Shown here piece by piece: positions 1 through 64,000 of a DNA stretch of 64,000 nt. This stretch comes from Curvularia clavata (lineage: Eukaryota). Both the position numbers and the translations under genes were made by a program. The notes below the pieces were generated by a model. That model made no database searches and was not told where the DNA came from. It saw only the letters and a program-made list of their open reading frames with translations. Position 1 is the stretch's first letter, and every line of letters starts with the position of its first letter. The DNA lies in the NCBI GenBank assembly GCA_023920165.1, contig CP089276.1, positions 2,542,001 to 2,606,000 of the forward strand. The letters run 5' to 3'.

Positions 1-18
1 TCAGGGCGGGAATCAGCT

Positions 19-108
19 ACCCTCACCCTCACCCCTACCTTCACCCTCACCCCTACCTTCACCCTCACCCCTACCTTCACCCTCACCCCTACCTTCACCC
101 TCACCCCC
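19..108 (+). repeat. 18-bp tandem minisatellite (CACCCTCACCCCTACCTT)x~4.5
   Basis: Unit read directly. It lies in an open frame (HPHPYL repeats) that is the same frame as ORF 312..848. Confidence 0.9.
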
Positions 109-311
109 ATCCTCAGCGCTCAACCAACAATTCGGGAGCCCAATATCCCCACGAAGAACCCGAAGAGCAACAAACACACGAATTTGACTATATGGCAGAG
201 CCGTTCAAGCGTCCGCACAGGAAAGACATTCTAGAAACGCCCAATCACAACTGCGAGTGTCGGGAAAACAAGCGAGACGCAGGTACAAGGTGAAAGACAA
301 GTGAAGGCAAG

Positions 312-848
312 GTGAGAGAAGAACTGGCACACACCGCTACGACCACGCACCAACTACTGGATATAATTACGACGCCCACCAGAAAAATAAACGATCACTC
401 CCACACCATCGCGAAACCACATTACTACTCCATCCCGAACAACCATAGCCACAATACGAGACTGGCGACAAGAGGAACCAACATGTTCCGCTCAAAGGCA
501 CTCGGACTCACCCGGGATGACCCGGACGAGTCGGGCGACATCACGATCAACAAGACGGCAGCAACCCAACGCTTCCAGCACCTCGAAGACCTGCTCGCGG
601 CTTTCCAGGCATATCAAGATCACACCCAGACTCAGAAACCAAATGAAGAACCAGAGCAGATGACTTGGGACAACCTAACCGGCCACCTCTTGTCAATCAG
701 AATGGCTTCCCGAGACCTGGCAAGAGATATGGGTTTGGACATTGGTACAAAGAGCTACATGATCGGCGAGATGCAAAAGAACGAGCCTTTCCCGTTGACG
801 AGCATCACGAAAAACTCAGCGTATTCCCGGGATGATTTGAATTTCTAG
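312..848 (+). other. Orphan or TE-associated ORF fragment, hypothetical
   Basis: A/C-skewed ORF. The same frame is open from the window start except for one TGA at 291-293. It abuts RIP-decayed sequence and has no recognisable motif. Confidence 0.3.
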
Positions 849-1259
849 GTAATATACTATAAAGTTAGCTAGACTTAGCTAATAGTAGTGGTTTAATAGA
901 CTACATGGTATAGTAAATAGTATAAATAGTAACTAGTAGTAGCTCTACTAGCTTTATTATGCTTATAGCTGATAAGTAGAAAGTAAAGTAGAAGAAGAAA
1001 AAAAACTAGCTTACTCTCGACTAGCTAGCGTAGTGAAGGGTATATATAGTAATAGTATTACTATTTTATAGCTTATTAAGTCTGCAGTCTAGCAGCAAGA
1101 AGTAGAAAGAAAGTAAAAAGTTAAAAAAGAGCAAGAGGTGAGGCAGTAGGCCAAAGTGGCGCAGCCGACAGCCGAGTCAGCCCATGGGTGGCGCAGCCGA
1201 CAGCCGAGTCAGCCCATGGGTGGCGTAGGTGGCGGCTGAGTTATGCTTTTGGGCCTGTA
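849..1259. mobile_element. RIP-degraded repeat relic, possibly the end of a DNA transposon
   Basis: Very TpA-rich and CpA/TpG-poor over ~849-1135. Exact 32-bp direct repeat GTGGCGCAGCCGACAGCCGAGTCAGCCCATGG at 1157-1188 and 1189-1220. Ends ...GGGCCTG|TA, resembling a Tc1/mariner terminus. Confidence 0.5.
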
Positions 1260-1343
1260 ACCTTACACTACTGAATTCTTTTTTATATAGTGCTTAATAT
1301 TTTAAGGCAAGTAGATAGAGAGAGTAAATATAATAGAAGTTAG

Positions 1344-1552
1344 TGTTAGACTGTTAGTGGCGTGAAGGTACAGCACGAGATAGATGAGAGAGAACTATGC
1401 TTTAACAGCCATGTATTCACGAGACGAATCGCTATCGAGCACCTCTAGCGATCGTGGAGGCTTTATAGCCTTAGGTAAGCCCTAGCTGACTAACTAGCGT
1501 GAAGAAGGAGGGAATTGGACCAACATGTCCCAATTTGGACCAGGTCCTGACA
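1344..1552. mobile_element. Solo LTR (209 bp) with 5-bp target-site duplication
   Basis: Begins TGTTAG and ends CTGACA (TG...CA, imperfect inverted termini). Flanked by GTTAG at 1339-1343 and 1553-1557. Confidence 0.8.
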
Positions 1553-2676
1553 GTTAGTGAGATAGTATCTCATAGAGTATTCATAGATTATAATATCTTT
1601 CTAATTAAAAACTATTTAAGTAGGTATAAATATAAGTGTAGTCAAGCTAAAATATAGAGAAGGCGCTTTGCACGCCCGGCACAAGGCATAGAACGAGCGT
1701 AAGAGGTGAGGTGTTGGCTATAAGGCAAGAAACACAGATACTTCACTCAATAATTTTATCGTAATGGTGAACTTTAAAGCTGTCGTGCTAGTACGATATG
1801 CAATGATAATACCAACCCACCCCACATTATCAAATACCTGTTTGCCTCTAGCGTCCTTGCGCCACAAATATTACTCCTCAAGCTGACTCTCCCACCGATC
1901 GACGCCAATACTTAGTCAAACTCACCAGAAGGACTATGCATAGCATAAAATACATGTGAAGATCGCATTTTGAAGGGGATTATATCGAGCTATCTCAGAG
2001 TCCTTATATAGAAAGGAATTTTCTATATATAGTAAATGCTAAGCCTGCTAACAAGACCAGTAACAAAAAGGATGATTATTCATTTGAAAGACTTGGGGGT
2101 ACACAAGAATTTTGGCATAAATAGCAACCCCAATGATGTGTTCCTTTCTGGTCATCCGAATTGCAAATGTGTGAATTTCCGAGTCTTACAGCTTTGATCC
2201 ATTTCAATTTCTCTAGTAAATCTGCACATTCAATTGAACGACGCACTTCAAAAATGAGAACATGAGATGAAGTTTCGGCAGAGGTCCGAAACCCACTAAG
2301 TTGCTCGCGTGTAGTTAAGAAGCATCACTCGGTGTCACTGCTATTTCGTTCGGTATTCTAAGTTATCTCCGCATGCGCTTAGGACTGTAAATGAACACCA
2401 CAAAATCTCACCGAGTGCCAACTTCTCAAGAACCAATTGATCAAAAGGAGAAAAAAATTATTTTTACTTATTACAACGTGTTTCCAAACATCTTACATAC
2501 ATTATTATGAGACCTGAGTAACAACTATCGTAAGCCTGTGAGCCGATCATCACTTTTTAGGACAGCAATGAGACCTAAGGCAGCAGAAGGATTTCTTTAA
2601 CAAGTATCGTGCTTTTGAGATCCAAAGAAATCCAAGCTCAATACGCAGTTGATTGTGTGGACAATTGTTATTCTGC

Positions 2677-4466
2677 CTACTCAGGAATGATGTGGTCTTT
2701 AGCATCAACACCCGCTTTCCATCGATACGCCGATGCTGTATGCTCGTCCAAAGGACCTCTCTGCCCCTTTGTACCATAAAAGTTCTCTCGGTACGTGCCG
2801 CCGGGAACTGCGTAGTCCTCCCAAAACATTCCACGCTTCTTCAATTCCGGAATCAGCAACTCCACAACATCCTTGAAAGACTGAGGAAAAAGTGCATATG
2901 CCTGGACATGCATTAGCTTAACATGCGCGCTGACCAGGAAATTGACCTACGATATTGAAACCATCCACGTCGGCCTCGTCAACCCATCTTTGAAAACCAT
3001 CTGCCACTTGTGACGGTGTTCCGACAAAAAGAGGCCCTATACCACCAATGCTGACGTGCTCGGCCACGGTGTGCTTGGTCCATTTGGATGTACCGGGGGA
3101 AAAGCGAGCGAAGCCTTCAACTGTCGATCGTACAGCGTTGCTCTCAACGTGTCGCAACTCTTCCTCATCACCATATTTTCCCAGATCGATCCCTGTCCAG
3201 CCACAAAAGAGTGCTAGTGCTCCTTCCAATGATGCATACTTGCGGTAGTCTGCAAGTTTCGCCTGCGCCTCCTCTTCCGTTCTCCCTAGTATGGGAGTTG
3301 CAAGAGCCAGAAATTTAATGTTGCGTCCATCTCTACCAAATTGTGATGAAGCAATTTCCCTGATCTCAGCAATGTTTTTTGCACACACAACAGGTGCGTG
3401 TGCCGAAACAAAGATTGCTTCCGCATTCTGAGCAGCGAAGGTCTTGCCGGCTTTTGAAGCACCCGCTTGCAGAAGCAGTGGGGTTCGTTGCGGACTAGGC
3501 TGACAGATGTGCGGCCCAGGCACTTCAAAGTACTTGCCTTTATGGTTGATTTGTCGAATTCGGTCTGGCACAGTGTACACCCCCTTCTTCCGATCTAATG
3601 CGACCGCATCGTCTCTCCAGGACGACTCAAGGAGTTTGTACATCACTTTGACATACTCTTCAGCTTGAGCGTAGCGTTCGTCATGCTATTCCAGTTAGCA
3701 ATGTAGCGCTATGGTTGAGCATAACTTACTTGCAACTGCTCCTTCATTCCCATGTTTCTCGCAGCAGAATCCAGATAACTTGTCACAATCTAAATTGTTA
3801 CTAGGAGTAGGGGTGATTGGTTTGAATCTTGCTTACATTCCATCCTAGTCTACCATGGGTCAGTCCCTGAGTGCATGTCTAATTAAGGGATACAACAGTC
3901 GACATACCTTCCCTTTGTCAAATGGTCGACCGTAGAGAGTCTTCGGGCCAAATGATATGGCTGCTCATAAGTAGTCGATACAGTCACACCAAAACCAATA
4001 CTCTTGGTTGCTGCGGCCATTGCGCTAACGACTGCAAGCGGCTCGTTGACTGGCCACTGGGCACCGGAAGTCATTGCCGCGTTCAGATTGCCATTGTATA
4101 CATCGTAGCCTCCAAGAACATCAGCTATGAAGATGCCGTGAACTTTCGCTTCTTCGAGTAGCTTTGCGAGGTCTACCCAATGGCTGAGATTGTTGAATTC
4201 ATGAGAGTGATCATCAGGATGCTTCCACAAGCCTGGAGACTGGTGACCACTACCTACACATTACTTTGAATTAGTTCTTGATGTACTCAGTCCACAATCA
4301 AATGCCGACTGTAATGACGGTTTCACAATATTTTGTATGGTTGTGTGAACTTACACATCTCTACAAAGGCATTGATAATTAACTTTTTATTGGCCACTCC
4401 CCTGTCGCTCTTCTTCGTTCCATTTGCTGCAACCTCGTCGCCATTCTCTCTTTTCCTCTTTGCCAT
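2677..4466 (-). CDS. FMNH2-dependent luciferase-like monooxygenase, DszA/NtaA/SoxA/DmoA family (multi-exon)
   Basis: Spliced start MAKRK...LIINAFVEM-C-SGHQSPGLWKHP. Motifs FIADVLGGYD, STTYEQPYHLARR, GR-LGWN-IVT, PSPQRTPLLLQAGAS, DVDGFN, PELKKRG. GT-AG introns include one on each side of a 13-nt exon at 3837-3849. Confidence 0.9.
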
Positions 4467-4983
4467 GGTTGGAGGTTGTAATAGTCTAGACGTTGGCAGT
4501 TCAATCTCGCCGAGTGATATGCTGGTAGGTTTGCGTGGATGATGTGATCCCGCGCTCCTTTAACGCCATCGCTTATGTGCAAACCCCAACAACATCAAAT
4601 CGGGTGAACTCCGTCCGGATCGCAGCATCCCGATTGATTCCTCCGATACAGGACTTACTCCACAATTGAGTTAAGTCTTTGGCGATAAAAAATCGGTCCT
4701 TTGCCGCCATGTTACCCCGCTGCCGTGTCACGCCAGATTACTCCAAGATGGCGACAATCCATTTACTCCACTCGGTGTACTCTCCTAGCCAGGCATTTAC
4801 GTGGGGCAGATTAGATAGTACTATCAATCTCACAAACAATGCACAATGACGGATTTTTAGGAAGGGAGACGTCGCATGGGATTTTCGGTAGTCAATCCTT
4901 ATGTAAAGCACGACTTCGGCGTAGGAGCTTGGCCTTTGGACGCTCTTGAAAAGTCTCGCTGAAGCCAGTTCTATGTATCACGA

Positions 4984-6362
4984 ATGAAAATGACAACATC
5001 CCTGAAACGCACAAGAAGTTCTGCAGAGCCCCCGCCTGAGAAAAGAACCAAAATCCAAAATGAATTCCAGAGGAGAGAAACTACACTGCAACCGCCTCAT
5101 CGACAACATGCACTGCTGCTACATGCAGCTCGCCAGCCATATGACCTAGCCACCAGCCATGCGACTCCCGAAGTCAAATTTGCGAATGAACTGCTAATCA
5201 AGGTGGAGGCGATAGGACTCAACCCCATTGACTGGAAAGCCCCGTAAGTTTTGAGAGTGGCGAGCAATTGTTAATTTGTTCATTGATGCTTACATCCCGT
5301 AGTGACTATGGTTTTGGCATTCCAACACTTCCATATGTTGCAGGTCGCGAATTCACCGGCACGATTATCAAAGCGGGAAGCGCTGCATCATCTCGTTTAC
5401 AGGTCGGCGATGTTGTCACTGTGCCGTCGACTGACTATCGTGACCTCCGCAAGGCTGCATATCAACAATATAGCATTGCGTCGTCCTTCAACGCGATACG
5501 AATCCCACGAGGCATCTCCATCAAATCGAGCAGCACTCTCGGCGTGGCATTCGTTTCAGCTGTCCTTGCGTTGGGTATATGCATGGGCGTCAACTTTGAG
5601 AACATCGAAAACGGCCCCAATCTCCTTGAAAGTGTACGAGCTATCAATCCCGAAGCACTTCCTACCGACATACGTCATGAATGCCTTACAAGCATTTCGC
5701 CAAGTGAACGCGCAAAGCCCGGAGATTTCCTCGTCGTATGGGGTGGAAGTTCGACCTGCGCTCACGTCGCAAAGCAACTTGCACGTCTCGCAGGGCTCAG
5801 AATCATTTCAGTAGTCGATACTGCGAAACATGGACTTCGACTCTCAACTACTGAGCACATCCGCAGCGATCTCGTCGTCGACTCGCATGATCCAGAACGA
5901 GCTATTCAAATCATTCAGGCTAGCACAAATCAAAGCGCGCGCTTTGGCTTTGACACAATTGGCAAGGAAACAGCTGCATACCTTCTGAAAAGTCTTGCAC
6001 AGCCCGATGAAACTGTAAAGACCTTGGACCGCCTAGGAGCAAAGCCCCCAACTCCACCGTCTACACCGCTGGAAGAGAAGCCACAAATACCGCGCTCACA
6101 TCTGATTGGCATGACAGGGCTACCCAAGAAAGATGTGCCTGGGGGCGTAGTATTGCATAGCGTGCCCATAAAGCTATACCACGAGGTGTCTCAAGTGGGT
6201 GAAGAGTTGAGTGCTTGGTGTGAGCGGCTGCTGGTCAAGGGACTTCTAGTGCCCCCAGATGTGGTGGGCGTTGTGGAGGGACTGGGTGGTATCAACGGGG
6301 GATTGGATAGAATGAGACGGAGGGAGGTCAGTGGAGGACGACTGGTGGCTGTACTTCGGTAA
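4984..6362 (+). CDS. Medium-chain dehydrogenase/reductase (enoyl-reductase-like, GroES + Rossmann)
   Basis: AIGLNPIDWK, intron ~5244-5302, then PYVAGREFTG and VWGGSSTCA; C-terminus REVSGGRLV. Confidence 0.85.
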
Positions 6363-6726
6363 GAACAAAATAAGTAAGTCTTAGAGAAATGAGATAGAAA
6401 TCCAAATAGGCGCCGGCGGGACCGCATGACATTTCTTTGTGGTAGTGGGACATCAATGTTGTAGTATATTTGAAGATTATGCCGATGTATAACAGCTCGA
6501 ATCATGTCCCATTCTTTTACGTTGATTTTCTAGAAGTATTATAAAGGCTCGTTTAATGAATTAGAGGGGAATGCAGTACATGTGCAACAAAACTTCGAGA
6601 ACATACATGCATAGTTATATCTAAAACATGGAGCTATTACGAAATCGCAGTCTTCATGTTGAGACCAGCCTTCGAGAAGGCTCGCTCTAACAATTTTTAA
6701 TTAAACCAATCTCCACCTCTGCCTCA

Positions 6727-8351
6727 CTACTTTCCTGTTGCCACACTTGTAGTTCGCACAACACCCTCCTCATCCACCTGCTCGATGGCCGTTGGTTTCT
6801 TTCCGAACTCCCTTACCACCATCCACGCTGGCAAGATCGCGACTCCCCACAGTGCGAAGTTCCAATAAACCGCCCCGACCTCGGCAAAAAGTTTCACGCT
6901 GGTGATACCATAGCTAACCGCTTGCCATGCACTCTCAGTACCCCTCAAAAGCGCGGCATACCGTATAACCTCCTCTTCGTTCTCCGCCAAGTTACCAATG
7001 ATAAAGTATAGAAACAAGTAGTTGAGTTGAAAACCGACGGTCAAGAATATGAAGACTGCAAATGCGCGACCAAAACCTTCTGACGTCCAGTCATAGGTGG
7101 GCCGTGAGTTGCGGAACTGCGTGACGAGAATAGTAATCCAAAGCCACCATGCACCCTGCAATACGCCAATGAGGATGAATGAACTGCGAGCACGAGTGCG
7201 TAAGGCGATAGAAGTTCGGTCAAGGTAGGTGCCGAGAAGGTTACCGCAGACGACCGCGATGATGCCGGAGAGAAAAGAACCCAGAGCTCGAGCACGAACT
7301 GAGAACCACACTGCGTTCACCATATCTGTCAGCGGTTCCATTATATGGAAAGCTTTCAACATAGAAAGAAGCCAGATACTCACATGCTAGATACGTGAAG
7401 AATACCGCCTCGGCAAATACCGCTTGCCCAATCCATAGCAGTATCAAGAGAAACCTCTTGGTGCAGAACAATCTTGCTGTTTCTTTCAACTCAAAACTAG
7501 GGTTTTTTGCGATGCTCAGCACCACCTTCTTGCCATCCTTTCTCTCTACTTTGTTCGGACTATTCAGGAAGCAACCTACGACAGGTCCGGCACATTGCAG
7601 TGCAATGAATATCAAATACACTGTGTAAGTGACCTTTCCAGCTTGGTCACGTTTTGCGTTCAGCCCGAGATTGATCGCGCCACCGAGAATCTGGCCTGCA
7701 AGACGATATGTGAGCCAGTATCCGAGGGCCTTTCCTTTGTTCCATGGCTCGGGGTACGCGATTGCAATTGCGGCTTCGGCCATCCAGAAAATGCCCGCGG
7801 AGATACCGCAGAGCGAAGAGCCAAGATATATAAACCACTCTGTGCCAAATCGGTTGTTCGTGTACTATAGATATCATCAGAATGATGGGTGTCAAGGGTT
7901 GGAAAAGAAGAGACATACGAGGGCGGCTGCGTATGGCGCATAGCCAATTCTAAATTTACGTCAACTCAATTCCCATGGATCGCAGATGGGAAGACTCACG
8001 TTCCTAGTATCAAAGTTCCCTTGATCCCAACATACTTAACGATCACGCTGCTAAAGTAACAACTGACCACCATGAGACAAAAAGTGAGCGAGTTGCCGGC
8101 ATTGACCAGGTGTGGTGACTGAGCGCCTCCAGCACCGAGGCTGTTCATAGCCCCCCATATTCCTGGTGCACTGAAATTGCAGAGTCCGAGGATGGTGATG
8201 TTGAAAAACGTGGAGCGGTACCATCGCACTGTTCCCAATGTTAGACGGGTCGAAAGGGAGACTGGAGGCACAACGGACCTGGATGATCACTTTTTGGGCC
8301 ACTGACATCACTCGCAGATTCGACAGATTGAATTTTACGTTCGTCAGCCAT
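6727..8351 (-). CDS. UNC-93-like (DUF895) MFS membrane transporter (multi-exon)
   Basis: WYRSTFFNITILGLCNFSAPGIWGAMNSLGAGG, YPEPWNKGKA, RTRAR and LRGTESAWQAVSYG; many TM segments; ATG at 8351. Confidence 0.85.
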
Positions 8352-9119
8352 GATAATAACAATGGTACGCTGGCGTAAAGAGCGTGCGATGCAAAGTCAA
8401 AGGTAGTCTTCTCCTTGAGCAAGTGCAGAGGTATCTCCTTCTATGTATCTTTGAAAACACAACTAGTTAACTTGAAAGCCACCATCAGCCATTCTGTTGA
8501 CACTATCCTTCATGCTCAAGCGATGTGCAAATACTAGCTCTCTGTGGCGTGCTTCGGCATGTACCCGCGTTGTTATCTTTGCTGGACGCATAGTTTCCGT
8601 GTATCCTGGGAGCACAAAATAGCTTCTCCCGGCATCTGACAGACGTAATACTATTTGGTCAAATTCGTGGAAACCCTAGCTATTCAGACTTGATTGCGGA
8701 ATTTGGCATACCGGCCGGGCCGATCGAGTGTGTCGACAATGCGAGCGAACAGCACGCAATTTGTCGTCGGACGCGCAATACTGCGGAAGATCCACTATGG
8801 ATACAGGGGGTCATCTTATGTGATGCGGGGTAGTGGTTTGTTGGAGTAGCTTTTGAGACGGAGATATGGCCATGACGGAATAGTTGGAGAAATGTCGTGA
8901 TTGGAGACTGGGGAAACCGAGTTCAAAGTACAGAGCGAACTGGTTGATACGCAAATATGATCCACGAAGTATTGAGATAGCAGGGGCAAAGAGTCATGTT
9001 GGTGTACGTGTGGCTAAAAAAAACCCCCCCGACAAAAATGAAAGCACATCCAAATCACGTGTGGTGGTGAAAACGAAATCATGTGACTTAGAGATTGTGC
9101 GCTACGTAGAAGATACAGC

Positions 9120-11032
9120 TCAACTCTTTTTTCGCGCACCTGGCAAATCCCACCAAAGCTCATGCAGATTTCTTAGATCCAATTCCTCGGGTGTTTTGAG
9201 ATAGGAAGTAAGATCCACAGATTCATCCAGCTCTGCCTGCGTATAACCATTACCAAAGTATGCAAATCGATTACTCTTATCTTCTCGTTCATATTCCCAG
9301 TCTTCCCAGCGCGGCTCACGTCTGGCAATGGTAAAGTGGGCTGCCGAACCAGGCCAGAGCCCGTGGATGCGCTGGCCAGGCAAACCGCCGTTATTCCAGG
9401 ATGAGCACTTGTCAGTCAAGACTGTAGTGGGGAAAAAAGCATCGCAGTAGTCGACAAAGTCATCGGTAGCCTCTTGAGAAGGAGCCATGGCTTTGATCCC
9501 TTGAGTAGAAGCTTTACGAAAAACTTTGGCGAAGTAGGCAAGTGATGTTTCCACACCCTGTGGAACGGTACCGGATGGCCCAGTGGCATGGGGTCCAGCT
9601 AAGAAGAACAGATTGGGGAAGCCAGGGGTAGCTACCCCCAAGTATGTGTACGGAAAACCCCACCTGCCTTGAGGTTTCCAAGCCTTGCTCAAATCTTCGC
9701 CATTCGCCTTGATTGGAAACGGAGGAACGAGATCTGTGTTTGCTCCAGTAGCACAAAAGATAGCATCGAAGTCGAAAATCTTCCCATCTACCGTTTCTAT
9801 GCCAGTGGGCGTAAATTGCTTAATGGGAGTTTTCACGAGACTGACATTTTCTTTTGTAAGTGACTCAAGATATCCTGGGCCGGGTGTCAAGCGCCTGCAA
9901 TTCGGCGAGAAAGTCGGTATCAGACCGTCGAGAAGGTCTGGTTTGTTTGAGATACGTTTCTTCATAATGTCGGTAAATTGCTCCGCTAGACCTGCATTCT
10001 CCTTGGAGCCGCGCAACATCGCACGAAACCCCCTCCAATATTTTTCTTCGAGCTCTTTGCGAAAGCTCAGGTATGTTTGGGGATCCTCGAATGATTTGCG
10101 CTGTGCTTCAGGATAAGGCTGAGGCTCGAAAGTGCGCTCATCGCCCGCCCACGATTTTGCGATCCAAGTGGGATTTCGTACAAAATGGGTGACGTGTTCG
10201 GCTACCAACTGTAGGTTTGGTACAACTTGAATGCCGCTTGCGCCGTTGCCAATGACGGCAACCTTCTTTCCAGCCGGGTTGTACGAACTATCCCAGTCCG
10301 ATGTATGTCTCAAATGGCCTCTGAACTTTTCCAGGCCTGGGTAATCGGGCAATTTCCAGGCATTGAACCTTCCGATCGCAGTTATGACAAAGTCGAAGGC
10401 TTCGTTGAACACCTTATCGTCGCGAAGATCATGTATGTGCAGATGCCATTGGGATTTCGCGTTGTCCCATTCGGCCTGTTCTACACGATGTTGTAGCTTG
10501 ACATACTTGTAAACATCGTGTTTCCTAGCCTGGGCTTGCCAATAATCACGAATCTCGGCACCTTGAGCAAAGACTTCGGACCATTGAGTATTTGGCGAAA
10601 ACGTAGATTGATAGACGTGAGCAGGTATGTCGCACCTAACCCCGGGATATTTGTTCTCCAACCATGTTCCGCTCTAGAGTTTCGTTAGACATGTAGCAAA
10701 GAGGAGAATATTGGCAAACGAACCACATCACTATTCTTCTCGAAAATGGTCAATTGAATGCCGGGAACTTTTGCTGGCAGTAAGATTCCAGCGCTGATTC
10801 CAGAAATCCCAGCACCAATGACGGCAACTTTGATCTCTCGCACGTGGTCTATATGGCGTCGTGGATCGATTTTGAACTTCGAGACCGGGTATGGGATATC
10901 TAGGTCTGGGTGATTGTTTGCATATTCAGTCTCTTTCGGTAGCGAAAGATGTCCCGTAAGCTGTGCGATGCGTTCTGTAGAAGTGGCTGTACTCGCTGGT
11001 GGTATTGCTTGCTTTACAGCATGTGGCGCCAT
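9120..11032 (-). CDS. Flavin-containing/Baeyer-Villiger-type monooxygenase with N-terminal PTS2-like motif
   Basis: VIGAGISG, GTWLENKYPGVRCD, FRGHLRHTSDW fingerprint, VIGNGASG, ATG motif. One intron ~10674-10723. Confidence 0.9.
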
Positions 11033-12193
11033 TCCTTGAGGTGTCGTGGGTGTCGTGAGCTTGTAGTCGCTGTGTTGATGTCTTTTGAGTACTATTTATT
11101 TCTGTAAGACTCAAAGGCCATGACTTCTGATATGTGTCTCGATAAGGTCTTGGCCAGATAGTGTATCGGATTTTGGATTTCTACGGTGTAATCACGCCTT
11201 TTCCCCACTTGGTGACGGAACGGGGGCAGAGCCTCCAACAGGGTCACGCATTGCCAGATTCACCAGTTGGAGTCATTCAGAAGAGCTTCTCGATATAACA
11301 CCTACCGAGGCTCGATAACGAAGCTTGATAGGGATGCGCAGCCGGGAGGCAGACGGAAATTCGGCACATACGCTGGGGCAAGATGCGGTGCTTCCCCGCG
11401 CTGCATGCTTCCACCCGCAAGCTTATGTGGACAACAGACCTTTGGGTATCTGTGGTGACTGTCGCATTCAAAGTCATCAGGCCAATGACTAGATACCAGG
11501 TGCAGGCAGTGATCACAACAACATGTTACAATCAATAATTTTGGTGGTTCCGAAGCGCTGGTTGGTCTTACCTACTACGTACAAACCTCGAGCCGTGTTC
11601 CGCTACTAGTAGTAGTACCGACCACCGTCGCCGCTTGATTTCACCTCTTCTACATAACGACGGTGGGCGTTAAATAGCCTACATATGCAGTTTGCTAGGT
11701 TGAATTGCAAGCGATGACTTAAAATATGTTCCTGCCTTGCTCAGCTGTTGTGGATTCACATGTCGTACTCGACGACGAGAGAGCATCTTGCGGGGAAAGA
11801 AGTGCCACGAACGCTGACGCGGACGCGCTAGGGTCCCGAGCTGGGGCCTGCCACATGGTTCGAGAAGAGCAATCTTATCGTGATGGATATGCGCTTTAGG
11901 CAGGAACAAGCGGTTCAAGAAATGTGGGACGACCCACAACCTGATCTCCGGGTGCGGGTATGCAATTATCGTCTAACGCGCATTGTATAGGTATTTACGC
12001 TCAACTCAGTAATTTTCCAACTGACATGGAGTCTTTTTGCTCTTCACGCCGGTCCTTTCTTACAGAGCCTTCGATTTATGCCGAAAAAAAATCCAAAATA
12101 GCGGGCCCGGAATCTTCCTGCTTGCTCGGCCCTGATGGAGCAAGCTCACCTCGACGATATCACACATTGCCACCACCACCAGCTACCAGCGTC

Positions 12194-12893
12194 CTTGGCC
12201 ATGCATACGGAGTATCCGTGAACATGCTCCTCGACTGAGATTAAATCCCCAACCAATGGCAGAAACTTTGCCAAGGAACTGCCTGAAACTTCTGATGGTG
12301 GTTGCAAACAGGGCCGAGGGCGGGCGTATTACATGTGCAGGTGGCAGACGACCACCTGGTCGGGGCGAGGCATATTTTGCTTGCAGCCAGTGCGGGCAAG
12401 GCATCGCACGTTTACAGTTGCATTGCTCGGACGAGTCTCCAGGCTCGGGATAGGGTCCAATGCCTGGTGTAGCCACGGTGGTTCGGTGAGGTCCGTTGCA
12501 ATGTAGTCAAGAGCCAGTCAGCGCTGCCGGTCTTGTCGGTGGTGTTAATGGATGGACGCACGTGGGGGAACAGTTGGAGGACAACCTCGAGGCCGGGGCA
12601 GCCGATGTGAGCAGTGAGACGTCTCGAGGCCTGTAACGAAGACACGTTCTGAGATGAAATGGTCTGATTGGCCAATTCCTCTAGTCCCAGCTACACTCCG
12701 CCAGATGGCCAAGAAATCCGCCAAGGCCCCGCCAAGGCCCACTCAAGCCGTCGAGGAAGCATTGGCATCGGCTTGATGTCTCTTTGCTATCAGCTCCTAC
12801 CAAATAGGCCTTTGATGCCTTCCACCTTGCCTTTGTGCTGCCAATGAAATAACTGTGTTGGGTACACGTTCTCTTGGCAGGCGCTCTCACGTT
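12194..12893 (+). promoter_or_regulatory. PHO89 promoter: Pho4/NUC-1-type CACGTK boxes and PacC-type GCCAAG sites
   Basis: CACGTG at 12559; CACGTT at 12407, 12643, 12865, 12888. GCCAAG at 12270, 12708, 12720, 12731 and on the reverse strand at 12194, 12873. Confidence 0.7.
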
Positions 12894-13139
12894 GCGCCTT
12901 TTGAGTGGCTGCACAGCGGCACTGCCAGCTACCTGGATTAGAATGTCATCCCGTGGGCATAGTTTGTCTGTTGGAATGCCTGGATTTGGAGGGCCGAATA
13001 CGGGCTAGAAGCACCGCACATGGCTTAAATTGGGAGGTATACAATATATATACGTCTAACGCATTCCTTCACTGGCTTGTCATCCCAGCTCCCTTCACTC
13101 TTCCAGAGCACACCTTGTCCCAGGAGAGGATCAGTCAAG

Positions 13140-15030
13140 ATGCCGCGTCTCACGCAGTACAACTATGTCTTCGCCATTGGCACCTTCTTTGCCATGTTGG
13201 ATGCCTACAACAACGGTGCCAGTACGTACCAAGCCCCTGGGTCGACCCAAGTAACACACTGCTAACCAGTTGAAGACGATGTCGCCAACGCATGGGCTAC
13301 TTCCGTCTCTTCACGCTCCGTCTCGTACCGCCAAGCCATGATTCTCGGCACCATCTTCGAGATGGTGGGTGCTATCACCGTCGGTGCCCGTACTGCCGAA
13401 ACCATCAAGAACGGCATCATCCCTACCTCTGCCTTCAAGGGGGATGCCGGTGTCCAAATGCTGGCCTTCACCTGTGCCCTCGCTGGTGCATCACTCTGGG
13501 TCATGTGGTGCACAAAGCACTCCGCTCACGTCTCCTCGTCATACTCGCTCATTTCCTCAGTTGCTGGTGTTGGTGTCGCAGTTGCCGGAGCGTCTGAAGT
13601 CCAGTGGGGCTGGAACAAGGGCAAAGGTCTTGGAGCTATCTTCGCCGGTCTTGGAATGGCTCCTATTGCCTCTGCATGCTTCGGTGCCATCATCTTCATG
13701 TTGATCAAGCTGACTGTCCATATCCGCAAAAACCCTATCCCATGGGCTATCTGGACCGCGCCCTTCTTCTTCCTGGTTGCCGGAACCATCTGTACCCTCT
13801 CAGTTGTCTACAAGGGATCGCCCAAGCTTGGTCTGAACAAGAAGCCAGCGTGGTATGTCGCTACCGTCACTATGTCCTGTGGTGTCGGCCTTGCCGTTCT
13901 GTCCTTCATCTTCTTTGTTCCCTACTTGCACGCCAAGGTCGTCAAGCGTGACGCCAACGTGCGCTGGTACCATGTCTTCCAAGGTCCCCTTCTCTTCAAG
14001 CGTCCCGCTCAAGACAATGCCGACGCTGCCGTCGTCCCCGACTACGCTGTTGTGCAGGATGATGATCAGATCACACTCGAGAACAACAACAGCGACTCTG
14101 AGGTCGGCACTGCTACTGGAGCTGAGAAGGGCACTGTCGTTGAGGAACAGCGTCAGCTTACCTACAAGGAGCTTGTCGAACAAGGCCAAGAGCGCTTCCA
14201 CGCCAAACTCAGGACCAAGCGTGGTCCTCTCGGTTGGGCTATGCGTTACCTGCACGAGAACAAGATCGAAAGCGGCGAAATCTACGAGAAGAAGAACATG
14301 CTCATCACCTTGAAGCGCATCCCGGCTATGATCATGGTTGGCTGTCTTTATGGTATCAACTATGATATTCACGCTGCTCAAACTGGTATCCACGGTACCC
14401 CCGAAGGAAAGCGCATGGAGCGTGTCTACAGCCACGCCAAGAAGTACCCCAACGAAGTCGAGCACACCTACTCTTTCGTCCAGGTTCTCACTGCTTGCAC
14501 TGCGTCCTTCGCTCACGGTGCCAATGATATCGGTAACGCTGTCGGTCCCTGGGCTGTCATCTACAGTGCCTGGAACACTGGCGAGGCTTCCAAGTCCAAA
14601 GCACCTGTTCCTCTCTGGCAGCTTGCTGTTCTTTCCGCGACCTTGTCTCTTGGTCTCATTACTTACGGCTACAACATCATGAAGGTCATGGGTAACAAGA
14701 TCACTTACCACTCGCCTAGCAGAGGTACGATAATTTGACCCCTGACATCTCTCATCTCACCTGTACTGACTTGTAATAGGTTGCTCCATGGAAATGGGTG
14801 CTGCGCTGACTGTTCTCATCTTCTCACAATACTCCCTTCCTGTTTCGACCTCCATGTGCATTACTGGAGCCACCGTGGGTGTTGGTCTCTGCAACGGTAC
14901 TTTCAAGGCTGTCAACTGGCAGCGAGTAGCTCTCTTGGTCTTCTCTTGGATCATGACCATCCCCATTGCTGGCACCATTGGTGGCCTTTCTATGGGTATC
15001 GTCCTCAATGCCCCTCACTTCAAATCTTAA
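13140..15030 (+). CDS. PHO89: Phosphate-repressible Na+/phosphate symporter (PiT family; Pho89 / N. crassa PHO-4 like)
   Basis: Both PiT signatures (NGANDVANAWATSV; SFAHGANDIGNAVGP) and LPVSTSMCITGA. Introns 13222-13276 and ~14725-14779. Strong codon bias. Confidence 0.95.
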
Positions 15031-15729
15031 GTCACTCAGGTTGCTGTCATTGTACATTAGAACGGAACCCTTCTGCTATATCACCCTCTTATAGAAATTG
15101 CACCCACGACTAGCGTTTAATTAAAATTCTAAAACGTGCGAGATGTTCATAATGGTGTACATTGATCATGCAGTGCGCAATAAATAGTCTGAATGGCAAC
15201 ATCACGATCAGCTTAATGCCACTCGGTTGGCCCCTAAATGTCGTCTCCATAGCTATGATCACCGTTTGTCTTTACTTTAATCCTTTCATCTGCCTTTATG
15301 ATTGCAAATCAGACTAGCCTACTTCCGTCGCCTCTTGAACAGTTTCTCCAGTTTTTTCGTAACGTCGGTACACTGCTGTGTATTCATTGCAAGGCACCTG
15401 GTGAACAAACATGGCCGGACTCTACATTACCTTGTACTTCACGTTAGCCCATAGTACACCCATTTTTTATCCAAATCCGTTACATCATATATGATACTTT
15501 AGAATACTAAGAAGAGATTACGAGATATTCTCTGAATATTTTCTATAATAAAGTTTTAGGCCTGTTATATCGGGATGTTTTTGACTACCTTAGTAGGTGT
15601 TGACCCATATTGAGTCGTGCCATTATGTCCACCAGGACCTAGCGCTACGCTAGGGCCATAAGGTGGCGAGTGTCGAAATGCCTGCTTTCCAGAAACACGA
15701 GACGCTATCTTTGCATCTTCACTAGACCG

Positions 15730-17738
15730 ATGAGTTATCAGTGTTCCATTTGCGACAAGTCGTATACTACAGCAAGCCACCTGGCCCGGCACGCCATCTT
15801 GCGTAAGTAGTTTGCCCAGACATTGTGTTGCCCTAAGAAACTGACGAAATCAATCAGATCGACCAGATCGACCTTTTAGTTGTCCATTCTGCCGGAATAC
15901 CTACGTGCGACAGTTTGTTAATCATTGCCTGTCAACCAAAGATGATGCTGACATGTTCGCAGGGATGTTGCGCGTCGTCACTCGGGAAAATGTGCGAAGC
16001 GTCAGGGTCAGCCTGTACCCAAATCGCAAGGCCGCGGACAGCCCAGAAAGGCCTGCGAAAGATGTTCAGGTGCCAAGGTTGCGTGTGATGGGAGCACACC
16101 ATGCGGTTCCTGCGTGAGATTAGCAGCGCCATGCTCGTACAGCCGGTTAGCAGTTGGGTCCGAAACACCACCACTTGACATGACCAGCAGCGACACACAC
16201 CAGCCCCCAGCCCTAAGCAACGCTGCCAGAAGAACGAGGGCTGCTAGCAGATTTCCATTCTTACTCAGCTACACGGCAGCTGAAACCGGAGAGCCGAGCG
16301 AGTTCGCAAAGGCCCTGGAAACACTCAGAAGTAACTCCGAGAACGCAGCTCCGCAGAATGAATTTCGTGTTGGCGATGAGCCTATCCACTCTTTTCCAGG
16401 GTTTACACGACTGTTCGCAGCAGATTTTTTCCAGCTGGATGCACCACAAGGGTCTTCAAGTCTGCTAGAGTTCCTCCCACAACCTACACCAGACTCTGAT
16501 GCCCACGAAGATGTCCTTCGCTCTCGCGTGTCTGACCTTGTTGTCTTGCTCAAGCAAGGTACTAGATCCTCATTGTTCCATGACGTCATCATCAATCTTT
16601 TGACCCCTACCAATCTGGGACTGTGCATAGAGAACTTCTTCCAATATGCATACCGACATGTACCAATCGTACACAAGCCGTCTTTTGTTGTTGCCAACGC
16701 AGAGAGTTCACTTCTCTTATCGGTCTTTGTCGTAGGTGCCATCTGGTCATACCCTCGGGATACGTACTTTATGGTCCTTGACGTTATTGAGCTTGTGGAA
16801 CAATGTATCTTTGAGAGCTCGCTTTTCATAAGCTTGCGTGGCCCAACAAGAAGCAGTCTTAATCCACACTCACCAGGTGTTTTATCTCTTCTCCAGGCTG
16901 CAACTATGATAGTATCAATCAGCCTTGCCCTTCCTAATGCAGATCATCGACAGCGCTTTCGAAGCCAGAGGTTCACCGACTTGGTATCAGCGACGCGATT
17001 GCTGAGAGCTGGAGCCGAGAAGACCAGCCATACATGGACCAATATTAACTTCGAGTGGACCGAATATATCATAAGTGAGTCTTGCAGTCGGTAAGTGCTT
17101 TGCATCGTGGTTGATTGCCCACAGCTGATTTATATGAAAGAGTGGTGTACTATGTCTATTTGCTTGACTGCCACATTTCTACAATTTACGCTGTACTTCC
17201 ACGTGTTTCAGTTCTAGAGATGCAGGCTTCTCTGCCTTCGAACGAATCCACCTTCGGCGCTGAAAACGCTGAAATTTGCCAAGAGCGACTGTCGAGCGAT
17301 CTTGCGGCTCCGCAGTACAGCCTGGTCAATCTAGTTCAGAAACTCATGGCAGTCGAATCTACGGGCCTGGAGCTGTGTAGACTAACTGCATTTCCGTTAT
17401 TTCTGACTATAGAAGGTAAATTAATCTGGCTTTTTGTAAGACTACTTGATTGACTTACTTTAATAGCTTTACAAACTATGATTTTCACAGCAAAGACTCA
17501 GCTACTGGACACTTTCCAGCCAGTCTGCTTCGAGCGGGCTTTGAAACGCTGGAAAGCACTCTGGGACAACTGCCAAGATATCCAGACATTGTCAAAAGAG
17601 GTCGGTTTTATGGTTCATGCGGAGGAGGTCTGGCTGCTGGCGCAAAAGGTTTTAAAGTCAGATGCATCAAGGCTGATATCACGATTTGGAGTCAATGATA
17701 TGGCCCAAGTCAGGCAATGGTTGACTGAGCTTGATTGA
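15730..17738 (+). CDS. Transcription factor with 2 C2H2/C2HC fingers + Zn2Cys6 cluster + fungal TF domain
   Basis: Spliced translation: YQCSICDKSYTTASHLARHAILH, PFSCPFCRNTYVRQDVARRHSGKC, KACERCSGAKVACDGSTPCGSCVRLAAPC; then HVPIVHKPSF. The N-terminal exons are missed by the ORF track. Confidence 0.85.
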
Positions 17739-18026
17739 GAGATTGGTGGTGCATAATTTCGTTAAGAAGGAATGACCAGGACATACTGCGGCCAATCTGA
17801 CTGACTATCGACGGTCAAAGCTGGGCCCGACAAAGGTTGTACGCCGGAGAAAACCCACTTCAAAGGAACCGTTCGGAGAAAACCCACAGACGCATACTGC
17901 AAGCTTACTGGCTACTACACACTAGTTACACCAATCGAGTTAGCGTCTTGACCATTTGTCTAGTAAACCTCTAGGTTATTGCATTGTCATGTGTCGACAG
18001 GTTTGGACATGTTAGATACGTCCACC

Positions 18027-18805
18027 ATGCTTCGTTCGACGATACGGCCAGGTAAGCCTGATCTTGGAGCCAACTCGTTGCTTTACTGACATCTTCGCAG
18101 TCTCCCTAGCGCAGCTTGCGCACCTAAAACGCATGTTTCCCATAAAAGTTTCGCAAAGCTCTCGCGCAATGTATCCACTATCAATGCCATTTGATCATCT
18201 AGTAAAAGACTCACGTTCAATATCGATGGAACGGAATTCACCTACGTCTCTATCCAAGGAAAGAAAAGCTACCGATGTCGTACAATACGCTTTGTAAGGG
18301 ATTGAACATAAACTTCCGTGTGTGAGGTCACTGACAATTGGGCTTGAATTGCAGGACATCACTTGACGCCATTGTCAACTGGGCACGTCAATCCTCCCTT
18401 TGGCCCTTGAGCTTCGGCCTTGCTTGCTGCAGTATAGAGATGATGCATGTCTCCATGCCGCGATACGACCAAGACCGCCTGGGCATAATCTTCCGCGCAT
18501 CGCCACGACAAGCAGATGTTATGATCGTTGCAGGTACCCTTACCAACAAGATGGCACCGGCTCTGCGCATGTGCTACGATCAAATGCCAGATCCAAAGTG
18601 GGTAATCAGTATGGGAAGTTGCGCAAACAGTGGCGGATATTATCATTACAGTTACTCTGTGGTTCGAGGCGTGGACCGCATTGTTCCGGTTGATATTTAT
18701 GTGCCGGGCTGTCCTCCGACGGCGGAGGCTCTACTATATGGAGTGTTTCAGCTACAAAAGAAGATGAGAAAAACAAAGATTACCCGCATGTGGTATCGAA
18801 AATGA
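18027..18805 (+). CDS. NDUFS7: NADH:ubiquinone oxidoreductase PSST/20-kDa subunit (NuoB/NDUFS7 family), divergent copy
   Basis: [27 protein letters not shown] (N2 cluster ligands). Arg/Ser-rich presequence. Introns 18052-18100 and ~18294-18354. Confidence 0.93.
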
Positions 18806-19882
18806 GAGTGCTGATTTCTTCTTGCTCTAGTATTTTAGTAAAAGATAAGGTTCACAATATCATACTAAGTTTTATACGTATGAACGTGCGAAAGAAAGAA
18901 GAAATCGAACCCTTCTATGTGATTGCCGTTACAAGACTTCTGGTGTGGTGACTCTTTATCGGCATCTTAAGGGACGATCAAGCTATGGAGGCCAAGGGAG
19001 GTGACCTTCCAAATATATCTGATGTTAACGTGACAGTGGAAGCAAGAAAGACTTCAGCTTTGCGCAAATAGATGCTAAAAGAAGTGGCAAAGGCGTGCGG
19101 GAAGTCACAAGACAGGTGAAGGCACTGGCGTGATACGCGCTTCAAGTAGCACCGGGACGGCCCATTCCCGGATTCCGATCGCGACTGCCACCGCCCTCTC
19201 CGCCCGGTGTACGTCAGCACCCGACGTCTCTACGAGTGTATGCGATTATTCGGGGCACTGTGCTCTCAACCATGATGCGACGGCTTCTCACCTCTTCAGT
19301 AGCCCCGCGCCCGGAATGGACGGCATCTGGAGAATAAGGCCGAGCTTTAGCCGTGGTCTAGCAGTGGAATTGTACTCGTAACGTGTCGGCTTCGGTTCAT
19401 CAAATTCCCGTAAACACTATCCTTAATACCTACCAATGGTAAAAGCGAACGTTTGCTTCTACCCCTGATGATTTTCTTGCAGGGTCCGTTTTTATCCGGT
19501 TCTCTAGTCTGTTTGTAGACTTTTGTTCATGGATTAGGACTGGTCCCACGCGAGATTTGGAGGTTTGACTCAGTACTAGATGGGAGCACCAGTGACTACT
19601 GAAGATCGAGTACCTATGCAAATCTTATACAACCTTGAAATCCTACGAGATCATCCTGATATGCTGTTCCCCTTTAGTCTTCTACCCTGACGCACCTGCC
19701 CTGCATGTACTTGATAACAACCACAAATGCATCCCTCCCAGGGGAAAGATTGTAGTATAAGAGCAAGAGATCTCTCTTAAAGACTTGTGCAGAATCGTCA
19801 CAGTGAATTCGAGATCACACCATCTTTCACATATTTTATCGCTCGAAGATCATTATTCTTTTTCCTCTCTCAACGCAGAACA

Positions 19883-21777
19883 ATGAAGGACTCTCTCGTG
19901 GAAAGATACGCTGAGGAACGCCAGAAGCGCCTCCGCCGTGATGGAAATGCCCAATATGTCGACTTGCATTCCACCGACTTACAAGACCTTGCAGAAGATC
20001 CATGGGCAGACTATGAGGCTATAGCGAAGACAGATGGCCCGCTTCATGACGGCGACAATATCAGATTCTTGATCACCGGCGCAGGTCACAATGGTATTCT
20101 CTTTGCCGCTCGCTTGATCGATGCCGGTTTTAGCCCCAAGGATATCGTCCTCGTCGATGTTGCCGGCGGCTATGGGGGTACTTGGTACTGGAACCGCTAC
20201 CCTGGGCTGATGTGCGATGTTGAAGGATACTGTTACCTGCCTTTGCTGGAGGAGACAGGCTACATACCCAAGCACAAGTACTCGTACGGTGCTGAGATAC
20301 GGCACAACGCTAACTTGATTGCGGCTCGTTATGGGTTCCAGGGAATGTTCTGCACCAAAGTTGACAATTATGTTTGGGACGATGCAAAGGGCTGCTGGAT
20401 CGTCAAGTTGACTCAGTCATTGGGTCGTGTCCGTCCACCTACAGAACTCACTGTGAAAGCCAAGTATGTCTTCATCGCCGGAGGCATACTTGACACCCCT
20501 AAGGTCCCCAATGTACCAGGGTTCACTGAGTTTCGTAAAAATCGACAGGTATTTCACACTTCTCGATGGGATTACACAGTCACCGGCGGCAGTCAAGAGC
20601 AACCTGCCATGACCAAACTCCAAAACAAGACTGTCGCCATCGTAGGCACTGGAGTAACATCCGTTCAAGCTGTACCTGAACTTGCAAAGTGGGCGAAGCA
20701 TCTATACGTCGTGCAACGAACGCCCTCGTACTGTGGAGAACGCGCACAGAAACCCACGACTGCGGAAGATTGGGCAAAGGTAGCGGACGGGCCCGGCTGG
20801 CAAGCCAGGAGATGCGCGAACCTCAACAGCTTCATCAGTGCCGAACCGGAGCCTATCGACCTTGTCAATGATGGCTGGTCCCACAATCAAGCCCGCGCGG
20901 GTCTGATAGGAGGGAACCCCGGGCCCGTCGACCTTGGCAAGCCAGATAAACACATCAACAGACTGCTTGAGATGGATCGTCCCATCGCAGAAGAACTTCG
21001 TGCTCGTGTCGACAAAGTTGTTAAAGATGCAGACGTGGCTGAGAAACTGAAACCTTGGTATCCCGGGTGGTGCAAGAGACCCACCTTCAATGACGACTAC
21101 CTCGAGACTTTCAATCGCAGCAACGTCACTCTGCTAGACACAGACGGTAAAGGAATCGAACGCTTCACGGAGCGAGGTGTCCTGGTTGGTGGACAGGAAA
21201 TTGAAGTTGATGTATTGGTCCTGGGCACGGGCTTTTTGTTAAGTACCCTGCTTACTCCGAGTGATCGTCTAGGCGCTCCCATCTTGGGGCGCGGTAGTCG
21301 GAATATCGACGACAAATGGCTCGGTTCCGACACGGGCACTTTGTTTGGGATTGCCATGCACGGTTTTCCAAATATGTTTGGTTTTTTCAGCTCTGGCGGG
21401 GGCGGTTCGTATAACCAAACATCCATGTACGACGTTGTCGCTAGTTTGACAGCCTACGTCGTCGCCGAGGCGTCACGACAGTCATCTGACCCAGAAAAGC
21501 TTGTCATAGAGCCGTCAGCAGACGGTGAAGAAAAATGGACTTCTGAAGTTGCAAAGAGGGCAGCATGGTATTCGGCTTTGACCATATGCACTCCCTCATA
21601 CTTCACAATGGAGGGAAAGGCAACAACTGCGCCCACATCACCCGAAGAAGCTATTTTGAAGGCCAAGAACGCTTCGTGGGGAGGGGGCCATACAGCTTCA
21701 CTCGCATTGTTGAGGATTATATGAGAAGGACCGAAAACAAGCTCGAGGGTTTCTTAGTTCGGGAAGTTAGTGCATAG
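19883..21777 (+). CDS. Baeyer-Villiger monooxygenase with an apparent 1-nt frameshift near the C-terminus
   Basis: ERYAEERQKRLR, GAGHNG, GGTWYWNRYPGLMCD, FHTSRW, GTGVTS, CKRPTFND. A homolog-like tail (GPYSFTRIVEDY...LEGF) lies in another frame after the G-rich tract at ~21678-21688. Confidence 0.85.
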
Positions 21778-22287
21778 GCCAGCTATAAGGGACTCAAAAC
21801 TGATCTTAGACTGTTCTCTACCTTAGCTACTTCATCGACAACATTTTGTTTAGGATCAATGTAGAAAGTGATAGGACGGAAAGGTTTGACACTAAGCATT
21901 GTGAGAACATAGGCCTAAGCTAGCTAGCAATGTCGATGGACGACATCCTTTAGCTAAAGCTAAGCTACTCATTTGAGAAACAAAAACAAATGAAAGACGG
22001 GCATAGCGCACAAGAAACTTCGCAACACACGTCATTCTCGGCCATTCTATGATAGCTCAATGTAAAAATACCTAAATCTTCGTGGAAAAAAAGTTTCATC
22101 ATATCCCTATTTTATTCACTCAGAACAACGAGATCTTGTATGAATGGCATGCTATGACGATTATGAATATGGCCTAATGGTATTTCGATATGTATGGATT
22201 TCCAACACTAGATTTTATATAGAGATCTATTAGTTGATACAGGAGTGTCGCTCACTCAAAGGACGAAATAGTAGGATTCAACAGACT

Positions 22288-23901
22288 CTATTTCAGCCCC
22301 ATTTCAATATTCTCGTACATTGTCCCCTTTTTGATGGGACGGGATATCCCTGTATTCGAGGAGATGAAGCTTGGTTTACTTGGCTGACTAGGCTGGTCAA
22401 AGTTGTACCAGATACCAACAATACGTTTGCCTAGTATATGGATCTGGGGGAAGCAAGTTATTGCGATACTCAAAAAGGCCTCGATCGCACACCATTTCAC
22501 GACCCGAACGTTGGACCCTACAAGCATGCACGTCAGCAAGAACCTAATTATAATAGAATAATACCTACATGTTCTGTTGTAACTAAAATCAAACCTTAGA
22601 AGTATGACGAGTCTTACAATTCCAATACCCGTGATCCTGTGGTTCTTTAGTAAGCAAAATGAGGAGCTAATAGAAAGCAGTCGCAAAGTTGAGACATACA
22701 GGGAACCGAAGCAGAAAACAAACATCAATCCTAATTTTCTTCGCAATCTCAATTCCAGGGACAAGAGTTTAGGTATTGGTAACACCATGATAACGCCATC
22801 CAAAATGACATTCGTGATAGAAAATGCCCAATTGAGATTGTCGCGCTCCACGTCACATGTTGCTCCTGGTGGTTGTTCAATTAAATCTCCCTGCCATTGT
22901 TCCCAGAGAAAGGCGATTGGGAGGCATTGTAAGAGATGTGCCAGGAATATCGAAACCATCAAGCATATGCATGCAGCAAGGAACAGATATGTCACGGCTC
23001 TAATCTGCCCAATTGGGAATATTCGAAGATAGAAAGTGAGGACGGTTATCTTGGTTAGGAAGGTGATAACGACGTAGCCAAGCTCCTCGAAAGTGAAATA
23101 CTGTTTGGATCAACAAAGAACGTCGGTAGATTTAAGGAATCACATACCATGATAACATCCGTAACTTTTTTAGGGCTAAGCAGCCAGCAGTCTTGCCCAA
23201 AACCAGAGTCTATAGCCAAGAGGATGACGGCAAGGTAGCCCCCGCCCACTAACTATTTCCTTATCAGTATTGCATCGCCAAGCGTACGACTACGTTTAAC
23301 GAACCACAAGAACCGCCACAAGCCAGTCATCGGCACCCCATTTGATAGAGAACGGGGGCAAGCGTGTGATGAATCGTAGAATCACCGCCAGCAAAGCGAC
23401 AGCAGCAACAGCGATCATCTGTCTCTTAAGTTCGGGACCTGCATTTCGAATAGGACTATTACAGGTGCTATGGTATAGGTAGAGACCATCTAGTGCTTGC
23501 GTCAGCACTTTTTTATTGTCGAAAAGAAAACCCGGAACTGGACCAACCATAGTAATCAAGGACAGGACAATACGATGCTAGACATGTATCCAGGCCCGCT
23601 TCTATATACGGGACTGCGCAGAAGCAGGCAGTGTCAAGAGGGCCGCATCCTGATGCTTCCAGATGTGCGAGAGTGCATGCTTTCTGAATGTACAGCCTAT
23701 TAGCGTTCAGTCGATATGGCACATGTCTGACATAGAGATTCCTTGCAATCAAAGTTTGCCAAGTGAACTTACAGAGCATTGAGGAATTTCATCGAAGATC
23801 CCGCCAACAGTCACATTTAAAAACCAATGGCTTCCTGGGTCTTGCGCACATACACTGATCATCCAACTTGCCAAGGCGACGAGAGATGCAAGTCGCACCA
23901 T
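22288..23901 (-). CDS. CFEM-domain PTH11-like GPCR / rhodopsin-domain membrane protein (multi-exon)
   Basis: Signal peptide MVRLASLVALASWMISVCAQ. CFEM cysteines IPQCS|..C..SGCGPLDTACFC..C...C. Also VILRF, WGADDW, GFGQDCW, QCLPI, NVILDGVIMVLPIP and WCAIE. Confidence 0.85.
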
Positions 23902-25730
23902 TTTTCTCAATATTCAAAGAGACTACGCACGATGCAAATGGTACAGATGCTCTGACGCTTTCAAGTAGGCGACAGCTCATACTAGATAGGAAACATGAAA
24001 GTCCTAGTATCTGATACAGGTTAAAAAAAATGGGGATCAACACTATGCAGTGTGGGATTGGCGTTGGGGTCTTTTATCGTTTAGGGTAGCGCTTAGCCAG
24101 GAGAGCCGACTCACTAAAATTAATGCGAGATAAACACGCGTAGCCCATGTCAAGTGTCAACCTAGCGGCCGCGCAGTTTTCAAACAAGCGATCATCCAAG
24201 CCCTTTATGCACATAAGTAATAAAGGCTAGTCCTTGTTGGGCGGCTGCGCACGCGAGTGAACTTTTGCCATTTCCTTCCCCTTCTCACTAAACCAAGCAA
24301 ACAGACAATTAGCAAGGCGTCGTCAAGAAGCTTCTCGTGCACATCGGGCGTTGTCAGCCTAATGTCATCTGCTCACTTGTAGCGAGGCGTTTTAAAATTT
24401 TGTGGCTTTCAGACGAGGGCACTTTCGCCAAGCTAAGACTTTCATCACCTATCCGCTTCTATCTCAGTGGCAGGGCGGGTTGGTGAACGCTGCAGGGGAC
24501 TCTACATTAGCCTTGCCATGAGGCGAATGTGCGCCACATGTATCCATTGTCCGCGATCAGCCATTCGACGTTTGATTTTAGCACAAACCTTATATCTTTG
24601 GTCTAATTGGACGTGTGCAGTCAGCCTCCTTTGTATTAAACAATGCATTTCAGTTTCTGATTGAGGCAAACCATACGTATTTGTTGCATGTTCTCAGCAA
24701 AGCTTCGATGATGTGTTGCACCTTTGTTTTTTCCGTAATTGAGCCCCACTTAAGTTCAAGTTCTCTATGGTCTTTATCGCGGAACACAAAACAAACATGC
24801 ATGCTGATTGTTTCAGGATTCCGCTGCCATGAATCGTCCATCAAGACAAACTTGTCAGACGTGGCGCCCGCAGTCTTAACAGCTGCTAGCGACCAGTCAC
24901 ATGTTTGGGAGGTCCAAAGCTGATACTAAAGCAGTCTTCTGCTAAATCTTTCTTCTTTCCGTATCGAAGTACCTTGTTGGGTATCACTGTCGAAGATTAG
25001 ACGCACGAACCGCTAGTAGGGTACCTAGCCGTACTGTCGGGAGGTCCGTATGGAAGGATCGCTTCGATTGCGCCATACTGTACGTACCGTCACAATAAGC
25101 ATAGCAACTTCCTGTCGGTGGGGTTATAGTGTCTTATATCGGTTACGACTTGGTTCATGGAGTCGAAATAGAAGAAATGGCTCTATAGATGCGACTGACT
25201 GTTCGTCAGAGTCATTACAGCCTCACTTGTAGACTTTGAGTTTCAATGCATAGTCCACGGATACTACAACACGATTGTTTCTAGTAGTCAAGATGCTGAT
25301 TAAGGAACAGTATGGAGTTGAGCATCGAAACAAGCTGGCTCCTCATCACTAACTTGGGGAAAGCGATGTCATCATCCTGAAAGTATGAGCAAAGGCTGGG
25401 GCGCCTGGCTGGACGATATGTTGACTAAAATGCATCGTCATCATGCCAGGTAACGGAAAGGTTAGGATTCTCTAGGGTCGCCGGGTTCATTAATGTATTG
25501 TGCACTGGAAATCATTTTCTGTGACCGAGAAATGATGAGCCGATATTAAATAGCAGAACTTGTTCGGTATATAGAAGCTTCCAAAACATGAGGCTATTAG
25601 TCAAAGAAGCTACAATATGAGGTTCAAAGTATTGTGTTGCGGACATGTGGGATATCGTACCTCCCAAGGATTTCTTGTCAGGATAGATCCATCGGTAACT
25701 CTAACCATCGTGTTATCTTGAGATAGACTA

Positions 25731-27585
25731 ACGTAGTTTACAAGCGAGTGAGCCATACAAGCGAGTGAGCCACCCCACCAACTTTGCGCACCTCTATAAG
25801 CGTATAGCTCCACCACATTACATTGGTTTTGATAGATATTAACGCAATAGATTAATTATTATCTATACTATCTTTCTTGCATGTACGTGAGTTATGGCCA
25901 GTCTCTCTACACCTGCTACAGCGCGCTAGAGCCTGGCGGCTGACACCTGATCGCTCTCCTCCCTGACGCTCCTCACGAGTAATCTGCTCATCAGCCTCAC
26001 GTTGAGCGAGTATATCCTCTCCAGCTCCCTTTGTAAGGACTCCACGCTTCTGTATCCGCTTCTTCTTACGCCTTCTACGCTCCGATACTACTGTATTAGC
26101 TCTCTCAAGACTAGCAATCCGATCGCGCATTAGCTCAGCTGAAAGCATTATTACCTCAGCCCCCTTCTTAAGCTGGTTAATTGCCGCGATAATCGAAGTA
26201 GGCGAAGAGCCTTGATGCCGCTGGACACGATTACGTATTAACGTTGATTGAGCTTCAAGCTCGCGTGTATTGCTAGGCGTACGAGCCTGCCAGAGAACCT
26301 CTGCTAGAGCAGCTGGAGGAGTAGGCGTACGCAGCTGCACGTCAAGCTTTGACAGAACAGCGTCTGGCTGGAGAGGGACAAGGCCTGCGCCTCGAAAAGC
26401 TGAGCAGATATTGGCTGCCGTAAAGGATCGATCAAAGGCTGCCTTAAACGCTGGCAGAAAGTCGAGCTTGGTGATGTGGTTGATGTGGTTGCGTATTAGG
26501 CTCTCCACCTCACGGCTGTACGCGCGCTTTAACGGTGAGAAACAGCCAACGTCAAGAGGCTGGAGTAGGTGAGAGGAGTGGGGCGGCATACAGAGCGTAT
26601 AGATATTGTTCTCCTTGCAGAGCTCTTGGAACTCAAGTGACTGGTGACTCTCATGGCCGTCAAGAATAAGCAGCCGGCGTGCTCCAACAACCTTGCCATC
26701 TGTATGCTTGATAAAGTGCTTTAGCCACTCAACTCCTAGCTCGTTAGTCGTCCAGCCGTTGTCACTAACTGCGATCGCCCAGTCGCGTGGGATCTCTGCC
26801 TCCTCGTACCAGGCAGATAGGTGATGCTTGCCAGTAAAGATAAGAAATGGTGGGATAGACCAGCCAGCTGCATTGATCCCAGCGATAAACGTTACCCACT
26901 CTCGGCTACCTGGCTGGATAGCCTTTGGCCGGGCTCTTCTCTCTGATGCTGTAACAACAAGCTGAGTGGTAATCTTGCCCATTGAAAAGCCAGCTTCGTC
27001 AAAGTTGTAGACGTCCTTGTCACAGATGCCGTACTTGGCCTTTGTCTGCTCTACAAGCTCAAACCAGCTCTTAATTAAGACTGGGTCTTCACATAGAGCC
27101 CTCTGCCTATCGTACGCTCGATTGAAACGCGTCGTAAGACTGTCTGTACGCTTGACAAAGTTGCGCGGCCAGTGGACGCCAACCTGGCCAGCGCCGCGCG
27201 CAGCCAGGAGTCTGTCAGCCATATCGCGCACAGCAGCGTAGGTAGGCGAAAATCCACGTAGATCCAGATCAAGTATATGATTGACTATCACCTCCTCTTC
27301 TAGCTTGGTAAGCTTCTTTGAGTTGGGCTGGCAATCGCGTCTAGCAAGCCTACCAGCGCGTCGGCGGTGGAGGGTAGCGCGAGAGACATTAAATGTAGCT
27401 GCAGCGCGCCTTTCAGTTTGGATTTGATTTTTCTTAAGAGCTGATACTGCAAGGTGTACATTAGCCTCACGAGAGACGTGTTGGGATATATTTGGTGGAG
27501 TCATTGTATATTGCAACAAGAGAGGTGCGCAAAGTTGGTGGGGTGGCTCACTCGCTTGTATGGCTCACTCGCTTGTAAACTACGT
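25731..27585 (-). mobile_element. Fot1/Pot2 (pogo-like, Tc1/mariner superfamily) DNA transposon, full length 1855 bp
   Basis: Perfect 65-bp TIRs (25731-25795 and 27521-27585) starting ACGTAGTT, each with a doubled TACAAGCGAGTGAGCCA. TA TSD at 25729-30 and 27586-87. Confidence 0.97.
25852..27504 (-). CDS. Fot1-family DDD transposase (HTH_psq, CENP-B HTH, DDE_1, C-terminal CCHC knuckle)
   Basis: YNFDEAGF, LILDGHESH, QPLDVGCF and CSRCRETGHNSRTC; uninterrupted ORF. Confidence 0.95.
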   Translation of the reverse strand: MTPPNISQHVSREANVHLAVSALKKNQIQTERRAAATFNVSRATLHRRRAGRLARRDCQPNSKKLTKLEEEVIVNHILDLDLRGFSPTYAAVRDMADRLLAARGAGQVGVHWPRNFVKRTDSLTTRFNRAYDRQRALCEDPVLIKSWFELVEQTKAKYGICDKDVYNFDEAGFSMGKITTQLVVTASERRARPKAIQPGSREWVTFIAGINAAGWSIPPFLIFTGKHHLSAWYEEAEIPRDWAIAVSDNGWTTNELGVEWLKHFIKHTDGKVVGARRLLILDGHESHQSLEFQELCKENNIYTLCMPPHSSHLLQPLDVGCFSPLKRAYSREVESLIRNHINHITKLDFLPAFKAAFDRSFTAANICSAFRGAGLVPLQPDAVLSKLDVQLRTPTPPAALAEVLWQARTPSNTRELEAQSTLIRNRVQRHQGSSPTSIIAAINQLKKGAEVIMLSAELMRDRIASLERANTVVSERRRRKKKRIQKRGVLTKGAGEDILAQREADEQITREERQGGERSGVSRQALARCSRCRETGHNSRTCKKDSIDNN

Positions 27586-28565
27586 TACACCTCCTTGTCA
27601 ATCAGTTTTTGGATTGCAATCCGCTATTGATATTCAGGCACGATCTCAGACGCCTTACCTCAATAGAGATACAATGTTTAGCTGGACATTAAGATTCTCG
27701 AGAGTATCAGGACGGCAGCCTGTTGATCGACTGTTGCTAATCTAATTATCGAATGTTAATACCCCGTTACACCAGTGTATACGCAAATAAAGATATGTAT
27801 GTTCCTGGCTGGATTACTACCAGATAACACATCGAGGTTTCCCGCGAGAAGTCTAAAATGCTTTTACCTATCAAAGCAATATCTTACTTCTAAGCTCCCT
27901 ATGTGGGAACGAATACGGTATTTCACTTGCTAGCAATGCGCTAAGAATACTAAAGACTGAAAAGTATGCCAACTCGTAACTTCTTGATTCAGACCTCTCC
28001 ATCTTGTATGCACTATTTATTTCTTTTCGCATGATTGCAGCCTGTATGAAAATCATCTGGGTCAGGAATTGAGTATTCTTTTGAGATTTCATCACCACGT
28101 TTTCTCGTATGCGCTCTCTGAGTATTGCTTGGCATCAGATATTTCAGGTGCTGTATTCTATTAATCTCAACTGACAGGTTATATAGTCTCCAACGCTTGC
28201 CTATATGCAGTCTTTCAAGGTTATTAGTACCTGTCGGCTCTACGATATTAATAGTTGCAAGCAGGTAGACGAGAAAAGTAATCAGCCTGGACGATGAGTT
28301 TAGCCGGGAAAACGTGTAATGACTTCACCATGCAAGTCAGCAGCTATGCGTCTCTAATTTCGATTCTTGCTCGATCTCGTGAATCTTCTACCTTTCGGCC
28401 CCAATCGTGTTTCATAGCCATGATGATTACTCCTTTGCTTCACTTTCAGGGGATTTCCTTTCTCGTCGTATCATAGGTTGATTAAGAGCTTGCCATATAT
28501 GTAGGCAGTCATCTACAGCCGAAGCACGCGTGTTTTTGCTTTCCGGGTCTAATAATTTTCCTTAT

Positions 28566-29799
28566 TTACAGCTTACCCCTCCTGCTATCGACGGCTTGTC
28601 TGAGCTTCTTGATCACCTCACCAGGGTCTGAAGCGCCGAAGACCGCACTGCCAGCAACAATGACATTAGCGCCAGCATCGGCAGCCTGATCAATAGTTTT
28701 TTCGCTTAGGCCGCCGTCGACCTCGATGTGTAGCTCGGGATACTTTTGTCGAAGTGCTGTTACCTTGGGAAGTTCTGAGGCCATAAAAGACTGGCCTCCA
28801 AAACCAGGTTCGACGGTCATGACCAGGACCATCTGCTAATGTTAGCGTCCATTTTACAGAGCACGTGAGGTGGCCAAGTTATGGTCCTTGATTCAAGAGG
28901 TTACTGATCCTGCCGCGGGTATAGCCAGCGACGTGGGCGGGCAAGGGTCGATGCATGGGCCGTGGAACAGCCGGTTGGGAGATGGCGAATGAATGAAGGG
29001 CCACTTGTGCAACATGCGGCAGACTTCTCGAAGAGGTTACGAATGCCGATATTGACAGTTGGCTGGTGCAGCAAACGTTTTCGTGCTTAAGCGCCGCCAC
29101 AGCGTGCCGCCGACACCCAAGCGAGGTCAGCCCTACAAGATTGAGTTTGCTCGACCCTATCCGAAGCCCATCTTACCCAGGTATAGCGCGCGCATTCCCC
29201 ATGCGTTATTGATTCCGGAAAGCATAAAGATAGCCGTGCAGGGAATATATACTTACATCAGGGACCTCGTCCTTGTTTGAGTTGTCCAATATGTCCCAAA
29301 GTACGTCAACAGGCGTGCTTGGCTTGATGGCAATACCGGCCTGCATGCCTTGGTCGTGTATGAAGCGAATGAGCTCCTTGGGTGATGTCTTGTGGTCCGA
29401 CTTTCCGCTGGGCGAGTCTGCGGCAGTCGAGGAGACGGCCGCTTCATAGTGGAAGCAGTACAAGTCGCAGCCGGCCTGCTTGAAGTCGCGCACCCAGCGC
29501 TTGGGCTCGGCGATCATCATGTGGCAGTCAAACGTGCCTTTGGCATATGCCGTGGCGGGGCGGTCGACGTGTGAGCGGATCTTGGTGACAACGGGGGCGC
29601 CAAAGGTCATGTTGGGCACGAAATGGCCGTCCATGATGTCGACCTGCACGTGTCAGTCGCGTGCATGACATGTCTACGACATTGAAACGCGTACATGAAG
29701 CCAGTCGGCACCTTGGGCGATTGTGTCGGAGCAGGCCTTGCCCAGAGCTGCGAAGTCGGCCGACAGAATGGACGGCGCAATGATGGCGGGCGGAGACAT
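28566..29799 (-). CDS. RPE1: Ribulose-phosphate 3-epimerase
   Basis: [57 protein letters not shown]. Exons 29799-29695, 29643-29257 and 28832-28566. Confidence 0.96.
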
Positions 29800-29998
29800 G
29801 GCTGGTGTAGTGTTGATGCGTATGTGTGGCGGAAGTGCGTCAATAGCAAACAAGGGACGACAATGGAGAGACGGAACGCTGTTAGAATATGCACGGTAGT
29901 CTGCTAGAGTGTTCACGATAGCTTTTTGGTGTTGTGACGACATCAGCCAGCGTCACGCCTACCCCTCCAGTGCCCCGCTTGCATGCTTGGCAAGCCTC

Positions 29999-30055
29999 AT
30001 CTCAGGCACCTCAGGCACCTCAGGCACCTCACCACCACCGTCACTGTCACCACCA
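29999..30055 (+). repeat. Short tandem repeats (CTCAGGCAC)x3 followed by (CAC)n
   Basis: Read directly; lies in the divergent promoter of RPE1 and the methyltransferase gene. Confidence 0.7.
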
Positions 30056-30826
30056 TGACTGACTGCTATGCCAGCCTCGCGAACAGGATTCAATGCCGGA
30101 CTCGCCAGGCTCGGCAGTAACCAAGAGATGGACTTACACAGGGCCCCATTGGGCGACTATGCTGTACAAGCCATGTACGCCTCGCTATTGGCCCGCCATG
30201 CACAAGGCGAGCGCTGCAAATAGCACAGCCCGGCGCTTACACAGAAAACACCCAACCACGTCGGACTTCACACCGCCTCTCTAGCCAGAAGCAGCAAGGC
30301 CGTAGTAAACAGCATCTTCATTGTAGATGCTGTTGGTCCAATCATGCCCTTTTCACCATGGTCGCCATGTCGTGGCCAGTATTGAGCCGCTATCGTCTCT
30401 CCACCCGCACTCAGCCCTCTACGCGAGTGGACGACCTGCTGGCCATGCAGCTCGGACAAATGCCACAGTAACACTAGCCCCACGACACATGGACGAGTAG
30501 GCGTCTATGTGCGATATATCCCTTCGTCGTCGCGCCCGCGCCGCATCTCCTCTTGCCTGCCATTCACTTCTAGCCCTCCTCCGAGCTCTCTTTGCCCTGC
30601 AAAGTCTTCGTTGATCGAAGCATTCCCCATTCTTTTACCAGTCGCCTGTTGATCAGCGTATTCCAGGGCTATAGCCCAACTTAATATCGCTTCCTTTCGG
30701 TCCCCGGTGCTTTCTGTATTTGGGTCCGCTTCCCGCCCACGCCGCACTCCCGCCCCCTCGGATTTCAAAAGTATCTTTAGTAATAATAGCAAAGAGGCGG
30801 TGCTCACGTCACCCCAATATACCAAC

Positions 30827-33499
30827 ATGCCAGAGATGCTTCAGCCGGCAGTATACCATCCTGCGGCACTTGGCACTAGGGTACATCCTCACAATGCCGC
30901 GTCTCCGCTGGACCAGAGACAGGCACTTAATACTACAAACGACGAATGTCCCATCCCCCCTTACTACTTCGCTTCAAGATACTCGACCGCTTCGGCATAC
31001 CAGCCCAGTGCTTCATCGCCCTTGAGCGTCGAGGACTTTCCCACCCCCAAGGCTCGCTTGTTCGACATGCCTCCACAGACCTCGCCTGTACAGTCAGCTA
31101 CATACTCGTCCACAAGCCGTGAAAGCCGTGCAGACAGCGACTTCGATTCCCTCTACGATATCACTGACGATGAAGCCGAAGTGCCTCTTCATGCCTCAGC
31201 ATCAGTCAAGAAGTTTGCAACGCAGTCAAAGCGAAGGCGCTATCCATCCATTGTTATCCCCTCGCCATCTGCTTGGCCAACCATTGAGAAGTTGAAGAGT
31301 GCAAACTCAGCCATACCGGTCACTCCCTCAATCTTACTAACCCCGTCTCGCCGATTTCTGGACATGATTGATTCCCATAATCTGCATGTGCCAGAACGCT
31401 CAGCCGCCCCATCCTTGGATGGCAGCCTCACATCGGAAGAGATGGACAAGCTCAGTTGCCCAGCTACCCCGGTCTCACAACGAAGGCGTGGATCCCTTTC
31501 GAGCGCTGACTCTTGGGGACCTGTGCAGCTGGACCTGCAAGCCATGGAGACACTCCAGCATCTTGGGAACTCGCCATCTACTGAGCAGTACGAGGAGCCC
31601 AGGCAGCAAGAACCCGAGACGAATGTGACCCATGGTGAAATGCGGGAAGTTTCGCGACCAAGCCTCGGGCTAAGCATTCCTTCTACTATTCTCGGAAATG
31701 GTTCATCTGGCAGTACACCCATTTCTGCACTCTCAGTGCCATCGCCAGGCGGTTTCTTCTCTTCACTGCAATCCACTGCCCGTCATACGTGGAGCATTCC
31801 CAAGCGGGACGAGTCGATCCCAAATACTTCCACGGCTGAGAGATTTTACAATCTTCCATGGGAGGGACAGAACCGAAGGAATACCTCCCCTCACCCCGCA
31901 CCGGCTGTACCAGCTGTACCGGCTCTCCCACGACGAAACTCGACGTTGGGAGGATCGACTCTTGATGGGTTTGACGAGCCGTTGCCGACATCTCGACCAG
32001 TGATTCTCAGTCCCACTGATGAGAATGTCGAGATCAAGGAGATCAATCCTAGTAAGACTGTCTTTCAATACAACGAAAACTACAATGCCGAGCTTCAAAA
32101 AATATCTTCGGTAAATCTCGAGATGACGGGTCGGTGGTTGGAAGAACAGGATGAGCTGCAAGCGTCGCTCCGCGATGGAAAGGATATTGTATCACCCAGT
32201 CTCTCCAGTGGAACCCACAGTCGTGGTAATTCGGTCGATAAGCCTGTCGTCAAGAAATCAGTCAAATTTGCTGACGAGCCGGTCAAGTCTCCGCTACCGG
32301 AGCCAGCTGCTGAGCTTGTTGTGACCTACGTTCAAGGCCTTGAGTATCTTCGCTCCCGTTGTCAGAAGAAGGACACATTCATCCACCGTCAAACACGTGC
32401 TGAGGCTCTGCATGTTCAGCGTCGATGCAGTCCTTCAGCTCACCGTGATCAGCTACTCGGCAAGTTTGAGCTCAGCCAGCCAGATCGTCCAGCGCCCCCG
32501 CGTCCAGTGTCTGAGTTCTTTGTCAACGACCCGACTGTTCTGAAGGAAAGGATTGCACGCGCACAAATGGAGCGCCAAGCGCTCGACCAGATGCTGCCGA
32601 TTCACTGGGTTCTGCAGGCACAAAAACAGCTTAATGGAGGAAAGCTGTTGAGCAAAGCTGCTGCACGACGGATTACGCGTGCTAGTTCACCTCGCATTCT
32701 CGACATTGGTGGTGTTGCGGCCAACGACTGGGCATGGGACGTTGCCTATGACTACCCATACGCCACCGTGACTACCGTCTACACAGCGGGCAACAACATG
32801 TCTTCCAATGTCAAAGGCCCAGATAACCACAAGCACATTACTGTCCCTAACCTGTGGACTCTTCCGTTTCCCTCTGGCCATTTCGACGTCATCTCTGCGC
32901 GGACACTGTACGAGCTCCTCAAGACAAGCAAGCCTGTGGGCAAGTCGTCGGACGAGTATGACTTGTGCCTGAAAGAATGCTACCGGTGTCTCAAGCCAGG
33001 AGGCATTCTTGACTACTCGCTCATGGATGCAGATGTTGTGCACGCAGGCCGCAATGCACAAGCAATGGGGGTTGAGTTTTGTTTCAATCTTAAGACACGT
33101 GGCTATGATGCGCAGCCTACCAAGGCATTTCTCCCCCGCATCTCAAAAGCTGGATTCAGGGATGTACACAGGGCATGGATGTTCCTACCTATGGGAAAGA
33201 CGGCAGCAAACTGGAGGGAGATGCTTGCGGTTGGTGCTGAGCCTAAGAACCAAGAACGGAGGATTGCAGAGGACGGCGGAATTGAATTTGAAGATGCACC
33301 AGTGTTTGGTACGACGATTGATGCTGCGATGCTGACGGGTATGGTCGGAAGCTGGGCATGGGAAAGGTGGCTGCTGAGATTGCAAATGGAGATGGGCAAG
33401 GACGAGGAGAAGTTGCTGGAGGGTGTGGTCAATGTGTTTGAGGAGGGTGCACAGGGACAGTCTGGATGGAGGACGCTTACTGGATGGGCAAGAAAGTGA
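30827..33499 (+). CDS. Conserved fungal protein: long S/P-rich disordered N-terminus + C-terminal SAM-dependent methyltransferase-like domain
   Basis: RILDIGG (motif I), LPFPSGHFDVIS, ECYRCLKPGGILD. First ATG at 30827; the ORF is open from GTG 30707. Confidence 0.8.
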   Translation: MPEMLQPAVYHPAALGTRVHPHNAASPLDQRQALNTTNDECPIPPYYFASRYSTASAYQPSASSPLSVEDFPTPKARLFDMPPQTSPVQSATYSSTSRESRADSDFDSLYDITDDEAEVPLHASASVKKFATQSKRRRYPSIVIPSPSAWPTIEKLKSANSAIPVTPSILLTPSRRFLDMIDSHNLHVPERSAAPSLDGSLTSEEMDKLSCPATPVSQRRRGSLSSADSWGPVQLDLQAMETLQHLGNSPSTEQYEEPRQQEPETNVTHGEMREVSRPSLGLSIPSTILGNGSSGSTPISALSVPSPGGFFSSLQSTARHTWSIPKRDESIPNTSTAERFYNLPWEGQNRRNTSPHPAPAVPAVPALPRRNSTLGGSTLDGFDEPLPTSRPVILSPTDENVEIKEINPSKTVFQYNENYNAELQKISSVNLEMTGRWLEEQDELQASLRDGKDIVSPSLSSGTHSRGNSVDKPVVKKSVKFADEPVKSPLPEPAAELVVTYVQGLEYLRSRCQKKDTFIHRQTRAEALHVQRRCSPSAHRDQLLGKFELSQPDRPAPPRPVSEFFVNDPTVLKERIARAQMERQALDQMLPIHWVLQAQKQLNGGKLLSKAAARRITRASSPRILDIGGVAANDWAWDVAYDYPYATVTTVYTAGNNMSSNVKGPDNHKHITVPNLWTLPFPSGHFDVISARTLYELLKTSKPVGKSSDEYDLCLKECYRCLKPGGILDYSLMDADVVHAGRNAQAMGVEFCFNLKTRGYDAQPTKAFLPRISKAGFRDVHRAWMFLPMGKTAANWREMLAVGAEPKNQERRIAEDGGIEFEDAPVFGTTIDAAMLTGMVGSWAWERWLLRLQMEMGKDEEKLLEGVVNVFEEGAQGQSGWRTLTGWARK

Positions 33500-33956
33500 T
33501 TGGATACATGGCTCGAAGAGGGTATGCATTACGGTGTAATGATGGATATGTGCATTTTGGTGTTTACAAGGGCTATTGGTTGGGTAGGGATAGGATTAGG
33601 CTGATACCATTGTGACAATTTTCTTTTGTAGATTGAATGGCAATATCATCAAGATGTCAAGTAAGACAATACTCTAGTCTGCCTCCATATTAACTTGTCT
33701 GTTGTTCTGATAGTCACGTAGAGCATGCGATGGTAGTGGTCGTCTGAGCGAAGTGGTTATGAAGCGATCAGCCGCACGCGCACCCCACACGGTCCCTGCG
33801 CAACCTCGTCGTCACTGCCAACCTGCGAGCAAGCTAGCCATCGACACCAAAAGTTACAGCAACAACCCCTCCTCGACCCAATACTCGCTACCGCGTGCCT
33901 CCTACGAGCATCGCGCTTCCATAATTCGCTTGCACCATCTGGACTGCGTGTCAATC

Positions 33957-34507
33957 ATGCTGTTTTTCAGGTACGTAGGTGGCCATTCGCGCATGGCCTG
34001 GACTGCAGAGAAGAGTGCGCAACATCACTCAGTCACTACAGTCAGAACATTGCTGGTTCATTTTGGTTTTTGACATGTGAATTGCTAACGTATTGCCCTC
34101 TTCCAGCTTCTTCAAGACGCTCGTCGAGCACGAAATCACCGTCGAACTCAAAAACGAAGTGCAGATCCGCGGGACGCTCAAGAGCGTAGACCAATACCTG
34201 AATATCAAGCTAGACAATGCAGAGGCGGTGGATGAGCTGAGGTGGCCGCATTTGGTACGTCTTTATTGGTGCATAGATACGGACACTGTGGTGCGGTGAG
34301 GGAGAGTGGAGGGGGAGAAGGAAATACAAGAGAGAAAAATCACGACGAAATGTGGCTAATTCGTGGGCGCAGTGCTCGACAAAAGACATGTTTATTCGCG
34401 GATCCGTGGTACGATACGTCCATCTTCCTTCTGGCGCGGTGGATACGGCTTTGCTGGAGGATGCGACAAGGAGAGAGGCAGAGGCAGCGAAGAACAAGGC
34501 GAAATAA
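33957..34507 (+). CDS. LSM2: U6 snRNA-associated Sm-like protein Lsm2 (3 exons)
   Basis: MLFFS|FFKTL..VELKN..IRGTLKSVDQYLNIKL..PHL|..FIRGSVVRYVHLP..LLEDATRRE. Confidence 0.93.
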
Positions 34508-35938
34508 TAAGGTACTAGGAGAATGAGTGAGGGGTCTTTGGAAGAGCAATACAGAGAGAAAGAGAGAGAGGCGTAGAAAGATGAAGAGATGGAAAGCAAA
34601 ATCATGCATTATGTTTCACGAAAGGCATGCATACAGGTTGACGAAGAAATCACCAACACCAGAGAGACATAGGAACAATGGGGGACAACGCCCGAGCGTT
34701 CTTGTCTCTACGTGTGAGATTGAGCAGGTTGAACCGGGAACTGTGGTCCTGATAACACAGACGAGACCGCCGCATGTGCCCAGTACAATTACATTCTTAC
34801 GTGTTATGAAGTTGGACGCCTAGGAATACGTATATTTGCATTCAAATATCCTATGAGAAGGAATACACACAGTCAACATGTTCATGGCCATTGCTTTTTT
34901 TTCTCTTCTAGCTTGAGACACGTTCTGGAATACCTAGCGCCTTGATTGTTGATTCAATCACAACAAAGCGTTTCAACGGCCCATCCTTCGGCGCTCAGAC
35001 GTCAAAAAACTTGACGAATTTCTTTCGGTGGCTTTTCGGTCAAGAGCAAAACGAAACGCAGGGTAGAGGTGGACCAAGGAGTCTCATATATTGCAGCAAG
35101 TTTATAGACGTATCATGGGGGATTATGCATAATGAGCATAATGTTTGGTGATGAGCATACAAACAACTACGGGAGAGGGTTGGTACAAGATGATGACGGG
35201 TTTCAAAAAGGGCTCTGTACGCCCCTGGTCATGTCCCGTCTTGGCAGGAGTGTATCTACACCGTCTTTACTTTGACGTCAAACCATGACAAGAGGACAAT
35301 TACTAGGCGCAATCCTAATCAAGCTTGATTTCTTCTCGCCCACCAGCCCCTTCACTTCTCACCCCCTTTGAAGGAGAGCGGCTAAAATACAGTTGTAGCG
35401 AGATGGTGATCCACTCTTACCGGCCGCATTCAAGTTAGCCTACAAAAGACAGTTTGGCGCAAGGGAGTCTGTGTTATAGGGTGGAGGGGGCATAATAGCA
35501 GCTGGCATGTGGCAAATGAGGGTGAGGTCGAACTTGGCCTTCTACATATGTCAATTCATGGACAGTCAGACGATATAGCCAGGATGACGCCAATGATCGA
35601 CACAGGGGGGCGCTGAATAGGGATTCCGCGCGCAGCCGCTTATTACGAAACTGGCCAGGTGGTGTGTGTTTGTTACCTACATACAAGTATAGGCGCAAAA
35701 CATGCCCTGCTGCTTTCAGCTGTACCGATGGAGCGGGATTCGATACTTGGCCAGGCGGCATGGCATCTAGGCGGCTCGAGACGATGTTTGCTTGCCGTTG
35801 ACATGGCCTGGAGGAACTCTATATCCTGGTAATGGTGGGCAATAAAGCCTCAACAGGGAGGATGGTGATGGTGGGCGGCTCGGCTTGGCGAACATGTGGC
35901 ACATGCATGTGAAGGGAGTGAAAGCCGAAGGCGAGGGG

Positions 35939-36597
35939 TTACTCGCACGTGGAAAGCATTTTCTTGAGCACGCCCATGAGGGTGCCGTTTTCAAGGGCCG
36001 CGGCGACGCGCTCCTTGTCACCCAGCTGCTTGTTAACCTGGTCGTCGGTGCTATGGGTGCCTTTTTTGATACGAACGTCGACGCGGAAACGCGGGGGCAA
36101 GGCTTGCTCAAGGCGGACACGCACACCGAGGCCGATGACGGTGGCTAGGGAGCAGTGGGTGATTGTTGGGGTGATTTCAACGACAACGGTGCTGATGTTT
36201 GACAGCGGCGAGGCGGGGGGCAGGATGCGGATGTCAGGCAAATTGACGACTGAGAGGGAGCCAAGCGACAGTGGGTGTTCGGGGTCGCAGATGGTGGAAA
36301 TGAGGTCTGTCATGCGTGGGGTCAGCCAAAACGAAATGACGCAGTTGGACGAGCAAATGACTGACCGTAGATTTCCTGTTCGTCAATGGGGTCCTGTTCT
36401 GCATCGTCGCTGTCCGAGTCGGCAGGCGAAACAGGGTCGTCCAGGGGGTCGGTGAGATAGGTGTAGCGCGGGATGAGGTCGTCGAACAGGCCTGTGCCGC
36501 CATGGTGCTGGCTCTTTCCTGTTGCAGCACTGCGGCGGGAGGGCAGATCCGATGGGTTGAGGATGGTGGGGTTGGCATTGTCCTTGTCAAGCTCCAT
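35939..36597 (-). CDS. CIA2: Cytosolic Fe-S assembly protein, MIP18/FAM96B (DUF59)
   Basis: DNANPTIL, IDEQEIY|DLISTICDPEHPLSL, TPTITHCSLATVIGL, NKQLGDKERVAAALEN. Confidence 0.93.
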
Positions 36598-36651
36598 GGT
36601 GCCAAGCGGAGGTGGATATAGCGTACGTGCGTAGGCGTGGGCGTGTGCAGT

Positions 36652-36727
36652 GAGTGTGTGTGGTGTGTGTGGTGGTGGTGGTGGTGGTAATAGTGGTGGT
36701 AATAGTAGTGGTGGTGGTGGTGGCGGC
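36652..36727 (+). repeat. Compound (GT)n/(GGT)n microsatellite upstream of CIA2
   Basis: Read directly; it produces spurious poly-H/P/T/G ORFs. Confidence 0.85.
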
Positions 36728-39700
36728 GATGGCAATGGTTGCAGAGATGTGCTGCAAGAGACGGGTGCCTGGCCATCGACCCCTCATTTGCATGGAGCAG
36801 CGTCATCCACCATCCGTCATCCGATGAGTGTGGGCTGCTTAGCAATTGCTTTGCGATGCAATGCCCCAATCTCCCGCAGATTACCCGCCCGCCTGCGCCT
36901 GCGAGGGAGCGACATGCAGGGGAATTTTGTTATGTGTGGGGTGTGCCGTTTAGATAGCACCCTGGAGCGCCTGCCGCAGCGTTTGACTAGTGTTTGTAGT
37001 ATTGTTTTGCCCAAGGCACTACATGGCCGCAACAGGCATGTACATTTGAATCCATCCATCCATCCATTGGCGCTACAGATATGCGCGCCTACACATAGAC
37101 GAAATGCGTATACGAGTGGTTGTACTGTACGACGGCATTGTTTTGTCCGGATGCCGAGGACTCCTTCGGCCAACTTCGGCAAGGCTGAAGGACAGACGTC
37201 GTGGCCCCGCAGGCGGCAAGGCGACAAGGACGGGCGGCGGCGAGATGCTCGGTCGCCTTGTACCGGAGGAGCCCGCTCGCACTGCAAAGGCATGTCCATG
37301 GTGTTGTGTCGCCGTGAAGATTTTCGGGCCGTGGCTTCAACATGTCGCTGATGGTTGTGCGTTGGCGTCGACGTCAGGCAGAGCTGTCGGCTCCTCCCGC
37401 AACAGCGAGGCAGGCGGAGGCGGAAGGCTTCCCAAAGCGGGCAGGACAAATCACGTGCACGCTATCCTGTCCAAAGTACTACCTACTACTGGGTACTACA
37501 GATTGTGTCGGTGTGTTCCTGAGCTGCAGGGAGATCAACAGCAGCGATCAGTGTCAAAATCGTACCATCCGCCATGGCCCCACGTTACATGCTGTCACTG
37601 GCTGGTCTTCTGGATGCGACAATGTCGTGCCTGCTGTTCGAGACGGCTCCGCATCGCATAGCATGCCCATACTGTATCAACACGCCTGGGACAGCAGACA
37701 GAGTCGACAGGCCGCCGTCTGCCGCCACACAGCACCACCCGCCTGTCAGACGAGGCTCGGCTTGGCAACGCCCGTCTTGCTTCGCTGCCAAACCCTGGAA
37801 ACCTGTGAACAAGGGTCCCGCGATCCCCCAGCCCCTCCTGCTGTCTTGTCGCGTGCGGCGCAAAAGCACACGACCCGCCAGTCTGGTCAGCGCTCTTCTG
37901 CTGCCCCAGTCGATGCAGCCTCTTGGGCTCCAGCTTGCTTCCTTCCTTCCTTTCTTTCCTTCTTTGCTGCTGCTTCTTGTGGTCCTCCTCTGTCTGACCT
38001 CGCCACCACACCAGGCCAGGTCCAGCCGCGCGTCCCTCGCCCCTCGCCGGGCAGCACAAAACCCCCTTCTCCCAGGTGCCGCCATCGAAACCTTCTCGAA
38101 GCCTGCTCGCCCGCCCGTGTTTCGCTTCGCGGCCGCAATGTTCGTCGTCAGTTCATGCGATGCCATGCGGCAGGCCTGTCTGTCCATCTGTCCGTGCAGG
38201 CTACACTGTCCCAAACCACCTTAACCGCATCCGGAGTAGCCCTCTGGAGGATTATTGTTTTATGCGGGCTGTGCTGATGGTGATGCGTCTGCCGTTAGAA
38301 CCTTGCATGCAGCTGCGACTACCATGCGTCCGTCCAAATCAATTCGCCGACAAGTTGTGCGCGACATCGACACCGGCTCACCCGTCGTGGCCTGGCATGC
38401 TGGCCCATGGCCATGGCCAACTCGCAGCATGACAGCCTATCATCGACGCTCCCAACCGAGCCTCTCGCCATCTCGCCCCATGGCCTCATCGGGCTTAGCG
38501 CCATGTCACTCTCGTCCAGTCTGTGGAAAGACGGACGTTTCGCTTGGGCTCCTGACCACTGCTAACACCAACCTTGACTGATCGTGCCCCCTTTCTAGCC
38601 TGCTAGTAGGCCTACTACATGCGCATTTGCCATGAAGGTATATTATTTTGCCGGCTAAGCCAAGGTGCCTCGTCATCGATGCCAATCTCGCTCTCGTCGC
38701 TCTGTCCCGTGTACCAGCAGCCATGAGCGACCATGCTCCCAACTTTTCAGGCGCCTGGCCTGAGCGACATGTCCATCTACGATTCGATTACATGCATGCG
38801 CGCACCTTTCCCCAACCAACAGGTCGTATTATGCGCACCGATGGGCCTGCTGTCTATCCATCCAACTGACTGGTCGGCGCCCTAGAGTACTTTTTCTTCC
38901 TCTCCTACGCAACCCATCCAACCAATGCATGGCGCTACATGAAAACTTGTCTTTTTTCTGCTAATCAGCCTGCATGGTTCGCCGGAAAGAATTTGCCTTT
39001 TTGCCTGTGGGTTGCTGAGTGAGAGACAAGCGGCGCCGCCGTCCTCGTCCTGAGTCTGTGTATCTGTGTGTGCATGTGTGTCTCTTGTCAGTGTGTGGCT
39101 AGTTGGCCGTCCATGTACGACGGCCATGCTTCTCAGCTGTCAGACTTTCGCCCCCGCCGCCGCTTTTATAGCAGCGGTTCCCAGCAGACGGCGAGCTGCA
39201 AGGTCCACACTACCCGTTGTTCTACACACAATACGTACGTACGTAGGTGATACGATTCAGAGAACATCTAACGGGCGCCAGAACCCCTGCTCGCCCATTG
39301 CCTCACACCCCCACAGCACGGCAGTTCCCTGTGTCCGCAGCATCTGGCCTGCGGACGCTTGCACCTGGGCTCACGCGCCTGCAGCTTGGGCGCTCATACG
39401 AAGACGCTATTAGTGCGGTGCGGCTCCTGGATCCTGCACGTCGCATACCACCTACCCCTCGCCCGCCCGCCCGCCTGCTAACCCCTTCATACACGGCGAA
39501 CCACCTGCGGACCACCGTCCCAGTCCCAGTCCCAGCACTCAAGACTTTCAGGAGATCCATACACGGCCAACGCCACCACTGCGCGCGTGAGCCACGCCGC
39601 GAGCCCGCTGCCAGTGCGTCCTCGAAACCCCGGCATGCCAGACATCGTCTCCACCTGCCCTCCCTACCATACACCTATGCGCCTGCTGCCCTGATCTGCC

Positions 39701-40069
39701 GTATAACCTAACCACGCCCGCGGCACTGCGGAGATTTCGCGAGCGCTATACCATTGTTACATACTACTGCCACATACCTGCCTACCCACTGTACACTACC
39801 ACCTGTTGTCCTCGGTGCCCGGTCTCCTGTCCACTTCTGCCCCATTTCTGCACAAAACTATCCCCTCCCGCCATCACCCACCTGCCCCCCCCAGTACACC
39901 TACCAGTCCGTCCCAGTCTGGACCGTCGTCACGCGCCGCGTTCATTGGCCGCCCACCCACGACCGCACACAACCTCATCATCGACCTGGTGGATAACCGA
40001 CAACCCCGCGGCTCGCAACCACTTGCGCCAGTTTCCGCGCTTCCACGTCTGGGTTCCTCCAACAACACC

Positions 40070-43000
40070 ATGGCCCCGGAGACAACCGGACGCCCACTGC
40101 TACCCCAAACCGCCCAGATGCAGAGCTTCACTTTTGCGCCGCCAACACTGGCGCCGCGCGAGAATCAGCGCAGTGAGTCCCTCGCATCGCCTCTGCCGCC
40201 CCGGGCGGACGAGAGAGATTGGCGGACTGGCTGACATGAACCCATCTAGACTATGTATTCGTAGACGAGCACAATAGACACAAACGCCTAAAAGGTGCGT
40301 TCCCATTGCCCCTGGCAGGCACGCAGGCACGCTGCCGTGCTTGTGTCCGCCCGGGCGTGACATGCACATGCTAACGTGATGCAGTAATGAGAGCATGCGA
40401 AGGCTGCCGCAGACGCAAAATCAAATGCGATGCGGCTACGACAAATGCATGGCCCTGCGCTGCATGCATCCGCTTAAAACTGAACTGCGTACCACCTACA
40501 GTCAACTACGACAAGGACTATAACGGCTCGCAGACCTTTGATCTCGAACCCAAGTCCATGGAGTACCCTACCGATGCCCCTTCCCAAGAGGACTACCAAC
40601 GCCATGCGTCCATGGCCCAAGCCGTGCCTCATGGCATGCCACTGTCCATGCCCGGCTCCGCCCAAGCCATGTACCAGCCTTCGCCCTATGTCGACCAACA
40701 GTCACAAGAACAATGCCATTACCAGCCCTTGTCGCAGCCTCAGGTCGTCCAGCAAACAATGGGCTATGCTGCCCAACAGCCCTACCCACAAGCATCGCCC
40801 GCACCACCAACTATACTGACTCCACCCGAATCGGAGCCCCATTGGCGAAGTGATTCTGCTTCCAGCCTGTCCGAGGCTTTGGGTGAACTCAAGATAGATC
40901 ACACCGCTGTTGGTAAGATGTACCGAGCTCCTGATCAAACGCAAACGAGACTAACCACGTGTGCAGCGCCCTACATCACAAACATGAAGAAGACGCTGGC
41001 TGAGACACCAGCGCAAGAGGAGTACGAGGTACAGTTACCGCAATCAGTCAGCCTCGATCACACCGTCCGCATACCGCCAGAAATGATGCCTTCCGACGAG
41101 CAGGCTCTGCATTATTTCGACTACTTCTTTGCCAATGTTCACCCCTATTGCCCTGTCATCAACAAGGCCTATTTCTATCAGCAATGGCACAGCGCACCAG
41201 ATTCGATTTCGCCCCTCATGCTTGAGTCCATCTTTGCCTGCTCTACTCTGATGCTTGGAGACGTGGAAGAAGGTAACAAGTGGCTAGCCCTCGCAACAAG
41301 TGAGTAATCTCCTGCGCTATGGTTTGATTCGCCATGCTAACAACATCCCTCTTAGGACATGAAGAAAGCTTCAGGGACGTGTCACGACTGAGTACCATGC
41401 AGGCTATGATACTTCTTCTCAAGGCGCGTGAAGCCTCACCCAAGCGCGGATATTTCTGGCGTTCCTGGATGGCTACCGTCAGTTTGGTGGCAATGGGAAA
41501 AGACCTGGAGTTGCATGAACATTACGACACTCATCAGATGGGAAAGTCATGTGGATCGACACAGCACGATTGTGTCGTCAAGACAAGAGTGTGGCAGATG
41601 TGTCTGATTTTTGAAGTCATGATTGGTGGTCCTCAAGGTATGTTACTCGACAGATAGCTTGACTTGGAGTCCTAACCACATTGCGTAGGTCGCTATGATT
41701 TTGGTGTTGATATTGACACTGTCGATTTTGAAATGCCCAGGCCAATGGCTGGACAGGATCCCAGTGAGCTCCAGATCGCGCGCCAATTTGTTCAGTTTAC
41801 CCGCATCGCCAAAAACGTATATCACTCTGCTCTTATATACGGGAAGCTCAGGAAGAAGACGCCGGATTGGGCATTGGATCCTTCTTTCGTGGGCCACAAC
41901 ACCGACTTTTCCATTTGGCTACGAGAATTGCCCGAGGATATGCAGCTTGTCTACCCCCAGGATGGCTCTGCTCCCTGGATTCCATCTCATCAGATTGCGA
42001 ATATGCACAGCTACCACTGCCTAGCCATCATCATGCATTTCCGGCCTCAGTTGCATGCTGTATCCGATTCGTACGATGGCATATGGAAGCAGCATATGCT
42101 GACTTGTTACTCGGCTGCCAAGAATCTATGCAAGCTGCAGGAGGCCATTCTCAAAACTTATGGTATGCCAGGTCTATTGTGCATGATGAGAGGCATTAGC
42201 TTCCATATCTACGCTGTGCTCACTTGCACTATGCTTCATCTTGTAAGTATTGACAGTACCATTACTGTCGTTTATTCACTAACAGTCATAGGTCGCGGTG
42301 ACCTGCCCTGACCCGGACATCAACCATGACGCTAGAGACTTTTTCGTGAGACACGTGCGCGTTCTGGAGACCATATCCCCGTCGTTTCCTATGCCCGAGA
42401 TGCAACAGCAAGTCAACAGCCTGCGTCAAGCGTTTTCAGCCGATTGCTCCAAGCCATTTGAGCTAAAGCCATCGTTTCCCTTTGGGAGTCCTCAAGTGGC
42501 TGCACAAACGAGTCCCTTAAGCCACCAAGGCTCTTATCGACCTCGTCATTCGAGCCATTCATCGCCCATGGAACAACCAGGTCAGGTCAACTACCATGCA
42601 CATCCTATCACTCCACCAATCTCGGCATCCGACCACGGATCAAAGGCTGACTCTCCCGTAGCCCAGTCTTTGGTCATGATGGCATCTGGTCAGCGTGGAC
42701 CCCAGTCCGCATCTAACCTGCAGATGCCGGATAATGTACAATGGAATCCACAACGCATATTTGAGTGAGTTGCACCAAAGTTTGCAACAGGCTTGTGTCA
42801 TGCTAACTTGATACAGTCAATGGAATGTTGCCTTTGGTACGCCCCCTCCTACTAGCGCCTCCTCCCAGTCTTCCCCGCCGCTAAGACCCACCCCTTCAGG
42901 AACCAATTACGACATGCGGCAGGCGCAAGATTCCATGCAGCCCGGCTACCAAATGGCGAATACTTCGCCTCAGTCCAGTCACGTTCATGGCGCACCCGGT

Positions 43001-43159
43001 CAAATGCCGCCATCATCAACTTACAGTAATGCTGCACCAGTCTATGTCACCCCGACTATGTGGCAGGAGGCCGTCGCCAGTTCTTTACCAGACGGTCTCA
43101 AGCGCAGATGGGATGGCAATTCCATGGCAGATCAGTCCATGTACAAGCGATCGCGTTGA
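40070..43159 (+). CDS. Conserved Zn2Cys6 transcription factor with fungal TF domain (multi-exon)
   Basis: NYVFVDEHNRHKRLK|VMRACEGCRRRKIKCDAATTNAWPCAACIRLKLNC, YFFANVHPYCPVI, WNPQRIFD and LKRRW. Confidence 0.9.
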
Positions 43160-45943
43160 GGGAGAGAATGCGTTTGAGAGAGAGAAAAAAAAGTGAAAGA
43201 CATGAGGTGTGTCTATGAACGGAAGAGATCATACCGCTCGCATCAGGATCATCACAGTCGTCCTATGGAACGAAGACACCCAGGGAAAGCGAACTACGCA
43301 TACGGCCAGGGGATAGGATTCTTCAGTGTGCCGATCAGGAGAAAAGGTGAAGAACATGCACATGTTGATGTCGGTAACGCGCTCGCTCCAAGCCGTTGTC
43401 CGGGTCAAAGAGTTTGTTCTTTCTGCCTCAAATCCTTTCCAGGTGGTCACATCATCTTTGCCACCAGCTGCTCTGATGTGTTGCAAAATAGCAGCCCAAG
43501 CACTATGCACCAAGACACAAGCGCAGATGTACGATATATTGACCTTGCACTATACGCAGGCACGACGGGATAATGAATAAGCAACGCTAGTGACAAATCC
43601 TAGCGCGATGCTGTTACTGTAATACTAGTATGGCTAGACAAAATATTCACAAGTTGTCGCTACATGTACGCCAACCTTCCTTGTTCGTCAAGCTACTGTG
43701 TGCAGTGCGATCTCTTGCATTGACCCATACAAAAGTGGGCATTCTGATAACCTCAACATTTCGACGCCTCACCTGCACGGGTACTTGGAGCTGGTAGGAT
43801 GATCTCACAAATGTCGCAGTCTGCGTAACTCCGTGGAGACTTGTACTTGGATCATTTTCGTGTCCCTGCGCTCACTCCCCACTCCAATCTATCCTTTCTG
43901 TCTCGCGTGCAAGAGGAGCGGTTCTAGCCACCGTGTTCTACAGATGCAGAAAACAATCAAGAACATTGCATACATATTTCCGTCCATTCTAGCCAGTATC
44001 ATCTGCAAGTGTTCTTTAGTTGAAGCCACAAAAGCCGAACGGTTCCTTCCATCAAATGCACCAATCAGAGATTTGCATGTGGGGGAGGGCTGGATTCATG
44101 GTGCGCCTTAAGTTGCCATGCCCTCTTTCCGCCCTGCCGTAAAGCAGCAGCCCAACTGATGTCGTCCTTGCCTCTGACGGGCCAATGCAATATTGGAAAT
44201 TCCGCAGACATTTTGCAATCGGACCGCTATTCGTTGTGAGGTACCACGACATCCTGGTCAGTACCGGCAATCAATTCGCGGGCTCATCAAACCGGGTTGT
44301 TCGGGTCCAGGCAATATCGACGACACCCACAAGGCTGGAAAAGATCCCGAGGCTCAACGGTCTAGTTCGATTTTCTGACGAAAACTTCAGCATGTGAAAT
44401 TGTGCTATGCGCGGGTAGACAGCGTCCCCCTTGCAACTTGGCCTCCGGGTCAACCAACACGGACCGCTTCGCAATGTGGAGAAGAAGCGCTAAGGAATCG
44501 AAAGGATGAATCCTGACAAGGTAGGGACGGGTGGTAGTCAACGTACGCTACTGCAGCATATCACGAATGTGGGCGTACGTGAGCATGTGGTATCAAACCT
44601 AATACAAGCAAAAGTTACATCGCTGATGCAGCTAGCCACACCGACTAATATCACACACCCCACTACTCTCAGAGTTATGCATTTCTATTACCCTTTCCCC
44701 ACGGGATTTGCCTTCTGTTGTGTCAGGGTGCCGTATGTATGTACCATCCGTAAGTGTTTCCAAGACGATAATCCCAGCAATTTGCTATCCTTCTTCTAAA
44801 CCCCCCTGACCCCTGGTTTCATCACTCCACAGTAGACGATGATTACCCACAATTGTGTACCCACCGATAGCATTACTCGCCTTGGCCGCGACAATGATGG
44901 ACCGGTCCTTGCCTCGTCGACTTGTGCAACGAGTCATGCCGTTAGCAAAGGGGAGTCGTTGCCGATCTGGCGATTGTGCGCCTGCTGGGGCTTGCCACGC
45001 ATCATGATCGACATTGAGAAACAAGATAGTAGTAGCAAGGGAAACTGGGGGGCAAGGAGAGGAGGCTGGAAAAATTGGCGAGACACAGTCGCTACGAAGA
45101 AGGGCCGGCTGGTATCTGGCTGTGTGGGGCTCTGTCTCTCCTCTCATCATCCATTGCTGACTTCCTCGCTGGCTCACCGCGAAGAATTTGACGACACGGC
45201 TCAGAAATCACAGGGTGTTTGATGTACTCTGTCAGCCAAACAAGAAGAAAAAGTTTCCGTGCCTAAACATCCGCGCAATGGATATGATCCCTTCATTTTG
45301 CGGCCATGTATTAAACTTTTGTGGCTCGTAATCCACAACCGGACATTGCATGGGCGTTCCTCAGGGCTTGATGTTTGTCGCATTCGTTCAATGTCGGCTC
45401 GTGTATGTCGGGCTACATAGCCGGCTTGTCACTATCCAAACAGTGCGAGGTATATCGAAGTTCTGAAATGCGCACTGAATTCAGGACTTCTGCACGGACT
45501 GTTCTGACACAAGTTACAGAAAGGTTTGTGGGACAAGTTGCCGAGTACCGACGACGACTGAGAACAGGCAAAGTCCAGGCCAGAGCGAAAAGTTTAGCGT
45601 TCCACTGACCGCGGATGACGACTCAGATAACTATCTCGTGAGAAGGTTACATCTCTAGAGTAAGAATGATGTCTGAGCTCTTTGTTCAAGCGTACATATC
45701 CAATATTGTCAATGTTCGGGACCGTAAAGGCTTGGCGAGAAAAAACTCAGGGGAATCGCGCGGTTGCGTTCCACTGGCGAACCTAGTGGGTCTGGCGAGC
45801 TATTCTGCTATCGAGGAACTATTCAAACTTCGCGCAGGGATAGAGCTGCTTGTATTCCTCTTGACATTGATGCAGGGACGCAGACTAACGGGGAAGTATG
45901 GAAGAACTGGGACCGGAATCCACCAATCCAGAAGCGATCAGAA

Positions 45944-47800
45944 CTAATCTTGACGCATGCCGATGATGGGATACTCTCTCTCGTTCCCGTATCCTATGTG
46001 TGGCGTTGTACCTCTCTCTTTCGGTAGTACCGAATTTAGGAATGCGCCTACAATAGCAGCAATGACAAAGGGTGTTTCGACAGCGAGATTGATACCTTGT
46101 TCAAATCCGACCAGATTCTGATTTGGCCCCTCGTAAGCCAGGACTTGTGCAAACCAGTCTGGTTGACAAATGTCCATGAACCCAATACCAAGTGTAACGG
46201 CGAGAATAAAGCGGTCGCGGCGCGTCCATGGAATGAGGGCGAGAACTCGTACACCCGCTACGGCGATGGTACTGTAGAGAAACACTTGCATGCCGCCGAG
46301 TACAGAGGGAGGCATAGAAGCAAAGACAGCTCCAAACTTGGCAATGATTCCCATGATAATCAGGAAGCCACTTGCTGCCCACCCTGCTCGACGAGATGCA
46401 CAGCCTGTGAGAACTATGACACCGTTGTTACCAGCCTGGCTGACCATCGGTGGGCCAGTAGCCAGCGCACTGAAGAAGCTGCCGATTCCATCGCACAAAA
46501 TGCCACCCTGAACCCGACTGTTGAACACTGTCCCCTCAATGTCTACGTCAGACAACTCAGCGGTAGCCAGAATATCCGGGATACAAGAAACTGCTTGGCA
46601 AGCAAACATAATAATCATGGGCAACACCAGTGCGCCATCGACAGAGAGCTTGAACGTATGTACCCAGAGGAAAGTGCCTCTAGGTGCTTGGTCAAGTTGC
46701 TCAGTCGACCAGTATCCAGTTGCGCCCGAGATGGCACAACCAACGGCAAGACCAATGACAACAGACGCTGAGCGCATGAGTGGTGCGCCTACCGCTTCCA
46801 CAAGCACAATAGTCGCAAAAACACTGAATCCCAGTCCAATCAGCTTGGGGTGTCCCCAAACCAATGGCCTAGGAGCAGAAATATCCGGACACAGAGCATA
46901 GAAGCCCTCGCCGCCATGGCAATTCGACGATCCGCCCCAGTTCTGCAACCCATTGCCGACAAGATACACGCCCACGAGCGTCAAGAGCGACCCCGTGATG
47001 AGCTTGGGGAAGACCCTATTCAGGATCTTGGGCGGAACAAATGCCATTGCGATCTGGATCCAAACACAACATAGCATGGTACCGAGACAGGCGCCCCAGG
47101 CATCTGGACACGGCGCGCGGGTGCCGTCTTCAGACACAGAACAAGTTCCCGACTTGTACCGTAGAGCAGCGTAGTTGAAGACGATGGGGAGGATGTCGAA
47201 AGTCGGACCGACGACACTCAAGAGTCCCGTGCCGATGAAGAAGGGTGTTTTCATAATGTGGAGTCGCGTGACTTGCAGGGCGGTAGCTATTCCGGTGGTG
47301 ATGAAGGCCGTGGAGACAAGGTAAGTAGTCATTTCTGCGTCGAAGTTGAAGGCTCCTGAGGCAATGGCGAGGGGTGGCGAGACGATGGAGCCGATCATGG
47401 TGAGGGCGTGTTGCAGACCGAGCAGAAGCGTTAGGAGTATGGGGACGCGGTCGTTGAGACCGAAGAACGGGGCTTTGTAATCTTTATATTTGCGATTCAA
47501 GGGCCAGATATTGGGGGTGATGAGGTAGATATAGTCCTTGTATCACTGTTAGTCTCGTGGGTACTAGGGGAGTGCTTGTTTGAAGGACGCATTTACGTAG
47601 TCTCCAATCCACCCATCTCTCGTCGTGAATGCATGCTTGATCTCTGCAACTGTGTCTTGCCATTTCGTGGTTACGGTGCCTACTTCATGGCTAGTTGGTG
47701 GTGAGTAGGAGCCTGTTTCTTTGGCATAGTGTGACTTTGACTTGACCTCGACATGGGGTTCCATGGCCATGGCAGATGTCGAAGCTGAAGTGTGGATCAT
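45944..47800 (-). CDS. NAT/NCS2 (UapA-like) nucleobase permease with a variant signature
   Basis: GWIGDY|DYIYL, PFFGLND, LGLQHAL, IGTGLLSVVG, SRVQGGILCDG and signature QAGNNGVIVLTG. Start uncertain (47800, 47770 or 47764). Confidence 0.9.
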
Positions 47801-48796
47801 GACCCCAAACAGCAGCGCGCGACGTTGATAAATACCATCGCGCCATATGCTTGTGTGACCTTATCGGTGCAATCATTGACTCGCAGGAATACACTCTCTT
47901 GCCACATGGGACGGAACATGCAGGGACCCTAGTTGAAGTGACAGATGCTATGTTAGTCAGTTTTTTATACCGAAAGCGTACGTGTAATATTGTATCGTGC
48001 GAAATGTACTTCAATAGTCTATGAAAGCCTTTTTTCGCCAGATTCTCTCACTTTCTTCAGTTGAACTGTTTGGTAACGAAGTTTTGATCAAGCTTTATTA
48101 TCTTGTTCTCTTACCTACAGAATGCTTCTCTGACTGGTAGATGGAGTAAAAAACGATGTGGTTCGTCTGATACTACCAGGAAAACACTACTAGCAAAACA
48201 AACCTACTGTGATTGGTAGTACACATGCAGGTATCGTTTGGAAAAAGCTGCAAGTCAGCTTATTGTTTACATTGAATACCCCTGTCTATGTTACTGCGGG
48301 CGCTAGGAGCCTTTCGCTCGGTAGCATATCTTCTCCATGATAGGCGTTCGTGGGTTTATGGATATCACGGCCGCCAGTTCAGCGGAAGATTGCTATCAGC
48401 TGATAGCATAACAATCAAAGAAAATAAAAGCATTCTAGGTTCGCGGTGATGAGCAGTCTACTAGAGGCAAGAAGATAAGGCACTGCTATCAGATTAGCGT
48501 CGGCCGCCCCCTGTCACTTTAGCCGAGCGTGCGGAGGTGGATAACTGCAGTCATTACACATTGCTGTACGTGTGGCACAACCGACGAGGGGCAAGCGACT
48601 AGCCAGGTGTGGGGATATTGGCCGAGTGGAGCTACAGAGGATTCCTGGTATGCAATATTTTCTTGCTGAAGATTTCGCCAGCCTTCGAAGACCTCAAATA
48701 CATCCTTTGTCTTGAAAAAGGCTGTTTCTAGCATTAGGTTGCATTGCAGGGACTTCGCCGCCTCGACTTCTATCCTCACCTTTGGCCAAAGCAACA

Positions 48797-50319
48797 ATGG
48801 ATTTAGCAACGATGGATCTAGATCTAGCAAGCGATGCTACATTGACTCTGCTGGTCCATGCAACAATAATCACTGTCAACAAGAGCCGAGAAATCATCTT
48901 GGATGGCGCACTTCTCATTGAAAATGACCGCATCAAACTGCTTGGAAAGACTGCAGACCTCGGGATGCTACCCGCAGGCAATCGAGATCTGGAAATTATT
49001 GATTGTTCGAACAAAATTGTTATTCCGGGTCTCATCAACACCCATGCCCATCTGGCCCAGTCGCTACTGCGAGGACTCGCCGAGGATCTCCCTCTTCACA
49101 ACTGGTTATGCGACGCTATCTGGCCTTTGGAGGCAAACTATGCTGAAGATGATGGTTTTGTTGCGTCGATGTTGACAATAGCCGAGATGCTCAAAACGGG
49201 AACGACTTGTTTCCTTGAAGCAATGCTCACGCATCGAAGCGGGCTTGAGAATGCAGTCCGAGCCGTAGAACAGAGTGGAATAAGAGCTTGCTTGGTGAGT
49301 TTGATAACGCCTGGAATTCGGATAGCCGCTAATGTAGACCGCAGGGTAAATTGATCAAGGCTGCTGAATCAAACCCAGACCTCAACATGAAGGATGCAAG
49401 AGATCGTGACGTCGACTCTATGTCTGTAGATGTTGCCCTTGCAGCACACAAGAAGTACCATAATACCTGCGAAAACCGTCTACACATATGGTTTGCCGCT
49501 GGAACACCTCGTGGATCTCCAATGGCCGCTCATGCCTCAATAGGCGAGACGGCGCAAAAAAACAACATTGGTCTTACCATGCATTGTGCGGAAGCGCCGA
49601 AGGATCTTTCCATCTATCGGCAATACTACCAGTGCAGCCCTTTTGAATTTTGTCGAGACGCTTCGCTGACAGGCTCCAAAAGTGTATTTGCACATTGTGT
49701 ACACCCGGATCCAGCAGCTGGGGACTTTGACATTCTCCGCGAAAGCAAGAGTACCGTTTCGCACAATCCGACAAGTAACCTTAAGCTTGGCTCGGGAGTG
49801 GCACCAATCCCGGATATGGTGGCAAATGGTGTGAATGTGACACTGGGGACAGACGGCGCGCCTTGCAACAACACATACGACATGTTCCGTGAGATGCATC
49901 TAGCATCGATACTCCATGGTGGAGTGAGGCAGAATGCCGGTGTGCTGAGTGCATATGATGTTCTAGAGTTTGCTACAATAAATGGAGCAAAAGCGCTTGG
50001 GTTGGAGGATGATATCGGCAGTTTGGAAGTGGGAAAGAAAGCGGACATTGTCATTGTGGAACCAAAAAGCCTTTCTAGCGCTCCTTGGTCTGCAACTCAG
50101 CAACATACCGGCGGCATCGATCCGGTCACAGTACTAGTCCATTCTTCGGGAGCGGATGTCGATATTGTAATGGTCGACGGCGATGTTCTTGTCCGTAACG
50201 GCAAGTTGGTGCGTTTTGACGAGGACATAATCAGACTGGGAGCGAGGCGTTCGATAATCGGCATACGACAAAGGAGCGGCATAGGCGCGAGAAACCACAT
50301 GTCATTAAAGTATACATAG
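48797..50319 (+). CDS. Amidohydrolase, AtzA/TrzA/MTA-SAH/guanine deaminase-like
   Basis: PGLINTHAH, MLKTGTT, MHCAE, FAHCVH, HNPTSNLKLGSG, LGTDG, GSLEVGKKAD. Intron ~49294-49345. Confidence 0.92.
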
Positions 50320-50321
50320 AC

Positions 50322-52591
50322 TCAGAACCGAAATGAAAGCAGATCATCAAAAAGACCGGGCCCTCCGAAAGCTATCTGTGATGGCAGCATGTTCGCCAAA
50401 GAGTCCCATGAAGCATCAGCCACGCTGTCGAGAGTCTGTACTGTTGGTGAAGGGGTAGGCACAGTCACTTGAAGGTTTTGCGATACGCCATCGATGAAGC
50501 TTTCGACATCCAGCGTCCGGGCCCGCTTCCTCGATGGAAAATCCTGATCGCTGGATTCGGTTCTTCGTGGTCGCTTTCTAGTGTCAATTCTTACACCTTC
50601 TCGGATCTCTTTCTGTAGCGCCGACAGTAGTTGAATACCACGCGAAGCAATCTTGCTATCTTTGAATCTTTGCAGGTAATCGATTGTATCTGCAACAAGC
50701 TTTGTATGTTCTCTAACCTCTTTCTCTTCCCCCGTACGATGTAGGGCGTCGAGACTGAGAATGATACCAGCTGCAATCGAGAAAGCCTGTTCAATCCACA
50801 GTATTGGTCCTTGTTCATCATTCGCAGATAGTGCTTCCTTCAAGATCGTTTTTGATGCTGCTATACAAGTGCGACGTGTGAATGTGAATGCTGAATTGGT
50901 GAAAGAAAGTCCCAAGAATTTTCGATGTATCATGATGATCTTATGCGAAGCGCAAATGGCTAATGATCTTCTGGCCCATGCTACATATTTTGGCCACTCG
51001 TTGCATACAGGCGCGTTTGTTGACAAGAAAGTAGGCATACAAGCTGTAGCCAGCTTGCGCATCTTCTCATCATAGTGTAATACCTTCTCATACTTTGTGA
51101 AGAGGGTATTACAGTCCGCCATATCATCCAGCAGCTGTGGCATAAGTGCTGCGATATCATAGCGATAATTGCAATAGCTCGCTTGGGTGGGTGTAGACAA
51201 AGGTTGGGGTATCATGTCGTTGTCATTACAATTCAGTAGTTTCGCGTGTTGATAGAAGCGAGGATTGAGCGAGTAAGATTCTGAAAAGGGAATCTGAAAC
51301 CAGTCTTGCGTACAGAGTTGGTTGAAAACTCTTCGTCCCATTTCTCGTTGGCGCAGCTGATCTCTTGAGAAAGTAGCATTCTCGTCCTCAACACGTAGAC
51401 GATGCAGACCCAAGCTCTGTGCAATGCGTCCAGCCGATGCGAGTAAAACTGATTGGCTGTTCGATTTTCCGAGAGTGTGAGCAGCAATTGTCAGCGTTGC
51501 GATTGCTTGCACGGAGTAAACAGTGTGATCTTCGATGTAACCAGCAATGTTGAGACATGTGACACTGGCTTCATACCATCTTTGTGATAATACTGTTCTT
51601 TCGGCTGGGGAAAACCCCCAAGATTGGTGTACCGATGGCGGTGCACATGTCATGCTTCCTGTGATAATAGCAAACAAAAGGCTCAACCATTGAAGGTTCA
51701 GACTTTCGTTACGTACGTTGCCGTCGTATTCTGTAAAAAACTGGTTCATATCTTGGTTGAATATCGTTGACGAGTAGGACCCATGATACCAGAGAAGGGA
51801 GCTGTTGTGATATTCAACAAGTTGTAAAAGATGATCCTTATTCGGAAGGAGAGCTTCCAGAACATCAATCTGTGCATCTCTGCTGCTTTCACTCATGGAG
51901 TAGGATGTTGTAGCTGGGTCATCATGCCTTATGCTGAATCGCCTCGGTCCACTATTATGCTCTGGTGATGACCCGTATTCAGCGTCCTTCTTTCGACCCC
52001 ATGCCAGGAATTCCAGAACAGTAGCTGTATCTGCAGCCTCAGGAGATGAGAGCACCTCATTGTCTTTTGCAGAAGAATCTACCGCCTCATAGTGTGTGGG
52101 ACTTGCTGGAGTGTCTTCAGGATGCAGTAAAGGCGCTTCGCCTGAAGGCGGATCGTGCCGTTCATTCAATTTAGACTCGAGCTCTTCCACACGTTCTAAA
52201 ATTGCTCGTACAAAGTCTTCGGATACGGTGGTTCCCCTTTGAGTTCCATGAGCAGCATGTGATACAGATTGTGAAGTCGAGGCGTCCTCTCTCGAACAAA
52301 AGCTCGCATAACCCCTAATTAATTACTTAGTATAGAGTATGGCAGAACACGTCCTACCAATTCACTTAAAGTTTAAGGTTAGCTGTTCGGACACAGCAAG
52401 CTTTGTGGATGTCTTTAACAAGCCGACTCTGCGGCGAGGCCGCATGTCCCAGGTGATAATAAAAAGAGAAGTGCTGACCTTCTGATACAGGTACTGCAGG
52501 GAACCTTCTTATCGCACTTGATCTTTCTCTTGTAACATTCTGTACAGGTCAAACGCGGCCGTTGTCCTTTGAAAAAGTTTCCGTCGTCCAT
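50322..52591 (-). CDS. Zn2Cys6 transcription factor with fungal TF domain
   Basis: Exon 1 RLTCTECYKRKIKCDKKVPCSTCIR, intron ~52478-52315, then LEFLAWGR, RIAQSLGLHRL and REMGRRVF. Confidence 0.88.
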
Positions 52592-52983
52592 TGATGTCGA
52601 TAGCTATGCTCGAAGGCAGTTCGGAATCTCGCAGACTTGATCGCTAGCCTCACGTAAGCTGCAACCGGCTCTCAATGAAGCTGCATGTCGGGATGATAGA
52701 CGGATGACAGGGGGCGGCCGAGATGTCGGGGGAGCCTTATCTACGGCCAATCTAAGCTGACATGCCCCGCCGCGAGCATTCAACCCACTGCCACTCTCTA
52801 ACGGCGGTAACGGCCGAGCCTAGCGGCGGCATCAACATCAGAGGGTTTTCTTTGACGCAGATCAAAACCGAGCTGGTACATGTCCAGATGAAGGTGATTA
52901 AACATAAGAGTGGTTGCATTCTGCTCGAGGTTTGACAAGACAACGCTTCGACATCGAACAAGTCAAATCTTACACACTTCATC

Positions 52984-54133
52984 ATGGCACCCACAAGATA
53001 CACCGACCGCCATGTGCCAACCATCTCACTTCGCAACTTCGACCTGCGGGTGGACGAGATCACTCGTGAGCTAGTTGATGCTGCAGAAAACCATGGCTTC
53101 TTTTGCATTGTGGATCACGAAATCAGCCGCAGTACTATTGATAGCATCTTCGAGCAGTCGTCTCGCTTTTTTGGTCAGCCTAATGATGTGAAGTCAAGAG
53201 TACCCTTCTCTCCTCAACACAACGCCGGGTGGGAGAAGAATGCGCAAATAAGGCCATCTACAGGAGCAGTTGATCGCAAAGAATCGTATCAAATGCAATT
53301 TGGAGAAGGCATGAATGGTGAGTTGCTCTTACTAGGCCGGTTTATGGCAGCACTGATTGATTAAAGGGCGCTGGCTGGATGATGAGACATTGCCAGGTTT
53401 TCAGGCCGAAGCCCTAGACTTCATGCACAAAGTACAATCAGTTAGCGAAAAACTCATGATATGTTTTGCGAGGGGTCTGGGCTTCGAAGATGACTATTTT
53501 GTCAAAGCCCATGATGTCCGCCGGCCAGAGTCCCAAACAGTCTGTCGTCTCCTGCATTATTTCGAAACACCCAAAGTGCAGAGTCAAAATGGAGAGGTGT
53601 ATCACAGGGCGGGTGCGCACACTGATTGGGACTTTTTGACTTTACTGTTCCAAAAGGCTGGACAGTCGGGTCTGGAGATCTGCCCGGGGAGAGAAGCTTC
53701 GACGGCTTTTGGTTCTGGCGACTTGTGGACAAAGGTCGAACCTGATGCTGAGAAGAATGCTATTGGTAGGTCGTCTTTTGCTTAGATATAGACTTCTGAC
53801 TCATACTACACAGTCTGCAATGTCGGCGACTTGCTCATGTCATGGTCTGACGACCGCTTCAAATCAACCTTGCATCGTGTCAAGGCACCGTGCGAGCCAG
53901 ACGATAACTACGGCGAGCGATACAGCATCGCTTTCTTCAACCAGCCATGCAAGGACGCGAAGATCCAAGGGCCTATGAAAAAGTACCCAATGGTAACGGG
54001 TGAGGAATTTACTAGGAATGCTATGAACCGGAACTACCAAGCAGTACAAGAGAAGCTGAGGAAGGAAAGGGAGTCGGCAGGTAAGGCGAGAGAGGTAGAC
54101 ACGGTAGTGACTTCAGTTAGCGTTGCTGTTTGA
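52984..54133 (+). CDS. 2-oxoglutarate/Fe(II) dioxygenase (IPNS / thymine-7-hydroxylase-like fold)
   Basis: AAENHGFF, RLLHY, GAHTDWD (HxD), CNVGDLL, STLHRV, RYSIAFF; two introns. Confidence 0.92.
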
Positions 54134-54448
54134 GTCGAGTTTCTGTAATATCGCGATTTTACTCAATGTGCTTATCATGGATATATGAAATGTATTTGTT
54201 CTGGTTTTCACGTGCTCACGCGTTTGTCTTGGCGCGACATACCTAAATCAGTGCACTTGCCACTTCGCTCAGCCACTTGGGCAAACTCAGTACATGAACA
54301 GCGTCGCGACCACACTCGGCCATGCTGAGGAGCCAGTCCCATGTTTAGAAATCCTCGAGAGAACCGCACATTGCCTGAGACGTCAAGGCTAGCCCCGTCG
54401 ACCGGTCGTCCCCCTTCGCCACCCCGCTCTTCATCAAGCGACGCAACC

Positions 54449-56995
54449 ATGGCCACCAAAACCGCAACGAAGAAAGCAGCGTCGAAGCCGAGTACGAGCA
54501 CTTCTCCGCCAAATCGCAAAACTGTTCAGACTACACTCACACCGGCCGATTTTGCGAAGAAGCCGTCTTCTGCGAATAATGGCAAGAAGCAGAAACCAGC
54601 CGGGACGCCGAATGGCAACATCATGGCATTCTTTAAAAAAGCTGAGGAGATCAACAGTCGCATATTCCTACAAGAAAGAGGTGCGAACCCAGCAATTGCG
54701 CTCGAAAATTACGAGGAAGATGTCGGCTGGAGTGATGAGAAGAGCAACGGCGTCGTAATCTCAGACAACGGCGAAGATCGCTACAACGAGAATTGCAGCA
54801 GTAACAAACGTCGGAAAGTCAGCGAAGAGCCAGCAGTACCGCCTCCGGCATGTTCACCACCTCCGCCAGCTGATGCTGAGAGCAAAGCTCTAGACACACT
54901 CACAGCACATATGTCTAAACAAGTGCAGAAGCCACGCAAGAAATCAGGACCCTTTGTAGATGATTCGGAATCCGAAGACGAAGGAGGAGAGATACCTGCT
55001 ACAAGTTCAGGTATGGCTATGCGAAAACAGAGTGAGATGTCGCCAATTACTAAAGAATCCGAGGATCCACCAATGATGGAAGCATCTAATCCAGAATCGA
55101 TACTAAGAGAAGAAGAGGAAAATTACGAAGATTACGAAGGGCTCGAGGATGACGATCTACTTGAAGGGGAAGAGTATGACGAAAGGCGTTGGATGAAAGA
55201 ACAACATAAACTAGAGATGGAAGAGGCGGGATTTGAGGGCGACCCAGACGAATTTGAGGCCCCTTTCTTATTTCCAGAGCAGGAAACATCAGAATTTCGA
55301 CAAGGAATGCAACAAAGCGATACCTCCAACATACCCTCATGCCCAATATGCGGTAGTAGTCTACCAGGTCTGCCAGAACAAGACGTATCTGTGCACGTCA
55401 ATGCATGCCTGGATGGCAAGCCACTTCCGCTTCCCGTACCAAAGACAGAACACCAAATCGAACGGGATGCTGGGGGTACTGCTAAGGCATCCATGCAGAG
55501 GGAAAGACCAGCCAAACCCGGCCAAGCAAACCCATTCCAGTTTGCAAAGCCGAGTACGCAGTCCGCCTCGGCGTTTTCAAAGCTCATGGCTGGGCATGCT
55601 GAGGACGCCGCATGGGCGACTGCGGCTGCCGAGAATAACAAGGCCCGAGGCAAGCCCGCCTATCAGCGGACTTGTCCATTCTACAAGATTATGCCAGGTT
55701 TTTTTATTGCTGTCGATGCTTTCCGCTATGGGGCTGTTAAAGGCCAGAACGCTTACTTCCTTAGTCACTTTCACAGCGATCATTATGTTGGGCTTACTGC
55801 ATCTTGGAAGCATGGTCCAATATATTGCAGCAAAGTCACAGGGAATCTGGTACGGCAACAACTTCGAGTCGATCCGAAATGGGTTGTAGATCTTGATTTT
55901 GAGGTCAAAACAGAAGTGCCGGGAACTGGAGGCGTGTTCGTGACGATGATATCAGCGAATCATTGTCCTGGTAGCTCCCTCTTCCTGTTTGAGAAAGAAA
56001 CTGGCAAAGGTGCAAACCCAAGGATGCAACGGGTCTTACACTGTGGAGACTTCCGCGCATGCCGAGCACACATCGAGCACCCCCTTCTCCGCCCCGATGT
56101 ACTGGACGCTGTAAGTGGGAAGACCAGGCAGCAGAAACTTGACGCTTGCTACCTTGATACTACCTACCTCAACCCAAAATATGCTTTCCCACCACAACAT
56201 CAGGTCATCCAGGCTTGCGCAGACATGTGCGTCAGTCTCAGCAAGGCTCGTGCTGATGAGTCAGATGGGTGGGAGAAAATGAAGCGGAAGCGCGCGGGGC
56301 AAGGCATGGTCAACTTTGTGCAAAAGGACTCTAATGCGGACGACCCATTACAGCCAAAGAGCCCTGAGCGAGGTCGCCTCCTTGTTGTTGTAGGCACATA
56401 CAGCATTGGAAAAGAACGCATATGCACCGGTATCGCAAAAGCCCTGAAAAGCAAAATATATGCTCCCACCAACAAACAGCGCATATGCAAGGCGCTCGAA
56501 GACCCCGAGCTGGATGCGCTGCTGACGACCGATCCTCGTGCTGCTCAGGTACATATGACCCCACTTTTTGAAATTCGGGCAGAGACGTTAGACGACTATT
56601 TGCGTGGTTACGCTGATACGTTTTCACGCGTCGTTGGTTTCAGACCCTCTGGCTGGAACTATCGTCCACCTCGAGGGCGCTTTACCGAATCGCCTCAGGT
56701 GCAGACTGTTCTATATTCGGATAACTGGAAGAGTACATTTTCCATGGAAGACCTCAAACCGCAAGCAGGCAGTGGGAGCAGGGCTAGTTGCTTTGGTGTA
56801 CCATATAGCGAGCATAGCAGCTTCAGGGAGCTAACAATGTTCTGTTGCGCGCTAAGGATCGACAAGATAATACCTACCGTCAATGTAGGTAGCGCGAGCA
56901 GCAGGGAGAAGATGAAAGTTTGGTGTGATAGGTGGGCTGCCGAGAAGAAGAAGAATGGCTTATTCAAATTAGGCAAGGGTGACGAAGGATGGTAG
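54449..56995 (+). CDS. PSO2: DNA interstrand cross-link repair nuclease Pso2/Snm1 (UBZ + MBL + beta-CASP)
   Basis: CPIC..HVNACLD, VDAFRY, FLSHFHSDHY, ANHCPG, HCGDFR, LDTTY, YSIGKE, PYSEHSS. The start may be ATG 54341. Confidence 0.94.
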   Translation: MATKTATKKAASKPSTSTSPPNRKTVQTTLTPADFAKKPSSANNGKKQKPAGTPNGNIMAFFKKAEEINSRIFLQERGANPAIALENYEEDVGWSDEKSNGVVISDNGEDRYNENCSSNKRRKVSEEPAVPPPACSPPPPADAESKALDTLTAHMSKQVQKPRKKSGPFVDDSESEDEGGEIPATSSGMAMRKQSEMSPITKESEDPPMMEASNPESILREEEENYEDYEGLEDDDLLEGEEYDERRWMKEQHKLEMEEAGFEGDPDEFEAPFLFPEQETSEFRQGMQQSDTSNIPSCPICGSSLPGLPEQDVSVHVNACLDGKPLPLPVPKTEHQIERDAGGTAKASMQRERPAKPGQANPFQFAKPSTQSASAFSKLMAGHAEDAAWATAAAENNKARGKPAYQRTCPFYKIMPGFFIAVDAFRYGAVKGQNAYFLSHFHSDHYVGLTASWKHGPIYCSKVTGNLVRQQLRVDPKWVVDLDFEVKTEVPGTGGVFVTMISANHCPGSSLFLFEKETGKGANPRMQRVLHCGDFRACRAHIEHPLLRPDVLDAVSGKTRQQKLDACYLDTTYLNPKYAFPPQHQVIQACADMCVSLSKARADESDGWEKMKRKRAGQGMVNFVQKDSNADDPLQPKSPERGRLLVVVGTYSIGKERICTGIAKALKSKIYAPTNKQRICKALEDPELDALLTTDPRAAQVHMTPLFEIRAETLDDYLRGYADTFSRVVGFRPSGWNYRPPRGRFTESPQVQTVLYSDNWKSTFSMEDLKPQAGSGSRASCFGVPYSEHSSFRELTMFCCALRIDKIIPTVNVGSASSREKMKVWCDRWAAEKKKNGLFKLGKGDEGW

Positions 56996-57981
56996 AAGTG
57001 AGTCCTTCACTTTCTAGGATAATCGAATACTTAGCGAACCATAAAAAGTGCATGTATGAGTGCTTGCTCTGTTCAGCCTTTGATTATCAATCCAGGTAGC
57101 TTGCACTACGATATCGGCTATCGTGACTATGCCTTTCTCCATATTCTGTTCAACAAGGAAGGCTTTCCACACCCCATCAACTACCCCAGTGTCGCTTATG
57201 TCAGGAGTGGCCAAAGTTTGGTTCCGCTGATACATTCGGTCCTTCTTCCCCAAACGCTGGACCTCCAATGTTCAAAAAAGCAACCCTGAGATACTAGTGA
57301 TGGGATAAGGTATCAATCCCAAGTTCGACAGCGTTTGACGTCTGCCAAACTGGCAAACGATGTGGCCCAAGCGCTGCTCCATCACCCTTTGTTTCAACGC
57401 GGCTTATTGGAGAACATTATTGACAACGCAGTAAAACAATGGAATAAGACAACGCCAATGAAATGGAACAAGACCAATGAGTATTGGAGCCTATCATTTT
57501 CTTCCGGACGCGGGCAGGCAGTGCAGCAAGCCAGTGATGGACGGGCTGACGCGTCTTGCAGAGGAGCTGAACGCCTCTCCACGTGTGTGGCAGTGGGGCG
57601 CTGCATCGGCACCCCAAGTTTGGATCTTTTGTTGCGCGAGTCAACTCTATATCCCTTCTTAGGGACCTAGTGCCCCCTCTCCCTTGCGATTTGCACATTT
57701 CTATCGTCCCATCGTTCCTTTTTCGGCCGTCGTGGGACCGACCGTTCTCCACATTTTGTTTTTGCCCATGGTCGTGCTAACTAGACTAAGGTCAAACGTC
57801 AAACTCGCTGCAGCGTCTCGTATCTAAAAACAGCAACACTGAAGCACTGTCTCCCTTGTTCGTTGCACCCTTAACAAAACGAAGTCGATTCTGGACGGAC
57901 GAACGCTATTTCTTCTTTTTGCATCTTTGTGTCTTCTTGTTTAATGGCATTTTCTAGTTTACTTTCTCCAAGCGGTTCGAT

Positions 57982-58209
57982 ATGACCAAGCACAGACATG
58001 ATGACATCTTTCTCCTCTTCTTCCGCGTAATGTACCTTTCTATTTTCACGGGATATACTTGCTTTACCATTCTGGGGTTCGGGGCGATCGGAGCGCCAAT
58101 CGGGATGGTGGCAACGGTTGTAGTGGCGGTGGGGTCCGAGATTGCATTTGTGCTTGCGAAGAAGGAACAAGAGGAAGATAGAATGATGCAAGAACGGTAC
58201 ACGGTGTGA
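57982..58209 (+). CDS. Possible small two-TM membrane protein (75 aa)
   Basis: ATG start, two hydrophobic segments and a charged tail; no family recognised. Confidence 0.3.
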   Translation: MTKHRHDDIFLLFFRVMYLSIFTGYTCFTILGFGAIGAPIGMVATVVVAVGSEIAFVLAKKEQEEDRMMQERYTV

Positions 58210-59494
58210 AGTCGAGATGTGCTGATGCGGATCCGAGAGAAAGGAAGAAGCAGATGTGTCGGGTTACTCAACAACCGGATACGATACGGAACTTCCGATC
58301 ACGACAATCACAACCCCAAGAAAGAGGACTGGAATCTCTTTTTTATGATGCCATCGCAAAGACTCTAACCGACTTCACGGATATGGTCCAACCTGGCCTA
58401 TCCCAACGGCAGACTCAGTTCTTGTACAGTCTATTACCATCGACTCTTAAGAAGACTTTAGACTGGGACTCGAACATTGCATGCACCTACACATGCGATA
58501 AATCATGTCAGCTTACGCGTTCTACAACCGGGAACTTCGAATAGCGCCCATGGGAATTATACTCATACATCGCCGACAGAAAGACCTTACTCAAGCGCAA
58601 TAGACCCAATACGAAGGAGATTATTACTCCGACCGCTTCACACGCCGCCGAACCTGACCACACGTTATGTTGCTGCGTATAAATTGGGACGGGTGTTCTC
58701 GAGGTACTAGGACGAATACTTGATAAATAATGGACAGCTTGCAGCAAGCTGGTAGTAAGCTTGCAAAGGAGTTTGGGAGAGAATACGGAAAGAAGCTGAG
58801 AGCTATTTATCAGCAGTGGGTAGACGAGTATGGGCTCGCGCCAAAGTGTTAATTTTGTAATTTTAATTCATATTCGCTCAATGATTTTTTCACGCATCAT
58901 GGCGATAGGGTTAAGTAAGCGTCTACGTCGACCTTGATTTGTCAATACCTGTGTTCTTTGCTTCCGCAACAGGAAAGGCACGCAACACATGGTGGTCACT
59001 AGTTTCGCCAAAATGAGATGCAAAGCTTCGTTATCGTCAGCCTTACCGCTGAACAATGGGCAACTGGTTACCACCAGAACTCCTTCTCCTTTTGCTCTCA
59101 CTCGGTATTTGAATTTTAACTAATATTGGTCTATCTGAATATCAACGCCTTTCTTGTGCTTCACAAACACATAGATTGTCTCTACAACGTGCGGGTCCCC
59201 CTGTCGCACTAGACCGAGACCTCGCTATATTCACATAAGCGTGATGCAATGTGCTGCAGCTTGAACAAGGACATTGGTTGGTCGCAACATGAAGGCAACA
59301 GCTGCGTCGTGCACTGCCCCATCGACCAAAAACCGAGCCTCATGGTTTCTATCGTCGACTCACCAATAAAAGGCTGCTTCTCTGACTCCTCAGGGCTCGA
59401 TACTGTTCCTAGCTTACTCGTTTTTTACCAATTCTGCATATGCTAGGTGTACCCACAACCTGACCAAGCATAAACCAAGCAACCTTATCTCATC

Positions 59495-61198
59495 ATGAGG
59501 CTTCTGAACACAAAATCTCTTGAGCTTAGCCGTCCCTATGTACCGAACGAGGTTCCAGACTATGCAATTCTTTCGCATCGGTGGAATACTGAAGAGGTCA
59601 CATTTGCAGATCTAAGCAACACACGCATTGTCCAACCTGAAAGCCAAGCTCGTACGAAGAATGGGTTTGCAAAGATACAGGGAGCTTGCAAACGGGCACT
59701 CAATGATGGATACGATTGGATCTGGATTGACAGTTGTTGCATCGACAAGTCCAGTTCGGCTGAATTACAAGAAGCCATCAATTCTATGTGGCGATACTAC
59801 GCGGAGTCAAATGTTTGCTATGTTTATCTAGCAGATGTTCCCGACTCAGAAGCTGGCTGGGGTTCAATATTTGCCAAAAGCGAATGGTTCACGCGTGGTT
59901 GGACGTTGCAAGAGTTAATCGCCCCAACATATGTCGAGTTCTTTGCGGAGAATTGGGTCGCAATCGGTACGAAGTTCGAACGATATCAACAGATTGCAGA
60001 AATTACCTCGATCGACTCAGATGTTCTCATCCGTGTTCACACTATTGAAAAATTCAGTGCTGCAGAAAGACTTTCATGGGCATCTCATCGAAACGTCACC
60101 AGGGAAGAGGACGAGGCATACTCGCTCCTAGGTCTATTTGACGTCAATATGCCACTTCTATATGGAGAGGGGCGGGAGAAAGCCTTTTTCAGGCTCCAAG
60201 AAGCTATCTACAATGCTACAGCTGACCACTCAATGTTTCTATTTCGCCATAGCCAACACAAACTTGCCCAACCTCTATTGGCTAGTTCGCCAGCAAGCTT
60301 CTGCGACAGATTGGGTTGCGATTCCTGTGCCTCGCGGGGAAGTCAGAATACATCCTCAAGTTTTCGATATCGCGATATCATTGCATCCGATCGGTGGATT
60401 ACACAAGCCCATGAACAAATCATGACTACTGTTACCACGACCCGCAATGAGGTCACCACTGTGCTTCCGCTGTTGGACTATCAACTTGTTTTCAACAAGC
60501 TAGAATTTTTCGACAGAGAGGCGCCGCGACCCATTACAACACATGTAGCAGTACTCAATCATACCCTGGAAAAGTACCCCCAAGGCGCTTTCTGTCTATT
60601 GTTAGAACGACACCCTTACCTGGATATATGCATCCGCAAAAACGACCTCCCGGCCGTTTTGCCCCATCTTGGGGACAGCGTGTCTCAAATTGAAAAGACG
60701 AAACTCCTCATATGTCCAATACTGAGTACAAAAAATCACGAAAACTGCATCCAAACCCTGTTTTCTGTTGACAGCGACTTGTTTCATGTAGAGGCATGGG
60801 ACGCTGAGGGTAGCAAAAATCGGTTATTCATATCAGGACAGCCAGAACAAAAATCAGACTTCAAAATTCTAGCAAGAAATTCTGATACAGCCGAAAACTC
60901 AGTCAAAGTATCTTGTCAAATCTGTGGTTCACAGAATCCAAACTTGTTGCTCACTATCCGAATAGTTCAAATGCATGGAATTTGGTCCATCAAGGAGATT
61001 TTTGAACGAAAAAGTGGGGGTAGGGAACGAAAACTACGCACGTTGTTTCTTTCCTCTACTCCTACCGATCGTTGTGCAATTGAGTTTCCGAGTGGAAAGA
61101 TGCTGTCAGTGAAGCTTCGACGCTTACCTAGCTCTGCTCGTACTCCTCAAGGCTTTTTCGTAAAAAACCGTTATCGAATCTCAGTAGACAGTCGATAG
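59495..61198 (+). CDS. HET-domain (heterokaryon incompatibility) protein
   Basis: MRLLNT, YAILSHRW, WIWIDSCCIDKSSSAELQEAINSM, WFTRGWTLQELIAP, AYSLLGLFDVNMPLLYGEG. Confidence 0.92.
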   Translation: MRLLNTKSLELSRPYVPNEVPDYAILSHRWNTEEVTFADLSNTRIVQPESQARTKNGFAKIQGACKRALNDGYDWIWIDSCCIDKSSSAELQEAINSMWRYYAESNVCYVYLADVPDSEAGWGSIFAKSEWFTRGWTLQELIAPTYVEFFAENWVAIGTKFERYQQIAEITSIDSDVLIRVHTIEKFSAAERLSWASHRNVTREEDEAYSLLGLFDVNMPLLYGEGREKAFFRLQEAIYNATADHSMFLFRHSQHKLAQPLLASSPASFCDRLGCDSCASRGSQNTSSSFRYRDIIASDRWITQAHEQIMTTVTTTRNEVTTVLPLLDYQLVFNKLEFFDREAPRPITTHVAVLNHTLEKYPQGAFCLLLERHPYLDICIRKNDLPAVLPHLGDSVSQIEKTKLLICPILSTKNHENCIQTLFSVDSDLFHVEAWDAEGSKNRLFISGQPEQKSDFKILARNSDTAENSVKVSCQICGSQNPNLLLTIRIVQMHGIWSIKEIFERKSGGRERKLRTLFLSSTPTDRCAIEFPSGKMLSVKLRRLPSSARTPQGFFVKNRYRISVDSR

Positions 61199-62838
61199 AT
61201 AGTTCTTTCATAATCGTATGTTGTTTCATACAAGAGATCCACCAAATAGAAAAATGAAATCAAGTTATCGGCTTTAGTTAAACGTTTGGCCTTCTTTTTC
61301 AGAGTAAGAATCGAACCGGCAACTGTATCCAAAGCTTGTGGAGAAATTTTGATCTAGTGATATAATTGAAATAGAACGTATTATGCGGCAGTCAATACGT
61401 CGTGTATCAAATACTCCACCTTGAACTTCCTCCTACTCGTTTCTCTTAAAGTAGTGTCATAGAGCCACTGTGAGGAAGCTCCACGCTTCCTAAGTAGCTA
61501 GCTTTGATCACAACAAGGTACTACCTTCTACCAACCTAGACTTGACCCACAAATTCCCGAAAAAGGCGGTATTTTTAGCGACTTTAGATGAGAATCTACT
61601 GAATCCCGTTAAGGTGAGGGTAGTAAGGTCTTTGCTCAGGCAATAATGAATATCTGCAAAGTTTGAATCTCAAAGCGTGCGAAAACAGAAGCATATTATG
61701 CACAACGCTGTATTGTGAGGAGAGGATACTACGCATATACTAGAAGCGTTTACTTTGCACTCATTTTCACACGCTGTCGAAACTGCACCTACCTATAATA
61801 ACCTGGAGGTCAAAATGAGGTTCACCGACCGTTCTATGCGTGTTGTAGAGCGTGAAGGTTGCTTCTGCGCTTAGTCTGATGTATCAATGATAGGGTCATG
61901 AGCAATAGGATCATGGGTCCAATTCTAACCATAGGCAGAAGAAATTAACAGGTTATCATATTCAAGCCGTTGAAACGTGTTTCCGTGACGTAGAATGTTC
62001 CAGTCCAACCTTAAAGTCTAGCTTGAGTGAGAGAAAAACGAAAAGACGACGTAAGACCTTTCACAGGAAAACGTGGCACAAATGCGCTACTTGAGAAGAT
62101 TTTGGTGCAACAAGACCTGTTTGATTCATGAGGGTAAGTCTGGAGAATTTTATTGCTATTCCGCAATTGGACCGCGGTGCTAGTATTTCCTGAAACAGAG
62201 ATCCAGGTCGGCCGAGCGAATTCTTCTAGATCGATATGGATGCGCTGCTTTGCACTGTACCCACGATCACAATGCCGCAGCGGCAAGTTAACGCCTCAGC
62301 CGATCTGTTATGACGAAATGACAACGGCGACTAAACAAGGATTGCCTGGGCATCTTTGCTTGTTACGGGTCGCCACGTTGTCTCGGCAGATCGAATCGTT
62401 TCAGGAACAAGGGATGCGACATGTTGACGTCTTCACCGCGAGTCTTGTCCGAGATTTTTGCAGTCTTGTCGCCCTAAATGGAGATGCTTTTCGGACCTTT
62501 TATGACGGGGTTAACGGTGATTGTGGTGCACGCCCCGTTTTGAGGCTCAAGAACGTGGTTAAAGTGGGTCTGATGTCAACGGCGTAGATCGGCGAAAGGA
62601 CAAAACACCAGGATAAGCCATACCTCCATGTCTCCAACCTCATACCGAGTTTCGATGTATTACAAATGCTAGGAAAATTTCTAGAAGGTTGGAAAGAGTG
62701 TAAATATAAAACTGTAGCGGTATACTGCGTGTAGTTACCATTCTATCCATCAAAACTCATCTCACATCAACGCAACTACTCTTTCCAATCTCTTATTTTC
62801 GTGCAATTCCCTTTCAGTACCAGAGCAAGCGAAAAGAC

Positions 62839-63894
62839 ATGTCCTCATCATCTGATTTCCAGGGCTGGGTCGCCCATGACCCCTCTGCCGCCGATGGCAA
62901 CATGAAATGGGGCGAATACACTCCCAAGAACTTCGAGTCCACCGACATTGAGATGGAAATTAGCCACTGCGGCGTCTGCGGCTCCGATATCCACACCCTC
63001 CGCTCCGGCTGGGGCCCCTCAGACTACCCTCTAGTCGTCGGTCACGAGATCATCGGCAAGGTTACCCGTGTTGGAGACGACGTCAAGGACCTCAAGGTCG
63101 GTGACCGCGTTGGTGTTGGTGCGCAGTCTGATTGCTGTGAGAGCTGCAGGCCTTGCAAGAGCAAGCAGGAGTCCAACTGCAACAGCTTTGTCATGACCTA
63201 CAATGCCAAGTACAAGTCTGGCGACAAGGCCCAGGGCGGTTACGCAAAGAAGTGGCGTGGTCCTGCTTCCTTTGCAATTCCCATCCCTGAGGGCCTTCCT
63301 TCCGAGTACGCTGCTCCTCTCATGTGCGGTGGTGTAACTGTCTACAACCCTCTCGTCACCTACGGCGCTGGCCCAGGAAAGCGCGTTGGTGTTGTTGGTA
63401 TTGGTGGTCTCGGTCACTTTGCTCTTCTTTTCGCAAAGGCCCTCGGCTGCGACGAAGTCGTCGCCATCTCGCGCTCCTCTTCCAAGAAGGCCGACGCCAT
63501 GGAGCTTGGTGCTGATAGATTCATCGCTACTGGCGAGGACCCCGAGTGGATGACCAAGAACGCCAATGGCCTCGACATCATCATTTCCACAATCTCTGGC
63601 GGTTTCGCTCTCGACCAGTACCTCAACCTCCTCGACGTCAACGGTACTTTCGTTCAGCTCGGTGCTCCCGATGACCCACTTCCCAGCTTCTCCCCCATGG
63701 GTTTGATCTTCAAGAACTTGAAGATTGCTGGCTCTCTCATTGGTACCAGGCAACACATTGCCGACATGCTGGAGTTGGCAAAGAAGACGAACCTCAAGGC
63801 TTGGGTCCAAGTCAGGCCCATGTCTGAGGCTAACGATGTTGTAGTCGACTTTGAGAAGGGTCTGCCCAGGTACCGCTATGTGCTCAAGAACTAA
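62839..63894 (+). CDS. NADP-dependent Zn alcohol dehydrogenase (ADH6/cinnamyl-alcohol dehydrogenase type)
   Basis: CGVCGSD, GHEIIG, structural Zn motif CxxCxxCx7C, GIGGLG, RYRYV; TATA at ~62704. Confidence 0.93.
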   Translation: MSSSSDFQGWVAHDPSAADGNMKWGEYTPKNFESTDIEMEISHCGVCGSDIHTLRSGWGPSDYPLVVGHEIIGKVTRVGDDVKDLKVGDRVGVGAQSDCCESCRPCKSKQESNCNSFVMTYNAKYKSGDKAQGGYAKKWRGPASFAIPIPEGLPSEYAAPLMCGGVTVYNPLVTYGAGPGKRVGVVGIGGLGHFALLFAKALGCDEVVAISRSSSKKADAMELGADRFIATGEDPEWMTKNANGLDIIISTISGGFALDQYLNLLDVNGTFVQLGAPDDPLPSFSPMGLIFKNLKIAGSLIGTRQHIADMLELAKKTNLKAWVQVRPMSEANDVVVDFEKGLPRYRYVLKN

Positions 63895-64000
63895 GTCGTT
63901 GGTGGAAGAATAGATACAAACAAAAACGATACCCTGTATTTGTAAAATAGATGACATGGCATGAATAAAACATTTAGTTTCAGAATCCATAGACTTCATT

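Follow-up and report, generated by a model that had tools for sequence, protein, structure and literature searches.

A conserved four-gene ascomycete cluster that may take up and convert a nucleobase-like N-heterocycle

The closest described systems for the utilization of N-heterocycles are the UaY purine regulon and the hxn nicotinate clusters of Aspergillus nidulans, in each of which a pathway-specific regulator is combined with a transporter and with enzymes of hydrolysis and oxidation; the hxn genes, among them a 2OG dioxygenase gene, lie in physical clusters. The cluster described here follows the same logic, but all of its protein families differ from those of both systems, and it lacks the UaY site of the purine regulon. 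Its individual proteins find their nearest described relatives in UapA and UapC, the uric acid-xanthine/H+ symporters of A. nidulans; in the Tm0936/MtaD/DadD and AtzA/TrzA enzymes, a group of the amidohydrolase superfamily that we take to be cog0402; and in T7H, an enzyme of fungal thymidine salvage. A literature search retrieved no publication on this gene combination or cluster.

The cluster lies in a 64-kb window of Curvularia clavata contig CP089276.1 (the whole stretch of DNA analyzed, to which all coordinates refer) and runs from the stop codon of a permease gene at 45944 to that of a dioxygenase gene at 54133, exactly where a sequence-only reading had placed four genes. All four are intact and spliced, and the gene models bear out the two divergent pairs described in that reading. 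PER (45944..47770, − strand; exons 47770-47597 and 47536-45944, with a 60-nt intron at 47596-47537) encodes a noncanonical UapA-like NAT/NCS2 permease of 588 aa. It is divergent from AMD (48797..50319, + strand; exons 48797-49294 and 49345-50319), encoding a Zn-dependent amidohydrolase of the deaminase type (490 aa), with start codons 1026 bp apart across the promoter region 47771..48796. TF (50322..52591, − strand; exons 52591-52479 and 52314-50322, with a 164-nt intron) encodes a Zn2Cys6 transcription factor of 701 aa, is convergent with AMD (2 bp between stop codons), and is divergent from DIO (52984..54133, + strand; exons 52984-53317, 53367-53765, and 53814-54133), which encodes a T7H-like Fe(II)/2-oxoglutarate dioxygenase of 350 aa; the promoter and 5′UTR region between this pair (52592..52983) measures 392 bp. 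Pfam matches confirm the gene identities proposed earlier: Xan_ur_permease (PF00860, 4.9e-48) for PER, Amidohydro_1 (PF01979; 7.5e-15 for exon 1, 1.2e-44 for exon 2) for AMD, Zn_clus (3e-07) for TF, and DIOX_N (7.2e-17) with 2OG-FeII_Oxy (2.3e-08) for DIO.

Spliced RNA contigs from public runs match the modeled introns of AMD (RNA joint at 49293/49344), TF (confirmed in two runs), and DIO (both introns) exactly. The contigs of run X1 contain all four genes, an observation of presence, as contig depth is no measure of co-expression. An RNA contig for PER spans 44833-47536; the PER intron is placed by homology only, with 39 of 58 residues of exon 1 matching the N-terminus of a 588-aa Stemphylium ortholog. 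The AMD contig starts at 48594, inside the PER/AMD promoter region, and the TF/DIO intergenic region is reached by contigs from both sides.

Conservation of the linkage was scored in fungal metagenome loci anchored on AMD, which carry no taxonomy. Scoring PER required 1500 bp or more upstream of AMD in a fungal-type locus, 12 of the 31 loci being left out with less than 900 bp; scoring DIO required 3500 bp or more downstream. Co-localization in other genomes, the test named in the sequence-only reading, was found: PER is divergent from AMD in all 17 scorable loci (14 groups at 95% nucleotide identity; AMD identity 55-82%), and a DIO ortholog adjoins AMD in 9 of 12 (8 of 10 groups). In one further group (L026), the place of DIO is taken by a DIOX_N/2OG paralogue of 25-32% identity, and L014/L015 have no DIO beside AMD, which counts against a module. 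The claim that the module has its own regulator stands in part, as the regulator gene is in the cluster in 7 of 10 scorable groups but missing in the other three, an absence that also counts against a module. TF and DIO keep their head-to-head orientation, also in L024/L025, where both are inverted together as one block; DIO follows immediately after AMD in L021-L023, and the flanking genes are wholly different between lineages (P-type ATPase, BRO1, TAF, SRP9 genes, and others). Accession numbers from Leotiomycete and Sordariomycete genomes provide only a proxy for adjacency: the GenBank accessions of DIO, AMD, and PER are consecutive in Halenospora (ending in 70, 71, and 72) and near-consecutive in Xylariomycetidae FL0641, Thozetella, and Niveomyces. 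Across ascomycete classes, these three core proteins are 55-90% identical.

A candidate cis element common to both promoters had been overlooked in the sequence-only reading. This 17-mer, TCGGCCGCCCCCTGTCA, may be the site at which the cluster regulator binds and has two exact occurrences in the whole 64 kb, one per divergent promoter: 48500..48516 (+) between PER and AMD and 52705..52721 (−) between TF and DIO, where an additional TCGGCCG core lies at 52811-52817. The first copy recurs with at most three mismatches at the same place in nine related loci, and the counterpart of the second, the variant TCGGCCGCACCCTGTTC, at the same place in five. Cluster promoters contain 24 TCGGCCG cores in 21.5 kb, versus 32 in 240.8 kb elsewhere. 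The motif is present in Pleosporales-like loci and in L007, L021, and L023; none was found in the remaining distant loci, which counts against a module. The Cys6 cluster of TF straddles its intron, the CX2CX6CX5CX2CX8C pattern being visible once spliced. The UaY/Ppr1 site TCGG-N6-CCGA, previously reported as absent from both promoters, has no match in the whole window. Given the conserved synteny and the common promoter 17-mer, the linkage of the four genes exceeds chance.

PER is homologous to UapA and UapC over the entire 14-TMS body (E = 4.9e-147 against UapA, 5i6c), with about half of the aligned residues identical as judged by eye. It retains the TMS1 Gln-His, F155, D360, N409, N410, G411, and T416 of UapA but departs from it at G359P, R417G, and three positions, E356S, Q408G, and F406Q, that make precise the earlier description of a variant NAT. 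In the alignment, the TMS8 motif AVSCIPD (46574..46594, − strand) has S-x-x-P-D where UapA has E356-x-x-G-D360, and the TMS10 "NAT signature" QAGNNGVIVLTG (46403..46438, − strand) carries the changes at F406, Q408, and R417. Throughout the PER clade (121 proteins, 71-91% identity, four classes), Ser occupies the E356 position and Gln the F406 position in every member, while Q408 is replaced by Gly in 119 and Ala in 2; of the four UapA side chains that contact xanthine, all 121 have lost three. As UapA E356 contacts xanthine N7-H (PMC4837479), PER is, by virtue of these substitutions, devoid of the readers of xanthine N7-H, N1-H, and C2=O and of one stacking ring. PER further differs from UapA/UapC in being paired with a deaminase and in having no linked UaY-type site. 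Its clade probably represents the orphan "UapD-like" NATs, which, in the available portions of their description (PMC5972032, PMC5307856), likewise lack nucleobase/ascorbate transport motifs. Members from Aspergillus section Nigri (A. tubingensis, A. heteromorphus, and A. ellipticus, 72-73% identity) belong to the clade, which is nevertheless much broader than that section, unlike the group as published there; the same portions make no mention of a steady pairing with an amidohydrolase.

Among solved structures, T7H matches DIO best in sequence (3.1e-27) as well as in fold (1.3e-23, TM 0.70), and the earlier label "thymine-hydroxylase-type" is therefore correct. The HxD motif (53615-53632), distal His (53867-53881), and RxS...F motif (53915-53938), all on the + strand, are accompanied by the long C-terminal helix also found in T7H. 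Like T7H, DIO has N87 and F292 for binding the base, R190/Y194/R286/S288 as 2OG ligands, and an intact Fe triad, and a Trp stands in for Y217, as it does in some T7Hs according to the T7H paper; these residues are all invariant in 29 orthologs. E122 and N294 of T7H are both Gln in DIO, without exception. At only 30% identity to T7H, DIO belongs to an orthologous group of its own and is not these fungi's T7H, and no iso-orotate decarboxylase was found near the cluster genes.

AMD shares its fold family and its metal and catalytic motifs with the Tm0936/MtaD/DadD and AtzA/TrzA enzymes: HxH (49040-49054), HxxE (49579-49593), His (49690-49704), and Asp (49846-49860), all on the + strand, are kept and are invariant among 18 homologues. 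Its fungal clade is separate, however, with 37-46% identity to the prokaryotic relatives examined, and unlike the genes of those systems, AMD adjoins a nucleobase-type permease gene. The description as AtzA/guanine-deaminase-like holds for the deaminase family, but PDB and NCBIfam searches place AMD nearer to Tm0936/MtaD/DadD/TrzA-type enzymes than to guanine deaminase. The top PDB matches are MTA/SAH-type deaminases (4dyk/4gbd, 4e-54; 4f0r, 6e-48), with AtzA at 1.2e-52, and the best NCBIfam model is 5′-deoxyadenosine deaminase (DadD). Three features count against the module reading: AMD scores under every NCBIfam equivalog cut-off, its nearest characterized relatives are nucleoside enzymes (MTA/SAH and 5′-deoxyadenosine deaminases), and its "W...IWPxE" stretch still has the Trp and the Glu that contact ribose in Tm0936.

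These relationships would fit a nucleoside by-product or antimetabolite route, which we regard as rather unlikely. AMD would then be a genuine MtaD/DadD-type deaminase for 5′-modified adenosines, acting on MTA, 5′-deoxyadenosine, adenosine, or competitors' deoxy-adenosine analogues, and DIO would hydroxylate the sugar or the deaminated product. PER would move the freed base or an unusually large substrate through a widened pocket, as the loss of bulky side chains (Q408G, E356S) might permit, although no NAT is known to carry nucleosides. The close resemblance of the AMD stretch GLAEDLPLHNWLCDAIWPLE to MTA/SAH-type deaminases adds to the database matches in favor of this route, but AMD reaches only 360 bits against the DadD cut-off of 522, with a non-nucleoside TrzA-type model close behind at 326 and the AtzA match nearby, while DIO retains the free-base sandwich of T7H and prokaryotic AMD relatives (40-46% identity) occur in purine-base contexts, flanked by adenine deaminase and a xanthine-dehydrogenase-like gene.

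It is improbable that the genes form a small biosynthetic or self-protection cluster in which the enzymes tailor a purine/pyrimidine-derived secondary metabolite for export by the permease. Neither the window nor any of the long loci has a backbone enzyme next to the genes, and the core identity across classes is what primary or nutritional metabolism typically shows, not secondary-metabolite clusters, even though the compact layout, the cluster's own Zn2Cys6 factor, a tailoring-type 2OG oxygenase, and the presence of the fungal natural-product oxygenases SpoC and TraH among the close structural relatives of DIO are all consistent with such a role. Moreover, the NATs characterized so far are importers (PMC5972032).

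Adjacency without common function, with PER a decaying or inactive UapA paralogue and AMD and DIO unrelated housekeeping genes in an inherited neighborhood, is disfavored and appears very improbable. One study of UapD-type proteins reportedly found no function, and A. brasiliensis UapD expressed in A. nidulans was reportedly retained in the ER, which counts against a module. PMC5307856 states that a nucleobase-transporter role of UapD members has no data behind it, which speaks for this reading and against a module. However, the PER-AMD pair is kept in all 14 scorable groups while every flank has changed, the unit has been rearranged (the L021-L023 order, the DIO-TF inversion) and not merely inherited, both promoters share the 17-mer, and the fixation of the PER pocket substitutions in the whole clade indicates purifying selection rather than decay. 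Hardly more credible is a role of AMD as an AtzA/TrzA-type hydrolase in detoxifying or using a xenobiotic amino-heterocycle, s-triazine-like or other, for although AtzA matches well and N-ethylammeline chlorohydrolase models rank second and fourth in NCBIfam, permease and dioxygenase are both of nucleobase type, and a module so widespread and so highly conserved in several classes of ascomycetes is older than synthetic triazines.

The comparative sequence evidence supports the earlier interpretation as a putative module, and we consider it reasonably probable that the cluster is a conserved, probably co-regulated filamentous-ascomycete module taking up and converting a nucleobase-like N-heterocycle. 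Judged from family chemistry, PER, of uric acid-xanthine permease descent with a rebuilt binding pocket in which F155 is kept, would bring the compound in with protons. AMD, as a cytosolic mononuclear-metal amidohydrolase, would hydrolyze an exocyclic amino or N-alkylamino group, yielding the oxo form and ammonia or an amine. DIO would then hold the planar oxo-heterocycle between two aromatic residues and oxidize a methyl group or ring C–H by hydroxylation or oxidative demethylation, its product possibly entering ordinary purine/pyrimidine catabolism or salvage. TF, in Pleosporales, may drive both divergent promoters, its own included, via the TCGGCCG-containing element. As a tentative guess, the substrate could be a modified aminopurine free base (methylated, N6-substituted, or oxidized). 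That the four genes are kept together in distantly related fungi points to an undescribed pathway for the uptake and conversion of a nucleobase-like compound.

Six-frame reading and Pfam searches of 45944–54133 recovered the same four genes that a sequence-only reading had noted: an NCS2/NAT permease (PER; minus strand, 45944–47770), an Amidohydro_1 amidohydrolase (AMD; plus strand, 48797–50319), a Zn2Cys6 factor (TF; minus strand, 50322–52591), and a DIOX_N/2OG-FeII_Oxy dioxygenase (DIO; plus strand, 52984–54133). The spliced models, with splice sites chosen by visual inspection of GT..AG boundaries and the reading frame, encode proteins of 588, 490, 701, and 350 residues, respectively. The window is fungal, and the best database matches of AMD and PER lie in Pleosporales (Exserohilum, 85%; Alternaria, Stemphylium, and Bipolaris, 81–91%). 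The genes are arranged as two head-to-head pairs, PER/AMD and TF/DIO, with 1026 and 392 bp between the respective divergent start codons. The pairs meet tail-to-tail, with 2 bp separating the stop codons of AMD and TF (50319–50322); in two related metagenome loci (L001 and L004), the convergent stop codons are 8–12 bp apart. At such distances the 3′ ends of AMD and TF must overlap, and antisense interplay between the two genes is possible. A single unstranded RNA contig spans both.

Transcript evidence was drawn from contigs of four public RNA runs, the depths of which are unfit for ranking genes. Spliced contigs display exact removal of the introns of AMD (49295–49344, plus strand) and TF (52315–52478, minus strand) and of both introns of DIO (53318–53366 and 53766–53813, plus strand), the second of these seen via a synonymous difference in the strains. 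The PER intron has homology support only, exon 1 resembling the N-terminal end of a Stemphylium protein of 588 residues; no contig bridges this intron and exon 1, and the contig of one run (X1) ends at 47536, which is evidence neither for nor against the model. Beyond the PER stop codon, RNA contigs continue for ∼1.1 kb (44833–45944), a root metatranscriptome run also covering 44976–45651. This stretch contains no conserved ORF and may represent a long 3′UTR or an unannotated transcript.

Conservation of the arrangement was examined by scanning metagenome contigs with an alignment of amidohydrolase homologues, which retrieved 80 loci. Thirty-one are fungal-type, sharing the exon structure of AMD and 49–82% identity with its exon 2, and form 25 groups at 95% nucleotide identity; the other 49 are prokaryote-like (37–46% identity). 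Neighboring genes were sought by local tblastn with the exons of the window. Every one of the 17 loci (14 groups) whose upstream DNA reaches 1500 bp or more has PER there in divergent orientation, and two loci with slightly less also carry it; 12 loci with under 900 bp upstream, shorter than most spacers, were left out of this count. The PER–AMD spacers range from 628 to 1748 bp. Downstream DNA of 3500 bp or more is available in 12 loci (10 groups); of these, nine (8 groups) carry a DIO ortholog and eight (7 groups) a TF homologue. The order of the unit varies: DIO directly follows AMD in L021–L023, and the DIO–TF pair is inverted as a block, still head-to-head, in L024 and L025. No DIO adjoins AMD in L014 or L015. 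L026 carries a different DIOX_N/2OG gene (11166–12383, minus strand; 25–32% identical) at the place of DIO, with a TF homologue next to it, a possible nonorthologous replacement. In L018, a PNPOx_N-like (FMN-binding split-barrel) protein (6516–7472, plus strand) follows AMD instead of DIO.

The genes flanking the unit differ from lineage to lineage (a P-type ATPase, BRO1, TAFII55, SRP9, a P450, and others). Among named species, the GenBank accessions of DIO, AMD, and PER, taken as an independent proxy for adjacency, are consecutive in Halenospora varia, and by the same proxy Xylariomycetidae sp. FL0641, Thozetella sp., and Niveomyces insectorum have accessions in direct succession or one apart; in several other species the genes occur on contigs of identical size. 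On the combined basis of locus synteny, the rearranged units, unrelated flanks, and accession order, PER and AMD form a fixed pair in Dothideomycetes, Leotiomycetes, and Sordariomycetes at least, with DIO a frequent third member and TF a lineage-restricted fourth. The linkage is thus conserved beyond local synteny, as in a fungal metabolic gene cluster.

Genes outside the four were also considered as members. A second Zn2Cys6 gene (40375 to 42768 or 43573, plus strand), beyond PER on the side away from AMD, shows synteny in the closest loci (L012 and L013) alone and probably does not belong to the module. A DNA cross-link repair gene of the PSO2/SNM1 type with a DRMBL domain (54341–56995, plus strand) is likewise confined in its synteny to the closest loci and was set aside; L006 and L013 carry it in inverted orientation. 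Elsewhere the window contains an intact-looking pogo/Tc5-like transposase ORF of 570 aa with DDE_1 and Tc5 HTH domains (25852–27564, minus strand), a HET-domain gene (59474–61198, plus strand), and a zinc-type alcohol dehydrogenase gene (62710–63894, plus strand). The edge of L014 also carries a HET gene. Matches in the ESM Atlas returned generic family names only.

The two divergent promoters share a sequence element. The 64 kb contain two exact copies of a 17-mer, TCGGCCGCCCCCTGTCA, one in the PER/AMD spacer (48500–48516) and the other, inverted, in the TF/DIO spacer (52705–52721). Counting only matches with at most three mismatches at the orthologous place, the 17-mer recurs in the PER/AMD spacer of nine related loci and, in the form TCGGCCGCACCCTGTTC, at the TF/DIO position of five. 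Four-mismatch matches were discarded as uninformative, given that prokaryote-like control loci yield 17 of them in 531 780 bp. The TCGGCCG core of the 17-mer appears 24 times in 21 542 bp of cluster spacers versus 32 times in 240 846 bp elsewhere, an ∼8-fold higher density among loci that are not all independent, and L009 and the more distant L021 each have it in their two spacers. The common 17-mer and the enrichment of its core argue for a candidate shared cis element or co-regulation. The CGG/CCG content of the 17-mer would fit a Zn2Cys6 site, and its position suggests possible autoregulation by TF. Once the RNA-confirmed intron is removed, the N-terminus of TF reads CX2CX6CX5CX2CX8C, within the Zn2Cys6 pattern CX2CX6CX5–12CX2CX6–8C; no Fungal_trans "middle homology" domain was found, the 666-aa second-exon frame giving no Pfam match at E ≤ 0.01. 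In the related loci L025 and L026, where TF is only 40–43% identical to that of the window, words containing TGTACGAC are common to both promoters in place of TCGGCCG, an observation confined to these two loci. The strain of run X1 has a 10-nt insertion at 52727, a few bases from the TF/DIO copy of the 17-mer.

De novo enrichment over the PER–AMD spacers of 17 loci yielded CCAATCCA and GTGAAGTA as the only k-mers above the shuffle maximum. The spacer definition had taken in PER exon 1, where both fall, and they are hence coding rather than regulatory. The UaY-type site TCGG-N6-CCGA, which the sequence-only reading had found absent from the two promoters, has no match in the whole 64-kb window, so the mark of the UaY purine regulon is missing there.

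PER belongs to the NCS2/NAT superfamily (PF00860, 164 bits against a 27-bit cut-off; TIGR00801, 314.5 against 291.8 bits for the Alternaria ortholog) and is closely homologous to UapA, the uric acid–xanthine permease from Aspergillus nidulans (E = 4.9e-147). According to the UapA structure paper (PMC4837479), Gln408 reads N1–H and C2=O of xanthine and Glu356 reads N7–H, with Phe155 and Phe406 packing against the ring. In PER the residues at Gln408, Glu356, Phe155, and Phe406 are Gly, Ser, Phe, and Gln, and Gly359 and Arg417 are replaced by Pro and Gly. Three of these changes extend to the clade formed by PER and its 120 best database relatives (71–91% identical), which spans Dothideomycetes, Leotiomycetes, Sordariomycetes, and Eurotiomycetes: Ser stands at the Glu356 position and Gln at the Phe406 position in 121/121, and the Gln408 position is Gly in 119/121 and Ala in two. 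Such uniformity shows a pocket that was selected and rebuilt rather than one in decay. The Gln-His pair of TMS1 in canonical NATs is retained (LQHALTM in PER; QH in 117/121, the other four being truncated there). Set against the motifs of Kourkoulou et al. (PMC5972032), PER is not a canonical nucleobase-transporting NAT, since it reads S-C-I-P-D, with Ser for Glu, and has Gly (Ala in two clade members) at the first position of the TMS10 signature [Q/E/P]-N-x-G-x4-T-[G/R/K]. The remainder of that signature, N-N-G-x4-T-G, is kept in the clade.

A noncanonical "UapD-like" group of fungal NATs, described in two papers as of unassigned function, was detected in Aspergillus section Nigri (PMC5972032; de Vries et al., PMC5307856). 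PER likewise is devoid of the NAT substrate motifs, and because its clade includes section Nigri species, the clade probably corresponds to the UapD-like group. One attempt to find a function for a UapD-like NAT reportedly failed, and to our knowledge these transporters have so far been without one.

AMD displays the motifs THAHL, MHCAE, AHCVH, and GTDG of Tm0936/guanine deaminase-type enzymes, and its mononuclear-metal deaminase set (HxH, HxxE, His, Asp) is complete and invariant or nearly so in 18 homologues. A PDB search with the Alternaria ortholog as query retrieved two Pseudomonas aeruginosa entries (4dyk/4gbd, 4e-54) as the best solved relatives, followed by AtzA (1.2e-52), MTA/SAH deaminase (6e-48), and, in order, 8-oxoguanine deaminase, Tm0936, guanine deaminases, and TrzN. 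AMD scores below every NCBIfam equivalog cut-off: the MtaD/DadD/TrzA/8-oxoguanine deaminase/guanine deaminase set gave, in descending order of score, bits/cut-off values of 360/522, 326/609, 287/540, 228/532, and 176/375, the best models being 5′-deoxyadenosine deaminase (360/522 bits) and N-ethylammeline chlorohydrolase (326/609 bits).

These relatives point to the main rival reading, in which the cluster would handle a nucleoside. The segment of AMD after HxH closely resembles that of nucleoside deaminases and includes their ribose-binding Glu, its W...IWPxE stretch keeping the Trp and Glu that are ribose contacts in Tm0936; this segment weighs most heavily against a free-base substrate. Countering it, the nearest prokaryotic AMD relatives retrieved (40–46%) are flanked by genes for an adenine deaminase and a xanthine-dehydrogenase-like protein, a purine-base context. 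We regard the nucleoside route as improbable. Among the prokaryote-like loci, L030 and L035 (and, by layout, L048 and L070) contain an operon-like row of FAD oxidase, adenine deaminase, AMD homologue, and xanthine-dehydrogenase-like molybdenum subunit, and in L038 the neighbors of the homologue are other amidohydrolases together with a carbamate-kinase-like gene and a phosphoribosyltransferase.

DIO was compared through the intronless ortholog of L021 (P0128), whose three exon-equivalent parts are 59–73% identical to the window gene. The best solved relative is Neurospora thymine-7-hydroxylase (T7H; 3.1e-27), which is also the first match of an AlphaFold model (pLDDT 77, pTM 0.83; E = 1.3e-23, TM 0.70, 30% identity). 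Residue roles were mapped onto the alignment from the T7H paper (PMC4787775). The Fe triad H214/D216/H271 and the 2OG ligands R190/Y194/R286/S288 are kept, as are the substrate residues Asn87 and the stacking Phe292; Tyr217 becomes Trp, and Glu122 and Asn294 both become Gln. All mapped residues, kept and changed, are invariant in 29 orthologs. With 30% identity to the Neurospora enzyme and Gln at both E122 and N294, DIO forms an orthologous group separate from T7H. Judging from the retained T7H pattern, DIO seems designed for clamping an oxo-heterocycle that is free and planar.

Taken together, the cluster probably encodes a short pathway that takes up, deaminates, and oxidizes a modified nucleobase-like compound. 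This reading, already proposed from the sequence, is supported as far as computation reaches and is sharpened by the probable link to the UapD-like transporters and by the candidate shared cis element. It is the simplest because an importer of nucleobase type travels together with a deaminase and a base-clamping oxygenase, and these genes have a candidate promoter element in common; biosynthesis, xenobiotic detoxification, and a meaningless adjacency of these co-traveling genes are each less likely than the nucleoside route. Candidate substrates would include methylated, N6-substituted, or oxidized aminopurines, pterins, and 5-methylcytosine-like pyrimidines. A more specific proposal, which we advance tentatively and consider unlikely as it stands, is that the UapD-like clade imports a modified aminopurine free base, which the neighboring enzymes would deaminate or dealkylaminate and then oxidatively demethylate or hydroxylate by Fe/2OG chemistry to an ordinary purine. 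Such bases could derive from decaying nucleic acids or plants; examples are 7-methylguanine, other N-methylated purines, and N6-substituted adenines, among them cytokinin bases. We know of no organism in which a free-base salvage or catabolic route of this aminopurine kind has been described. A literature search, with most subscription journals outside its coverage, found no description of this gene combination, which does not prove absence.

Nucleobase uptake and catabolism in filamentous fungi are among the best-studied eukaryotic systems of transport and metabolism, and the cluster, as a probable fungal N-heterocycle utilization system, is of interest for both. PER is strictly paired with a deaminase, and a T7H-like oxygenase usually accompanies the two; this association renders the question of UapD-like function experimentally tractable, as the substrate of the recombinant deaminase becomes the prime candidate for that of the transporter. 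The PER clade is also a natural experiment in which the pocket of an elevator-type transporter has seemingly been rebuilt for a new ligand. If the pathway reading is true, it would constitute a new pathway of nitrogen scavenging or of salvage, spread over Dothideomycetes, Leotiomycetes, and Sordariomycetes, with a permease clade extending to Eurotiomycetes, in fungi many of which are plant-associated.

Follow-up and report, generated by a model that had tools for sequence, protein, structure and literature searches.

A conserved NAT/NCS2 permease of Curvularia clavata with exchanged xanthine ligands and a divergently paired amidohydrolase gene

A gene for a NAT/NCS2 permease, in which both side chains that bind xanthine in UapA of Aspergillus nidulans are exchanged, is present in a 64,000-nt stretch of the Curvularia clavata genome (contig CP089276.1, positions 2,542,001 to 2,606,000; the window, to whose numbering all coordinates refer). 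The exchanges are shared by a whole clade of fungal proteins, and the gene is divergently paired with a gene for a cog0402-type amidohydrolase. We lean towards the interpretation that the protein is an intact and functional UapD-like symporter for a nitrogen heterocycle other than xanthine, which would be handled by the linked amidohydrolase; transport, cargo, coupling and regulation are what we infer here.

Gene structure and family assignment

The permease gene extends from 47770 to 45944 on the reverse strand and consists of two exons specifying 588 amino acids. Exon 1 (47597..47770, start codon ATG at 47770..47768) contributes 58 codons for a cytosolic N-terminal tail ending in ...RDGWIGDY. 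It is followed by a 60-nt intron (47537..47596; GTAAAT ... CTAAC ... AAG), which was deduced from the sequence and whose removal restores the reading frame. Exon 2 (45944..47536) comprises 530 codons and the stop codon TAG (45946..45944), and all predicted transmembrane segments are encoded here. The splice junction, GDY/DYIYLITPNIWPLN, agrees with the consensus of 112 aligned homologues, and the spliced length is identical to that of the homologues P0002 and P0003.

The protein matched PF00860 (Xan_ur_permease) with 164.2 bits (cutoff 27) and TIGR00801 with 307.2 bits (cutoff 291.8), which places it in the NAT/NCS2 family. With TIGR03173, the model for xanthine permeases (pbuX), only 207.8 bits were obtained, below the cutoff of 414.15. 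In a phmmer search, A. nidulans UapA was matched with an E value of 1e-148 and 46% identity.

Residues of the substrate pocket

Individual residues were read in the translation of 45947-47542 on the reverse strand (P0001) and assigned with phmmer by aligning the protein to UapA chains of solved structure, in which the numbering of 5i6c is native and corresponds to that of u40100 plus 8. The TMS8 motif FACQAVSCIPD is encoded at 46574..46606 and the NAT signature of TMS10, SQAGNNGVIVLTG, at 46403..46441, both on the reverse strand and within or at the edge of 46405-46600, where a sequence-only reading had placed them. The UapA counterparts quoted in that reading are correct, since the alignment pairs the two motifs with fiicacecigd and tfaqnngvialtr. 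Its list of exchanges is also borne out: E356 is replaced by S (codon 46588..46586), Q408 by G (46432..46430), F406 by Q (46438..46436) and R417 by G. Further exchanges it had not listed are G359 to P, G527 to P and, in the strand and half-helix of TMS3 (P-T-F for V153-S154-F155, 47198..47206, reverse strand), V153 to P and S154 to T. At the position of UapA C353, within the TMS8 motif, a Q is found.

Many other positions are unchanged. They include all those reported as kept in the sequence-only reading, namely the Gln-His pair of TMS1 (Q85-H86, within GLQHAL, 47408..47413, reverse strand), D360, D388, N409, G411 and T416, and in addition F155, A407, N410, R481, T526 and F528. When the definition of canonical NATs given by Kourkoulou et al. 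(2018) is applied, the Gln-His pair of TMS1 is present. The TMS8 sequence S-C-I-P-D departs from the canonical motif as defined in PMC5972032, with Ser for Glu and Pro for Gly, and the TMS10 sequence G-N-N-G-VIVL-T-G departs from the motif defined there in its first residue, Gly, while the remainder conforms. For UapA, E356 and Q408 are described as direct and irreplaceable ligands of xanthine in PMC4837479 and PMC3405029. With both of them exchanged, and with the TIGR03173 score below cutoff, the protein does not qualify as a xanthine or uric acid-xanthine permease. The smaller side chains alone suggest that the pocket may also be larger. Since the substitutions follow deterministically from an open frame, chance plays no part, and conservation is the relevant control.

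Conservation of the exchanges

For this control, 122 members of the clade were compared with 118 canonical NATs over 532 alignment columns. S356, Q406, P359 and P527 are found in 122/122 clade members, and position 408 is occupied by G in 119 and by A in the remaining three. In the canonical proteins, positions 356, 408, 406 and 359 are occupied by E, Q, F/Y and G, respectively, each in 118/118. The exchanges are thus common to the whole clade, and private substitutions, which would have spoken against the sequence-only reading, are ruled out. A regular expression for the TMS8 motif missed six of 121 proteins, but the alignment shows S in these six as well. P, T and F of TMS3 are each invariant in the clade (122/122), while the canonical rows mostly have T, S and F. 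The Q and H of TMS1 were detected in 118/122 clade rows, the other four being gapped there; among the canonical rows, Q is present in 117/118 and H in 118/118. Altogether, 33 of the 532 columns separate the clade from the canonical NATs. The remodelling of the pocket that had been proposed is supported in so far as the side chains contacting the substrate are systematically exchanged.

In the tree, the clade forms one side of a branch with a support of 100 and a stem of 0.47, apart from all canonical fungal NATs sampled. Among the homologues listed, it covers four classes of the Pezizomycotina with 71-91% identity. The nearest relatives, from Bipolaris, Stemphylium and Alternaria, show 90-91% identity, and Aspergillus section Nigri is represented by A. 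tubingensis (P0119), A. heteromorphus (P0114) and A. ellipticus (P0121). Canonical NATs occur in the same species. For identical species pairs, identity across classes amounts to 74-78% in the clade and to 70-74% for the canonical paralogues, and the mean frequency of the top residue is 0.82 in the clade versus 0.67 in the canonical set.

The pattern of exchange bears on the question whether displaced ligands might still let the protein carry an ordinary nucleobase, be it xanthine, uric acid or another. The invariant Q406 precedes the lost Q408 by two residues. Position 353, which is apolar or small in canonical NATs and always E (69/122) or Q (53/122, including the protein studied here) in the clade, precedes the lost E356 by one helical turn. 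F155, A407 and the region of backbone contacts are unchanged, and the enzyme class encoded next to the permease gene includes guanine and 8-oxoguanine deaminases, the products of which are xanthine-type bases. This possibility is nevertheless considered unlikely. With E353 in only 69 of the 122 proteins, no relocated carboxylate is conserved, and the stacking aromatic residue F406 is gone. According to PMC4837479 and PMC3405029, even the UapA replacements E356D and Q408E lose most transport. The low TIGR03173 score and the retention of a canonical paralogue of the xanthine-uric acid type in the same species also speak against ordinary nucleobases. AbUapD, a member of the UapD-like group introduced below, is likewise said to lack transport. 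The fixed exchange of the xanthine-holding side chains therefore indicates that xanthine and uric acid are most likely not transported, and the annotations 'purine permease' and 'uric acid-xanthine permease' on proteins of the clade are probably wrong as to substrate.

Predicted fold

An AlphaFold2 model of the protein had a mean pLDDT of 88.4 and a pTM of 0.88, with values of 87-95 in the TMS8 and TMS10 blocks. Short strands were predicted at model residues 111-113 and 366-368. The best Foldseek match was UapA (5i6c_A, TMt 0.88); SVCT1 and UraA came next. The model is consistent with a 7+7 fold of inverted repeats in which TMS3 and TMS10 contain half-helices and short strands, and the earlier expectation of an intact fold holds at the level of prediction.

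The neighbouring genes and their linkage

The start codon of the permease gene is separated by an intergenic region of 1026 bp (47771..48796), presumably a shared promoter, from that of a divergent gene on the forward strand (48797..50319) for a cog0402-type amidohydrolase of about 490 amino acids. Two exons (48797..49294 and 49345..50319, the latter including the stop codon) flank an intron at 49295..49344 (GTGAGT...CAG). The gene model shows 75% and 82% identity to Alternaria triticimaculans J4E78_004648. The product contains the Pfam domain Amidohydro_1; the HxH motif was found by alignment, and HxxE, His and GTDG motifs were read in the sequence. Atrazine chlorohydrolase, MTA/SAH deaminase and 8-oxoguanine deaminase are its closest relatives with a solved structure. 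It remained below every NCBIfam equivalog cutoff, the best being 5'-deoxyadenosine deaminase with 218 + 117 bits versus 522, and an Atlas search returned generic amidohydrolase names only.

Convergent with the amidohydrolase gene, with stop codons 2 bp apart, is a gene for a Zn2Cys6 transcription factor (50322..52591, reverse strand), with Zn_clus in the exon 52415..52603 and a weak match to Fungal_trans (E 0.046). This factor is a candidate pathway regulator and may control the permease-amidohydrolase pair. A gene resembling those of 2-oxoglutarate/Fe(II) oxygenases follows at 52936..53785 on the forward strand (DIOX_N, E 1e-16; 2OG-FeII_Oxy, E 0.0049, below cutoff) and is a possible further member of the locus.

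To what extent the pair is kept together in other genomes was estimated from equal contig sizes in bp and from locus tags, using 120 listed homologues of each protein. Both genes reside on the same contig for at least 21 of the 120 permease homologues listed; as the listed amidohydrolase matches reach down to 59% identity, the other 99 are uninformative on linkage. Eight of the 21 contigs are no larger than 41 kb (4465, 6120, 9081, 18866, 21484, 30488, 36454 and 40590 bp). Adjacent locus tags are found in Alternaria triticimaculans (J4E78_004649/004648) and Didymella sp. IMI 355093 (N0V86_001787/001786). For 13 of the 16 species named in both lists, the two contigs are equal in size. The linkage observed concerns mainly Pleosporales and short contigs, the comparison being confined to groups other than the Eurotiomycetes, where UapD was named. 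In two Leotiomycetes and in Stachybotrys elegans, co-residence alone was seen, the contigs measuring 1-3 Mb. The locus tags of the pair differ by 89 in Didymella heteroderae, and in Paraphoma chrysanthemicola the contigs differ in size. The conserved divergent arrangement with an amidohydrolase of the deaminase/chlorohydrolase group suggests a two-gene module. A printed link between a fungal NAT permease and an amidohydrolase was not found in the literature searched.

Such a pairing suits both the import of a substrate and the export of a product. Rather than as an uptake permease, the protein might work in the export direction or at an internal membrane, as a transporter or a sensor, for example by clearing the product of the amidohydrolase or by passing a metabolite across the membrane of the ER or the vacuole. 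AbUapD is said to be located in the ER and vacuoles when produced in A. nidulans, which would be in line with this idea. We regard it as rather improbable, since the characterised fungal NATs named in PMC5972032 are all H+ symporters of the plasma membrane.

Relation to the UapD-like group

The sequence-only reading had suggested membership in the orphan UapD clade. Kourkoulou et al. (2018; PMC5972032) apply the term UapD-like to divergent, non-canonical fungal NATs lacking the motifs for nucleobase or ascorbate transport. The supplement of that paper contains SQAGNNGVIVLTG for Bipolaris maydis, identical to the signature found here, and the nearly identical SQAGNNGVISLTG for A. niger A2QBM4. 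UapD occurs in Aspergillus section Nigri according to PMC5307856, which also states that no data favour nucleobase transport by UapD; the term 'UapD' was not found in the part of its supplement that was searched. The protein described here shares these features, as it lacks the motifs, belongs to a divergent group and has clade members in section Nigri. Literature description, taxa and printed signatures therefore fit an assignment to the UapD-like group, which refers to these criteria and not to a comparison with the AbUapD sequence itself. Both the clade and the very signature motif seen here have been published before, so that their novelty was overstated; the new lead is the linked amidohydrolase gene.

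AbUapD of A. brasiliensis, studied in A. nidulans by Krypotou, Scazzocchio and Diallinas in 2015, reportedly showed no transport and was retained in the ER. To our knowledge, this is the sole experimental study on a UapD protein. The title of that work, as cited in PMC5972032, calls UapD an 'intrinsically misfolded polypeptide', and the statement on missing data in PMC5307856, the loss of the two residues irreplaceable in UapA and the prolines in place of G359 and G527 could all be taken to mean that the protein is an inactive relic which misfolds intrinsically, stays in the ER and is degraded without a role in transport. This is the least probable of the readings considered, because the frame is uninterrupted, the splice junction is conserved, identity is high over four classes and at least equals that of the functional canonical paralogue, the replacement residues are themselves invariant, which points to selection rather than decay, the structural model is confident, the partner gene is kept, and ER retention in a foreign host is no proof of misfolding in the native one.

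Proposed function

The interpretation we prefer, a functional symporter of altered specificity, would combine these observations as follows. The permease would be an elevator-type, probably proton-coupled symporter with 14 segments. The residues of its transport machinery are conserved, comprising Q-H of TMS1, D360, D388, N409-N410-G411, T416 and the gates R481, T526 and F528, while the xanthine-holding side chains are swapped as a fixed set (E356 to S, Q408 to G, F406 to Q, G359 to P, V153 to P, S154 to T, and E/Q at 353). The cargo would more likely be another nitrogen heterocycle, and the permease would import, or otherwise handle, a compound on which the amidohydrolase acts by deamination or hydrolysis. 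A more specific version, to which we attach somewhat less than even weight, is a conserved two-gene module for uptake and deamination, perhaps horizontally mobile, with an aminated heterocycle outside the range of known fungal nucleobase transporters as cargo, such as adenine or guanine in an oxidised or modified form, a pterin or a triazine-like compound.

Substrate choice by elevator-type nucleobase transporters has its reference system in UapA. A sister clade with every side-chain ligand changed, yet with a conservation as strong as that of the working xanthine permease, represents a natural experiment in the re-specification of a pocket. The UapD-like group has been without an assigned function since 2015, and the conserved amidohydrolase partner provides a short, testable list of candidate substrates. 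If the module exists as proposed, the orphan group would gain a function and the view of an inactive, misfolding protein would be overturned.

Comparison with known systems

SVCT3/SLC23A3 of animals is presented in PMC5972032 as an analogue, a NAT branch without the functional motifs that carries neither nucleobases nor ascorbate; it belongs to a different kingdom and branch, and the likeness is one of description. UapA and UapC, the uric acid-xanthine/H+ symporters of Aspergillus (5I6C), share with the protein described here the family, the predicted fold, Q-H of TMS1, D360, D388, N409-N410-G411, T416 and the gate residues, but the latter lacks both side-chain ligands of xanthine as well as the stacking F406 and belongs to a separate clade. 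With AbUapD and the UapD-like proteins it has in common the description as divergent NATs, the section Nigri taxa and the signature motif; compared to those of Aspergillus, it is the orthologue from Pleosporales. In E. coli xanQ-guaD, a bacterial NCS2 permease is encoded beside a cog0402 deaminase, and the permease carries the product of the deaminase, not its substrate. The likeness consists in the adjoining of a permease and an amidohydrolase of the same superfamilies, and by this analogy adjacency leaves the carried compound undefined, so that the permease of C. clavata may carry either substrate or product of its partner. Unlike in E. coli, the amidohydrolase stays below all NCBIfam equivalog cutoffs, and whereas the canonical E and Q are present in the xanthine-carrying permease of E. 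coli, both ligands are exchanged here.

The permease gene and its comparison with UapA

The NAT/NCS2 permease gene is located on the minus strand from 47770 to 45944 and consists of two exons. Exon 1 (47770..47597) encodes 58 residues ending in ...RDGWIGDY, and after a 60-nt intron (47596..47537, GTAAAT...CTAAC...AAG), exon 2 (47536..45947) specifies another 530 residues, followed by a TAG stop codon (45946..45944). The spliced junction, GDY followed by DYIYLITPNIWPLN, agrees with the consensus of 112 aligned homologues, and the total of 588 aa is the length of both best named matches. All analyses of the permease were performed with P0001, the exon 2 translation (532 aa), in which only the cytosolic N-tail is missing and the first two residues are intron-derived.

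In a phmmer search of all PDB chains, residues 3-509 of P0001 matched A. nidulans UapA, the xanthine/uric acid symporter, at E ~1e-148. The TMS8 string FACQAVSCIPD (codons 46606..46574) and the signature SQAGNNGVIVLTG (codons 46441..46403) were aligned opposite fiicacecigd and tfaqnngvialtr of UapA, so that the UapA strings given in the sequence-only reading were correct. In native UapA numbering (chain 5i6c_A; numbers in the printed chain u40100 differ by 8), E356, Q408, F406, and R417 are replaced by S, G, Q, and G, respectively, while Q85, H86, D360, D388, N409, G411, and T416 are kept, as that reading had stated; neither E nor Q is retained. Further substitutions are G359 to P, V153 to P, S154 to T, C353 to Q, G527 to P, and V463 to I, and F155, A407, N410, R481, T526, and F528 are also unchanged. 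In UapA, the side chains of E356 and Q408 are direct ligands of xanthine, which also touches main-chain atoms of Ala407, Val153, and Phe155, and Phe155 and Phe406 pack against its ring (PMC4837479). Q85, E356, D388, and N409 were termed irreplaceable, and even E356D and Q408E abolished most of the transport (PMC3405029). Set against these two papers, the window NAT has lost both side-chain ligands and one of two stacking rings, but has retained the structural polar network.

P0001 reached 164 bits with Pfam Xan_ur_permease (cutoff 27) and 307.2 with TIGR00801 for NCS2 (cutoff 291.8), but only 207.8 with TIGR03173 for xanthine permease, below the cutoff of 414.15. An AlphaFold2 model based on the 112-sequence homologue alignment A1 had a mean pLDDT of 88.4 and a pTM of 0.88, with pLDDT values of 87-95 in the ten-residue blocks spanning TMS8 and TMS10. 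Short strands at residues 111-113 and 366-368 correspond to the sites of the NAT TMS3 and TMS10 strands. In a Foldseek comparison with the PDB, UapA (5i6c_A) was the top match (TMq 0.80, TMt 0.88, 46% identity), followed by SVCT1 and UraA. From the profile scores, the model, and this match, an intact fold, as claimed previously, is predicted. A larger pocket would follow from the smaller size of the replacing side chains.

Fixation of the exchange in a clade of fungal NATs

Of 8000 proteins scored in a word-indexed search with P0001, 812 passed E <= 0.001. The top 120 covered 87% or more of the query at 71-91% identity and represented Dothideomycetes, Leotiomycetes, Sordariomycetes, and Eurotiomycetes, with Aspergillus tubingensis, A. 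heteromorphus, and A. ellipticus among them. Regular expressions applied to 121 proteins detected the signature in every one, 119 of which have G and two A at position 408, and the TMS8 motif with S in 115; the other six were missed by the pattern. When representatives at 50% identity were searched exhaustively with HMMER, S356 combined with A or G408 was found among 56 proteins of at least 430 aa only in P0122 (54% identical).

For comparison, 120 canonical NATs from fungi and red algae were listed in a search seeded with the canonical representative P0129, of which P0274 (468 aa) and P0300 (939 aa) were left out on length. In the joint MAFFT alignment of 122 clade and 118 canonical rows, position 356 is S in all clade rows and E in all canonical ones, and position 408 is G (119) or A (3) versus Q (118). 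The clade is likewise invariant at positions 406 (Q; canonical F 96, Y 22), 359 (P; canonical G 118), 527 (P; canonical G 117, P 1), and 153 (P; canonical T 100, P 13, V 3, I 2). Position 463 is I (121) or V (1) versus V (118), position 417 is G (113), S (8), or C (1) versus R (110), K (7), or N (1), and position 353 is E (69) or Q (53) versus L, A, C, S, and others. At the thresholds used, the two sets were discriminated by just 33 of 532 columns. Private substitutions are ruled out, S356 and G/A408 each being present in 122 of 122 clade rows.

Serine at position 414 co-occurs with Glu353 in 48 of 49 clade rows, and Gln353 mostly with valine (47 of 53 Q rows). Positions 353 and 414 are P0001 residues 316 and 377 (codons 46597..46595 and 46414..46412); their covariation may reflect a TMS8-TMS10 contact or merely common descent. 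P0165, an unrelated 50%-identity representative, has kept the TMS8 Glu but carries Gly at the Q408 position (TYSGNTG), and the signature Gln has therefore been lost on more than one occasion within the family.

Phylogeny and constraint

A FastTree phylogeny was calculated from 101 rows: 35 clade and 40 canonical members, sampled at random with P0001 and P0122 added, 18 other representatives, and eight bacterial-type representatives as outgroup. The clade is split off by a branch with support of 100 and a stem of 0.47, and is placed beside all sampled canonical fungal NATs, not within those of Pezizomycotina. Two long-branch representatives possessing E and Q, P0128 and P0132, attach at its base, and since FastTree readily groups long branches, how deep the split lies is uncertain.

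Both types are present in Exophiala spinifera (P0094 clade, P0387 canonical), E. xenobiotica (P0097, P0385), and Aureobasidium melanogenum (P0115, P0388/P0312), with 46.5-48.5% identity between types inside one species. Clade members from Exophiala share 74.1-77.9% identity with those from Aureobasidium, and canonical paralogues 70.3-73.8%, while the order is reversed in the Exophiala pair (79.8% versus 87.5%). The top residue has a mean frequency of 0.82 in the clade versus 0.67 in the canonical set, with unequal taxon sampling. Judged by these identities, the clade appears at least as constrained as the canonical permease in the cross-class pairs compared, a pattern expected of a working protein under selection and not of decay.

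The Stachybotrys and Thyridium NATs (Sordariomycetes; among P0020, P0022, and P0031) fall within the Pleosporales set with support of 99, that of Geosmithia groups with Eurotiomycetes, and those of Diaporthe and Cytospora with Botryosphaeriales. These placements suggest between-class transfer of the NAT gene or of the NAT-amidohydrolase pair, or hidden paralogy. The Stachybotrys amidohydrolases (P0413, P0429) are 74-75% identical to that of the window, as are the Pleosporales ones. The clade member P0091, labelled Persea americana (avocado), is probably fungal contamination in a plant assembly, and the name 'carbonic anhydrase' of another member, P0088 from Penicillium atrosanguineum, is probably a misnaming.

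A conserved amidohydrolase partner

The NAT start codon at 47770 faces the start codon of a plus-strand amidohydrolase gene at 48797, with 1026 bp between. The latter consists of exon 1 (48797..49294), a 50-nt intron (GTGAGT...CAG), and exon 2 (49345..50319). The product contains an Amidohydro_1 domain with HxH, HxxE, His, and GTDG motifs, and among solved structures it is closest to atrazine chlorohydrolase, MTA/SAH deaminases, 8-oxoguanine deaminase, and guanine deaminases. It scored below every NCBIfam equivalog cutoff, and an Atlas search returned generic names only. A convergent Zn2Cys6 gene (exon 52415..52603) ends 2 bp past the amidohydrolase stop; with stop codons at 50317..50319 (plus) and 50322..50324 (minus), the 3' ends of both genes must therefore overlap. 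Beyond it lies a 2OG-oxygenase-like gene.

Conservation of the pairing was assessed from 120 listed amidohydrolase and 120 listed NAT matches, identically sized longest contigs being taken as co-residence. Exact agreement was obtained for 21 of the 120 NAT matches. Short contigs account for eight of these (4465, 6120, 9081, 18866, 21484, 30488, 36454, and 40590 bp); the smallest contains a NAT fragment of 534 aa and an amidohydrolase of 485 aa, with barely more than 1 kb left between the two. In Alternaria triticimaculans (J4E78_004649 and 004648) and Didymella sp. IMI 355093 (N0V86_001787 and 001786), both genes bear successive locus tags, and in Didymella heteroderae their tags differ by 89 on one 365-kb contig. 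For Halenospora and Cadophora (Leotiomycetes) and Stachybotrys elegans, the evidence is co-residence on contigs of 1-3 Mb. Contig sizes agree in 13 of the 16 species named in both listings and disagree in Paraphoma chrysanthemicola, Exserohilum turcicum, and Stachybotrys chartarum, the last two each with two records from different strains. Because the amidohydrolase listing ends at 59% identity, the remaining 99 NAT matches are uninformative on pairing, and the Eurotiomycetes, the source of the UapD name, are outside this test.

In UapA, transport cycle and domain packing involve Q85-T416, H86-N409, D360 together with both N410 and T405, and R481, T526, and F528 in the gate (PMC3405029). As such residues are conserved and the substrate-touching side chains replaced, the window NAT would be an elevator-type symporter with working machinery and a re-specified pocket. 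The new polar Q406, at the strand-to-helix junction two positions ahead of 408, and E/Q353, one helical turn ahead of 356, lie near the lost ligands, which suggests that the hydrogen-bonding site was shifted, not abolished; a carboxylate at 353 is not conserved in the clade, and the window NAT has Q. The cargo would be an aminated N-heterocycle, next processed by the amidohydrolase. Since members of the enzyme's group act on purines, pterins, triazines, and adenine nucleosides by deamination or dechlorination, this appears to be the most economical guess; a permease may, however, also sit beside an enzyme that makes the compound it transports.

Other features of the window

An uninterrupted 570-aa frame with DDE_1, DDE_3, and HTH_Tnp_Tc5 domains (25852-27564, minus strand) encodes a pogo/Tc5-type transposase that appears intact. 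The region 36000-40300, immediately upstream of a Zn2Cys6 gene (40375-42768), has a GC content of 0.58-0.61 versus about 0.50 in its flanks and long stop-free frames on both strands, with His/Tyr-rich and Pro-rich translations. Genes were also detected for a PHO4 phosphate transporter (13266-14738, plus), a Fung_rhodopsin-domain membrane protein (22288-23109, minus), an SNM1/PSO2-type DNA repair nuclease (DRMBL; 54329-56995, plus), and a HET-domain protein (59474-61198, plus).

Relation to the UapD-like proteins

Krypotou et al. in 2015 reportedly found AbUapD of Aspergillus brasiliensis, when expressed in A. nidulans, to be without transport, retained in the ER, and degraded. De Vries et al. 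place UapD in Aspergillus section Nigri and state that a role in nucleobase transport is unsupported by data (PMC5307856). Two of the three motifs of canonical NATs are not matched by the window NAT. These motifs were defined by Kourkoulou et al. 2018, who credit a non-canonical divergent group of fungal NATs, named 'UapD-like proteins', to Krypotou, Scazzocchio & Diallinas 2015, a paper with 'an intrinsically misfolded polypeptide' in its title (PMC5972032). In the supplement, SQAGNNGVIVLTG is printed for Bipolaris maydis CocheC5_1100377, GQAGNNGVIVLTG for Botryosphaeria dothidea, and SQAGNNGVISLTG for Aspergillus niger A2QBM4 and Talaromyces marneffei, all in one tree group (PMC5972032). The window NAT matches the UapD-like description, and the suspected membership in this clade is borne out, the last step, to AbUapD itself, being indirect, by description and motif. 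By the text and supplement of PMC5972032, the clade and the exact signature are already published. The sequence-only interpretation was thus largely right but not new, the window NAT being a Pleosporales member of a published, orphan clade. Added to this group here are evidence of constraint, a fixed set of exchanged residues, and a conserved amidohydrolase partner, through which the question of the permease substrate becomes testable.
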